Below, piece after piece: positions 1 to 64,000 of a DNA stretch of 64,000 bases. Made by a program: the position numbers and the translations under genes. Numbering within the stretch: the stretch's first letter is position 1; every line of letters begins with the position of its first letter. A model generated the notes under the pieces. It did no database searches. It was not told where the DNA came from and worked only from the letters and a program-made list of their open reading frames with translations. Source of the stretch: Psammoneis japonica (Eukaryota). The stretch is taken from the NCBI GenBank assembly GCA_008632985.1, contig QPGO01000002.1:310001-374000 (forward strand). Reading direction: 5' to 3'.

Positions 1-3000
1 CTGTGTCCCCAGCAACAATGATTCCTCTGTTTCCAACATTTTCAGATGCTGTGCAGACCGTCGCCAGCCACTGCACTCACAGGCAACTTCTCATGACCAG
101 CCGTTGGTCTGCTCAGAAATTGAAAAGGAGTTGCCTCTTACATTCCGCCAAAGCCTAAAGAGCCTCGACCCAGAGCTGGCCAGTCATTCAGCGGACTGTG
201 ATGATGTGGATCATCTGTTGCTTTTGCTCAACAAATTGTTGTTGCTCCACTCCTTTCACAGCTGTGGTTCTTCCCTGCACTCACAAACCAATTGCGTCAA
301 TGATGTTGAATGTTGCCTTGTTCTTTTGATGTTGGTGAAGGCACACATGGATGGAAAACATCAAAAGTTCCACAATTTGCTTCACTTGACAGCTGCTCTT
401 TGTTGACTGGGCACATTTTCTGGATGGACCTGCCAAGCCTCACAAGGTGAAGAAGAGTTCACCAGTCAGCTTGCAACCCAACTGCATGAGCAAAGTCTGT
501 TGGAGAGAGCAAACAACTTGATTGTCCGCCCCCTTGCCCCTGATGATTTGCCACCCAGCACAACATTGCACCACAACCTGGGGCACACTGTGTCCACAGT
601 TGACCGTGTTGACAAAACATTTAGAGGAAAGCACCAAGGCAACCAACTTGTCTCTTTCCGGCTCCATGTCTGATCAAGAGCTCTCGGATGACAAGATGTT
701 GTTTGTCCTTGACATGAAGGATGAGTGGCCAGAAATCTTTTTAAATGGTGACATGCACTCAGGAGGCAGGGGTGCACATGAAGTGAGACAAATCGTCAAA
801 ACAAAGTTTTTTTCCTCACATGATTTTCCTGAATTCCATCAACGTTCTTTGGCAGAATGCTGCAAGGTTGGAACATGACCGCACACTCTCTGGGTCAGTT
901 GTGTGATCGCATTTAGCAACAAATTCCTCTGGACCATGCCATTTGTTGACTGCGAAGAACTTGATCCTGTGTTTGAATCCATGTTTCTTTGTGGCAGCAG
1001 GGCACAACTCCTTGCATCGCATTGGCAAGAAGACTGTGCCGTTGTCATGCAGGAAAATAAAGTCCCATTTCAAACCATGCTTCTTTAGACAGTGCAGGTG
1101 GCAAGAGAGCTGGTCCATGCACACCATGGTCACTGACATTTTGTTGTTGCGCATCAGTCTCCGTGCAGCTTCACACATCTTCCATGCCTCCTCCAACTCA
1201 ATTCCACCGGAATCAACAACAAGATGGCTTTCCAACGAGGTGCCAACAGAATCCGTTTTCATCATCATCATTCAAAGTGGCGCTGGCAGCATTCTCAGCA
1301 GGACAATTCCCCAGGTGGGCACCTGATTGGATGTGCAAAGTGCCTCTTGCACTTCCCAGCTGGACTGCTTTCCGCGTTCTTTCTGGCGTGCCCATTTCCC
1401 TTTTGTTTCTTTCCGTCTGTTGTCAACTGACAAGCTGTGTCCTTTTCTTGTTCTGCAGAGTTTGGGTTGCGCAGCACTCTGTCTTGCTCCTCCAAAAAAC
1501 AAACAAACCAAGATGGACAATCCTGGGCTTTTGCTGATGTTCTGCCCACCTTGGATGGGAGGAACAGTGAACCTTGCCAAGGGCACCACTGCATTGTGCC
1601 TCTTGCACCAGGCGCGCACAATGCACTTGAACAGCTCACCTCTTGGTTGAGACAGAGCAAGGAGAACTCTGTCCCGGGATGGCAAGGAGACAGCAATTGA
1701 CACAGACCAAGCTGGCAGCGGTGCTCCGTTGTGCTCCCTGCAAACCAACCCCTTGCACTCTGCAACGTGTTGGAGACAAACAGCTCCGTTGCAGCAACTG
1801 CAAAACAAAATCCAAAGCCACGCAATGCACCCAAGCATTGTTGTTTGAGTCTTGTCCTCCTTCATGATCTTGGTGCACCTTCCGTCACTGCGATCAGATG
1901 TTGCACGCATTTCTGCCAAAGACAGAATTTTTTCTGTTGCCTCAGCCATTTCCTCTTGGTTGCTGAGTGGGTGGAGGTTGATTGCATCCAAGCATTCCTG
2001 CAACACTGCAGTCAAGGACTCTGCATGTGGACAATTTGCGTTCAACTCCAGCTTCTTCAACTGGCTGTCAAAGATCAACTGTGTGCACAACAAGTGAGCA
2101 AAGCAGTTGTTTGTCACAGGCACACAATTCTTCATCAGCTTGTCGACATTCTTTTTGGACAGAAACACAGACCAGTCCTTGACAAAATGCAAGGCCAAAT
2201 CAATGTTGTTGTGATCACAGCATCCAAATGCCAAGTTGCAGCTCCAACTGAGGAGGTGTGGGCATGGAACTCTCTTAGAATGTTCCACAGATCGTCTGGG
2301 CAGTTTGGCCATTGACACAAACATGTGGGAATGGGCGGGCAAACATGTCGGTGCAAAACGATTCATCAGGCATGTGTGTTGCGGTGATGACTCCTCTGAT
2401 GCACAAACGGGTTGGACTGCTGACGCTGATCATGTGTCCTTTGTTGCAGTTGGCACCCATGACATGGCAGACAGGATCCCACAATGTGGAGATTGTGGGA
2501 ATGTTGGTGGTCAGCTTGGAGGTGGCAAAGAGAAAGTTTGTGGATGGCCAGATGACCAACTGTGCATTGTGATGGCTGTGTGCCACAAGACAAAGTTCGT
2601 GACACGTGACAAGATCAAGTTGGCGCGTTTGGGAGCAAAATGCAGAAAAGGTTTGCAAACACCTCAACGTGGATGCAAGTGACTGTGCAGTTTGGTGGGA
2701 AGAGAACAAGGAGAAGGTGAGGAAAAGACCAAACAGGAGAAGAAACAACAGGCAGGAGGTTTGAAGAAAGAAGATGGTTGGCAAGTGCAGCTCAGGCAGC
2801 GCGTGGATGACATGGTGAGCAATGTTCTCACCCACTGATTCTTGCTCAGAGATGGCCAGATGTGATGGAGTGCCAAGTGTCAAAGACATCAAAAAGGGCA
2901 GGGCGTTGCCTCAAATGCACTTCTGGCTCTTGGAAAATTGCTGCTCCCCAGTGGCAGGAATGGAGCACTTTAAAACAGTGGACAGCCAAGGTGTCAGCAA

Positions 3001-5700
3001 TTGGCTGACAACAAGCACAGAAGCTTTTGCCAGGCTGATGCATGACAACTGCTGCAACACGGTCATGTGTTGGTGGCAGAGACAAAAGTGCAATTCAAAC
3101 AAAACAGAGGGGCACAGCAGCCAACCCAGCCCGTGGCACCCAAGCACACTTTCATGGGGAAAGGTGCAAAAAGAAATCAAGGATGGAACCAGGATGTGGG
3201 ATCAACAAGTGCAACAAACTCTGTGATGTGGATGAAAAAATTGGAGAGCGCACATGGCAAGAAAAGAAAGAAGAAAAAGAAGGACAGCATGGGGGGATGG
3301 GCAGCTCCGAAAACTGACTGGAGCAACAGCAAGGAGGAGGCCACAGGAAGGAACAACAAACAGGGGAGCAAAAAGGAAGAGACTCCAGAAGCAGCAGCAA
3401 CTGACAACAGCACTTCAACTCAAATGGGTTCTCAAGGAGGCAGAGCAAACAACAACCCACAGACAAAAGCGAGGGTGCAACAAGCATGCAGGCAGCATGG
3501 CAGCAACATTTGCTGGCATGCAGCAGATGACAATGACAGCAGAGGCACCGGCCAGGAAATCAACTCAGTTCAGCAGCTGCAACATTGTGGAGTGTGAACT
3601 GGGCGTTGACCGGAAAGAAATTTTTCACACGGTGAAAAGTGTCCAAGTGTTGCACTGTGATGTGTTGGGAACATTGCACGTGCTTGTCAGATTTGAGGCA
3701 CAGTTTGAAAGCAATGTGAGTTGGGGGCCAGACTGCGGGTGAGTTGTCACATGGTGAAAAGTGGGCGAGTGTCGCAGTTGAAAATGTTGGCAACATTGTC
3801 CGCATGGATGTTGCATTTAAATTTTCTTGCAACACATGACAAGGAAATTCTAAATCAAATTAAAAAAAATCAGACATGACGGGCAAGAATGTTGCGCGCG
3901 AGTTTGTGCACAAGGGACCTGCCACAACACAAAGCAACACAACAAACTTTTTCTGCATCAACTTTGAACCTGTTGCCCACGTTGATGGGTTGGCCATGCA
4001 TGCAAAAAGACTTGGTCAGAAAAATCTTCATGAAATCATGAAAACAGAGGCAAGGCTCAATGCCCTGGACCAAAACCCAAATTCGCTGGCATCAACTTGT
4101 GGCTGGCTCCAATGTTGACATGCTTGTCCCAACTTTGGGTTGGTTTGCATTCAGCAGCTTGGGGGCAAAAAACATGGGCCCAACTCTGACAACACAGATT
4201 AATGTCATGAGTCCATGGCTTTCTGCTTGGGCTCATCTTGCTGTGTTTGAAGTGCACCAGGATGAGCCAAACTCACAAAATGGAGCAGGTGATCACAAGG
4301 AACAGCACTCAGCTTGAGATTGGTTGGTGATTCTTTCATCACACTGCCTCGCTTGTCTCAGATTGATGGAAAAAGCCACACCAACACAGGCCCAAATCGG
4401 GCACAACAAAACCCCAAGGTTGCTTGACATTTTTTTTAAACCACCATGCCCCAACTTTTTGAGAGCAGCAGTGCTGGGCTGCACTCCAGAAAAATGACAA
4501 AAAGTCACCATCTGCTGCAAACAAGTCAGAAGCCCAGCATTTTGTTGTGACGCAGCTCACAATGATTTTCAACGCATGCCTGTGATTGTCCCAAACTGAC
4601 TGCACTGTGCACTGAACCAAAAACAAACACTTTGGATGTTGTGTGTCAAGTGAGCTTTGGAGCTGTGTGGGGTCCCCTTTGGGGTGCCCACTCCAAAGAT
4701 GACCATGTGACCAAAAACCACAGTGGGTGTGCTGCCAGTGGCAAAAAGCTTCAAAATGGTTGCACATGGCTGAGTTGCCACATGCCATCAATGTGCACAC
4801 TTGCAGCTTCACAAAATGTTGCAAGCTGGCTGGTCTTTCTGCAATTCTGTGCCACACAGCCAGCTGAGTGGACACACAGTTCTCACCCAAGATGACTCTT
4901 TCACCTCCTTCCAATTCTGCCACCACAAAATTGAGGGAACATTGTGGTGCTTCCTCTCTTTGCAAAGAAGAATGTGGCCAAATCCCTCAAATCACACCAG
5001 TCTCTGCTGGCACATGTGCCTGAAATGTGTGCTTGCAATGCTGAGATGACCTGTTGAATGAAATCTGAAACACCATGTGAGTCTGTCAGACATGAAGCAC
5101 AGTGCAATCACAGCCATTTTTCACACAACCTTTGAGACAACAACAACTCTCCTTGACCAAAGATTGCGATGGATGCAACTTCATCACAGAATCCAATGAC
5201 TTTGCAAGTCTTCAGAGCAGACATTTGAAGCTCTTGACTTTCCCATTTTTGTCAGCTTCAGTTTTTTTGTTGACTGTGCTTCTTGCTCTCCAGCACAGCT
5301 TTGTGGTGCCACCACCCCCTCCTTTTTGGCAGCTTTTTTGGCTTTTCTCTAACTTTGCTGCTCACCGGAATCTTCAACATTTGAGCAGAAACTGACAATG
5401 GACATGCCCATGCATTTTCTTTGCCCAATTTCTTCCTTCATCACACCTCTCAGGGTGTGGTTCAATGCCAAATGGTTTTCCTTTGGGATGACAAGATGAC
5501 CTTTCCCACCACCAACATCAACAAAGCTGCTGGCTGAGGCACTGCTCATGTCCATCAAATGGAGGCTGCAAAGTGCACCCAAAACAAAGCCAAATCCCAG
5601 CTGACCTCTGTGGGAAGTCATGCCACCTCCTTGCATTGCTCCATCAACAAACGGCAGCTCACCACCTGACCTTCAGAGGTTTTGTCAATCGTCAATTCAT
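1..5700. mobile_element. TpA- and CpG-depleted degenerate transposon block
   Basis: TA is nearly absent and CG scarce, with a strong excess of TG/CA. Dense overlapping Cys/His-rich, Tyr-free ORFs in all six frames. Same composition as the identifiable TEs at 45-59 kb. Confidence 0.7.
104..880 (+). pseudogene. Possible Plavaka-like DNA transposase C-terminal remnant
   Basis: KHQKFHNLLHL followed in frame by xxxLC*LGxFxG and EEFTSQLA resembles the K-x-x-KFH-x-x-x-H region of Plavaka-type transposases. A nearby ORF at 2822-3226 has TEAFARLMHDN, like the DEAFALL-x-x-EN accessory ORFs. Recognised by eye only. Confidence 0.35.
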
Positions 5701-6280
5701 TCACTGAATGGCTTGATAAAAGCAATGGATGTCTAGAGAAGGGTGTCGTCCCAGAGAAAAACTTCTGGATGGTGCAACACAACGTGAATAGCGCCAAGAT
5801 CGCACCGGCATCCCACACCCGATGCACTTCTTTTCAGCTCGTTGCTTCGAATTTACCACGACTCCTTTCTTCTTGCATGTGGACGATGCACCAAGAAAAA
5901 AACAAGGAGACTCACAGTCAGCTTACAGGACTGGTGATCGAACAGAGCGATTCTGAATCCTTGGAGGCCATTGCCCAGGTTGTCGACGAGCTGCTGCCTG
6001 AAATCAAAAAGGCGCCCAAGGATGCCGTCGTCAACCGTTTGGTGTGTGTATCCTGTTCGGACTCTAAGCTAGTGACTACTGTGCCTCTTTGTGACTTTGG
6101 TCCTTGGGAAGAGAATACTTTTGCTTCGGAGAGTTCCTTGAAAAGATCAAGGCGATTTACGGATAGTGTCCCAGGTAGAGACGCAAACTATCACCAATGT
6201 GGAAATCGAAATCTAAGTGACAGAAGAAAGACACTGTATGTAAACAAGTAAATTATAGTTAGCCAGCTAAAGAAATCAGA

Positions 6281-6384
6281 CAAGATCTTAATGCATTGTG
6301 TTGCCGAAAGATTGGATCTACTAGTCTCGGAATACAAGATCTTAATGCATTATGTTGCCGAAAGATTGGATCTATTAGTCTCAG
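6281..6384. repeat. Two ~50-bp direct repeats
   Basis: caagatcttaatgcatt[g/a]tgttgccgaaagattggatcta[c/t]tagtctc occurs twice in tandem. Confidence 0.85.
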
Positions 6385-6649
6385 GGACCAGCTGCTTCAT
6401 GCCATATATGTTAGATAAAAATAAAGCAAGAAGCATCGCAGCATGCTGGCGGTGTTTACCCTCGCTGATTTGGCATAGTTGCCGTAGTCTCTTTTTTTGG
6501 ATAGCTGGGTGTTCATACTGCAGGCCGGTCGAAGTGTTGGTCGGCAGCTCAAAGCTCCAAACGCAACCGCAGGTCGCAGGGCTGCTGGTGCCGATCCATG
6601 CCGGGCGTATCCCACACAGACACCCACCCTGCAACACCGCCTACTCCAA

Positions 6650-6960
6650 CTCTAATGCCACTTCTGCCAAAACAAACGCCGCCTAGCCTACTCCAACTTC
6701 ACAGACTGAATTGCTGGCTGCTCCAACGCCAAAGACTGTAACGCAAGCTGCGTTAATGACACCGTCAATGATGCCACTGGTGCCATGCCAAGTCGTACAC
6801 AGACTCCCACCCAGTGCCGCCTACTCCAACTATAAGTCCACCTACGCCAACACAAACGCCGCCTACTCCACCACCACCGACTGAATCGCCGGCTGCTCCA
6901 ACGCCAAAGACTGATGCCGCCTGCGTCAATGATGCCACCTGTGTGTGCCATGCCAAAGAC
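6650..6960. repeat. Imperfect tandem duplication (~175-bp period) with Pro/Thr-rich coding potential
   Basis: gactgaat[t/c]gc[t/c]ggctgctccaacgccaaagactg at ~6704 and ~6879; repeated gccgcctactcca motifs. Confidence 0.6.
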
Positions 6961-7374
6961 TATAACGCCAACATGTTGCGAGTGTCATGCATATAATACC
7001 GGGTACAGCTGTCCATTATGATCGTTTCACCCACTAGAACAAGCCGTTGTCATTGCGAAAGTTGAAAGAGGAAATAAAAGATGTACTGTCCGTTTGGCGA
7101 TTGCTTCCGACTTTTTTTTTCCCGCTCGTCAAAAAAGTTTGCACAAGATCGTTTCTAGGACAAAATTTCACACTGAATCGAATGGGCCACCTTGCACCTT
7201 AAAAGAGGCACTGGTCAAGCACTCGGTTGCTTGGAGAGTGGTATTTCCGGAGAAGGACGTTTCCTCAAGCTTCATCGTCTTGAATATCATGTACTGGCAT
7301 TCATTCTCACTTTTTTTTTTTGACTAGTCTCAGAAGAAGGATTTGAGGCATTTCATCCAAGAATTGGCAAGATA

Positions 7375-7776
7375 ATGGAGAACCTTACTCCAATGATATC
7401 TACGACCCAACGCGTCAAGACTACTTTCCGTCGACTTACTGTGGGATTCAATGAAGAAGTGCAACAAGTTGTGAGCGACGTTGTTGAGAAAACGGCGGGG
7501 AAAGCAAGAGGTGCAGGAACTTACAATGTTTCAAACAACACCAGAGCGAGTCAGAGCGTGGATCTAGTACAGGCAGAGGACCTTCAAGATGTCAATGGTG
7601 AGTACTTGGTGCTCTCTGACGAGAGCATCATCCCCTCGGCCTGGCTTGATGTTTACGCCATGTCCTCGGCGAACCGCGCCCCGGACGACTGGAGTGCGGC
7701 ATTTGTGGACAGTGATACCCTGGGGGATAAAGTGAAAGAGAAGGCAAAATACTGCTCAGTTGGGCGTTTAAAATGA
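7375..7776 (+). CDS. Hypothetical protein or terminal exon
   Basis: 133-aa ORF with protein-like composition and normal TA content; no motif recognised. Confidence 0.35.
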   Translation: MENLTPMISTTQRVKTTFRRLTVGFNEEVQQVVSDVVEKTAGKARGAGTYNVSNNTRASQSVDLVQAEDLQDVNGEYLVLSDESIIPSAWLDVYAMSSANRAPDDWSAAFVDSDTLGDKVKEKAKYCSVGRLK

Positions 7777-8550
7777 AAATACGGGGTTACAAACCAACAA
7801 ACAACTCGTACCTGATTTGGTTTTTACCTTGTGTTGATGTTATCGATTATCGGGATTGTGGCTAAAGAAGACGTAATTTCAAAGGAACATGTGGATTCAG
7901 AAGAGGGTTACGAGTAACATGCTGTAGGTCTGACGACAATTGAAGTGGCATCAGTAGCGCAATAGCTGCAAACCATCGACCGCCGCCATTGTCGAATGAT
8001 TGAAAAAATAATGTTATATGTCGGCATGAATTTTGTGTACCAGATTTGCACGTACCTTTCTACGCTAGTACAAAAAATTCATTTCTACGAAGCTAAAATG
8101 CCGCTCTGAAACTAACACCGTGGCTCGCTCGCTGCGCGGCGCGCGCTCACTCTCCATCGTCAGTCTATGCGTCGACCGTTCTTCGCGCGCGCGCTCATCC
8201 GTCCGTCATGCGCACGCATTGCGCTCTGCATGGTGGTATTTTTTAATATTTTATACAAATCTTATAAAATGCAAATAATTCATAAATAAATAATATATGC
8301 ATATGATAATATTTATTTTAAAATAGAGGATATGTTTTTCGGATATGTTTTTCGTCAGCGTCGGTGATCGAAAGTGACCAACGGATACATGATTTACATA
8401 GGAACTTCTACGTGCGGTCACTAAAAGTCATTGGCGTCACTGAACAGTGACTACTCAATCCCCGGACATAACGCCTGCATAACCGCCGGCGACTGCACGC
8501 GCCTTTGCCCGGATTTTGTTTGAAACTCTCACACAAGTTCGTCGTTGTCA

Positions 8551-9687
8551 ATGGACGAGTCCGACAAGGAGAGCAACGCATCGCAAGGACAATCTTCCTT
8601 GGAAAGGAAGAGAGAGCAGAGCCGCAAGAGTTCGACCAAGCATCGAGAGAAGAAGAAACGAGAGAAGAAAGAAGCCGAGGAGAAGAAGAAGGCGGAGGAG
8701 GAGGAGAAAAAGGCCAAGAGTCGCGAATCTAGCCGTAGACACCGCGAGAAAAAGAAGCTGGAAGCGCTACAGAAAAAACAGCACGAAATGGACACGTTGA
8801 AGAAGATTTTCTTAAGTCAGGACTCCCAGCAAGCCCACCCTCAGGAAGAGGCCCGTCATGAGTCGGGCGCTCTCTTCACGCAACCGACTCCCAACCGTTA
8901 CCATCAAGGCAGTCCCGCCGCCATGATGACTCCTCGACAAGCCCCTTCTCCCTTTGCAAGGACGTTCACTCCAGAAGTATTCAGTCAGATTGACGAGTCT
9001 TTCAAGAGCTCGAAACGGAACGATGAGAGGGCAACCCAGATTTTGGATCAGCATCAGCAACAGATGTATCAGCATCAGCAACAGATGTATCAGCATCAGC
9101 AACAGATGTATTCTTCGCGCCAAAAGTTTGAGGAACACAACCGAAAGCGCCAACGTACCGAAGAACAGCATCGTGAGTTCCTGATGAACGCAAGCACTAT
9201 ACCAACTCCCAACAAGCGTTTCAAGTCGAGTCATCCGTCGTCTGAATTCACGTCGAACGAGTTCAATGCAACCTTACATTCGGCAAAGTCGGATGGTCCA
9301 GCCCCATTCAAGCCAAACGTGTCTCCCGTCTTCAATGCGAATCTTGATTCTACGAAGAAGAATATCAACTTTGGACAATATCACACTAGGAATCTTGATT
9401 CCCACCACAAGTTTCGCATGGATGACTACGGTGTTGATACGGTCCAGAAGGCGAAGGAAAATGAACCGAATGAGAAGGCCGGCGTTGCCACTCTGGGTTC
9501 CAAGCATGTGGTTGCATTTGCGAAGGGTGATATTGTGTACTACACCAAGGATGGCGAGAAATATAAGGCGGAGATTCTCGATACTTACAAGGATGACAAG
9601 CTCGATCCGTATTACTTTGTTCGTGTCTTCAAGCCCACCGGGTCCGTCGACAAGGACACGGAATCCAAATACCTCTCCGCCTTTTAG
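8551..9687 (+). CDS. Protein with K/E-rich coiled coil, bZIP-like basic segment, Q-rich repeat and C-terminal SH3/Tudor-like beta domain
   Basis: Intronless ORF from the ATG at 8551. Basic motif AKSRESSRRHREKKK, (QHQQQMY)x3, and C-terminal FAKGDIVYY...AEIL...DDKLDPYY...DKDT...YL. Confidence 0.75.
   Translation: MDESDKESNASQGQSSLERKREQSRKSSTKHREKKKREKKEAEEKKKAEEEEKKAKSRESSRRHREKKKLEALQKKQHEMDTLKKIFLSQDSQQAHPQEEARHESGALFTQPTPNRYHQGSPAAMMTPRQAPSPFARTFTPEVFSQIDESFKSSKRNDERATQILDQHQQQMYQHQQQMYQHQQQMYSSRQKFEEHNRKRQRTEEQHREFLMNASTIPTPNKRFKSSHPSSEFTSNEFNATLHSAKSDGPAPFKPNVSPVFNANLDSTKKNINFGQYHTRNLDSHHKFRMDDYGVDTVQKAKENEPNEKAGVATLGSKHVVAFAKGDIVYYTKDGEKYKAEILDTYKDDKLDPYYFVRVFKPTGSVDKDTESKYLSAF
9049..9111 (+). 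repeat. 21-bp coding tandem repeat x3
   Basis: cagcatcagcaacagatgtat repeated three times perfectly. Confidence 0.95.
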
Positions 9688-12004
9688 ACATGAGACAGAA
9701 TTGAAACACTGTCAACCGCAGACGGATACGAAACGGAGTAGCGCGTAGAATGCATTGATTACAATAAGTTTGTACTAGGCAGAGTTTTCATAATGGACCT
9801 TTACTAGTTATCTGGCTCGTTTTGTTCGTAGCATAGTATACCGGTACCGTTTTTTCGTGGAGCGTCGCCGGATGATAAGGGTTTTGCGTATTCAGCTGCT
9901 CTTATCTTTCGTCTTGGACATCTTGATCACTCCCACGCTCGTCTTGTGGACACTTTTATCGATAAGCCCAGATAAATAATTCTTACATCTTTCATAGCTC
10001 GTTCTTGAATGATAATCTCGTTCCCTGATTCGGGAATGAGATGATCGGTAAGATTCAAAAACTGAATATCGCTAGCAGCATCCAAGATCCTTCACCTTGG
10101 AGTCGCGTATTCGAAGAGTCACTATATCCCTTTCGCTAACCGAAGCAAAGTCGGCGTGCGATTTGGCTTTGGATTTACACAGTGCTCGTGAACACGCACC
10201 AAACCACAGCGAGGAGCAGTTTCTAAAGAAATCATGAACATAGCACAATGGTGAGAGACAGCTATACGATCAGCTTCCCTTTGGCAAGTTCCACTTGCCA
10301 TCACGAAATCCCGATCCGATTTGAGAAGCGGCAAACGGAATCTGTTGAGCATTTGTGTCCAAGAGACGTTTCAAATTGACAAAAAGACCCTGTGCGTTTT
10401 CCGGCCTCAAATATCAAACGCTCGAAACTTGGGGTCCGATGCTGGTCTTGAACATGAGGCTAAAAGGCTCTCCAGAAAAAGGTTTTGCCTGCGTCATAGA
10501 GCCGAGTGTGTCACACATTCCCATAATCAAGAACTGGACGACGCGATGCTTTTTCCATCTCCCCTCAAGCGCGCGTAGTGTACACTACAAAGAATCCTTG
10601 ACGTTATGGAACAGCGGGTTGACAAAGATGTCATACTTTGTCCGAGCTACTGCAAAGCTGTCGATTCGATCAGAACTCACCGCGACGATCACCCATAGAC
10701 AGCGGAGCCCAGATTGCAACTCTAATCTTTCTATCCTGCCTAATGGCAGACGCTCTCTGGTTCCAGATTGGAGTTTCTGGTCTTGAAAACTCACAGTGCT
10801 GGCGCAACAGCATCGTCTCTCGCAACACCCCATTGGTCTTTGCTGGCCTCCAGTACGAACACGTACAGTCGTATGCTCAAAATCGTGGTTGCAACCATAG
10901 AAAGATAGAAATATAGGATTGAATAGCCACATCATATTCAAAGTAGATATTGGACCCTTTTTTTGCAACACACCTTTGTTGACAAGATTGCCTGATGCCT
11001 GTTTCTGTTTCGAAAGCGCCTCTAATTCGATCACAAATGCCTTACGCCCTGGAAAGAGATGCCAACCATGCATTTTCCAGTCATTCTGCGGTTTTGGTCC
11101 CTTTTTTTCGGTACACAATGACTCAATCGCAGGGCTCCATTGTACGCAATTCTAAGAGCCGCGCCGTAACAACTTCTGACGCCGTTGATTGCAATAGGAA
11201 ACTTGCCCATTTCTTTGTCATTCCGTACGATATCTACCGTTTTGCTTACAAGAATAGCCGACTGGGCAAGTAAAGTCCAGAAAGCTGCTCCGGGTGGAGA
11301 CAAGAACAAAACGGCGTTGAAGCAACAGGCTTCGCACACGGCGTGTCAAAGTTCTGGATGCTCTACTCAGCAGCGTATTGCTTACAATACCATTCAGTAT
11401 CAATGCAACTACAAAGAATGAAACGAAGCGATACATCCAAGCGGAGAATGTGCTTCAGCGAGAGGCTACCGGTATTTCTGTTTCTCTTGAAAGCCTTATT
11501 GTCCGTTCAGATCCTCTAATTTTTTTTAACTTCAAAAATTGAAATTTTGATCACAACGGATGCCGCCTTATAATCGAATGCTTAAAACCTGAATATCCAA
11601 TTGAAGATTTGACCGTTAGCTTTACATTGAATATGAGGCTTGCCCGTTAACTTGTATTATATATATATATATTTTTTTAAATTTTCAATCAATTTTAATT
11701 GAAGGTCTGCTGCCGGAACGAGCGAAGTTGACGCCGAACAAAATGACACAACAACTTGAAACTACGCTGCACCGCAAACCACGACACTTCCACCGGCACT
11801 GTAGTAGAGAGTAGAGGCATAACGCTTGACCTCGATGACATGCCATAGAGGCAACAAACTTTCAACAGCAAATCGCAGCACACAGTCTGACGTCGTCTCA
11901 GGTCATTGCAGCAGCAAAACGGTTTTCTCTCCGGTCCGGTCGGTGTAGCGCTCACCGCATTTTCTTCACTCTAGCGCGGAACTGCGGCTTTACATTGAAG
12001 AAAT

Positions 12005-12910
12005 ATGGACTTGAATGCGTCTCTTCTCACGGCCATTAGAATTGGCACTGCAGACGATGTTCGCAGCGTTCTTCAAGGTGGAGCAAACCCCAACGCAACT
12101 GTGACTCTCCGCTCACCCGCGGACGAAGACGATGATCCGATTGTTGTCAAACCAGTCTTTTTTGTTATCGGTTGTGATAATGCAGCCGATCGAGACGCCA
12201 AACTTCAGGTCTTGCTGGATGCTGGAGCAAGTCCGACGGATGAGCTGGAAGGTTACACACCACTGGGTTCTGCATGTTTGGCCGGTCGTCCGTCCCTGGT
12301 GCAAATTCTGTTGTCTCATGGAGTGGATGTAAACAACCAATGCTCTCCTCATGGGACACCATTGCATGATGCTGCATTCCATGAAAATGCTGAAATTTGT
12401 CTGCTGTTGTTGCAGAATGGTGCTGATGCAAATTCAAAGGATCCCGACGGTTTGTCGCCGCTTCACGCTGCAACGTACCGTGGAGCCGTAGACGTGGCGC
12501 GAGTGCTCCTGGCGAACGGAGCTTGCATTAATGACGCCACAAATGATTTTTCTCTAACGCCTTTGCACTTTGCCGGTGTTGCAGACATGGCAAGATTGCT
12601 CGTGGAACACGGAGCTGATTTGAGCGTTACTTGCGTCCGAGGACAAACGGCGTTGCAGCGCGCACTTAAGAGGGGCAAACATGCGGTGGTCTCTGTCTTG
12701 ATGGAGGCGCATGGGCAGAAACTATTGAAGTGTGATCATGTTCATCCGATGTTATGGGCCCATGTCTTGGCCAAAGTGGGGGAGAGGAGCACGGACATGT
12801 CTAGAGTGGGCATCAATTACGCCTTACTTCGCGAAAAACCGGATCTGTTTGGCTACAAGAATGCCGGCAGAAAAAGAAAGCAACCCGATCGTTCTGTTCC
12901 AGAATGGTAA
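12005..12910 (+). CDS. Ankyrin repeat protein
   Basis: Repeated ankyrin consensus: GYTPLGSAC...LLSHGVDVN, GTPLHDAA...LLQNGADAN, GLSPLHAA...LLANGACIN, LTPLHFA...LVEHGADL, GQTALQRA. Confidence 0.92.
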   Translation: MDLNASLLTAIRIGTADDVRSVLQGGANPNATVTLRSPADEDDDPIVVKPVFFVIGCDNAADRDAKLQVLLDAGASPTDELEGYTPLGSACLAGRPSLVQILLSHGVDVNNQCSPHGTPLHDAAFHENAEICLLLLQNGADANSKDPDGLSPLHAATYRGAVDVARVLLANGACINDATNDFSLTPLHFAGVADMARLLVEHGADLSVTCVRGQTALQRALKRGKHAVVSVLMEAHGQKLLKCDHVHPMLWAHVLAKVGERSTDMSRVGINYALLREKPDLFGYKNAGRKRKQPDRSVPEW

Positions 12911-13568
12911 AACAACACAGTATGGCAGTATTTGTTGTAGCTGATACTCTTTCTATATAGACATGCTATGGGGAGTGTACCTTTTGTGGTTGTTACTGCT
13001 TATGTTTCCGCGCATCGCTCTGGGGTTGCCACCTGCACCGAATTTCATCCGCATTGACTGCTTTTGCTCTTGCTCTTGCTTCTTGTCGATCACTATTAGA
13101 AGGAGAGAGATTCGCAAACCATGGCGAATAGTCTAGTGATCCTACTATTATATATGCTACAAATCAAAAAGTCAAACCATTACTCTCTGGCTTAGAGTAG
13201 AAACACGTTTGAAATATTTCGCTCCGGAGCTGCAATTTGTCAACCCTTGATTCGTGGTTCTGGTGCGACAGAAACGAGCATGCGGAGAGTGGCAGCGGGA
13301 AACATTCCCATCTCTCGAGGTGCCCGCAATTCATTGTTAATATAGGCTGCCACGACTCGAACATTTCCTGAAAGCTTCGATCTGTCCATTTTGCCCAGCA
13401 GAGAGCTTAAGACTTCCCGTAGAGCCGAGTCAATCTCGTCTCCACCAATGCTCAGCTTTTCAGCTGAACTTCTTGTGATAGCCTACAGTTGCTATTAATA
13501 TGTTACGTATCAAAATTATAAAGCCAAACCATTAAACTCTAGCTTAGAGTACCATTATTATCTGTATA

Positions 13569-14235
13569 CTATGCTACGAGAGAAGCATTGTGCTTGTTTT
13601 CTTTTCCACTCTCGGCCAGCGGTCCTAGTTCGACATCACCACCGCTCGGATGATCCGTATACGGTTCATCGGGAAGCATCTTTTCCATTTCTTCATCCTC
13701 CGGTGGCGGTGGTGCTTGTTGTTGGTGATGTCCGCCGCCTCCCTTTTTTCCAAAAAAGTTGAGAACCATGGCAGACACACTCACGACGAGTCCGGTAAAT
13801 TGAATACCATTCAGCGAATGTCCATAAAAGTAAATGGACGCCACCAGTGTCGTAACCTTGCGCGCCAATCCAATAATGGAACACGTAAGGGCCCCAAATT
13901 TGGCAATTGTGACAAAAATAAAAACCTGTCCGAGTGCACCACTCAAACCGAGTGCCACCAATAGAAAGCCCATTTCTTGACACATTTGTAAAAAGACATG
14001 AACTTGATTGAGTACAAGGAGCGATACTCCCGCCAAGATGGTTTTGCCCAATTGAATATTGTACATTAAATCAAAGGGTCCCACCGAATGGACGCTCATG
14101 AGCTTGTCCTCGTACGCGCCCGTGCCGCCGTCAAAGCAGAGACTGATAAACAAGAGCAGAATACCAAACATTTGAGACGATACGCCACCTACATCTTCGT
14201 CGGCACTGCTCTTTTTGCTCGACTTGGAGTCTCCA
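13569..14235 (-). pseudogene. Duplicated last exon of the UAA-family transporter (5'-truncated copy)
   Basis: 667 bp near-identical to 17242-17908. The splice acceptor (ttctttag) and most of the intron are kept, to ~14338; exon 1 is absent. Confidence 0.85.
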
Positions 14236-14603
14236 CTAAAGAATACAAACATGGTTGGAACGAGGGTTGTGTTAGAAAACAGCTATAACGACAACGGCGT
14301 GACGACGATAGGTAGTTGTTTGTTCCATACTGTATACACTTACGGTTCCATTGCCGGCTGTCCTCCAATTCCAATCCCTTTTCTTTCTCTACTTCTTTTC
14401 TTGTTCTTCCAGAAGAGAGACAGAGCACAACCATAGAAAACTGTCGTCTGACTTTGCAAGCTCTGCAAGCGTTCGCTCGGTAGATGCGCTGTCGGGTCGC
14501 ATCTCCGTGCAGCGCTAGAGTCGTTTCTAATCAGAATCGAGTGAAGACGCTTTGCCAGCTTAAAAAGAAGCTTTTGATTACCGTCTCCCTCTTCAGAGAA
14601 GGT

Positions 14604-14976
14604 TTATCTTTTCGAATAGCAACAGTCTGCAAGTCCAGCTTCAAATTGTCTTTCCATCCCTAAATGTCGAATAAAGCCCTTCTTCTTGCTAGGAAGCAGC
14701 ATTTTATGCTCAGATTCTTTCGTTCTTGTATCTCTTCTTCCGTCTACTGGCGTGTGTTTAAAAGACTTGCACCAAGCACCAACACGTGGTGCAAAGTCTG
14801 CCACACCTTGGACACGTGAGTTTCTTGTGTTTCTCAAGACCAGTGCATGCGTGCGCCAAGCACTCAGCACAAACTCGATGTGTGGAGGAACAAGGGACAT
14901 TGCACTTACAGCACTCAAAACCAGGTATTTCGGTCGCCGCAGGCTCATCCTGCCAACGACGCTTTTCATCGGACAT
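14604..14976 (-). pseudogene. Cys-rich RING/zinc-finger-like ORF, probably frameshifted or spliced
   Basis: ECCKC...HRVCAEC...LTCPRC pattern in ORF 14758-14976; the apparent continuation is in another frame. Confidence 0.4.
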
Positions 14977-15374
14977 CCGAAGATTTCGTGACGATATGTT
15001 AGAGAGTGCCTTTTTTGCCTTCCACGGCCACTCATTTCGAACGGGAAAAATGTGAATAAGTACAACGAAAAGTGCTTGATGATACTACCAAGTGTCGGGT
15101 ATCAGATCGTTATGTATAGTTACGGAGTGGTAGAGCACTACGTCTTTGACGCCATGGCGGTGTGTCTTTTTTTGTGACGAATGACGAACGTGAAAGTTGA
15201 AAGTGTCGATGGACAAAAAGCAATGGCGAGTTCGGAGCTCGTGCCGTGCCGTTCATAAATTCGGCTGACGTCGTCGGGGTTCGCAATAACACCGTTGGTT
15301 TATTCCGGCCACATTTTCTTCCGATTTCAGTTTTTCAGAAAACGGCAAACATCATCGCCGCCGCTGTTATCACG

Positions 15375-17072
15375 ATGGAAAGAAGACGCCCGCAAGCCGC
15401 AAGCGAGGGACAGCAGCGTGTCCGTAAGATCGACAATCTAGAGTGCACTAAGCTGTTTGACGAGAGTGACACATTGCAGTTTGGAGAAGCCGAAGGACGA
15501 TTGAAAACGATTGAAAACTCGAAACTGTTCGTTTCCTCTATCGTGAAAGGCTTGTTGGACGTCGATGCCGAATGCTCCATTTATCTTGTGGGAAGTCACG
15601 TAAAAGCGTTGGAAGGGCCCATGAAAGGAGACCGATTGCCTTCTTTGGATTTGATTGTGGTTGCAGGAACCCATCGTCTTGAAAACACTCTCACGGAGAA
15701 TGTTAGCACGGACAACAAGGAACCTTCCGTTCGTTCTCACTCGTTTGGAGACATGGGAATCGAATGGCGTGATGCCAAAACTACATTGGAGGAATACCAA
15801 GGACGAATTAAAACACTGGTTGCGTTGGAAAACTTGGAGGACTTGCCGGCATATCGTAACGAGAGACTGATTGACCGCAATATGAAGTTCATGCTAGCAC
15901 CCAGCGTGAATCTAAATGAGAATGACCTCCTGTTCGTTTTTCGTATTCTTGACACGGACGATGATGTCAACGACAAGCAACTTCTAGAATCCTTCCTGAA
16001 CGGTGAATGTCATGGCCTGTATCCAGTGGAAGGAGTGTTCTTGAGAGGTGATTTATACTGTGATCTCGGTGACTGCGACCCCGCCGACGAGCTTGCATCT
16101 CCGCGTTCGAACAATGGTGCCGAAGTGGAAATCATATCACCAAGGGGTACGGACGAAGATTGCAAAAAGGTAAGATGGTTGAAACTTGAAAAGTATCTGC
16201 TTGTTCCACTCGTACTCTCTTTTATTCTCGCTCATCATTACTCGTGTCGGATTGTTTGTTTTTATGGACAGTATTCTTTCACCGCCATCTTTCCTGACGC
16301 GAACGTGCCGACCCAGGACAGGGCAAAGTGGCTTTACAAAAACTTCAAGATCCTCACCCAAGACGTCATGGATAGAGCAATCGAAGCGCTAAGCAAAAAC
16401 GAATGCAAGTTTGAGTTGTACGGCAAGCCAAACTTTTACTTCAAAGCCAACGGTTGGAAACTACAAACTACCAAGGACTCTCCTCCGGTCCTCATGCAAG
16501 GCGGCAATTGCTTTCACGTGGTTCAAGACCCAAATGATTTACAGCCTTTGGTGGACAAGTTGAGGCAAGAATATGTCATTCATGACCCAGCTGCGAAGTC
16601 TGTAAATCGAAAAACGTTTAGGATGTTCCTCGTGGGGCGATTCGCTGGACCTAATGGCAAGCTTGTGGAATTACTTTGGAAATTCATTCGCCCGCCAAAA
16701 GAAGAGCGTGAAGAGTTCCTCAAAAGGTACAGCAAATGCCCGACCCTGCAGACTCCTTCTGCCACGTCCAGTCCCGCCGCCAAGATGACTGCCGGACAAG
16801 CCCCAACTGGTTCTGCGAAGATGTACACTCAAGAACAAGACAATCAGGTTGTCATATGTTTCGAGAAATCTAAACGGGACTATGAAAAGTCTGCGAAAGA
16901 GTTTGCGGAACTCAACCGCAGGCGCCAACAGGAGCACCAACGCAACGACGAGCAGTTTGCGGAAGAGCTTGCGGAACTGCTTGCGGAACTCAACCGTAGG
17001 CACCAAGAGAAGCGCCAACGCACCGAGGAGCAGTTTGCAGAAGAGTTTGCGGAACGACGAGTAGCATCATAA
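15375..17072 (+). CDS. Hypothetical protein with Pol-beta nucleotidyltransferase-like N-terminal motif and coiled-coil tail
   Basis: Long intronless ORF (ATG 15375). SIYLVGSHVKA...LPSLDLIVV resembles the hG[GS]...DxD NTase signature with the first Asp replaced. C-terminal EFAELNRR repeats. Confidence 0.65.
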   Translation: MERRRPQAASEGQQRVRKIDNLECTKLFDESDTLQFGEAEGRLKTIENSKLFVSSIVKGLLDVDAECSIYLVGSHVKALEGPMKGDRLPSLDLIVVAGTHRLENTLTENVSTDNKEPSVRSHSFGDMGIEWRDAKTTLEEYQGRIKTLVALENLEDLPAYRNERLIDRNMKFMLAPSVNLNENDLLFVFRILDTDDDVNDKQLLESFLNGECHGLYPVEGVFLRGDLYCDLGDCDPADELASPRSNNGAEVEIISPRGTDEDCKKVRWLKLEKYLLVPLVLSFILAHHYSCRIVCFYGQYSFTAIFPDANVPTQDRAKWLYKNFKILTQDVMDRAIEALSKNECKFELYGKPNFYFKANGWKLQTTKDSPPVLMQGGNCFHVVQDPNDLQPLVDKLRQEYVIHDPAAKSVNRKTFRMFLVGRFAGPNGKLVELLWKFIRPPKEEREEFLKRYSKCPTLQTPSATSSPAAKMTAGQAPTGSAKMYTQEQDNQVVICFEKSKRDYEKSAKEFAELNRRRQQEHQRNDEQFAEELAELLAELNRRHQEKRQRTEEQFAEEFAERRVAS

Positions 17073-17241
17073 GCTCCTCATGAATGAGCGTTTCAAGTCG
17101 AATCACGTGTGATATTTCTGTTCTTGTCGATGACTCTAGAGAAAGATTCACAAACCATGGTGAATAGCCTAAAGTTCGTATTATCAAATTATAAAGCCAA
17201 ACCATTACTCTCTAGCTTAGAGTACCATTATTATCTGTATA

Positions 17242-18829
17242 CTATGCTACGAGAGAAGCATTGTGCTTGTTTTCTTTTCCACTCTCGGCCAGCGGTCCTA
17301 GTTCGACATCACCACCGCTTGGATGATCCGTATACGGTTCATCGGGAAGCATCTTTTCCATTTCTTCATCCTCCGGTGGCGGTGGTGCTTGTTGTTGGTG
17401 ATGTCCGCCGCCTCCCTTTTTTCCAAAAAAGTTGAGAACCATGGCAGATACACTCACGACGAGTCCGGTAAATTGGATACCATTCAGCGAATGTCCATAA
17501 AAGTAAATGGACGCCACCAGTGTCGTAACCTTGCGTGCCAATCCGATAATGGAACACGTAAGGGCCCCAAATTTGGCGATTGTGACAAAAATAAAAACCT
17601 GTCCGAGTGCACCACTCAAACCGAGTGCCACCAATAGAAAGCCCATTTCTTGGCACATTTGTAAAAAGACATGAACTTGATTGAGTACAAGGAGCGATAC
17701 TCCCGCCAAGATGGTTTTGCCCAATTGAATATTGTACATTAAATCAAAGGGTCCCACCGAATGGACGCTCATGAGCTTGTCCTCGTACGCGCCCGTGCCG
17801 CCGTCAAAGCAGAGACTTATAAACAAGAGTAGAATACCAAACATTTGAGACGATACGCCACCGACATCTTCGTCGGCACTGCTCTTTTTGCTCGACTTGG
17901 AGTCTCCACTGTAGAAAAGATACATGGTTGGAACGAGAGCAGGTAGTGTTAGAAAACAGCTATAACAACAACGACATCACGAGGATAGGTAGTTGTTTGT
18001 TCCATACTGTTATACACACTCACCCTCCCATAAAGAGCGCCACACCACCAACAATCATGACGACATTGATATATTTCTTGAGCGGGTATTTCTTTCCCAT
18101 GAGAGCTCCCATAATCATGACGGGTACAGGCTTGCAACTCTTGGCCAATACTTGAATGGGATAAATGACATAGCGAAGCGACCGTACCGAACAAAAGGTA
18201 CTGCCCATGGAAGTGAGTCCCAAAATGGCAAATCGCGCCGGTGGAATGGTGGTGGGTGTTTCGTTGCGTACATAACGTCCTGCCGCAGCCGTCATGGTGT
18301 ACAGCGACGATGTGACAAACAAGAAGGATAATTCGTGCAACTTGCGCCCACCCGAGGTCGTGTACTCCAACAACAACCCGTACGCGACAAAGGAAAACAT
18401 GATTCCCAAAAAACACAAGAGCAACCAGAGGAGTTCTGTTTTTGTAGTTTTCTCTTCCGAAACAGGTTTTTTGTGATTTAGACTTGGATTCTTGTACAAA
18501 TCGTCGGGCTCCACCACGTTCTTGGTAACAGAGGTTTCGGACGAGAGAGAAATATCGGACGAAAGCACGTCGTTGTCTCCTCCACGAATCATTGGAGTCG
18601 TACCGCTGGTAGGAGTGTTATCCAGAGTCACTGAATCAGTGGGTGGAGAAGTCTCGTCTTGATCAAAAGAATTGGCATTTTGGTGTTGTTTGGCCGCTGC
18701 TTCGACGGCTGCGACTGCTGCCGTGCCGACGGTAGTTTTCTCGTTTGACGCACTCGATTTCTTTTTTCGATTGATTGCAGTACTACCAGCACCTCCAGCT
18801 GTCATTACCGTTACTGCGGGTGTCTCCAT
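17242..18829 (-). CDS. UAA-family nucleotide-sugar transporter (SLC35B/UDP-galactose transporter-like), 2 exons
   Basis: Family motif YVIYPIQVLAKSCKPVPVMIMG...KKY, DGGTGAYED, ALGQVFIF...FGALTCSIIGLARK. Intron 17909-18023 (GTGAGT...CTACAG) joins the exons in frame to give 490 aa. Confidence 0.92.
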
Positions 18830-19403
18830 GATGTAGTGTTATTGCTCTTGTTGTGAAAAAGGTAACAATAGCACTAACAACAACACAGCAACAAAACGAG
18901 TGCAAAATGAGTGAAAGAAAATGACCGCGAGAAGCTGGAGTAGTTCGCTTTTTGTGTTAGTTTTCGTATTCAAAGGTTGCTCTTGAATTACGTTTTCAGG
19001 GAAGAAATCCTTATTGAATTTGGGAAGGTTGGACAATTCTTGGTTGTCCCGCAGGCAGTACCGAGTTTTACGTACGTAAACATGTACTGGGCAAGACGTC
19101 ACAGAAATGTCCATCTCCTCATACGAGCTCGCTTTTTGCTTGGAGCTCGAAACTGGTGATACAAGATAGAAGAAGGCTCGTCCGCCGTGCGAGAAATCTT
19201 CGGATCTGCGGGAGATCCGAAAAAAAATCTGCCAGATCTTCACACTTCACACTACTGTAACTGTATGATAGAAGTAGCATGCAAAGCGTTGAAGTCAACA
19301 GTCAACCCATCGGTGGTGCATGATGGTGAATCTCTTTTACTGGTACACGTAAACGCTCATCTCAGTAGTTTGTTCTGGAAAAGGCACCTCCATACCATCA
19401 ATA

Positions 19404-20216
19404 ATGCCGTCGTGTCCGTCATGGATGATACTAAGCTTCCTGTCATACTCATCAAATTATGCCGCTACTCCCTCTCAAGAATGCGGCGTTTATCTCGCCA
19501 AATCCACAATCCCCAACGCAGGCCTTGGCATGTTTGCAGGTCGTACATATCGCCATGGTGACCAGGTTTTAGACGGCGACTTGTTGGTGCCCTTGGAAGA
19601 GATTGACTGGAATAACGGAAATACGGATGACTGGGAATTTGTGTGGGAAGATTACGCTTGGAGCTCATTGCGATTTCCTTTTGCGGACGAAGAAACCGAT
19701 TCTCCCAGGGACCTGACCATGGCCAGTTTTGGTATGGGTGCCGCCATGAATTCACTCTTGCATCTAGTCAATGTGGAGGACGGCCACACGTCGAATAATT
19801 ACGCCGACCGCTATACCTCTGGGATGGAATTGACGGACGACCCGGACGCCACGTTTTGGCTCAACACTGATTTTCCTTACTACCCACCCTCCATGGAGAT
19901 TTGGGTTCATGAAATGGCAGGAGTCTCTATTTCGGGCAGAGAAGACGTGGATTTTCACTTGGTACGCATTGTCGGTCGCTACAAGGATAAAGACGGAAAG
20001 GACTTGTACAATGCAGAAGTCATTCAGCGAATACGCAGTAGCCAGCAGAATATTTCGTCCGAAATTTCACTGGGAGTGGCGTTTGGTTTGCCAAGCGATG
20101 CCTTTTACTTTGAGGATGCTCGCTACACGCGCGAACATCAATTGCAGTTCGCCTTTCGACGCCCCATGATGATTCCAGATGATATGATGCCAACAGCTTG
20201 GATGAATGTGAGCTGA
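19404..20216 (+). pseudogene. SET-domain-like protein, apparently internally deleted
   Basis: CGVYLAKSTIPNAGLGMFAG is a SET N-terminal motif. The expected SET C-terminal EL...Y motif is missing. Ends with AFRRPMMIPDDMMPTAWMN. Confidence 0.55.
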
Positions 20217-20444
20217 AGCTCTTTTTCCATCCCTATTTGACTTGCGAAAGGTACGTACGTATCTTGGTGCAGCTACCGTGTTCAGCAACAACTCCAACTA
20301 CTTATTATGATGAAACCACTGCTATTGATTGCACAATGCGCAAGAAAATATGCAAATGTCCCCCAAGATCTATGTATCTTATTTTCTCATGTATTATTAT
20401 TCTCTCTCATGGCTCTGGCAAATCGTCTAGAATCAACATCCTTC

Positions 20445-23400
20445 TCATGGAGAATCAGCTGGATTTATGCAATAGTCGAGCTTGGGTAGAGCAAAACCAT
20501 CGCACCCAGGCACGTCTTCGTTGCCCTTGCGAAGCATGCATGTCAACCCCTCCATGCAGTGACTGTCCTTGTCGCAATCACCTTGACACTGATAAAGCAG
20601 TGGAGGTGTATTATTCAACGAGACTATCTTTAATCTTGGGTTTCGTTCAAGTGATGGAATATGAACAGCTCCTGTGGTCGGAGAGGGAGTCGCAGAAAAG
20701 GATGTGGGAGATGGTGTCAATACTGCTTCCGTTGGAGATGGTGTCACTGCTGCAGCGGTAGGAGATGGTGTCTCTAGTGTGCCGGTAGGAGATGGTGTCA
20801 CTAGTGTGCCTGTCGGAGACGGGGTGTCTGGTATTGCTACCGTAGGAGACGGGGTCACTGCCAAGATTTGTTCTGTTCGAACGCAATAGTCCTTGTTTGG
20901 CTTTCCTTCACCGACACATCCCGGAACCCGTGCGGTGCCATCGCGTTTAAAGCAGTAATGCCCCTTGATGCAGTCGCTATCCGAGCTACAGTCACCTTGG
21001 CAGTGACCGAGAGGTTGTGGATGTGGTGGTCGGTTTCCAATCAAAACCAGTTCATTTGGATCGGTGCCATCCGGTGGAATAAGGAGGTTTGGTTTGATGC
21101 AGTAGTCCGTATCAGGGTCGGGATCACCCGCGCATCCAGCCACCGGTTCGAGTCCACTGCGCTGTCCACATACCAGTCCTTCGGCACACTCAGAGTTGTC
21201 GTTACAATGACCTTGGCACAAGCCCAAACTAATGGGAGCATGCGGGTCGACTACTGGTACCACTTGGAGTGCCTTGATTCTAACGCAGTAGTCCTTGCGA
21301 TACTCGGGAGTTCCAGAACATCCATAGACCTTTTCATCGCCGCGGCGCTGTGTACAAACGAGCTCTCCCTCACACTCCCTGTCAAAGTCGCAGTCCCCCT
21401 TGCATTCTTGTAACGGAGACGATGGCTTCTTCCTGGCTGTGATTTCTAGCTTTGGAGCCTTCTTGTCATCCTTGATGACCAAATTAGCAGGAGGTTGCAA
21501 ATCGGGATTGACGCAGTAGTCCTTGAATGGCCTTGGGTCTCCTGAGCAACCGGGAATGCCTCCGTCTCTGGTCTTCAGACATATCAGACCCTTTTCACAT
21601 TCTCCATTGTTATCGCAACTATAGTTGAGATATCACATTGGATCAGTATGGTGAGTCAACGAAATCCAAAAATCCTCCAAAACTAGATTCAACAAGAAAT
21701 ATCGTCACTTACTCTCCTTCGCACTCTGCAAGTGGATAAGCTTTATGTGGTTGATTCTTTGCCATGATTGCAAGAATGGGAAGAGGTCTAGGCTTTGCGC
21801 AATAGTCTCGTATTTCGGATGGATTTCCGGCGCATCCTGGAACGAGATCTCTCTTGTTGCTGCGCATGTAGCAAACAAGATTGCCTTTGCACTCGGCGTC
21901 GTTATCGCAATCGCCTGTAAAGATAAAAGGGAAACAGTGAGGCGTACAGTTCTCTGTAGCATCAGGAAACTCGATACGAAACGCTTACCTTGGCACTCAT
22001 CCAACGGAAAGGCGGTGTGTGGTGGATTCTTTGCGCGAATCTTGTACACGGGAAGCGGCGGTGGGTCAACGTTCGCCACGGTGGGCTTTCGCGAGGGGGC
22101 CAAGGTCATCACGGGAGATGGAGTCGGTGTTTTCTTTGGCGTCGGCTCCGGGTTTTTGCCCCCTTCAGAAGGCGATGTCCACGTTTTATAAGCTACTCGC
22201 GGGCACCTATTTGGGTACTCACCACCTCGTTGATTTATATTGAAAATGTGGGAATCATCCGCGGTGTTCCTGAAAATTGAGATGCGAATAGGGTTTGCCT
22301 GGCTTCCATCGGCAACTTCCATATCGACAAAGTTGAGGCCATCGTAGTTTATATATCTTGAGCAAAACCGATTGCGGTCGCCGTGAAGGTACATGACTGG
22401 AAGATTCTTGTATTCCGAAGAAAGCAATTTTTTCAACCGCCCTCCGACATCCCTTCTGTTGCGCCCAAAGTCTATGTGAGCGTGACCAAAGATTACGGCA
22501 GCCTTCATACCTTCCTCTGTTTCCGAAGCAAGTTTCAGGTTAGATCTGATCCATCCAAAGTTCTGTCGAAGGACCGCGTAATCTTGATCTGCGCTACTGA
22601 TCCCAACAAACAGGACCTTCCTGTACATAAAGGCAAAGTTCTCCAAGCGAGTATCGCCAGAAGGTCCTGTAAACGACGATTGCCGCAGGACCTGAATTTC
22701 TGGAGCGAGAGAGCCGAATCCGTTCGGATTATTAGGTCCGAAATTATCGATCCAATGACCCCAAGCTTCTCTTGGGTTAGCGCAGTTGGCATAATCAGTT
22801 GCTGCTGGAACAAAGAAACATTGGCGGGGCTCATACCACCTTGTATTCCTCGGGTGCGAAAATATTTCAGCCACGTCGTTGTAGGCTTCTGCATCGCATG
22901 GGCTCGTCTTGTTCTTGATTTCGCCCAAATGGACCATAAACGCAGGTGAAATTGGAGTTTGAAGGTTGATCTCTCTCAGATTCTTGTTCAGGCAGAACCT
23001 CTCCCGGTCGCTGTGGGGTATCCCTTCCATAGCAATGAAGCTTACAACTCTCTCTTTGGTCACTGACTTGTTAAAAGCAGGGAGGTAGTTCACATTGCAG
23101 AACTCCGAGTTCCAGGGCATTGCCTCGTCGGAAAGGTCAGGCTGAGGTAGCCGTGATGCCGGTGGCTCCGGGTATGCTACCGCTGGTGTTGTCCAAGTTA
23201 TTTCGTTGATGGATGGGCACTTCCCATTTTCCGTTTGCTCGCTGTACAGACCTCCCTGTTGGTCAATCGTGAAAGTGTACTTCCCGTTGTCAGGATTCTC
23301 CACAACTGCAATCTTAAGTGGTGGCGCTTCCGCCCCGCCTTGAACTTCAACATCAATCAGGTTTGGAGTATTGAACTGATTGAGATTCTGAGCGCAGAAG

Positions 23401-24672
23401 TTCTACATTTTGAAAACAGAAACAGCAATGTAAGCATAGCTGCACGTCGATCGTGCACGTTGACCGTTCAAGTAACTTACGTGGTCGTTACCATGAAGAT
23501 ACATTACCGGCAGATCAGGGTAATTCTCTGCCAGGAGAGTTTGAAATGGAACACCGAAATATTTTGTCCTCGGTCCGTTTAGTTGTGCGTGAGCAAACAC
23601 GACAAGCGCTTTCATATCGAAACGCTTTTGCGAGAACTTCTTCATTCTCTTTGTCAGAAATAGCATGTTTTGAGTCAACCTTTCATGACAAGTTAGAAAA
23701 AGCCGGTGAGGGGGCAAATCGCTATCAAAGAAAGAGCACTTTCACTAGGCCAAGCCGTACCTGATCTGTTCGTCACCAAATACGCGACCGCCTACGATAT
23801 TCAGTCCCACAAAGAGGACTTTTGATTCTCTGTCGAAAAAGGAAAAGTTCTCACTCCGGTCAACCCCTGGAAGTCTTTCGACGCCATATTGTCTCACGGT
23901 TGTCACGTTGAGCCGTGTGAGTTTGCCGAAGCCGGTAGGATTTTGCGGGCCTACAAGCATGATTGAGACTAGTGTTTGAGTGCGTCAAGGAATCGTGCAT
24001 AAAAAATAGAAAGATTCGTGACAAATAGCCTACCAAAATGCTTCATCCACTTTGTCCACGCGTCATCTGGATCCGGACAATCCGTCCATTCGTTATCCCC
24101 AACTACGAATAGAGCGTCCCTTGGGTTATAGTTGAGGGCGTTAGACTTGTGTGTGTACATTTCGACAATATCATTGTAGGCTTCATCGTTACATTCACCT
24201 CTTCCACCTTTTCGGATATCACCAACGTGTATCAGGAATCGTGGCGAGTCTTTAGACTTCATATCAATTTGTCGTAGTTGCTGTTTCATTTCCAAAAGGA
24301 AGCACACCGATCAAAGTTATGGCTTTTGAGATTTCACCAGATTATTCACAGTACGCATACAAACACAATTACAGATCTTACATGGTTGAGACAAAGTCGG
24401 TCTTTTTTGTCATACGGTGTATCTCCAAAGCCATAAAAGGTAATGGCCTTTTTCCAGTGAGCTACCGACTCAACAGTTGGTAGAGGAGACGTTTTGCATA
24501 TTTCGTATTCACTCGTGGTGCTGACAACATGATTAATAATTGGGCCTCCTTTTTTGTTACTGCTGAAAATGGACGGAACTGTTTCATCCTTTTCGTCATT
24601 AGTACGTAACCGGTCGCCATTTACTAGAATTAGACATGAGAAAACAAAGACAATAGAAGCAAAAGGCGCCAT
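20445..24672 (-). CDS. Paralog A: secreted protein with two metallophosphoesterase-like domains and 6 frustulin-like Cys domains (multi-exon)
   Basis: Signal peptide MAPFASIVFVFSCLILVNG. Motifs GDTPY / HVGDIRKG / VGDNEWTDC / VFAHA / YLHGN, then a second degenerate copy. Repeats such as CKGDCDFDREC and CQGDCDKDSHC; TPSPT linkers; GT-AG introns. Confidence 0.85.
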
Positions 24673-24995
24673 TGTATTCAAGTAAGGGCCGATGCTGGTG
24701 AAACTAGTAATAAAAACGGACGACTCGTGAGGATTTCGATGTTGTGACGCGATATCTTGACAAGATTTCCTGATGATCAATCCCCTGCCAGTGTCTTGTG
24801 AGGCCATTGAAATAACAAGGGCAAGTGAAAACAGATATTCTGGTATCACAAGGGCAATTACTAACCAACACTCATTTGATTCTGCGATTTAGAGAATACT
24901 TAAACATTTTTATGTGACAGTTCCATCGCTCTTAATTGGGCTTATGCATACCAACCGGCAAGACGTGCAATGGACAGAATTCCCTAAGTATATAT

Positions 24996-25434
24996 GTGTT
25001 GGCGATGTATCGTTATTATTTAGGGAAGGAAACTGAGCCATCCGCGGTGCGAAAGCGCGAGATCGCATACCAACACACGAACTGCTGAACTTGGAACTGA
25101 TGCTGATGCATGATGCATGAAGAGAATTCAGCAACATGCTGAGAGATTCTTCAGAGCGACAAAAAGATTGACCAAACAGTGTAGTGCTCCCAACTTGGAA
25201 GACATGACTTTCTAACCCTTTTTTGTTGGAGTCACAAAGCAAACGGCCCACATTTAGAGGTAGGATCATGAAAAGGAAGGTTCGAAAATCCGCACGACAC
25301 AAGGAAGACTTACCTGCTCTGGAACGATTCTTTCTGCATGCTTCCTGCTGTCTCTAGAGGTAGCAGGGAGCAAGGCGAAGGCATAAACCGGCAAATCGAT
25401 TCAAGCACTCGACGACTTGGGGTTATAGCAATAA
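24996..25434. repeat. Duplicate of the 3' end and downstream flank of paralog B (26036-26453)
   Basis: Near-identical blocks, e.g. ataaaccggcaaatcga.tcaagcactcgacgacttggggttata, including the stop codon. A 46-bp tandem repeat (25944-26035) abuts the second copy. Confidence 0.85.
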
Positions 25435-26418
25435 ATACGCAGAGCAAGTTTAAGATCGCGCATGCCCTTTTCGTTCTATCGAAAGCTGCCGAAAACTCTC
25501 GTGGAGGGAATGTGTGAATCGTAGGCTGAAGCGCTTGGTGTTGTAGCCACGGTATTTGTGGCTTGTATCAGCATCTGTTATGGCTAAAATAGGGAAATCT
25601 ATTGTAGCCCTAATCATCACATGCTAGTTTTGTTAGTGTTTTAGAGTAACCTGTCGAGCAATGCAAGCCATTCAGCAGATGTTCGAAAAATCGGGTCTTT
25701 GATATCGTTTCTGTCAGCTCCGCTAAAATGATGGGCGTTTCTCGATTCTGGTTGATGCGGAGGCACCGACTGGCCGGTTCCAACGTCGTTGTGGAGACCT
25801 GTTGAAACATTTGCTACTGAAAGCTTTTGACCTCCTCTGTTTCTTTTCCACGTTGATCCCATGTTGCCGAATGCCTTCCTGACCTCATTCCTGAGTACGT
25901 CATTTTTCGTGAGAAACATGAGGCGCGGATGGATAAGATCGGAGTGTTGGTATGCCATGTGAACCGCCCACATCCGAAAAATCAAGCACGTGTTGGTATG
26001 CCATGTGAACCACCCACATCCGAAAAATCAAGCACGTGTTGGCGATGTATTGTTATTATTTAGGGAAGGAGATTGGTGCTATCGCCCATCCGCGGGTTGC
26101 GAAAGCGCGAGATCGCAACCAACACAACACACGAACGAGAGAATTCAGCACAACATGCTGAGAGATTCAGAGCGACAATAAGATTGCCCAAACAGTGTAG
26201 TGCTTCCAACTTGGAAGACAGAACTCTTCTAACCCTTTTTTGTTGGAGTCAAGAAGCAAACGGCCCACATTTAGAGGTAAGATCATTAAAAAGGAAGGTT
26301 CGAAAATGTTCATGACACAAGGAAGACTTACCCGCTCTGAAACGATTCTTTCTACATGCTTCCTGCTGTCTCTAGAGGTAGTAGGGAGCAAGACGATGGC
26401 ATAAACCGGCAAATCGAG

Positions 26419-29400
26419 TCAAGCACTCGACGACTTGGGGTTATAACAATAATCACGGCCAGGAAAGCCCAACCCTTGACAGCCAGGCACATGCTCCTGG
26501 GCAGATCGCCGAAAGCATTTCAAGCCAATGGCAACGTCACAGTCGCCATTCTTATCACAGTCTCCTATGTGTTCATGTGGATAAACGGTTAGATATGGTG
26601 CTCTGCTGTTGTTATTTGCAAGAGTCAAAGCCACGGCTCGCTCACCTTCGCAGCTCTGAAGCGGATACGCCGACGCCGGGATCCCATTGTTTCCCGCAGT
26701 GCGCAATTCTGTCTTGGGTTGTCTATAGCAAAAATCTGCTCCGTATCGTGACCTTCCGACACATCCTGGGACTGGATCATCTCCTTTTCGCGCAAAACAT
26801 TTTAACCCCGGCTCACCTATTTCAAACAAGCAAAACGACGCCAAAACAAACATTTGGAGCAAAAGAGAAATTGAGAAAGAAGCAAAGCCAGTTATAAAAA
26901 ACAACAAAAACGATCGCGCTCTTACATTCATCATCTCGGTCGCAGTCTCCCTCGCAGATTCCCAGATGAGTGCCGGGGCTGACATTCTTTCCCTTGAACT
27001 TTAGCGCCGGTAATGTTGACGGAACGGATGGGTCGGGCGTACCGATAGCACTCGTCGGCGAGCTTGTTGCTACTGTTACGGTGGATGTTAGCGTTGGCAT
27101 TGCGGTCGAATAATCTGAAAGCTCTTGGGTAACAACTGGAGTAGGTGAGGTAGTCGGGGATTGAGTCGAACCAGTGGTTGGCATTGGCGATGGGAGTTCT
27201 GTTGGGTGTGACGACGGCGTGGCTGTTGGATCCTCAGTCAGTTTCATTGTTGGAAATGACGACGGCATGGATGTTGGATCGTCTGTCGGTTTAGCTGTTG
27301 GAGATGACGACGGTGCAGACGTGGGCACATTTGAAGGATGATGTGATGGGACGTCTGTAGTTTGCGTCTTTTCATTCAATTTCGGCTCAGGGGTTTGTAG
27401 TGAAGACGGATTAAGAAAGCTAAGATCGTAGCAATAATTCCTCTTCTTGACTCCCTCTCCAGAGCACCCGGGGACGCTCTCGAACCCAGATCTCCGAAAG
27501 CATTTAAGAGCACCCTTGCAGTGTTTATGCTTGGTGCAGCTAATTAGGAAAAGAGCGCCATATCGTGAGATTTGTGCCCATGTCAAGAACACGGACCGGA
27601 AAGAATTTTGTGGACTCACCTTCCCTGACACACCTTTAACGGCAGGTGGTCAGTAATATTGCCAACAACCTTAAGAGAAGGAAGATCTGCCAGAACAAAT
27701 GGGGATGCAAAAGCAGGGACAGGCGTCGGGTTCCTAGAGGGTAAGATCGTAGAATGCGAAGGTGCTATGGTAGGAGTCTCGGTAGGGACAGATGTTGGAC
27801 TCAAGGAAGGAGCGGAAGTGGATGTCAATGTTGGCTCCTCCGATGGCCCAGCTGTGGGAAAGGATGACGGTCGAGTCGAAGGGACGTCTGAGATGATTGC
27901 TGTCGGGGATGGAGTGGTTGGATCGTAACAGACGTCCATTCCCTTCAACCCAGGTGGTACAGCGCCGCAGCCTGGTACTCTCTCTTCAACCGAGCTGCGT
28001 TTATAACAACGATACGGTCTTTTGCACTGTTTTTTCGAGTCACAGTCACCTGTACCGAGCGAAAGATTGTGAAGCAGTAGAAAGCAAAAATATCCGGGTG
28101 ATTGTGAGACATACTCTCTAGGGGAACACACAGGAACGACGTAAATCTTTTACTCGCAATCGCACGAGTTGCAACACGTTTATCATAACAGACGCTAAAA
28201 ACGGAATAAATAATGGCGGCTCACCTTGACACTTATCGAGGCTACCATCAGGAGGGTCATCGGATACAAATTGTAGACTTGGTAATGGCGGAGCTAGGAT
28301 GCCACCTGCTTCGAGTCCTTTTAGATGAGGATCAGACGAGGACGGCGTTGACGGATCCGGAGCCGTTGTCACCGCTGTTGGCGATTCGGTTGCAAACGAT
28401 GTTTGCGGTGGCGCGACGGACGGGCTCAATGACGGTGAACTCGTAGCCTGTGGAGTCGTTGTAGGTGTCTTCCATGTAATGGATTTCCTACCTTGTGGGC
28501 ACCTTCCGGGTATCGGATAGAGGCCTCCGCGCTGGTCAATGTCAAACAAAACTTCTCCCGAAGCAGGATTTTCAATGACACTAACGATAATGGGAGGTGC
28601 GAAGTCACCTGCCTCAACTTCGACCTGCAATAGCAAAGGTGTGCCGTACTCATCAATATAGTCGACGCAAAAGACGTGCCTAGCGAAAGGAAGAGAAGGA
28701 GACGTGTTGAAAAGATCCAGAAATCACATCCGGGCAAGAAGCGAGACGAACTTTCCATACCCATTTCCGTGAAGGTACATAACAGGGAGATCCGGATAGA
28801 ACTTGGCTAGAAGTCGTTGAAAAGGAGCGCCAAAGTACTTTCTCCGCGGGCCGTCCATGTCCGCGTGGCCAAAGACAACTGCTGCCTTCAACCCACCGTT
28901 CTCTTCTTTGGAATAGAAGTTTAGTCTCCCCTTTAACCATTTTACGTTTTGAGTCTATAAGGCATCGCCAGAAACAAAGTGTCAGAGTCACGGTACTTCC
29001 ACATTCCGTGGCTGCTTTGGAGAACAGGTGACCCGCTACGTACCAATCTGATGCTCTCGTCTCCCATTCCAGAGCCGCCAACGACTGGGAGGGAGCAAGA
29101 CATTCAAAGTGTGAATTCTCATCTCAGTCGTCACGCAGGAAACAACATATTTGCGTTCTGTTAGTGTCTTACCATTCAAGCCAACGAACAGTACGTTATT
29201 TAGAGCAAAGGCAAAGTTTTCAGCTCGATTCACCCCGGGAAGGCGTTCCAACCCGCTTTGGCGCTTCACCTGGACTCTACGATGAGAAAACGTTCCAAAT
29301 CCGTACTCATTATCGGGACCTATAGGAATGAGAAAGGTTGAGAAGCTTAGTTTTGTGTCATTGAGGCGACAGTCGCTACGAACACACGATTGCTGCACTC

Positions 29401-30132
29401 GCACCAAAATGATTCATCCACATTCGCCATCCCTCATCACGATCGTGACAGTCTTTCCATTCGTTGTCACCGACCACGAAGAAAGCCTCTCGAGGCTGAC
29501 AAAGAGTATGACGAGCGAAAATGATGTGAGACCGAAAGCATGACAAGTGAATCCTAGCTTGACATCAAGCCACCGTACACAGGATCGAATCTTAATCCTC
29601 GCGTATTATGTCTTACATCATAGCCAGCCGAATTGTCCGGGTGCGTAAATATTTCCGCAACGTCATTGTATGTTTCGTTGTTGCAGTCAATTTCGGACGA
29701 TCCCTTTCTAATGTCCCCAACGTGAATCATAAAAGAAGGCCCATCTTCATCCGGAGGGGTCACCTTTAATTTTTTCAATTGCTCGTTCAGACAAAAGCGC
29801 TCTGACTTGAAATATGGAATATCTCCCATAGCATAAAAGCTAACAAGTGTGTCTGGCACCACTGTTGGATCAAATGAACGCAAGTTTGCGGCGTCACAGG
29901 GAGCCGTTGGCCCGTGGTCATGAAGAAAACGGTGGGAAGTTTCATTGGAAGGCGACAAGGATGAGAAGCGAAGATTTCGTCTACTTATACTTGAGCTTTT
30001 CGGAAGAGTTGGCTCCGTCATGTTTTGTGTCCAATTCCTGTTCGCGTCCTCTCCCCCGTAAACAGCCGTCGATCTATTCATCAGCAGTGAAGCTAGAACA
30101 AAGAAAGTTTGATATGCTCGTCTTGTCGTCAT
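26419..30132 (-). CDS. Paralog B: secreted metallophosphoesterase with 4 frustulin-like Cys domains (multi-exon)
   Basis: Hydrophobic N-terminus. GDIPY / HVGDIRKG / VGDNEWKDC / VFGHA / YLHGNG motifs. CEGDCDRDDEC-type domains with PS..PT linkers; ends DYCYNPKSSSA*. Confidence 0.85.
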
Positions 30133-30387
30133 TATTTGGTGAAGCTATAGATAGACAGAGTTGTTTCGGGCGTTGATGAAGTAGCACGTTGTCCTCAACA
30201 ACTGGCTTTTGCCGCCTCATCTGCCCAACTGTTTCTTTAACTTGGACGGGACGAATTTCCAGAATGAATGAATTGGAATGAATGAACGAAGCACATACAA
30301 AATGTGAAATGACTGCAAGGGCATAAATAATGACCACGCGATTATGACCTATGACATATGCCGCCTTATCTGCAGTACTGTGTAATA

Positions 30388-30679
30388 CTACAAATTGCAA
30401 GACAATTGCGCGATTCACGTGCCCGAAGGTGGAATATCGTTGCCCGAAGCAACATTCTCCCTTCGCGCAGATGTCAATTCTACGTATGATGTGGTATCAA
30501 AATTTTCATTTTGGTCGTCATTTCATCAAATGACCTTGTGGTACTCTCCTACGTGATCTACGCAAATCGGAGCTTCGGGCTGGCTAGTACATTTTCTACA
30601 GGCTCTACGTGCGCAAAGGTCGAATTTCAACAATCACCCTTCGGGCATGTGAATCGCGCAATTGTCTTGCAATTCGTAG
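30388..30679. mobile_element. Tc1/mariner-like MITE upstream of paralog B
   Basis: ~42-bp TIRs ctacaaattgcaagacaattgcgcgattcacgtgcccgaagg / ccttcgggcatgtgaatcgcgcaattgtcttgcaattcgtag, flanked by TA on both sides. Confidence 0.85.
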
Positions 30680-31063
30680 TACCTACGTACGTACTGAACC
30701 GACCCAGCATTGATTGAGGGATAAATGACCGAAAAACTATCACAGCATATCACAGTAACTTACAGACAGACGGATGCCCAGTTAGTTCCACGCCTCTCCT
30801 CTATCTACGGTACGGTAGCGCTGCTCTCTAGAGCTAGCTCTCTAGCTACCGACATTATTGAATTTATGCTTGAGCGTTCTAGCTAGCTAGAGTAGAGAGT
30901 AGGTAGAGTTAGCAACGCAAGTTCATGTTTTCAGGGCGGGAAAGTTCAGTTAGCCCTTAGAGAGTAGAGCAACAAAAAGAGCCGTATAGTATTCGCGACA
31001 ACTGCTGTAACTCTATCCTCTATCTCTATCAGCCACGGACAGGGTTCGTAGTGGGGTCATTTA

Positions 31064-34000
31064 CTATTGCGGTGCAAAACAATCTGTTTCAAAAACCAAA
31101 CAATGGCATGGTTAGAGCATGGAGGATATGGCAAACAGAGCCGAAAAGATAAAAATGTGAAGTGACTTACAGTTTCTACCCTTGACTCCCTGTCCAAGAC
31201 AACCGGGAATTCTTTGGAATGATTTGCGCTTCCTGCACTTCAGACCGGGTCCACAGTCTTTATCTCTTCTGCAATGACCTTGACAACGTTGCAGGGGAAA
31301 CACTTTGGGAGAAGGAGTGTTCAATACATTGTTAGCAGACGTACAGTAGCTATCCCCCTTGACCCCACGGCCACGACATCCAGGTACTTTTTGAAATCCC
31401 GTGCGCTCAAAGCACACCAGGCCTTCTTGACAATGCGCATTCGATGTACAATGCCCAATGCAGTGCCCAAGCTTATGATGCGCATTTGACAACTGCTTGC
31501 TACCGGCTGACTCCAGTCTTGGAACGTTGTCGAGATTTTCTGAGTCTTTCTCTGCTGCAATTGCTGTACCGGTGGGCAGAGGTGCCATGGCCTGAGCAGT
31601 TGCAGGTGTGGGACTATTTGATGGAGTTGATGGGAAAGCAGCATCTTCCAGAGGTGGCGCAAGTATCGCGTCGAATATTTCCGGGATTTGCGTTGCTTTG
31701 TGACAATAATCTTTGTTCCATTTTCCTAATCCGGAACAACCTGGCACCGCATCGAATCCGTCACGACGGTAGCAAACAAGCCCGGACTCACACTCACCAT
31801 CGTAGTCGCAGTCGCCTTGGCATAATCCCATCTTTACACCGACTGGAGGATCATTATATTTAAAAGTTAGCTCGGGGAAGGGGCTTGGTGGCGTTGGTGG
31901 AGGAACATAGTTCGGGTCAACGCAGTAGTCTCGGTTGCGCACTCCGCCACCTTGACAACCGGGCACTACGAAAAAAATCGAGACGCATGAGGAACATTTC
32001 ATGCCATGCGCACCGAGTCAAACTCGCATAATCTTACCTGGATCGTACGAATCACGCTTGAAACAGACATATGGCTCTTTACAGTCCCGATTTCGGTCAC
32101 AATCACCTTCGCAAAGTCCCAATGATCTATTTGGTGGGTCTTCAGCAATGAATGTGAGCACTGGAAGTACAGCGTCACGAGCCGTCGGTTGTCCTGTAGG
32201 ATTTGCAGTCGTTGGAGGCGACGTCGGGCTACCGGTTGCATCGGGCGTAACTTCGGATGTACTAGGGCCCAGTGTGGCAGTCGCGTTGTGGCAGTAATCT
32301 TTGTTCCATCGTCCTAGTCCAGAACAGCCTGGCACCGGGCCGAAGCCGTCACGTTTGAAGCACACCAATCCAGGCTCACACTGGTTGTCCCTGTCGCAGT
32401 CTCCGCTGCAGAGTCCAAGTTTTTCATCATTCGGTGGATCACTGTACAAGAAGGTTAGTTCTGGGTATGGACTAGGCGGGGTTGGTGGAGGAACATAGCT
32501 CGGGTCATAACAATAATCTCTGTTCCACACACCAGGGCCAGAACATGAAGGAATTGGATCAAATCCGTCGCGTTTGTAACAGCGTAAACCAGGTTCGCAG
32601 TCTCCATTGCGGTCACAATCACCTTGACAACGACCAAGCCGAGCATCTGTGTCAAAGATATTGATTGCAATCAGTTTTAGCTCCTTTATCTCCATGTTGG
32701 CTTGTGTAGCAGAGGGTCCTGCAGTTGGAACAATCGTTGGATTTAGAGTAGACATTGACGGTTGTGAAGTTGACTTGGTTGTTTGTGTGAAGGTGGGCAT
32801 ATCTGACGGCGATAGAGAGGGCTCTAGAGTGGGCGAAGGCAAAGGTGGAACAGTTACGCTTGTTGGGGGTGGTGTTAGTTCCAATGGCGGCGCCAGAACC
32901 AGTGTCGATGGATCAAAGCAATAGTCCTTGTTTTTCTTCCCAGAGCCAGAGCAACCTGGAACTGTACAAAGAAGCGACATGAGAGGAATGCTACAATACA
33001 AGCCATGCCATGAGCCAAGAAACTTAGCATACCTTGCAAAAATCCGTCTCGTTTGAAACAGCGCAACCCGGGCTCACAGTCTCGGTTGCTATCGCAGTCG
33101 CCTGGAAGATAGAGAAGTTATACGAGTTGAGAGAGTGGACAAAGACATAATTTCGTTCTACTCCAACTTCTTGGTAGCGCACTTACCTTGACATATGCCC
33201 AGTCGAGGATCAGTGGCGAGCAAGTTGTCTACGATAATCGTAAGAACTTGAAGATCGGATGCACTGGTGTTTTGTCCCGTCGGTGACAAGGTAGTTACCT
33301 CTGTTGGGTTTGGAGTGGGGGGCTGTATTGTGGGTGGCAACGACGACACATTCGATATTGTTGTTGTCGGAGGGAGCGTTTCAAGTGGAGGCGGACGGAT
33401 GTTGAACGTCGGAGCCGTCGTCGAAATTGGAAGATACGTCGGAAGCGGAGTCGGTGAAAAGGTTGGGGTTGTCGTCGGCGCCGATGTCCACGTTTTTTCT
33501 TGGAGACCTTTGTCGCACCTTTTTGCTGGTGTTTTGGCGTACCGACCTCCTTGCCGATCAATTGTAAATCTATGCTCACCTGTGGCAACGTTGCGAAGAA
33601 CTTTTATGGATAGAGGTGGTGCGCTGCCACCGTCGTCCACCTCAACATCGGCCAAGGCAGTATTATTGAACTCTTCGATGTAATTGACACAGAAATCGTG
33701 TCCATTTCCGTGCAGATACATCACCGGAATATGCTGGTATGTTGACCCTATTAGTTGCATAAATTTCTTACCGAAAAACCTGTATCGTTTGCCGGTTAGC
33801 TGGGCGTGTCCAAAGAGCACTGCTGCCTTCATATAAAAGCCTTCCCCAGAGTAAAAGGCAAGTTTGTCTCTAACCCACTGGAAATTTTGGGTTAATCTCA
33901 CCTGTTGCGCAAATGAGCGAGAGTACAGAGACACGTTGAGAAGGATAGAGATCGCATGCGGAGCCACACAAGCTGGCTACTTTTACCTTTTCGTCAGACA

Positions 34001-36224
34001 TCTGTGGACCTCCGGGTAGATTGATCCCCATGAACAACACCTGAGAAGGAAAGATCGATCATTGTCAGCGATCAAAATATGTGAGCACTAAGATTCATAA
34101 GATAACGGACGCCACTCACCTCATTCATGTAGAAAGCAAAATTTTCGCTTCGATCCACGCCAGGTCGAAGAGTATCATTCCATTGTCGGTCTACCGTGAC
34201 TCCGTGCTCTGGCGAAAGCGTTCCAAAGCCGCTATTTGGTCCAAAGGTCTTCATCCAGAACTCCCACGCTTCATCTCTATCGGTACAGTCGGTCCACTCA
34301 TTGTCACCAACTACAAAGAACGCGTCCCGAGGATCGTAGTTAAGGGCATTACTCGTGTGTGTAAAAATCTCTGCGATATCATCAAAGGCATCCGAATCAC
34401 ATTCTGTTCCTCCGACACCTGTTATCACCGCGGATTGTGAGAAATCTTCAACAAGTCAGGTGTTTAAAGAAAAGGGCATTGCCACTCTTACCTTCTTTGA
34501 TATCTCCAACGTGAATCATAAACTGGTTTTCACTTGTATCGGGAGATAATGATACATTTCGGAGTTGCTGTTGTATTCGAAGAGGAGCAAAAAGGCGTGT
34601 TGAGCAAGGAAAAATTCGACCGGATTGTCAAGCGCACACAAAAAAAAAACGGATTGGCATTCTTACCATGTTGAGACAATATCGCTCGTCCAGGTGGTAA
34701 GGAATATCGCCTTAAAAAGAGAGTAAGAACGCAAAGCGTGAGTTGACTCCAGAGAGGCAATGTCTTCTGGAATCGAGTCTAATGGTCTCTTACCCATTGC
34801 CAAAAAGCTCACAACTGTCTCGGTTTCAACTGTGTCGTCGAAAGTGTTCAGTCGGCGTATATCGCATACCGGCAGGGTTGGGGCGGCTGTTGGCTGGAAC
34901 GTTGGGCTGCCTGTTGTCGGTGTCGAGGTGGGGCTCGAACTGGGTGACGAGCTTGGGCTTTCGCTTGCCGTTGGTGGCTTTGTAACATCCCTAAGCCCGT
35001 AAGCAACGCGTTCCGACGATGGACTCGAGGATGGCATTGCAATTGTCGGAGAATCAGACGGAGTCGATGTTTGAGCGGCCTTTGCTGATTCAATCGAGAA
35101 AGCCTTGGCATATGGTTCTATCGATGGCATAGAGCTAGGAACGGCTGTTTCCGCCTCCATGGACGGTTGAGAGCTAGGAGGCATTGTAAGTGCTGATGGT
35201 TCGTCGCTTGGACTGGCGGTGGTTGTCGATATTGACGGGGTATCACTCGGGCTGGCAGTCGTTGACGATATTGATGAGGATGAGATCGTACTGGTGCCTG
35301 TTGGCTGTATTGATGACATTGAGCTAGGCGAAGAACTGGCGACTGGCTGTACCGAAGGCGTTGCGCTAGGATTTCCCGTCGTTTGCTCTAGAGATGGAAT
35401 CGAGCTTGGACCTGTCGTCTGCGGGTCCATCGAAGGAGCGGGGGTTGGACTGCTCGTCGTTGGAGAAGAACTTGGACTGCTCGTTGTCAGATCAATTGAT
35501 GGAGTGGAGCTAGGGCTGAATGAGCTTTCCGACGTTGGTTCAAGCGATGGAACAGAGCTTGGGCTGACCGTTTGCGGTTCCATTGATGGACTAGAGCTTG
35601 GATTGTTACTGAGCTCAGTGGGTACCTCAGATGGAACAGAGGTGGGACTGGTCGTAGTTAAATTCATCGATGGCGAGGAGCTGGGGTTGAGACTGGTTGC
35701 AGCAGGCTGTGTGTTGTTGCTGACGTTGGAACAGAGCTTGGACTGCTTGTTGTAAGATCTATAGATGGCGCAGCGCTAGGACTGCCTCTTGCCAATGTTG
35801 GCTCCAGCAACGGAAATGGAACAGAGCTTGGACTGTCCGTTTGCGGTTCCTTAGATGGAAGAGAGCTTGGACTGTTCGTGGTCGGATTCATCGATGGGGT
35901 AGAGCTAGGGTTGAGAGTGGCTGTCGTTGGCTGTGTCGTAGGGGCGATAGTCGGTGCATCTGTTGACGCCAATGTTTCTGCTGCTGTCGGCATTTGGGTC
36001 GTTTGTGTTGTTGCTTCTGGAGTCGGACTGGGAGTCGTCAAAGTAGTTGTTGGTTGAGCGGTTGTTGGACTCTGAGTTTCATCAAGTTCCCTTTGACCTG
36101 AAGAGATCTCGTCGCTGTTGAAACGCTCCTCTTTGTCAACGTGGTTGATGGCCACATTTTCCTCGACGCTAACACTTTGCCTGACGAGCAAAAGGAGCAG
36201 GAGAATTGATGTACGCATTTTCAT
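31064..36224 (-). CDS. Paralog C: signal peptide, long Ser/Thr/Pro mucin-like stalk, metallophosphoesterase, 7 frustulin-like Cys domains (one apparent frameshift ~35710)
   Basis: MKMRTSILLLLLLVRQSVS, then >400 aa of PSSxPS repeats. AMG|DIPY, HVGDIKK, VGDNEWTDC, LFGHA, YLHGNGH. CQGDCDRNGDC, CSGDCDRDNQC, CEGDCDRNRDC and others. Confidence 0.82.
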
Positions 36225-37899
36225 TGCTGCTTTAGAATGATCTTGCAGAATAAGAATGTATGAATTGTGCTTTGCTTCCAACGGTAGTTGTTTGTGACGA
36301 AAGCAACAACGCTTTTCGTTCGCCACCACGGGAAATTGGATGGATTCTGCGATTTATGCGGAAGGAATTGTCAGCTTGATGTGGTACTGAGGCGACGTAG
36401 AAATCTACGCAAACTGATCAACACTACATCTGATACTTGCTAATCCCGGCAATAATCAGGATTGGAATAGGATATTCATTTACAAATATTGGATAAAAGT
36501 CACAAGGCATTGTGGTGGTTCGCTTTTTCGGATTGTTTAGGGTACCGTGACCGCATCGATATGTCAATGACACTTTTTTCATATAGCCCTTGACGAGTAT
36601 TTAACATTTCAGACATAGAAGACAGACACAGGCAAGATTTATGCCCGCGGCCTCCAATGAACGAGATGCGCCATGACGACGGCGGGATCTTCTCTGCATC
36701 CAGAATGGAAGCAGGCAAGATGGTTCTTCCCACCGTACAGTCATCCTTTGCCTTTTGTGGAGAGTTGTGAAAAAAGAGCTGTGAATGTATCAATGGGTCA
36801 AGTTATTCAGAGCAAGCGATCTTCCCGGACGGTGAAGATCTTTTCTACAGCGAAGCTGGTACAAATTGTACACAATCGATTGATGGGTCTGCTGTATCTT
36901 TACCTGCGGCTGTCGCGGAGTGCGTGGTATGTTGCAATCAAAACAACTCCACTCGGCACTTCATTATATGACTTTGCTATTTCAGGTAGTGCCATGTCTG
37001 AAGCTCTCTATGGTATAGATGACAGAGAGCCGATGATGGCTTTATACATTCCGGCCTTGTGGACAAAGGACAAATCCTTGCTTGTGGCGAGGCCCGTTAA
37101 AACGTCGCAGAAAATCGGAACGGGCACAACGGGAACAACCCATGGCTACGTATCAGCCGAGAGGGATTCACTCGAGAAGTTTTTCAGATTTACCCTTCGA
37201 CAGCAAGGGTCGAGGCATATAACACACTCAGGCTTGCTCGATTTGTTCTTGCCAAAGCACTCGAGTCGATCGAGGCATAAGAGGAGGTAGCACTGTCTTG
37301 TCACCGCAGTCTTGTCGACCTACTACAAATTTGGGTGAGAGAAACAGGGACTTGGACCTGTGGTAGCGTTTACCAAGCATCGATACATCCGAGAGAGAAA
37401 AGCTCTTGGATCAGAATCATGAGTTCATGATTGGTCTCAAGGCTGGTCCAGTGCCTTCAAAGCTTGGTTGCGGCAAAAATCGTGAAACAAGTGTTGGGCG
37501 ACTGTAATCCAAGTGACGAGCTTGGTTGTCGCGTCTTTCATCCTCGTTGTCTTCGTTGCCTCGTTCCTGCAATAGAGATTTGTGTAATCTTTTGACTAGG
37601 CCAGTCGCGTTTCTGGTAATCGGCCGAGCCAGTAATTTTGTCCTTCAAAACGTTCTGTACCTGTATAGGGCCCTACCGAAAACATGGCGACCAACACAAA
37701 AATCAACGCAAAGCACACCTTGCGGCCACTGCGTTTGTCATGAATACAAGACGAATTCGAGAGGTGGAGTTGCTGGCGGATGATTTCTTTACTTTATTAC
37801 TATTTAAAGTTTAAAGAGGCGTTAGCAAAGCTGGTATGTCTGACCCACAGCAGATGCGCGGCGAAAATGTTATTGTATTTTTCCTTATTGCTTGCAGTA

Positions 37900-40800
37900 T
37901 CAATAATTGCTGCTTGGTCGGTAGCAGTCTGTATCGAGAGATTGATCGAAAGTTAGGTACAGAAGCGCTTGATGGGCCAGTTTCAAGGATTACAACGTGA
38001 CTTACAATTTCTGTTCTTCACTCCTATCCCCAGGCACCCAGGGACTAGCCCTCTTCCTTTTCGTTCCTTTCGAATGTAGCAACGAAGACCCTTCCCACAG
38101 TCTGCGTTACTCTTGCAATGTCCTGTAAAAGACAACGATGCAATGGAGAGTCAAATGAGAAAGTGATAAATACATGTCCGGAGCAGCATACTCGTCAAGA
38201 GGAGAGACATGTGTTACTCACCTTGACATCGCTGCAGTGGCAACTCAGAAGAGGTATTCAGTACAGTGGGTACTGGCGTGCAGTAGTTTATTCCACGTCG
38301 GCCTTTTCCTTTGCAACCGGGCACCAACTGGAGCGCCGACCGTTCAAAGCATACCTGGTTTGGCTGACAGTCTTGGGTAGACCGACAGTTGCCGGTGCAA
38401 CGTGCGAGGGGAAGTTCATCCGCTGAAGGCTGTTTCGCCGTCAATTTTAATTCCGGCGCATTTGACATGCTCGTGGCATTTTGATTTGTGCCTTGTGAAA
38501 TCGGAATGCCTATTATTTGATTCTTGTCTTTAATCGTCGGAATACTGAGCTTGATTTCCTCTGGTTTTATGCAATAGTCCTTGTTCCACTTTCCCAACCC
38601 GGAACAACCTGGAACGGGATCAAATCCGTCGCGACGAAAGCACGTCAGTCCTGACGCACACTGGCCATTAAAGTCGCAGTCACCTTCACAGACTGCCAGC
38701 TTTGCGCCTTCAGGTGGATCGTTGGATATGAATTTAAGCTCAGGGAATGGACTTGGTGGTGGCGGAGGAGAAACATAGCCCGGATCATGGCAATAATCAC
38801 GGTTGCGCATTCCTTTTCCCTGGCAGCCGGGCACTTTGCATTAAAAAAAGAAAGAAACGCGTCAGGGACGCTTCACGTCGTGTGATCAGATCCAAAAACA
38901 TTTAACAGCCTACCTTCATCGAACGAATCACGCTTGAAACAGACATATGGCTCTTTACAGTCCCTATTGCGGTCACAGTCACCTTCGCAAAGGCCCAATG
39001 ATCTAGTTGGTGGGTTCTCTTCAATGAATGTAAGAACGGGTAGTTCTTTCGGTGGACCTTGCGCAAATGATGGGGCAGGTGTTGGGGACAGAGCTGCCGC
39101 ACCTACTGCCGTTTCATTATAACAGTAATCTTTGTTCCACTTTCCTGCCCCAGAACAACCTGGAACGGGATCGTGTCCGTCACGACGGAAGCACTTCAAT
39201 CCTGACTGACACTGACGATTGAAGTCGCAGTCACCTTCACAGATTCCCAGCTTTGTGCCTTCAGGCGGATCGTTGGATATGAATTTAAGCTCAGGGAATG
39301 GACTTGGTGTTGGTGCTGGTTCTGGTGGAGGAACGTAGCTCGGATCGTAACAATAATCTTGGTTACGCTCTCCTTTTCCTTGACAACCAGGAATGGGATC
39401 GTACGAATCGCGCTTCCAACAGAGGTATGGCTCTTTACAGTCCCTATTGCGATCGCAATCGCCCTCGCAAAGGCCCAATGATCTATTTGGTGGGTCCGCC
39501 TCAATGAAAGTGAGAAGGGGGAGTTCTTTGGAACCTGATGGATTGGGTGCAGTCGACGGTTTTGATGTTGGATTTCCGGTGGGACTCGACGTTTTGGGGG
39601 AAAGTGTAGGAATGGCGGTGGTTACCGATATAGTGGGATTTGGGGTAACGATCTCTGTCGGTGCTTGCGTTATCACGGCAGCCGTTGGTGCGGGTGTGGG
39701 CATGTCAGTATCTTCGAGGGGAGGACCTTGAATTTCAGTTGGCTCGGAAGTACGAACGGAGGATGGAGAAAATGTCTGCTGAGGATCTCCGTGTAGATTG
39801 GTTGGCATGATGGTTGGTATTGGAGTCGGTGATGTCGTTGGAGAAAAGGTTGTCGGAGCGGGCGTTAAATCAGGCGTTGACCATGTTTGTTCAAACACCC
39901 TCGGGCATTTTCCAGGATAGACCCCGCCTTGAACATCAATCGACCAGCGATGCTCACCATCAAGTGGATTCTTGAGCAGCGAAACGATGAGAGGAGGTGC
40001 CGAGTCACTAGATGAAAAGAGAGAAACGGCAATGGGGGTGAGGGTTGGGAAGGGAGGGAGAGCAACGAGAAAAGATAGGAATGACTGACCCATCTTCCAC
40101 CTCAATATCTACCAAATTTTTGTTGCCCTGGTCTCTAATGTTCTTCACACAGAAATCATGCCTGGCAACAAAGAAAAGGAAATCAATGTGAAATTAGAGA
40201 CGTGGTGGCAAAACAAAAGTCCTCTACTGTGAGAACGACGCCACGAAGAATTGTCCATACCCGTTACCGTGCAAGAACATCTATTGGAAGCAGTTTTTGA
40301 GAGAGTGGCAGATTCGTGAGCAGCAGATAGCGCATTCGGTTATTTACTTTCAGAGAGTGCAACGTGATGGACTTACCACTGGCATATGCTGATATTTGGA
40401 GCCGATCAATGTCACAAAGTCTTCTCCAAAGTACCTTCGTCGTTTACCATTGAACGGGGCGTGGGCGAAAATAACTGCTGCTTTCATATCAAAATTGTCT
40501 CCCGAATAATATTCTAATTTGTCCCGGACCCAATGAAAGTTCTGCACCTGTGTTTAGACAGAAAGGGATTGATAATGAGAGGCGCCTGTTGAAAGTATTA
40601 GGGAAATTTTGTGAGACCCTTCTTACCTGACGAACGCTCTCGTCTCCCATTCTTGGTCCTCCTGGATGATTTGCCGAAATGATGGGAGCTCCACGAGTTT
40701 AGTACAGCTACGTGCGAGCATGAACAATGACGCCCGTGAACTAGCATGATTTACCTGGTAAGTTGATCCCCATGAACAACACCTGAAATCCAGGAAAGAA

Positions 40801-41753
40801 CCGATCGTGAGTTCCTTTCTTAAAATTAGCAAATAACGCACCAAATAACCACGAGGTTGAAATACGTACTTCTTCCATATAAAATGCAAAATTCTCACTT
40901 CGATCCACACCTGGCAAGCGAAATGTATTTGAATCTCGTTCTACAGCGACATTATGCTCTGACGAGAGGGTTCCGAATCCATAAGTGTTATTGGGTGACC
41001 CGAAATGATCCATCCACATGCCCCAGGCTTCATCGCGGTTCCCGCAGTCAGTCCATTCATTGTCACCGACAACAAAGAAGACGTCTTGAGGATTGTAATT
41101 GACAGCATTATTTGGATGAGTAAAAATTTCTGCTATGTCATTGTAAGCTTCAACATCGCAAGGTGGGCCTTGAGAAAAGAAAAGAATGTAAAGGATTAGA
41201 CTTGAAAAAAAACTGCAGAAAAAAACTAGAAAATATGGTAATATTTCTCACCATCAATCCCAGATTTGATATCCCCAACGTGGACTAGGAATCGACTCTC
41301 TGTTGGAGACAGCACAGTGTTTCGAAGTTGCTGTTCAATGCGCATAATAGCAACATACGGGGCTGTTGAGCGAGCAGCGAGATTGTTTCAAAGGGGAGTA
41401 CAGCTCCATCAAAGACGAATTTCTCACCTGATTCAGACAGTGCCGTTCGATCTCCTGGTATGGAATGTCGCCTAAAATTCAAGACTCGAATGAGAATTTT
41501 CCAACAACACACGTTTTCGAAAACAATAAGAAGTCTTACCCATGGCTTGAAAACTAACAACGGTCTCCGTCGCAACAGAGTCGTCAAACGTTTTAAGGTG
41601 ACCAATATCACATAGAGGAAGCGTCGGAGCAGAAGTTTGGGTCGACGTTGGACTATCAGTGGTTTCCTGACCATAGATCCAAATGGGACTTTCAACTAGA
41701 ACACAAAACGCCAAGACGACGATTTTGGATACATCGCACAGTCTCATCCTCAT
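37900..41753 (-). CDS. Paralog D: secreted metallophosphoesterase with 6 frustulin-like Cys domains (many short introns)
   Basis: MRMRLCDVSKIVVLAFCVLV. GDIPY / HVGDIKSG / VGDNEWTDC / IFAHA / FLHGNG motifs. CEGDCDRNRDC x2 and CEGDCDFN x2. Confidence 0.85.
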
Positions 41754-42240
41754 TGTTCGCTGTCCTGGCACTGTGACTGAGAAAGTGCCGAGCGCTTTGT
41801 TTATTGCTTTGACGTCGGGCAGCGCTGAGGGGATGAAAGACCGCAAGGTTCATGACACAACAACAAGCTGGCGAAAAACTAGTGAGGGTGATGAAATTAT
41901 TATCGAATTCGGTTCTCGATCATGAGTGTCAAGCAATATCGTTCGTGCGATATCACAATTATGGGCAGGCAGAGTCATGCGTTAAATAGGCTTCAAAGAA
42001 AACGTGTGAAGGGCAATTGAAAATTAAAAAATATAATATTGATTCTTACGAGACAAAATGAAGAAGATGTCCTTCGTCAGTCGTAGTACGACATCCACAC
42101 AAAACTCAACATGCATACTGTACTAACCGACGACGACTCTACTACTGTAGCTAGTTCCCAGCGTGATGAGAAGAAGAGAAGCTCTTTGTAACAGACGGTC
42201 AAACTAGGTAGTCTTATCGTTTAGTTCAGATTTCAGATAC

Positions 42241-44989
42241 TCATGCCTTATCCAGCAATGGATCAAAGCAATAATTTCGCTTTTTGCGGCCGTTGCCAAG
42301 ACACCCTGGCACTTTCTCTACGTTTTTTCTCCATTTACATTTGAGTCGCCCTTCGCATTGTTTATTGGATGCACAATGACCCTCGCACATTTTGAACAAG
42401 ATGTCAGAGGGAGGATTCTTGATTAGTTTTAGCATGGGAGGCTCACTTGAGGGGGCGACAGTATCCTGAACAGAATCGCCAGCAACACCAGGTGGCTGTG
42501 TCGGCGACTTGGTATCGGTTGGCGAAGGCGTAGACAACGACGGCTGTTCAGATGGAAACATGGACGGTGTGCCTGTTGACGTCAGTTCATCAGTTGCGGA
42601 AAGGGTTGCATCTGCTGTCGAAGCCGCTGTGGGTGTCGTAGTCGTCACTGCGGTGGACGCTGCCCCCGTATCTGCTCGTAAACCAATCGCTGAACTCTCG
42701 AAATCTACGTCGTAACAGTAGTTCCTTTTCCTTACACCCTCCCCAGAACATCCCTTTACACTCTCAAGCGCACTACGGCGAAAGCACCTCAGCTTTCCTT
42801 TGCAATGGGAGTGCCTGGTACACGGGCCTTGACAAGCGTCGAATGGTCGAGAAGCCACGTCCGGAATTAAGGTTAGAGGCGGGAGACCTCCATAGTCGAG
42901 TGCTGTCGGCGGGGAAGTTTCAATGAGCGTTGGTCCAGCTGTCGGAGCTGATGATCCAGCTGATGATGGGATCGAGGAAGGGGCATCGGACGGGCTTCGA
43001 GAAGGCACAATGGATGGGCTTTGTGAAGGAGTAGTTGTTGGTGAATCGGTTGTTGATGGTGTAGAGTGCGTCGTTGGAGTCGTTGTTACGGTCCCCGACG
43101 GGCTTGGGGTGGTCGACGTCCTCTTTACAACTTGAGCGTTGAATGTCTTATCAATGCAGTAATTTCGTTTCTTGATTCCCTCTCCATAGCATCCCTTAAC
43201 GGGTTCAAATCCCTTGCGGCGAAAGCATTTTGTGTTCTCTCCTTTACAATCCTCATTGGATTCGCAGTGTCCCTCGCAAACATTGAATGGCTTGTGCCCG
43301 TCTGGATTCTTGTAAAAGGTCAACACGGGAAGATCTTCTTCAAAGACGGGGGCGGCAGTTTCCGGTGGCGGGAGAGCTCCACCAGGATGAAACTCGTCTC
43401 CTTGAGGAGCAACGGGAAGGTCGGGGGTATACCACGTCTTTTCCATTATTTTGGTGCATTGGCCAGGCTTCGGATACAAACCGCCGCGCTGGTCAATTTT
43501 AAACGTAACATCACCTGTGTCAGCATTCTCGAGAACGTCGATTATCAACGGCGGAGCAAAATCTCCAGCCTCTACCTCCACATCGACCAAATTAGGGGTA
43601 CCAAACTCGTCGAGATACTTCACGCAGAACACATGACTGCAAAAAAAAAAGATAGAGCAAAAAAGATAGAGAAATTTGGGACATGCAGTTAGGGTGCAGG
43701 TATTGTTTCGCATGAGACCGCAATCGAAAGAAATCGAACTGTCCCTTGTTTCACTTACCCATTGCCGTGAAGAAACATCACTGGCAACTCTGGGAATTGC
43801 TTTGCCAAATAGCGCTGAAACGGGTTGCCAAATCGTTTCTTTCGTGCTCCATTGAATGGCGCATGAGCAAAAACCACGACCGCTTTCATGCCATGCTCTG
43901 GTAACGAATACTTAGTGAACTTTTCTTTTATCCAATCCATGTTTTGTGTCAATCTGACATCCTCGTCTCCAACTGCTGGTCCGCCAACTAGATTCAACCC
44001 GACAAACAATACTTTATTCATGAAGAAAGCTACGTTCTCTCCGCGGGCGACACCAGTTTGGCCTACCCGATTTGTTTGCCTTTCCACCTCTACCCCCTCA
44101 AACGAAAGCGTACCAATGCCATACGGGTTATCTGGTCCTGCATGGATATTCATCAACATTGAGAGAGTTATTGGTGGAATGAACTACAGTTCAGAGGTGG
44201 AAGTTTGGGGTGGTGTCTTACCATAATGTCGATACCATTTTAACCACGCATCATCGCGATCTTCACAGTCAATCCATTCATTGTCGCCAACTACGATGAA
44301 CACGTCACGAGGGTCGTAGGCTAAGGTGTTGTTGGGGTGTGTCAATATTTCTGCAACGTCATTGTACGCTTCATCATCACAAGGCAGCCCTAAAACGTCA
44401 AAAGATAGGGGATTTCCAATGAGATACAGTAATCCACCATGTACTTGCGGGAAACAGCACTATCTTATGTCACTCACCACCTAAAATGTCAAAAGATCGG
44501 GATTTCCAATGAGATACGGTAATCTACCATGAACTTGTGGGAAATCAGGCTGACAAACAAACAAGGTTTCCCCCATCTTTTCTTACCAATTCCTTTCTTA
44601 ATGTCTCCTACATGTAAAAGAACTGTGGGTCCTTCTTGATCGGGAGGAGTCAAGCTAATCTGTCTCAAATCATGGTTCAGGCAGTAGCGTTCACTTTCAT
44701 AATATGGAATATCGCCCATGCCGATGAAACTAACTAATTTGATTGGGTCATTATCAGAGATGATAGGCTTCAGTGTCCTTGCACTACAGTAAGGAATAAA
44801 TTCCTGGTCGAACGTCGATACATAACTGGAGGGATCGGACAAGCCTCTCAGTTGTGGCGCGGAATAATTTGACAATGTACGTGCTCGTTTGGCATCATTG
44901 CCACTGTTGGCAAAGTCATCCACGCCAAGTGCTTCATCCACACGGTAGGAGACTAAAGCAATCAGCAAAGCCAGGCGCGTTAGGCTCAT
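42241..44989 (-). CDS. Paralog E: secreted metallophosphoesterase with 3 basic frustulin-like Cys domains (multi-exon)
   Basis: MSLTRLALLIALVSY. GDIPY / HVGDIKKG / VGDNEWIDC / VFAHA / FLHGNG motifs. CEGHCESNEDC, CQGPCTRHSHC, CEGHCASNKQC. Confidence 0.87.
44392..44540. repeat. ~60-bp direct repeat at an intron of paralog E
   Basis: taaaa[c/t]gtcaaaagat[a/c]gggatttccaatgagatac[a/g]gtaatc[c/t]accatg twice; the splice acceptor region is duplicated. Confidence 0.8.
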
Positions 44990-45899
44990 CGTGGCTGGAA
45001 CCTCGGCGCTTTCTTCTCGCTTTGGCTTTGTCATCGTCAAAATCAATCGCTCTCACAATATTTGCGTAATATGTGCCTAAGCTTTCGAATGGCACTGGAT
45101 GGAATGGGGCTTAAAAGTCAAATGTCTGACTAGTCGGAATGACTGTGACTCAGTGTGGAATCTGCAAATTTACTTAACTCTTCAGTCATGACAGACATTT
45201 CGATTCCTAATTGTTTCGCCTCTTGGTACCGAGACACCACTGCTTCTGTCTGCCCGCACAGAGTTCGTGGCCCAACGGTTGACCACTAGGCCCTACACTT
45301 TGACCACACTTGGTAAACTGACCTGGTGAAGAACACGCCACCTGGATGCTTCTCTGAGAGCACAGCGTCATGTGCAAACACAAACAAAACAAAGACTTGG
45401 AAGTCAACAAAGTTGTGAGAAGACGACAGTGTGATGAGGTCCCAAACACACCACCCAGCAGCACACACCGAGGCTTGTTGCAAAACGGCTTTCTGGCAGC
45501 AAGTGAGTTTGACAATGCCCTGCATCAGAAAACTGGGTGATCGATGCTGTGCTCTTTTTTTTAAAATTGGGAAATCTAAAGATCATGATGGCAGACCAAA
45601 AAAATTCAAATTGCAGCTTCAGGTGAAAGAAGTGTTGGAAAGGGCTCCAAAGGCAGCGCCTCACAGAGGTGCTTCTCTCACAAGAGAAAGCCCTTGGCCT
45701 GAAACCCAGTGTGCGGTCTGGCACTTGATGGCTCTGCAGAGAGCTTGTGAGATCTCAACAAAGTGATTGGCATGCATTTGAACAAAAGGCGGCAGATTGT
45801 GTGCTCTCACAGCTCAAACTTGTTGAGGGCTCTCAACTTGGCTGCTGGGGAAAGAGCTTTGGGCCACACCATGCTGGGGCACCAGCTTCATCTGGCGCA

Positions 45900-48209
45900 C
45901 TGGCTCTGAAAAGGCCAGCAGCACCAAGAGCTTGTTGACATTTTTAAATGGATTCCAGATCCACATCTGTTGGAAGATTCAAAATCATGTTGCAGTGGAG
46001 CCCCGCCACTCTTTGAGAAATCTTGAGAGCATCATGGTGCGGGAAGCAATGTCGCAGCGGAGCACTGCTGCCACTCTTTGAGAGATCTTGAAAGCATGAT
46101 GTGGGAAGCTGCACACACACTGCACAGTGGGCACTGCTTGTCTCCAAGACTCTGCAGAGGATGAACATGAAGCAAGATGTGCTCAAGATGTTGAGGGCAA
46201 TTTTGGTGCATTTTTTGCTTGCCCACAGAAATTCAGGATTGCACATTTTGAAAAGCAGTGGCCAGCACATCGTCAATGCCAGCTCACTGCAATGCAGCAG
46301 CAGCTGAAAACCCTCACCAGCCAACTCACTGTCATTGTCGTGGGTGCAACCATTTGGGCATGGGCAGCACAACAGCCAGCAATTTTGAAGCTGCCAAGTG
46401 ACGCAGTGCTGCAACATCTTGTTTTCAATTTGAGTGAGTTTGGTCATCACATTTGAAGCCATCATGTCTGACACATCAGCACACTAAATTTGCCAATGTT
46501 CCAAGCCCAAGCTCAATTTTCCAGAGCCCAAGCAAGTCAACAGCAGCTTCAGACCAAGGTGGCAACAACACTTTGCACTGGGGAAAACTGCTGCAGCGAT
46601 GACCCAAAGTTTTCAAATGCTGACAACTGGTGCAGCAAAGTTCTTTGCAATGATGATGCAAAGAGCATGATGTCAAAAAGGTGTGCCAATGCAGAGTGCC
46701 CTCAATGCAGGCCACCTTCAGCATGCCCATGAGTGCTCTAAAAGAGGGAGGTTCTCAGGCTTGCTCTGCTGCAAATGACTGTGTGAGACAGTGCATCAAG
46801 AGGGGGGATCATCCCTGTGGTGTTTGCCTGGAACAGCCGCAGCATTTGAGTGAGATTGTTTGTGGCATTTGTTTTTGAACACAAATGTTGTTGTTTGAGA
46901 ATGTTGTGCACTGTGATCGAAGTGCAGTGAAGATGGCAATCTTGACATTTCTGCAAAATGCAGTGGTCTGTCCACCCACAAATGTTTGGTGTGTGTGAAA
47001 CCTTTGACACACAACAAACATGAAACAGATGAGAGTTGGCAGACAGGCCACCTCCACATCGCAGACTTGTGGTTTGATGTTTTCACCATGGAGCATGGTG
47101 AAATTCAGAAAGAAAAATCATTCAAATCACAAGATGTTTGACCAAATGGAGTCCAACAAAGCCCCAAATGACCCTCCTGGATGACAATGCCATGCAGCAT
47201 TTAATGCTGCACACAGCAGAAGTCTGGAGTTGTGTTTTGCAATTGTCAGAGCAGGCATCAAAACAAGGTTCAAGTGGTTTTGCTTGATCTGTCTTTGCTG
47301 TGATCTGCTGTGTGATTTTAAATTTTTGATGGTGACGTGCTCACTGTCCCAATGAGTCTTGCATGTCAGCTGATGAGGGTGAGCCATCAAAAGACAAAAA
47401 GAGATGGGTGGCACTCAATTGCTTGTTCACAAAGAATGACCAAAAAGCAAAAAATGGCAAATTGACTGGCCAGGGGCAGTCATTCTTCAACCAAAAAGCA
47501 ACTTGAGGAAATTCAAAATAAAATTTGGCATCTTTCATGCACACACATGAAACAAATCAAATGTCAGCTCTGAAGCCCTCAAAAGTCTTTGGGTGCAATT
47601 TTCCACACAAAAAGGACTGCTTGCAAATTTGGTTGTTTGTGATCAGCCCCCCAAACCCCGGCTTTGTCTTGTCTGTCTGTCTCTGGTTGGCCACAGCCAT
47701 GGGGGTGGGTCAAGGGGGGACACACAGACGGATTGTGGAGAATGATCTTAAAATTGACTGCAGTTAATTGCCATTTCTCACATGCTGCCTGTGATGATTG
47801 TAAAAGGCACTTTTGCCATGCACAGTCAATCTGATTGCAAGTGCCATCACCACAATCATGGTTGACTGCAGCTTGATTGCAGAGTTGGTGCAGCTGCCTC
47901 TTGATTGCAACAAAGTGGTGGTTGCTCATTCACAGCAATGCAATGTCTTTTTGCAAACTGGTCATGATTCAAAATTCTGCAATTTGGGAACCCTGAAATT
48001 CTTGAGTGCACACAAAGTGAGACTTTCATGATCCGATGGTGCAGCTGCCTGCTGTCAAACAACATTGGACAGAGTGCTCCAAAACACATGATGACTGCCA
48101 ACAGCTCCTTCTCAACAGTTGAACATCCAGCTCCACCTTGCAACTTGCAAAGCCCTCTTTTTACACTCCAGTCATCAGGAAAGGAGCTTGCGTGGCTGGA
48201 CTTCACAAG
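45900..48209 (-). mobile_element. Old degenerate Gypsy pol remnant (RNase H + integrase)
   Basis: STVEKELLAV (RNase H), CTSCQHLK...PPWSEAAVDLLGLWKI and HDNDSELAGEGFQLLL (integrase), with frameshifts; TA and CG depleted. Confidence 0.75.
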
Positions 48210-48641
48210 TGCAGCATGCCTCGCTGCTGGACAACACGGCGAGACCGTGCATGAGCCTCTTGCACGTGGCAACGTAGTGTTGTCAACACGCACCTGGGAA
48301 GCACGACCACAGGAAGGCGTGGCTCTAGGTCTCAGGCAATTCCAGAAGGATGCCAAGAGAGCATCCGTGTGAAGCACACTGGCCCGTCGTCTGGCCCACG
48401 ATGGCAGCGTGATTCCACACGATGACATCACTCGTGCATGGCGCGTGATGGCTTGATTCACACGATCCACAATGCAAACGCACGATCGATTTGATGCGAT
48501 CCAAATGCGAACGAACAGGGATTTGGCAAGATTCCCCATTTGCACGATCCCATTTTTTCTACTCTAAACTGGCTCACAATTTTCACAACGACAAAGTCGT
48601 AACACATCTTCTTTTTCAGCGCCTGGCACATGCATGGGGCA
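48210..48641 (+). repeat. 5' LTR
   Basis: tgcagcatgcc...catggggca, colinear with 54770-55201 without indels. Confidence 0.93.
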
Positions 48642-48702
48642 CAGCAATGTCACTCCCGCATGTTGTGCGAGGTGACGAAATCTGCAGAAACGAAACTACG
48701 AA

Positions 48703-49779
48703 ATGTTGGCAGGACCGACAAATCTCAAAACGACCATGAAGAAGCAGATTGAGCCGCTGATTCCGTTCGCATGGCCGGAGAAGAAAGAGCTGCAGCAGGG
48801 CGAGCACCAGACGTTCAAGCCACGTGACAACCCTGCTGATCCGGACAGTCCAATGCACGAGATGGGCATCCCGCACCTTTCTACGGCTACATGCGAGACA
48901 CTCCCAATCTTTCCACACAACGTGGATTGCATGCACGAAGGACAAAACATCACGACCGGGCCAGCGAAATTTGCCCTTGTGCGTGACCTGCTGCAGGGCG
49001 ATGCTCTGACGTCATTCAATGATGCCGCTGACAAGCAGGCATCCCAAACCAACACTGCGTGCGCAGCATGCATCGTGAAGCTAAAGCAAAGCATCTTCCC
49101 ACATGGGGCGGCACTGTTGCAGAAGCGTTGTCTGAGGCGCTTCATGCGCAAGCCCGCAGAGGTTTCCACTCGTGACTGTGTCGCGAGGGCTGTTGAAATT
49201 AACGGCCACATCTCTCAGTTTCCACCCGTGACGGAGGATGGAGAAGCACCGGCACCATCACCTGATGACGAACTGTGCGACATGTTCGAGTGCGGTGTGC
49301 CGAGCGCATGGCAGAAGTTCATGACGTTACAGAATTTTGACCCGTTGGCGCATGCTGTCGCCGAATTTGTGCAGTTCTGCGAGCGCATCAAGCAGGTCGA
49401 GCTTGCCGAAGGTAACCAGGACCAACATGCCAAGGTTCCACGCAAGCGGGGACGTAGAACGGACAATCCTGAGTTGTTGATCACGACCCAACGGAACAAC
49501 CAGAAGTCATGCATGCTGCATGGGATCAACTGTGGACATCACACGGAGGATTGCCGTCAGCTTGAGCACCACGTGAAACGTGTCAAGACTGGACATTCCA
49601 ACAACGGAGGCAGCAAGCCCAATGCAAAACCTCAGAATGAGGAAGACATCAATGCTCTTGTCGGATCGAAGGTCGAGGAGTTCTTTGCCAACGCTCAGAA
49701 AAAGCGCAAGGCACGCGAGGAGGAGCTCAGTCACTTCCGCGACCTCAACTTGAGTGATTCCGAAGACTCGGACGCCTGA
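48703..49779 (+). CDS. gag: Gypsy gag-like ORF (mutated)
   Basis: Follows the 5' LTR. RRFMRKP, CGVPSAWQ and the zinc-knuckle-like CMLHGINCGHHTEDC. No Tyr in 358 aa. Confidence 0.8.
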   Translation: MLAGPTNLKTTMKKQIEPLIPFAWPEKKELQQGEHQTFKPRDNPADPDSPMHEMGIPHLSTATCETLPIFPHNVDCMHEGQNITTGPAKFALVRDLLQGDALTSFNDAADKQASQTNTACAACIVKLKQSIFPHGAALLQKRCLRRFMRKPAEVSTRDCVARAVEINGHISQFPPVTEDGEAPAPSPDDELCDMFECGVPSAWQKFMTLQNFDPLAHAVAEFVQFCERIKQVELAEGNQDQHAKVPRKRGRRTDNPELLITTQRNNQKSCMLHGINCGHHTEDCRQLEHHVKRVKTGHSNNGGSKPNAKPQNEEDINALVGSKVEEFFANAQKKRKAREEELSHFRDLNLSDSEDSDA

Positions 49780-50240
49780 GAAGGGGGCCGACACGACACA
49801 GGCAGTTTTAACACATTGGATGAATGTGTGAATGAACAACTGAATTACCATCGTACACGTGTTGCAGGCCAATCCCGCAAACGAGTTAAAAAGACTCATC
49901 TCACTCCAATCTTGTTTGTGGCTGTGAATGCCAAACATGGCAAGGGCAAGACTCAAACCATTGAGGCACTGCTAGACAGTGGCGCCAGCAGCACTCTGCT
50001 CGATGGTCGACACTGCAAACGTCTGCGAAGCCATTCAACGGCTGAGACAAACTGGGCTGCGGCAGCAGGCTCGTTCAGTGCGTCTGACGACTGCACCGTT
50101 AAATTTCGGTTGCCAGAATTATCCGAAACTGCAGAACTTAAACATGCCGTCCACGTGCACAACGGAAAGTTGGGCAAGTACGGTGTGATTATTGGACGTG
50201 ATATTCTGGAGACACAAGGCATTGACATTGTCTTCTCTAA

Positions 50241-51164
50241 GACCCCGTCCAAACTGGATCGTACTTGCGTGCTATCGCAGTTGAGCATGGCCTGCTTTAT
50301 GACGTCACGAGCCATAAAAAGGGAGTCGTGTCCAAACAGCATCGTACTTGCGTACATGAGTACTATCATACCCAAAAAATTAGTCGAGTTACTCATTTCT
50401 GACATCACCGGAGCGCGTAACGAGTGGATGCGACACAAGTCGCCATGGCGATGTGTGGTTGTTTTTGACAGCTTCTTTCGATTTTGCCACTTTATAAGTA
50501 ACACCAATCGATAATATGAAGCGGATATGATATGTTACGGCAAAAAAATGTTAAAATATTGTGAACTTGTTGCTGAAATAGACCTTTTGTATTCAAAGGA
50601 ATTTTTTCTGTCTGTTGCATCATACAAAGTCAATGCATGAGGTGGCTAAACTAGATCTGTTAGGCCCAACAACAACCTTATCGACTAATTTAGATACGAA
50701 GGATTTAATGGGTTTATTTGTATGTGGTGTGACTTTAGAGTAAGGGTCGATATGGCCCGAGAAGAATGTGCAGAAACGTTCAAATGAAAAGTTTCTGAAA
50801 TCACCCCGTAAGTCTAACGTTATTTCACTGAACAAAACAAGAAACCACACCTACACACTAAGTAAAATATGGCGGTTCTAATAAGGTTACTTTTATCATC
50901 ATAAGGTAAAACTTTGATGCCGCTGTGGGCCGTCATCTTCATTCGTCGTGATGCTGTTTTTCGTGCGAGCGGGGGTATGATGTCAGGGGTATGATGTCGC
51001 GAAGGAACAGACAGGGCCGGTGGTCTCTGTTCCTGACGCGAGATCGTATGGCCTAAATATTGTAGAATCATAGGGCACATAACCCTAAAAAAGTCGCAAA
51101 GCGCCTTTTTTAGGCCATACTCAAGTACGAAAGTACGCAAGTACGATCCAGTTTGGACGGGGTC
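50241..51164. mobile_element. Non-autonomous PIF/Harbinger-like element nested in pol
   Basis: 30-bp perfect TIR gaccccgtccaaactggatcgtacttgcgt (~54 bp imperfect) and TAA duplication. Removing it restores the pol frame IVFSKQMIEWP. Confidence 0.9.
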
Positions 51165-51644
51165 TAAACAGATGATAGAGTGGCCATTAGTCAATGGAGA
51201 AGTACCAATGAGGCACGTAGATGCTACGGTAGAAACCTCCTTCTATCTTCAAGATCCAGAAGCCTTATCGTCGGAAACCGACCGGATTTCGCGTATCTTA
51301 GACGCTAAGTACGCGCCGGCATGCCTCGAGGACATAACGCGAGGGACAATAGGACTTTCTATAGTTCAACAAAACGACCTTTTGGCACTATTGAAACGCC
51401 ATGAGTCCTTATTTGATGGGACATTAGGAGAATGGAAGGGAGAACCCTACCATATCCAACTCAAAGAGGGTGTAGAACCATACCACGCTCGTCCGTATAA
51501 AGTACCTCGTGCGTACGAAGCTACGCTACGTAAGGAAGTAGAACGCCTAGTACGTATCGGTGTTCTCAAACGCGTTAACCGATCCCAATGGGCAGCTCCA
51601 TCATTTATCATACCGAATAAAGATTTAACGGTACGCTTTATTAA

Positions 51645-52091
51645 CACCGCATCCACGGATTCACCAGGCAAAATTGGCAAAAGTCGGGTATGGATAAAAG
51701 TGTGCATTTGGTCAAAATCGATTTTTGAGTGCAAATGGTGGTGTCTTTAGGGTCCCTTTAGTGAGCCGAACACGCACATTTCTCATTTGACCATCACAGG
51801 TCCGTCTTATGGGGGGTGTCAAAACGTCGTGCTTTGACGCGTCTCGAGGATTAATCGTTATATAATGTATTCAGCCATTAAGGTTATATAAAATTGAAAA
51901 TTCACACATTAAAGCACGACGTTTTGACGTCCCCCGTAAGACGACCTGTGATGGTCAGATAAGAAATGTGCGTGATCGGCTCACTAAAGGGACCCTAAAG
52001 ATGCCACCATTTGCACTCAACAATCGATTTTGACCAAATGCACACTTTTTGCCATACCCGAGTGTTGCCTGGTGAATCCGTGGATGCGGTG
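51645..52091. mobile_element. Foldback MITE, piggyBac-like (TTAA target), nested in RT
   Basis: ~190-bp inverted arms starting caccgcatccacggattcaccaggcaa; flanks are TTAA (left) and TCAA (right). Removing it restores RFINDFREL. Confidence 0.9.
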
Positions 52092-52852
52092 TCAATGATT
52101 TCAGAGAGCTGAATGAACGGATCAAGCGATTGCCTCATCCGATTCCTCACATCCAAGATGTGCTCCTTAAGCTTGAAGGCTTTATGTGGGCTGCATTGCT
52201 GGATTTAAACATGGGCCATTGTCACATCCGATTGGATGCTGACAGCAAGAAGCTCTGCACGCTCATCTTCCCGTGGGGCAAGCATGAGATGCAGGTGTTG
52301 CCCATGGGGTCATGCAACTCGCCAGACATTTTCCAAGAACGCATGTCAGGCTTGTTTGAAGATCTGTCGTTCGTTCGAACGTGCTTAGATGACCTTCTCG
52401 TCGTGACGAAAGGCACCTGTGAAGATCACCTCAACAAACTTGAAGAAGTTTCATTGAGGGTGCAGAAAGCAGGACCAAAAGTTAACGCAACTAAGTCTCA
52501 CTTCTGTCAAACCCAATTAGAATGCTTGGGTCATCTGGTCAACAGAAACAGAATGCGACCAACACCTGGCAAAGTCGACGCCATCAAGCGAATCGCGACC
52601 CCAGCCAATGAACGCGACCTGCGGTCATTTGTTGGCATGGTGAACCACTGCCGCGACACGTGGATTAGACGTTCTGAAGTCTTGGCTCCGCCAACACGAC
52701 TCGCAAGCGAGACTGTCAAGTGGGAGTGGACGTCCGTTGAAGACGAGGCGTTCGAAACCGTTGAACGGGTGACATCGGATGATGTTTCATTGTCACATCC
52801 TGATTTTAATGAACCCTTTGAGACACACACCGATGCCTCTAAATGTCAATTG

Positions 52853-53165
52853 AAACAGCAATCTTTCGCGCTGTAGAGTCATTTACGCAGAAATGTGCAG
52901 AACAGCACCAAGACAATTGTTGAAAAGTCTGTCTGTCTGTCCTTAGTGAATTTTAACTTTGCGAAAAATGGACTTGACTGTTTTCTGATCAGGTGCATTT
53001 TTCTTCAATGCATTTGCAAAAATGCGCCTGACCCGACAACAGTCAAGTCCATTTTTGCACAAATTGTGTGAACATGTCAGTTTCAGCACAAAAACGTGTA
53101 GATTCTACAGGCGTCCGCAATTGTTTTATGCTTTTTACGTCACGGGTCATTTTCGAAAGATTCCC
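52853..53165. mobile_element. Small MITE-like insertion in RNase H
   Basis: Interrupts DASKCQ|LGA; ATTG on both sides. Internal ~43-bp inverted repeat (aaaaatggacttgactgtt / aacagtcaagtccattttt) and a short terminal match aatctttcg/cgaaagatt. Confidence 0.75.
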
Positions 53166-54757
53166 ATTGGGAGCAGCCACATCCCAAGATGACAAACCCA
53201 TCGCCTTTCACAGCAGAAAGCTCAATGGCACGCAATTAAATTGTGCAACAACGGAGAGAGAACTGCTCGCCATTGTGGAGACGTTGTCAGAATTTCGCAC
53301 GATTCTCCTTGGTCATCTGCAATTGTGTGTGCTGATCATAAAAATCTTGCGCACAAAGTGTTCAATGCCGAGCGCATTATGCGCTGGCGGTTGACATGCG
53401 AAGAATGCGGTCCCGAATTACGCCATGTTGAGGGTGCCCACAACCCAGTCGCTGACGCTCTTAGTCGCCTTCGGCTGGCACCCAGCTTGCCTTCTGAGGC
53501 CAATCCGGATGCAAAAGACACTCCATCGAGTCGTCCTTTGCATGAAGCTTTTAATGCAGATGCTCAAGATGAGGTGTCTCTGCCTGTTAGCTTCAAGCGC
53601 ATTCAAAAAGAACAACAAAAAGACAAGCGCCTGCTCTCACGAGCTGAGGACTCGTCCGACTGCTCCATTCGCGCGCATCGTGGGGGAGGGTCATCACGAC
53701 AGTTAATCTGTCATAAGGACAAAATCGCAGTGCCACAGTCATTGCAGGTTCCGCTAACTGAATGGTGCCACGAGACACTGTGTCATCCAGGTGAGACATG
53801 TGCGGAAATGTCTGTTGCCCAGCACTTCTGCTGGCCTGGCATGAGGTCTACGGTGCATTCTACGTGCGTCAAGTGCGATCGATGTCAGAAGACAAAACGC
53901 CAAACGCAGCGTCATGGGAAGCTGCCAGAAAAGGTCACCGAGATAATTCCATGGGAGACTCTGTGCACAGATGTGACAGGGCCACATAAAATTCAAAGAC
54001 GCGGAAAGGACACTTTGCAATTGTGGGCGGTCACAATGATTGACCCAGCAACCGGGTGGTTCGAGATTAAAGAAGTGTCTGCGAAACGTGCAGACGTCGC
54101 AGCAAACGTCGTAGAACAAACGTGGCCATGCAGACATCCGTGGCCAACCCAGGTGGTTTATGACCGTGGGACAGAATTTGTGGCAGAATTTAGCCAGATG
54201 ATTAAAAATGACTGTGGGATTTTGAAGAAACCCACAAGCAAACGGAATCCACAGGCGAATGCCACAGTGGAACATGTGCGCCAGACACTTGGCAACATGG
54301 CACGTTCCTTTTCAGTGCAGGATGTGGAACTGGATGAAGATGACCCATGGAGTGGCATCCTCTCCGCAGTGGCCTTCGCCGTTGGAGCTACGGCACACAC
54401 GACCACGCGTGCAAGTCCCACGCAATTGGTCTTTGGACGCGATGCGGTTTCATCTGTTGCCCATCGTGCTGAGTGGAAGCACATAGAAACCAGAAAGCAG
54501 AAGCTTGTCCACTTAAACAACAAGCGTGAAAATCAGAAACGCAAGGAGCATCAAAACACCGCAGGGCAATTGGCACTTGTCAAACAGGAACAATCCTCTA
54601 AATGCGGTTCTGACAGCTGTGCAGGACCCGCCAGAGTTGTCCGTGTGTGTGACAACGGCACGTTGCGCATCCAGAACGGAGCTCTGACAGATGCGCACAA
54701 TCTACGGCAGATTGCACCCTGTCACCAGTGGACATTCTGTCACTTAACGGCCCCGAT

Positions 54758-54769
54758 CATGGGGGAGTG
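54758..54769 (+). other. Polypurine tract
   Basis: catgggggagtg immediately before the 3' LTR. Confidence 0.75.
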
Positions 54770-55201
54770 TGCAGCATGCCTCGCTGCTGGACAACACGGC
54801 GAGACCGTGCACAAGCCTCTTGTGCGTGGCAATGCAGTGTTGTTGACACGCACCTGGGAAGCACGACCACAGGAAGGCGTGGCTCTGGGTCTCAGGCAAT
54901 TCCAGAAGGATGCCAAGAGAGCATCCGTGTGAAGCACACCAACCCGTCGTCTGGCCCACGATGGTGGCGTGATTCCACACGATGACATCACTCGTGCATG
55001 GCGCGTGATGGCTTGATTCGCACGATCCACAACGCGAACGCACGATCGATTTGATGCGATCCAAATGCGAACGAATGGGGATTTGGCAAGATTCCCCATT
55101 CGCACGATCCCATTTTTTCTACTCTAAACTAGCTCACAATTTTCACAACGACAAAGTCGTAACACATCTTCTTTTTCAGCACCTGGTGCACACATGGGGC
55201 A
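54770..55201 (+). repeat. 3' LTR
   Basis: Direct repeat of 48210-48641. Confidence 0.93.
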
Positions 55202-55899
55202 CAAGCCTTTGGCCTCGCTGCATTGCTTGGGTGCCGGTTTTTTCTGTGCTTGGTGCTGAGGGGGGTGCACCCCCTCCTTGTGGACTCTGTTTTGGCTGCT
55301 CTGGTGTGGCACAGCCATGACTGCCATGGCCACCCATGACTGCTGTGGCTGCTGCTGTGGTGGTTTTTGTGGACTTGTTCTGGACATGGCGGATGCACAC
55401 ATGTGCAAAAAAATGCACATTTTTGCATGCAGCACATGGCCCAAACTTGTGGCACAATTTCAATGCAACAAAGGAGAGAAACTTTCCAATGTGGAGGCAT
55501 GGGCACATGCAGAGATGTCTTGGGCATGTGCTGTGCCCAAATGATCATTTCTGAGGACATTTTTTAGCTCCAAATGGTGCTGCAAGATGAGAACTCAATT
55601 CTCCTTCTTGAGCAATTTGTGTTCATGTCAATGTGCTGACACACAAGATCTGTGAACATTTTTTGTGCAAATTGAGCCAGCATGAACAAAGGCCAGCTTG
55701 CACACAGTGTGTTTTGTTCATGCATTTTGGTGGTCATCACACAATGGCTTCAACAACACACCAGCCAAGCAACAAAATGTGCAACTGCTGAATTGTGAGA
55801 AAAACAAAAGCAGCACAATTGGTGCACCCAGATTTTGCCACAGCATTTGCAAGACTAAAAACACACACACACACTAAATTGACTTGCAGAGGCATTGCA

Positions 55900-58800
55900 C
55901 AGCCATCTCACATGCACTGTGTGTTGTTTTGAGCCCAGTTGACAGTGTTGGGACTCTTCTTGTGCCATCAGATGGTGTGTCTTGTTGATTTGGCATGGGC
56001 ACAGGGACAGACCAGTGCCATCTGTCCAGCAGGGGCATCTGGAGTTAATCTGAGATGAGGGAACTTGTGAGTCTCTGAGGCATTGGTGGGTGAGTTGCCC
56101 TCATGATTGCACAGTGCTGAAAATTTTGCATTGACAAAGCTGCACAGTTCTGATTGAGGCTTCTGCCACTCACTCAAAATCTCTCTGCTGGCCAGCTGCG
56201 CACAGGATGGCTTGAGCATCCTTGCCAATCAGCAGCCAGACCATCACATGATTGATGCCACAATGGGGGCAAGAAAAGATGGCATTGATCAAGGCATGCA
56301 TGTGCTTCTTCTTCTCCTTTTTGTGGTGCAGCAGGACTTGTTTGGGGGGGCTTGGATGCATGGGATGGCACATCTGTGTCAGCCACTCCCAACATCCATG
56401 GTTGCATCTGCACTCCATTCCCACAAGCCTCTGGATGAAAGATCTCCATGAGATCACCATCTCTGGACTTGTTGATGATGGTGACTGGGCTTGATGGATT
56501 GTTGGGCTGGCTGTTGGTGGCTGGGCTTCCAGAGGTGCAAACAGTGGGGGGTTGGAGTTGTCAGCAGGCAACCATGCTTGGGTTCTTTTGATTGTTGCAG
56601 AGTCAGGAAGAAGTTTTGCAGCAGCACTTGAAATTTCCATGCTGCAGCAGAGCAGTTGGCACACCAAGGAGTGATTGCATCTGGGAAAGGCTGGGACATC
56701 TTGTGGATCATCAGCAGCAGAAGAAGGTCCAACCCATGCACTGCCATGCCCACTGGATTGCCCTGTGTGATGCCTTCCTTGCTGTGGAGGAGGGCAAGTG
56801 CTCCTCCAAGGTTCCCACACCATGGGCAATCAAGACACTCCAGTGCTTCTTGCAGCAATTGAAGGCAAGCTGAGTGCCAGAAGGCCATTTGTGCCTGTCT
56901 GTCAATTTGCAAAAAAGAAACTGCAGTTGTCCTCAAATTTGTGTTGTTTCCAGAGCAGGTTCTTTACAGTGCAAACACCACCTTCAATGCCTGCCTCCAA
57001 TCCAGCACACAGTTGGTCTGCACCCCATGTGAGCCTCTTCAGTTTCAGCTCCAAAAACCAGGAGAATGGCTTTGGCCATGGCTCATTGCCATGCCTTCCC
57101 TGTGCTGACCAGGTGGATGCCCAGATTTCCATCCAATGCTGCAATGACTCTCTTTGCCATGCAAGCCCAACAGGCTGCCCAGGGGGTGACTCATTTGACA
57201 ACCAGTTTGTGAATGCACACAAATGCTTCTCCAAGTGATCTGCTGGCTTTTCCATGACAGAGAAGCCATTGTGTGATGAGGCATTGACACCAGATCCACC
57301 AAGTCCTGTGCTCTCCCACAATCTTTGTGTGGTGGCATTGACGACACTGTCAGTGATGACAACATCTTGGAGCTCAGGCAACTCATCACTGTGTTTGGGG
57401 AATTGGTCTTCTTTTGGAACCCCAGACTCCAGATGTTTGCTTGCAAGATCTCCTGCACCATGTTCTTTCCTTGTCTTCTTGTCCACATCATCTGACAACA
57501 GCACTCCACCTTTTCCCTGCTCAGCGATGCACCCAACTGCACCTCTTGAAGGGGTTCTTCACAGCGCCATTCTGTTGAGTGCGCTGGCATGCTGCTTGGG
57601 CATTTTGCCCTTCTCAGCGGACTTGAGATTGCTTGCAAGCAGACACTCAGTGGATTTCACCAGTGTTTTGTGTTTGTCCATGCTCCAACTGCCTGTCCAC
57701 TGGCCTGGACAGCAGGGCTCTGATTTCCTTTGCTCCTTTTGCACTGCAAGCCCACTGCAAAACAACAGCTTGAAACACCACAGGCCTGCCTCTCTGTCTG
57801 GGCTCCATTTGCATGTCTTGACTTCATGAAGCAACTCTCTGCCAATGTTGCAATGAATTGTTTTCCTGCTCTTGCCAAGTTTGATTGTCCAGTGTTCCAC
57901 CACCCAGCAGATGAGTTCAGTCATTTAGATTGCATGTTTTGCCACATGCCTTGCAAATGAGCTGTTCAGCTTCTGAGCTGAAGTTGTTGGGTGTTGTGTC
58001 AGGGTTGACCTGTGGTGGGATGATGACTCCCTCCCTCCAAGTCTCCTTTGCCCTCTGACTGCTCTCTTTCCCTTGAGGCAGTGTTGACCTCCTCACCAAT
58101 TCCACCCTCATCATTGTCCCTGCACCTTCTTGATCAATGGGTGCAGTGTTCTCTTTGTTGGCTTTGGGGCTGGCCTCTTTTTCTCTTTTGCCAACATCAT
58201 CAGTGGCATTGGAGACAGTTGACAATTTTTTGGCTGAAGTGGGCTGGTTTCCAGGGAGGTCAGAAGTTTCCAAGGCTTCTCATCTGACTGTGTTCCTGTT
58301 GCTTGAGCCAGACGTGTTCCAGCCGTGGAGGTGGGAGCTTGCACTGCAGTGCTGACATGTGACACAGTTGTTTTTTGTCATCCGTTGCATGTTTTGTGTG
58401 CACATTTCTGCATGTTCTCTTTCCCAAAAGTTCCACACTCCCTGTTTTGCGAGGCCCAAGAGACTTTTTGTCAAGTGCATTTCTTTTGTGGGGACAACAT
58501 TGCCCCAAGGTGCACTCTTCAATGTCTGAAGAGTGCACTGGCGGGCCTGAGCAAGAAATGACTTGCTTGAATCATGCATGGACGAGTCTGCATGTGCATT
58601 TGCAAAATTGCCTCTTTTTTTGTCGTCAGTCATTGACACATTCATCACCTGACAATTTTGCTGTGGAGCTCACACAGAATTCAGTGGGCCCAATGTCACA
58701 CAGACTCCCACCTGGGTCTGGAATGCATTGCCACTGGCAGGGAGTCCAGCTTTGTTTTTACATTTGGTGAAGCAAGTGCAACAAATGCATGGCTGGTCTT

Positions 58801-59230
58801 TGACATGGGCAAGCATGGGTTTGGCCGGTGGGTGCAGACACATGTGCAATTGCAGCATGTTTCCTTGCTCTGTTGCTTCTGTGTTGTTTCTCCTTCTGAG
58901 CAAGCAGGGCCAGATCTCGAGTCTCCACTCTTTGTCACTCCACATGAAGCTTCAATGGTGACAGCTCTGAACTGCCTTGGTGTGCCCTTTTTGGGTCTTC
59001 CATCAACGTTGGTTTGTCCAACAGGGTTCATTGACTGACGTCACTTTGTGTCTCGTGTGTCTCCCGCACTCTCCGCAGCATTGTTTGTGACTCCACAGCA
59101 ACCAAAGGGCATTGTTTGTGAACTTGCTGAAAGAATGTCGCAAGCAAAAAGAGGCTTTTGATGTCAATGAAAACTGAGGCCAGTCGCAACTCCGGTCCGG
59201 TGTGCTCTCCGCCTTCCGACGACTGGCCAA
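55900..59230 (-). mobile_element. Degenerate non-LTR retrotransposon (CRE-like RT)
   Basis: QLCAGLEAGIEGGV, WPSGTQLAFNCC, SKEGITQGNPVGMAVHGL (QGDP motif) and PWCANCSAAA (WYADD equivalent), across frameshifts. The 5' extent is uncertain. Confidence 0.7.
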
Positions 59231-59650
59231 TGTGAAAATTATTTATGTATGCTATGGCCCCCTAATAACCGGTGACCAGGGAGTGTCACACCTACACTCG
59301 TTGAAACAAAAATGTCAACCATACTAGTTGTGAATGTATAATTGATTCATTGACAACATGCACAGTATCACATTTTTTGTAATGTAGTCGATATAACAAA
59401 TGAATTTTCTCTATTGCCTACCTAAATACACATATAAGGCATATAATGGTATGTGTATTCGCCATTATTTTAGTTAATTTTAATTTCAAGAAGCCATACC
59501 GGAAAGTCCGTTCTTAAATTTCAAATTTTAAACGGCACATCAACCCCCTTTTCTCACCAACGGTAAACGGGCAAGATGCTTGTCACACTACATACAAGTT
59601 AATCATTCCAGCGGTCAAAAAGAGGGCTCCGTTGCTAGTTGATCTTAACG

Positions 59651-60556
59651 ATGTTGAACACCTATCTTTGGCTTGTTCCCTTGGCTCTTTGCCTGAAAAG
59701 TAGTGTCGCTTCACTTGTTGCGGCAAGAGAATATCCATGCGATTTCTGTCGTGGCATGGAAAACATCTCGAGTGATATTCTAGATGTAGATACCGAGTAC
59801 ACCTCATGCCCTTATCGGATCTACAACAAGCATTTGAATGCAGACAATGTTGTTGAAGTCGATCTTGACTTGGACGTCATTATGAACCTGCGAGCTGACT
59901 TCGAAGCGGATGTCGAACCGCATCTCGGCTATTCAACGGACGATATTTGTATGGTAGATCCGTATGATCCAAAGAATGACGTTTGGTATACGGGCGATGA
60001 CGTTTTTCGGTCAAATGCAAAGTGGTACTCCATGAGAAATGAGGAAACGTATCGTAAATACCTTCGTCACGTGGAGGCACTTGGTCTGACAGAGATGTTC
60101 GAAGGAAAGTGGATCGATGTTGAGGAAGTAACAGTCTACGGGATGTTCTTTCTTGTTAGGAGCCATAGTGAGGTGCATCACATGCATTGGGACTGGCGGT
60201 CTGAAATCCATACCCAGCTCATTACGTTCCTTATCCCCATCAAAGACATCAATATTCACATGGCCTACTTAGATGTGAATGAGAACATGCAACGCTATGA
60301 GTACAAGGTTGGAAAAGGAGTTGGATTCGCAGGAGGATTTATGCATTCCACTGACGTTGGTCGAAGCGACACAGACGACGTTCTGTTTGCAGTTTATCTA
60401 GGAGGCAACGACACTGACGTCTGGGATCATTTTCAAGAGAGTAGCGCTGATGAGCTGGAGTACTACATGCACCCTACGAAAGGTTACATTCAAAACGAGA
60501 TATATGGAGAAACGGATAATTGCCATCCGAAAAAAGATGACGACAAGGAGGAATAA
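59651..60556 (+). CDS. Secreted/ER protein, 2OG-Fe(II) oxygenase-like
   Basis: Signal peptide MLNTYLWLVPLALCLKSSVAS; HWD (HxD) followed by ITFLIPI and distal FMHST, typical of the double-stranded beta-helix fold. Confidence 0.65.
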   Translation: MLNTYLWLVPLALCLKSSVASLVAAREYPCDFCRGMENISSDILDVDTEYTSCPYRIYNKHLNADNVVEVDLDLDVIMNLRADFEADVEPHLGYSTDDICMVDPYDPKNDVWYTGDDVFRSNAKWYSMRNEETYRKYLRHVEALGLTEMFEGKWIDVEEVTVYGMFFLVRSHSEVHHMHWDWRSEIHTQLITFLIPIKDINIHMAYLDVNENMQRYEYKVGKGVGFAGGFMHSTDVGRSDTDDVLFAVYLGGNDTDVWDHFQESSADELEYYMHPTKGYIQNEIYGETDNCHPKKDDDKEE

Positions 60557-62128
60557 GACACGTAAAAGTGAATTGCCTTTGGTACTCTCTTGTGGTATAG
60601 GGAGGGAGTCAGGAAAACACAATAAGTCGAATAATAACAATGGTCAGGTGTTAGCTTGCTAAAATAATATGGTAGAAGCAATGCACTAATAGTATAGTAC
60701 TGACTGTAGAGTCCTAGCCATTGCTTGGTGTCTGCGGCAGATAAGACACACCAAACCATAATCTGGGCTAACTCGGGAATTAGCTGCTGGTGAGGCGCTT
60801 TCATTCCTCCCTGGACAAATTTTGATGTTATCACCAATTCATGTAGTGTGAAGACGATGTAGATTTCTGTCTCTTGAAACAAGTCTTGCAGAAGCATTCA
60901 CACAGTGCTCCTCCGTTTAGTGAGGCGCCAGATTTATTTTCTAAAAGCTTATTACTGTGCTGCTTGAGAGATAAGACACGGGCTTTCAAGGGTAGCTAGG
61001 GCCCTACAGTCGAGCAGTCAAATGTCGGTGCACTCCTGGTCCATATTTTGTTCGGAAGAACATGTGAACCAGCAAGTGATTAGTAAAACGAGTAAAAGAA
61101 ACAGTGCGGCAACGACAATGCCAAAGCACACTACTCACCTTGCGTGTCACTGCGAAACCAAACCCTACTCGCGAGTAGATACATAGAATCAGCGGTGTGG
61201 AACGCAATACAGTGGAGACGAGACGGACTGAAGGTATTGGAGGCGGTGGAGATAGATATGAAGGAACATGGGACACAGTAGAGGGTGGACAAGACGATAT
61301 AGAGTCGACGGGGCGAATTACGTGGCATACGAACGATTTGGAGATAGGAGGGACAAGACAATCTGAAGAAACTGGAGGTGGATCACGGCGACCACTGATT
61401 TGGAGGAAGACGGAACACAGGACAAGACGGACAAGTGGATCACAAGTTATAACAACGAAATCTGAGAAACGAAAGGACTGTGGAGATTGTAGGTGCTGTG
61501 GCAATGATCAGACAATGTGGTGGGAGTATGGCGTCGAGAGAGAGACAGAAGGAATTGTGACGAAAGACATTGGGGCACGATGATGGAGGATGGAGAAACC
61601 GAAAGGAGAGGACGAACGTGTGGCATTGGAGCCCCCGAGAATGGGACCTTGTAACAGCAAATAAGGTAGATTCCTGTGAATACAAGAGAAAACTAGTTGT
61701 AAGGGCGCAAACAGGCATACAAAAATGCGAATACAAACACTTACGGCATTGTTGGTCCTCCTGAGCAAGAGCCGGAATGAGACGGGATCCCGCCAAATTT
61801 ATAACAGAAAAAGGTTAGTAGCAAAGGATGATATACAGCAGGTCAAGGATACGAGTTCACAAACGAAACTAAAGACGACAAAAACGAACGAAAACTACGG
61901 CATCAAACAGCTATGCAAAACTCAAAGTAAGCGAAAGAAGAAACAATGCAACCGCGCGAATAGAATAAAGCAACAAGAACATCACCAACACAAGAATTAA
62001 ATAGGAAGAAATAGACATCCACAAACACCGACAAGTACCAGGGAGAGCTCACAAACAAGATGACTCAACAATAAAGCGATACGGAGCCACGCAATCTCGC
62101 CAACAACAAACGAAACGAAAACGAGACC

Positions 62129-63380
62129 ATGACAAGCACTGAAAACAAAAGAATCATCATCAACAACAATGACGAAGACCGCAAAAACTTACATGCAAAA
62201 GACGAAGCATTTCATACATACAATCAAGAGCCGAAAAGCAGCGTTAAAAATCGAAGAATTGACACTCGCAAGCACACAAACGAAACAACGAAAGCCCCAC
62301 AAACAGTAAAGAGAACGCAACGATTTGCCGACAAAATACCTATATCCCCACCAACACATAGTCTTATCAGAAAAGAACATAGTAAGGCAAACACAGGAAA
62401 TGCACAGGTACAAACGAGAATACAAAAGTATACTCAACGGGCCAGCCTATAGCGGATCGGCGAAGCACTTTGCCACTCTCAGAACAGAGGCAAACGCTGC
62501 CTACGGGCATTCCCAAGACGGGCAGAACGTCGTAGTACTCGTCGCTCAGCATTGGAGACTTGATTATTTGGGTCATGAGGCAGATTCGGCTTGTGCTGGA
62601 AGGCTATCCACGTCTTCAAGGGGAGGGACTGGCAATGATATTCCAAGACGACGATGAAGTGCCTTACCTGATGGATTCGGAAGAGCGACGGCGACGAAAG
62701 GAAGATGCACCGACGGACGAGCTCAAGACCGCTGACAAACTCAAGGCAGAGCTAGAAAATGACTTGAAGGCAAAGGATCCAAACTATACCGTGCAAAAGG
62801 GTACCACAAAGAAAGATTTGCAGGATGACTGCGAGAAAGCAAATATTCAAATCAAAAAGACAGTACGGAAGATTCTCTCGGGTTGGCGCTGCAAGCCGAA
62901 AGGGTTGCTTCAAGCATTGATAGAAAGGGGGGTGATTGATGCTAACCTGAAGCGTGGGAAAGGAGGCATTAAAGATCAGTGTGAGAATTACATGGAAAAT
63001 ACAGAGCCAGCGGAAATAGTTGCCTCTTGTGAAGGTTTCTCCAAGGAAAGTACACTGCTTCAGCATCATGGGAGTGCGCGTGATGTTGACTCCGAAAATA
63101 CCTTTGGGCTTGCTCAAAAGGTGAGTATCAAAACCTTTTCCTGTCACAGAAAAGAGGGAAAGAAAATTTCAAGAAGTCGGTTCAGCATTGTTTGTCGGAA
63201 GAGGTGCTGACTACAGAACTCAACACGCAAGTTCGCGAAACGAGCACGACAGCACATTCAATCTTACCATGCAACTGACAATGGATATGTTGCAGACACG
63301 GAGAGGGTCAATGAATTTGGACCTTTCGACAAACTCATCAAAACGTTCAAGACGCACCGATGTGCTCTTGACTTTGCGTT
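62129..63380 (+). pseudogene. Frameshifted/deleted DDE transposase (IS630-Tc1-mariner-like)
   Basis: SGWRCKPKGLLQALIERGVID, CEGFSKESTLLQHHG and, in another frame, FKTHRCALDF resemble eukaryotic Tc1-like transposases; frames broken. Confidence 0.6.
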
Positions 63381-64000
63381 CTAGTTCGTCAACAGCGTCG
63401 ACGATCGCCGCGGCCGAAGGCGATGCTCGATGCTCTCGAGCGTTGTGGTGGTTGGGTTGCGGCGTGAAATTTCGAAATCGTGTAGCCGCTGTAGAAATTG
63501 TACAGGGACAAAGATATAACGGCTTATCATAATCACTATCACGCATTTAGAGCTAATTACATTTTATACCACACTACGTACAGGACATTGTAGATTCATT
63601 CCAGTAGTACATAGCAAGCCAGCCCACTGTATGTAGAATTAACCTACTAGCTCTACCTAGCTAGAGAATCGGCGAGCCAGCCGTTTGGCTCTCGCTAACT
63701 TCCAATTGTAATATCATTTCTTTGGAATCGAATAATGAATAAAATGGAATGAGATGTTTGAATTTTGAAATTGAGAGAAAAAACGGCTGTTGTGCGTGCC
63801 GGTACAGTATGGCATTCGCCTCGTCCTCTCACATTCGACAATGATCCGTCAACGGGGAGCTCGTCCAAGCAGAGATGCCGTGCCTAATGACGATCGCCCC
63901 AAGGCTCGTCCGTCCCGTCGTTTTGCGTGGCACACCGTTGCTGCCGTCGTCATGTGCACTGCGTGGTTGCTGAAAGTGTCTGAGTTTCTTCATCAGATTC

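Follow-up and report, generated by a model that had tools for sequence, protein, structure and literature searches.

A TA-rich reverse transcriptase segment between two nested MITEs in a TpA-hypermutated LTR retrotransposon of a diatom-like genome

An exempt patch within a TA-depleted retrotransposon

How does a short piece of a retrotransposon keep its TA dinucleotides when nearly all of those around it have been converted? In the window (the whole 64,000-nucleotide stretch of DNA analysed), nearly all TA dinucleotides of a Ty3/gypsy-type LTR retrotransposon at 48,209–55,203 now read CA or TG. Exempt is a contiguous, essentially unmutated 2-kb patch that consists of a nested insert (MITE1), a ~476-bp segment of reverse transcriptase (RT; hereafter the island) and a second nested insert (MITE2) (Table 1).

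The element has the layout of a Ty3/gypsy (Metaviridae-type) retrotransposon: two LTRs surround gag, followed by protease, RT, RNase H and integrase, with Pfam matches to RVP, RVT_1, RT_RNaseH_2, Integrase_H2C2 and rve in that order, and a probable target-site duplication of 4–5 bp (CAAG) was read by eye. Pol is colinear through the patch: residues 2–169, 161–321, 320–573, 570–621 and 626–1096 of P0001 fall in order on the protease, the island, the RT core after MITE2 and RNase H–integrase, and these segments are likewise colinear with 64 full-length Pol homologs. MITE2 is short, non-coding and multicopy, with terminal inverted repeats and a 2-bp target duplication, originally TA, that now reads TA on the left (51,642–51,643) and CA on the right (52,093–52,094); we take it to be Stowaway-like, mobilised by Tc1/mariner. 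MITE1 is flanked by TAA on both sides (50,238–50,240 and 51,165–51,167), its inverted ends are 90% alike and an empty site exists; it is a candidate Tourist-like element, presumably mobilised by PIF/Harbinger, at a length that is long for a MITE. A third nested insert, ins3, is absent from at least one other copy of the retrotransposon. No further copies of the LTR, the MITEs, ins3 or the island were found within the window, no similarity was found between its depleted blocks, and a Pfam search with 12 long ORFs of these blocks gave nothing credible. An atlas search with one host ORF was uninformative, with scores of at most 0.86.

Table 1. Coordinates and composition of the retrotransposon, its nested inserts and the depleted regions of the window
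Feature	Positions	Strand	Observations
Depleted block	1–5,700		Approximately TA- and CpG-free: TA odds 0.03–0.09, CG 0.09–0.38, CA+TG ~1.7–1.9x
Left flank	45,300–48,208		TA 0.4, CG 0.9, CA+TG 22.9 per 100 bp
5' LTR	48,209–48,643	+	5 TA, 29 CG
gag-like ORF, 367 aa	48,676–49,779	+	Without Pfam match; TA 0.7 per 100 bp
Aspartic protease (RVP)	49,780–50,240	+	49,780–50,099 depleted; 50,100–50,240 intermediate
MITE1, 924 bp	50,241–51,164		Terminal inverted repeats ~50 bp; TA-rich
Island, N-terminal part of RT	51,168–51,643	+	In frame, stop-free, 42 TA
MITE2, 449 bp	51,644–52,092		Perfect terminal inverted repeats of 23 bp; long hairpin whose arms are 81% alike
RT core and RNase H start	52,095–52,852	+	Hypermutated; 10 TAs left, all in TAA/TAG-type contexts
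ins3, MITE-like, ~313 bp	52,853–53,165		Hairpin-containing; 8 TA, each in a resistant context
RNase H and integrase (Integrase_H2C2, rve)	53,166–54,764	+	Hypermutated; one frameshift near 53,317
3' LTR	54,769–55,203	+	4 TA, 31 CG; 94% identical to 5' LTR
Right flank	55,205–59,240		Strong TA and CpG depletion; abrupt end at ~59,240

An earlier note on this DNA had described the island as TA-rich and the pol and gag sequences around it as stripped of TA, and the density of TA along the element bears this out. Per 100 bp, we count 8.8 TAs in the island (42 in 477 bp), 7.2 in MITE1 and 4.5 in MITE2, as compared to 0.7 in gag, 1.1–2.1 in RT after MITE2, 1.6 in RNase H–integrase and 0.9–1.1 in the LTRs; the host-gene part of the window has 4.2. 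The same note had called the protease next to MITE1 intermediate, which holds for its final ~140 bp (4.9 per 100 bp; 7 TAs in 144 bp at 50,100–50,243) and fails for 49,780–50,099 (1.6 per 100 bp), and its limits for the island lie within 1–2 bases of those of the in-frame RT segment. CA and TG follow the opposite trend to TA, with 8.8 per 100 bp in the island and 17–20 in the mutated parts, so that the sum of TA, CA and TG is nearly constant across segments at 18–21 per 100 bp.

The left edge of the patch, inside the protease, is fuzzy over at most ~65–140 bp; two TAs in susceptible contexts survive at the protease end, at 50,179 and 50,202.

TpA-specific mutation after integration

We scored as strict tyrosine columns those with at least 80% Y among at least 30 of the 64 full-length Pol homologs. 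The island, which the earlier note had credited with keeping its tyrosines, retains them in 2/2 strict columns, and protease-b in 1/1. By contrast, the flanks keep 0/19, namely 0/9 in the RT core after MITE2 (5 H, 4 C) and 0/10 in RNase H–integrase (6 H, 3 C, 1 N), with 18/19 changed to H or C. Under a looser 60% rule, tyrosine is kept in 3/4 island columns versus 0/22 flank columns (Fisher p=0.0015), and the YxDD and GYYH motifs of the mutated element read CLDD and GHCH. Within the island, 55 of the 59 strongly conserved columns are intact. Where the island has TA in conserved Y, I, L and V codons, the flanks have CA or TG: conserved isoleucines have become ACA or ATG there, and conserved leucines CCA, TCA, TTG or CTG. 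Together with the constant sum of TA, CA and TG, and with unmutated metagenomic relatives that reach a rho_TA of 1.18, these codons sustain the proposal that the ancestral element was TA-rich. CGN arginines were lost at 0/5 conserved positions in the island versus 2/19 in the RT core and RNase H–integrase, counts too small for dating.

We also considered a RIP-like conversion of CA to TA as the source of the island's TA excess and rejected it: the ORF is stop-free and has kept its conserved H, Q and W codons.

Between the LTRs we count 26 differences in 435 positions, exclusively transitions, which group into 18 events: 8 CA versus TG, 3 TA versus CA/TG, 6 CG versus CA/TG and 1 other. Thus, 17/18 events are conversions among TA, CG, CA and TG, and the sole difference outside these dinucleotides is one G/A adjoining a discordant site. 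At least 11 TA sites mutated independently in the two LTRs after integration. Because LTRs are identical at integration, these transitions place mutation on chromosomal DNA rather than solely on pre-integration RNA, in agreement with what had been surmised from the sequence at first reading. One CG/TG difference, at 55,033, looks like a change of TG to CG relative to all other copies listed, and so not every CG-type LTR difference is decay.

Mutation also depended on context, with a 3'-neighbour preference of pyrimidine over G over A. TAs that survive in the mutated parts lie in TTAA, CTAA, GTAA and CTAC, almost only TAA/TAG contexts, and all 34 surviving TAs of the deep flanks have TAA on one strand. 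The mutated parts are therefore saturated, and context does not explain the island, where 18/42 TAs lie in the highly susceptible contexts ATAT (1), ATAC (5), GTAC (6) and ATAG (6), as compared to 2/57 in the mutated parts of the element (p=1.4e-6). A chance origin of the island is excluded. The notion that its TAs sit by luck in unattacked contexts could appeal to the context bias of the process and to the identity of the survivors, yet this same comparison rules it out, and we regard it as scarcely credible.

At its right end the patch stops sharply. Within MITE2, susceptible-context TAs persist up to 52,055; at 52,093 the TA of the duplication has already become CA, and a probable replacement of Y by H comes next at ~52,136. 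The boundary at the nested insert is sharper than ~80 bp.

Explanations for the escape of the island

We compared this copy with contigs from three sequencing runs of one sample (40 of 678 variant rows). The retrotransposon family is multicopy, with a summed contig depth of 10,000–40,000 versus ~60 for single-copy flanks, a ratio that suggests hundreds of copies. Among the contigs listed, both MITEs are private to this copy: empty MITE2 sites occur in at least six contigs of other copies, the filled site being 451 bp longer than the empty one, and at least two joints and at least four loose ends skip MITE1. The summed contig depth of MITE2 is ~2,500, and that of MITE1 is ~280, versus ~60 in both cases, suggesting few MITE1 copies; over 621 bp, MITE1 shows 6 differences from other MITE1 contigs (99% identity). 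A TA-rich island in every mutated copy that lacks the MITEs would have spoken against the earlier note, and as far as seen this is not the case: one MITE2-less contig differs at 18/143 island positions, the window having 16 TA and 14 CG there. Another contig is near-identical to the island (3 differences in 163 bp).

More distant relatives were sought in metagenomes and among proteins. A first metagenome scan for close relatives found none; a profile scan yielded 554 relatives, from which a set of 80 at 45–60% identity was retained, and none of these 80 is TA-hypermutated (minimum rho_TA 0.56), the loci having been picked via conserved peptides, which biases the set against mutated copies. A protein search with the island gave 134 matches, the best of them reaching 61% identity along the full island and 78% along one half, with no same-species copy among the 134.

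That mutation came later than MITE insertion, as the earlier note had it, is hinted at by the target duplication of MITE2, a single site whose left copy is still TA and whose right copy has become CA, and by three private TA to CA/TG changes in MITE1 relative to the other MITE1 contigs listed (50,271, 50,434 and 50,639, all in its left half). The mutated state of ins3 and the nesting itself are neutral or point the other way, nested insertions normally being younger than their host element.

Our preferred reading, which we hold tentatively, is that the island escaped through isolation by the two MITEs. In this diatom-like genome, certain blocks undergo regional post-integration hypermutation of TpA to CpA/TpG (A:T to G:C), and over longer times the same blocks also lose CpG. 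The element was hit after integration, with ~5.3 kb cleared of practically all susceptible TAs (those with a pyrimidine as the next base on one strand or the other); on our reading, MITE1 and MITE2 would have entered this copy ahead of the bulk of the hypermutation. If targeting needs a long uninterrupted retroelement stretch, or spreads along the element and halts at heterologous inserts, then the short RT piece between the two inserts, and the inserts themselves (449 and 924 bp), may never have been engaged. The chemistry would most simply be adenine deamination in a T-A-pyrimidine context, which we take to resemble the U33-A34 substrate of TadA/ADAT-type deaminases.

Several observations bear on isolation by the MITEs, a reading that rests on n = 1. 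It is supported by the asymmetry of the MITE2 duplication, by the three private MITE1 changes and by the apparently mutated island of another copy; counter to it, the insertion-first order depends on one dinucleotide and three MITE1 sites. Also counter to it, saturation extends to the 758 bp of RT that separate MITE2 from ins3 and to ins3 itself (313 bp). For a length rule to hold, its threshold would thus have to fall between 477 and 758 bp, or else ins3 arrived later, already mutated: the unmutated lengths are 477, 449 and 924 bp, and the mutated ones 758 bp, ~2,000 bp or more and the 313 bp of ins3. Insulation by the inserts is countered by ins3, which insulated nothing, and by the MITEs themselves, which are without a tRNA or other known barrier element; a tRNA scan and an Rfam search over the MITEs for possible pol III barrier elements found no tRNA, and MITE2 and ins3 gave only sub-threshold matches to miRNA-like hairpins. 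A need for homology is countered by the deep flanks, which are mutually unrelated and appear single-copy in the stretch assessed by contig depth (~60–74 over 47,317–47,950 of the left flank). In the chlorarachniophyte Bigelowiella natans, a single-copy viral region is hypermutated according to the main text of a preprint (Mettrop et al., bioRxiv 2026, 10.64898/2026.01.13.699255), an observation at odds with any strict need for repeats or homology.

The strongest competitor has the whole element mutated first, young MITEs inserted afterwards, and the RT segment restored by gene conversion or double recombination; the donor could have been an ectopic active copy, or an allele on the homologous chromosome if it bore the same MITEs. 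An all-or-none pattern (18/42 versus 2/57) is what a sequence absent during the mutation episodes would show, donors exist given the depth of the family (10,000–40,000 versus ~60) and the near-identical island contig (3/163 bp), and the 99% identity of MITE1 to other contigs (6/621 bp) means that it may be young. We nevertheless consider this course of events unlikely. The tract, ~50,179–52,092, spans both MITEs, so that its donor would need both, and the other copies listed lack them; two separately restored patches, each stopping precisely at an inner MITE end, would take two coincidences at once; and the divergence of ~10% between mutated and unmutated sequence should hinder recombination, as is expected at that level of divergence. 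Moreover, the CA of the right MITE2 duplication would imply a further TpA mutation once MITE2 was in place, at a site of the most resistant type (TTAA), with MITE2 and the island left clean. An artefact would dispense with biology altogether: in a high-copy family and a diploid genome, an unmutated MITE-bearing copy or haplotype may have been stitched into a mutated copy. Only 57% of sampled 31-mers of 47,900–55,500 are present in the best run, all contigs listed differ from the window at several places, among them 51,270 and 51,465 in the island and 50,434 and 50,639 in MITE1, and none of the contigs listed (the longest records) spans a MITE/island junction. Missing words are expected, however, where contigs drop rare copy-specific repeat variants, and a chimera would have to accommodate reading frames and target-site duplications that are exact at 4/4 junctions, a Pol that is perfectly colinear across the patch, and ~60x contigs that run through the LTR/flank junctions on both sides, each with a single mismatch. 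We judge such a chimera improbable.

Editing before integration fares worse still, and the LTR pair largely rules out editing at the RNA level. An ADAR-like activity would have hyper-edited RNA or cDNA, a template switch would have brought in an unedited RT piece, and the MITEs would then have landed in the sole TA-rich target. Both MITE types do need TA or TAA targets, whose density in the island is ~6–7x that of the mutated parts, and A:T to G:C change with a 5' T fits the neighbour preference of ADAR as given in the main text of the preprint (10.64898/2026.01.13.699255). With at least 11 LTR TA sites mutated after integration, however, the island too would have been exposed in situ. Both strands are similarly affected, H outnumbering C only 11 to 7 at conserved tyrosines and CA being about as frequent as TG in the segments, and the non-retroelement flanks are depleted even more. 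We give this scenario very little credence.

Relation to known systems and implications

Our literature search found no TpA-destroying hypermutation besides that in the B. natans preprint, whose supplements lay outside the search, and none in diatoms. In the preprint's main text, 230/231 mutations that newly arose in two viral regions are A to G or T to C at TpA, the rate is ~1000-fold above background and active in some lines only, and an ADAT2/TadA-like adenine deaminase is hypothesised as the agent (10.64898/2026.01.13.699255). The two cases share an almost exclusive A:T to G:C change at TpA on chromosomal DNA, giving CpA/TpG; here it is seen in LTR differences (26/26 transitions, 17/18 events) and in the conversion of tyrosine to H or C (18/19). 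They also share a regional arrangement in TpA-poor, CpA+TpG-rich clusters, here the blocks at 1–5,700 and 45,300–59,240 as opposed to the host-gene region, with an edge at ~59,240 where 6 TAs occur in 30 bp. TpA-poor coding sequences in B. natans are, by the same main text, enriched in reverse-transcriptase and DDE domains, a further likeness. The LTR element is of mobile origin, and the deep flanks have no recognisable family or mutual similarity.

The differences are as follows. The host here is diatom-like (Stramenopila; the host genes of the window match diatoms) as opposed to a rhizarian, the targets are an LTR retrotransposon and its surroundings as opposed to giant-virus and virophage inserts, and the process is read from sequence comparison rather than from mutation-accumulation data. 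Old blocks are also CpG-depleted here, while CpG, MITE, LTR and 'boundar' have no mention in the text of the preprint; a 3'-neighbour bias, saturation, a sub-kilobase unmutated patch and a boundary of less than ~80 bp are particular to this locus with respect to the preprint's Results and Discussion, to which its supplements may add.

RIP (repeat-induced point mutation) in Neurospora and other fungi resembles this process: it too hypermutates chromosomal DNA by transitions after integration, ruins transposable elements and marks them with a bias in dinucleotides. Repeats must reach ~0.4 kb if linked, or ~1 kb if unlinked, for RIP to act, and a 476-bp fragment that goes untouched would parallel this limit. 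The direction is opposite, however: RIP acts on C:G to give T:A, mainly turning CpA into TpA and raising TpA, whereas here TpA is destroyed, CpA and TpG rise, and the base attacked is A or T rather than C. Repeat dependence, moreover, is a trait of RIP, and the deep flanks here look single-copy where contig depth allows a judgement. Decay of methylated CpG offers a partial likeness, in that the oldest blocks show CpG odds of 0.02–0.4 with an excess of CA/TG, and some conserved CGN arginine codons of the element read TGT or CAT; in diatoms, DNMT5a is described as methylating transposable elements (PMC9998398). CpG loss alone cannot remove TA, however, and the young element combines near-complete TA loss with CpG odds still at ~0.85. 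ADAR and APOBEC likewise produce deaminase-type transition clusters in retroelements, and ADAR prefers a 5' U; the changes here differ in being post-integration, on both strands and also in non-retroelement flanks.

What this locus adds is proof from an LTR pair of post-integration action, a ranking of 3' neighbours (pyrimidine > G > A) that any candidate enzyme has to satisfy, and a natural targeting experiment in which a 476-bp piece of a saturated element fully escaped. In practical terms, gene prediction and repeat annotation in such genomes can be led astray by blocks with CA+TG at nearly 2x expectation and ORFs free of TAA/TAG stops. If the escape reflects isolation, the hundreds of family copies with nested inserts would allow a direct measurement of recognition length, which is how the length rule of RIP was defined. 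As a more doubtful extension, diatoms may own a mirror image of RIP: a TpA-directed, DNA adenine-deaminating defence that would act on integrated copies and sense ~0.5–0.75 kb of uninterrupted element, to which fragments between foreign inserts would be invisible. Such a defence, shared by or convergent between Stramenopila and Rhizaria, would operate alongside the decay of methylated CpG, the two together turning both palindromic YpR dinucleotides into CA/TG. The same signature in an apparent diatom would bring a second lineage, and an ecologically dominant one, within the range of the phenomenon.

A TA-rich island in a depleted retrotransposon

Dinucleotide odds revealed the window to be a mosaic of two sequence kinds: content is ordinary at ~6–45 kb and 59.2–64 kb (TA odds ~0.6, CpG ~1.0), while at 1–5.7 kb and 45.3–59.2 kb TA odds fall to 0.02–0.1 and CpG to 0.02–0.4, with CA+TG at ~1.9 times expectation. 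Host genes lie in the ordinary part, among them an ankyrin-repeat ORF and two UAA-type nucleotide-sugar transporter genes; a transporter exon query returned 662 relatives, and all organism-named matches were diatoms (Mayamaea pseudoterrestris at the top, 91% over half of the query; further relatives in Fistulifera, Fragilaria, Cylindrotheca, Grammatophora, Aulacoseira and Pseudo-nitzschia). On this basis the source was taken to be a pennate diatom. The transporter pair, with ~4 kb between its members, looks like a local host-gene duplication.

The first depleted block and the two deep flanks of the LTR element (see table) carry long ORFs on both strands that are stop-free because TAA and TAG have been destroyed; no Pfam family was found in these ORFs, and no mutual similarity among the three blocks. 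Old TEs or viral inserts are among the candidate origins of these blocks. Contig depth in the left deep flank is ~60–74 over 47,317–47,950. At the right edge near 59,240, zero TA over kilobases gives way to 6 TA within 30 bp, and a similarly abrupt change marks the left edge, near 45,314; the edge of the first block is gradual, near 5,700–6,050. Adjoining that gradual edge, just within ordinary sequence, is a short tandem duplication of ~50 bp at 6,280–6,390 (...aagatcttaatgcat..gttgccgaaagattggatcta..tagtct...).

Features of the window and TA density along the LTR element
Feature	Position	TA per 100 bp	Properties
First depleted block	1–5,700		
UAA transporter, first copy	13,569–14,282		minus strand
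UAA transporter, second copy	17,242–18,838		minus strand; split by a short intron
Left deep flank	45,300–48,208		
LTRs	48,209–48,643 and 54,769–55,203	0.9–1.1	94% identity to each other
gag		0.7	
Protease	49,780–50,099	1.6	
Protease, last 144 bp		4.9	
MITE1	50,241–51,164	7.2	~50-bp inverted ends; TAA duplication on each side
Island (RT segment)	51,168–51,643	8.8	
MITE2	51,644–52,092	4.5	449-bp hairpin; perfect 23-bp terminal repeats; 2-bp duplication, TA left, CA right
RT after MITE2		1.1–2.1	
RT2 (RT core and start of RNase H)	52,095–52,852		
ins3	~52,853–53,165	2.5	third nested insert; contains a hairpin
RNase H-integrase	53,166–54,764	1.6	
Right deep flank	55,205–59,240		

Within the second depleted block lies a Ty3/gypsy-type LTR retrotransposon. 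It opens with a gag-like ORF, after which Pfam places protease, RT, RNase H and integrase in this order, and its Pol is colinear with 64 full-length metagenome homologs. Taking out each nested insert together with one duplication restores the pol reading frame, and the empty sites of all three are present in other family copies, on contigs of one sample: MITE2 is skipped in at least 6 contigs, joining 51,642 to 52,094/52,095; MITE1 is skipped by at least 2 joints and at least 4 loose ends; and ins3 is absent from at least 1 contig. Both LTR/flank junctions are spanned by contigs at ~60x, each with a single mismatch, whereas summed contig depth over the element is 10,000–40,000, so the family must have very many copies. 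The RNase H region is frameshifted at 53,317–53,321, where other copies vary by several small insertions and deletions. The putative ins3 duplication reads ATTG on both flanks.

The earlier note had described the RT segment as TA-rich and the rest of pol and gag as TA-poor, and density along the element agrees (8.8 vs 0.7–2.1 per 100 bp); CA+TG moves the opposite way (island, 8.8 per 100 bp; depleted parts, 17–20). The TA-rich island is thus a real and significant observation. The protease beside MITE1, which the note called intermediate, is so for its last 65–140 bp at most, since the only susceptible TAs surviving on the left side are at 50,179 and 50,202; the remainder is depleted.

Direction, context and timing of the mutation

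To compare conserved residues we defined tyrosine columns as those where 30 or more homologs are present and ≥80% of them have Y. Such tyrosines are kept at 2/2 columns in the island and 1/1 at the protease end, as against 0/9 in RT2 (now 5 H and 4 C) and 0/10 in RNase H-integrase (6 H, 3 C, 1 N), bearing out the claim that the island retains its tyrosines. Strongly conserved columns are kept at 55/59 in the island, 117/148 in RT2 and 177/212 in RNase H-integrase. Against the nearest relative, P0106, the last 83 island residues show 78% identity, whereas the 232 residues that follow reach only 58%, although they belong to the RT core and would usually be the more conserved of the two. Of 11 conserved leucine columns in the island, 6 use TTA or CTA, while those in the flanks have TTG, CTG, CCA or TCA; conserved isoleucine columns have ACA or ATG. 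Together, these codon states show that change ran from TA to CA/TG and that the ancestral element was, as proposed, TA-rich.

Among 80 unmutated metagenomic relatives (kept of 554, picked via conserved peptides), rho for TA spans 0.56–1.18; the island, at 1.24, is at the top of this range and RT2, at 0.21, far below it. Island composition is the exact reverse of the mutated state, with TA (1.24) and CpG (1.34) in excess and CA+TG (0.71) in deficit, and one metagenomic locus, L022, is nearly identical to it (1.18, 1.35 and 0.76). Active lineages of the family could be under pressure in this direction. TA hypermutation was absent from all 80 loci; five (L018, L020, L077, L049 and L026) combine normal TA with strong CpG depletion (rho 0.09–0.29), the ordinary result of methylation decay in hosts other than this one.

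The 57 TAs surviving in mutated parts of the element are TTAA (14), CTAA (13), CTAC (12), ATAA (7), GTAA (6), CTAG (3), ATAG (1) and GTAC (1), with no ATAT or ATAC, and the 34 deep-flank survivors are CTAA (14), TTAA (13), GTAA (5) and ATAA (2), so that TTAA and CTAA make up 27/34. TAT and TAC are therefore lost first, TAG next and TAA last: the A on each strand is attacked best with a pyrimidine 3', less with G and least with A, and the mutated parts are saturated for good contexts. The natural substrate of TadA/ADAT is U33-A34, and by analogy this 3'-neighbour bias would be compatible with a TadA/ADAT-like enzyme. All 10 RT2 survivors, judged by eye, are in resistant contexts. Context resistance of the island itself is essentially ruled out: the four best contexts hold 18/42 island TAs vs 2/57 elsewhere in the element (p=1.4e-6). 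MITE2 retains a susceptible TA 38 bp inside its right end, at 52,055; the right duplicated TA at 52,093 is now CA, and a probable Y-to-H change follows at ~52,136. The unmutated patch therefore stops on the right where MITE2 stops, with a boundary less than ~80 bp wide.

Both LTRs of an element are made from a single template when it integrates, so their differences date the mutation. Mismatches occur at 26/435 aligned positions, all 26 transitions, grouped as 18 events: at 8 sites one LTR has CA and its partner TG, so that one ancestral TA mutated independently in each; 3 are TA vs CA/TG; 6 are CG vs CA/TG; and 1 is a G/A difference adjoining a discordant site. Substitutions of other kinds were absent from these 435 positions. 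This pattern shows that chromosomal DNA was hypermutated after integration, much faster than by background mutation, and it settles in favour of the earlier proposal that the origin was not at the RNA level. The six CG-type differences are polarised only in part (at 55,033 the 3' LTR has CG vs TG in all other copies, among the contig variants listed), while the old depleted blocks have clearly lost CpG. This private TG-to-CG transition at 55,033, like private A-to-G changes after G or A at 50,183 and 49,304 (against all other listed contig copies), hints at some weaker activity on sites other than TpA, unless it reflects noise in the assembly or consensus.

A process described once before

In a full-text literature search, a single paper described hypermutation of this type: a 2026 bioRxiv preprint on Bigelowiella natans. 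According to its main text, 230 of 231 new mutations in integrated giant-virus and virophage regions were A to G or T to C, all at TpA; only some lines were affected, at a rate ~1000 times that of background; kilobase windows poor in TpA and rich in CpA+TpG form 124 clusters in the genome, reverse-transcriptase and DDE domains are enriched in TpA-poor coding sequences, and the proposed agent is an ADAT2-like deaminase (10.64898/2026.01.13.699255). The window bears a signature of that same type. The strings 'CpG', 'MITE', 'LTR' and 'boundar' have zero occurrences in the main text of the preprint, and its Results and Discussion make no mention of a 3'-neighbour bias; relative to that text, the window adds another host lineage, LTR-pair proof, CpG co-depletion, the 3'-neighbour bias and a sub-kilobase unmutated patch. 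According to a paper on diatom methyltransferases, diatom TEs are CpG-methylated through DNMT5a, and diatom DNMT4 enzymes are akin to the RIP factor RID (PMC9998398). DNMT5a methylation explains why CpG has decayed; it does not explain why TA was lost. The process in the window is a variant, with new features, of the hypermutation described once before.

Escape of the island

We tentatively favour escape in situ, at slightly less than even odds: MITE1 and MITE2 would already have been present when the bulk of mutation occurred, and a targeting step would have passed over both of them and the short stretch of RT that they cut off. Consistent with this, the MITE2 duplication is mutated on one side only, the patch boundary coincides with the MITE2 end, the left half of MITE1 carries at least 3 private TA-to-CA/TG changes and the right half none (among the variants listed), and a MITE2-less copy differs at 18/143 island positions, over which the window carries 16 TA and 14 CG. 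However, the order of events rests on thin evidence, the 758-bp RT2 piece and 313-bp ins3 are both saturated, a search of the MITEs for barrier elements, tRNA genes for example, turned up none, and the deep flanks, together with a single-copy viral region in the B. natans preprint text (10.64898/2026.01.13.699255), indicate that repeats are not obviously required. In contrast to MITE1 and MITE2, ins3 is TA-saturated, and was either present while mutation ran or copied from an already mutated source.

Young MITEs with an island restored later by conversion are an unlikely alternative, as the donor must carry both MITEs, or two patches must end exactly at inserts, and the mutated MITE2 duplication would still need explaining. 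Less probable again is an assembly or haplotype chimera in this high-copy family: the copies are contigs only, with no junction-spanning record among those listed, but frames and duplications are exact at 4/4 junctions. Editing before integration is essentially rejected, since the LTR pair shows post-integration mutation. Escape in situ has two versions, a length threshold and insulation, which a single case does not separate; the island is nonetheless a valuable single natural experiment (n=1).
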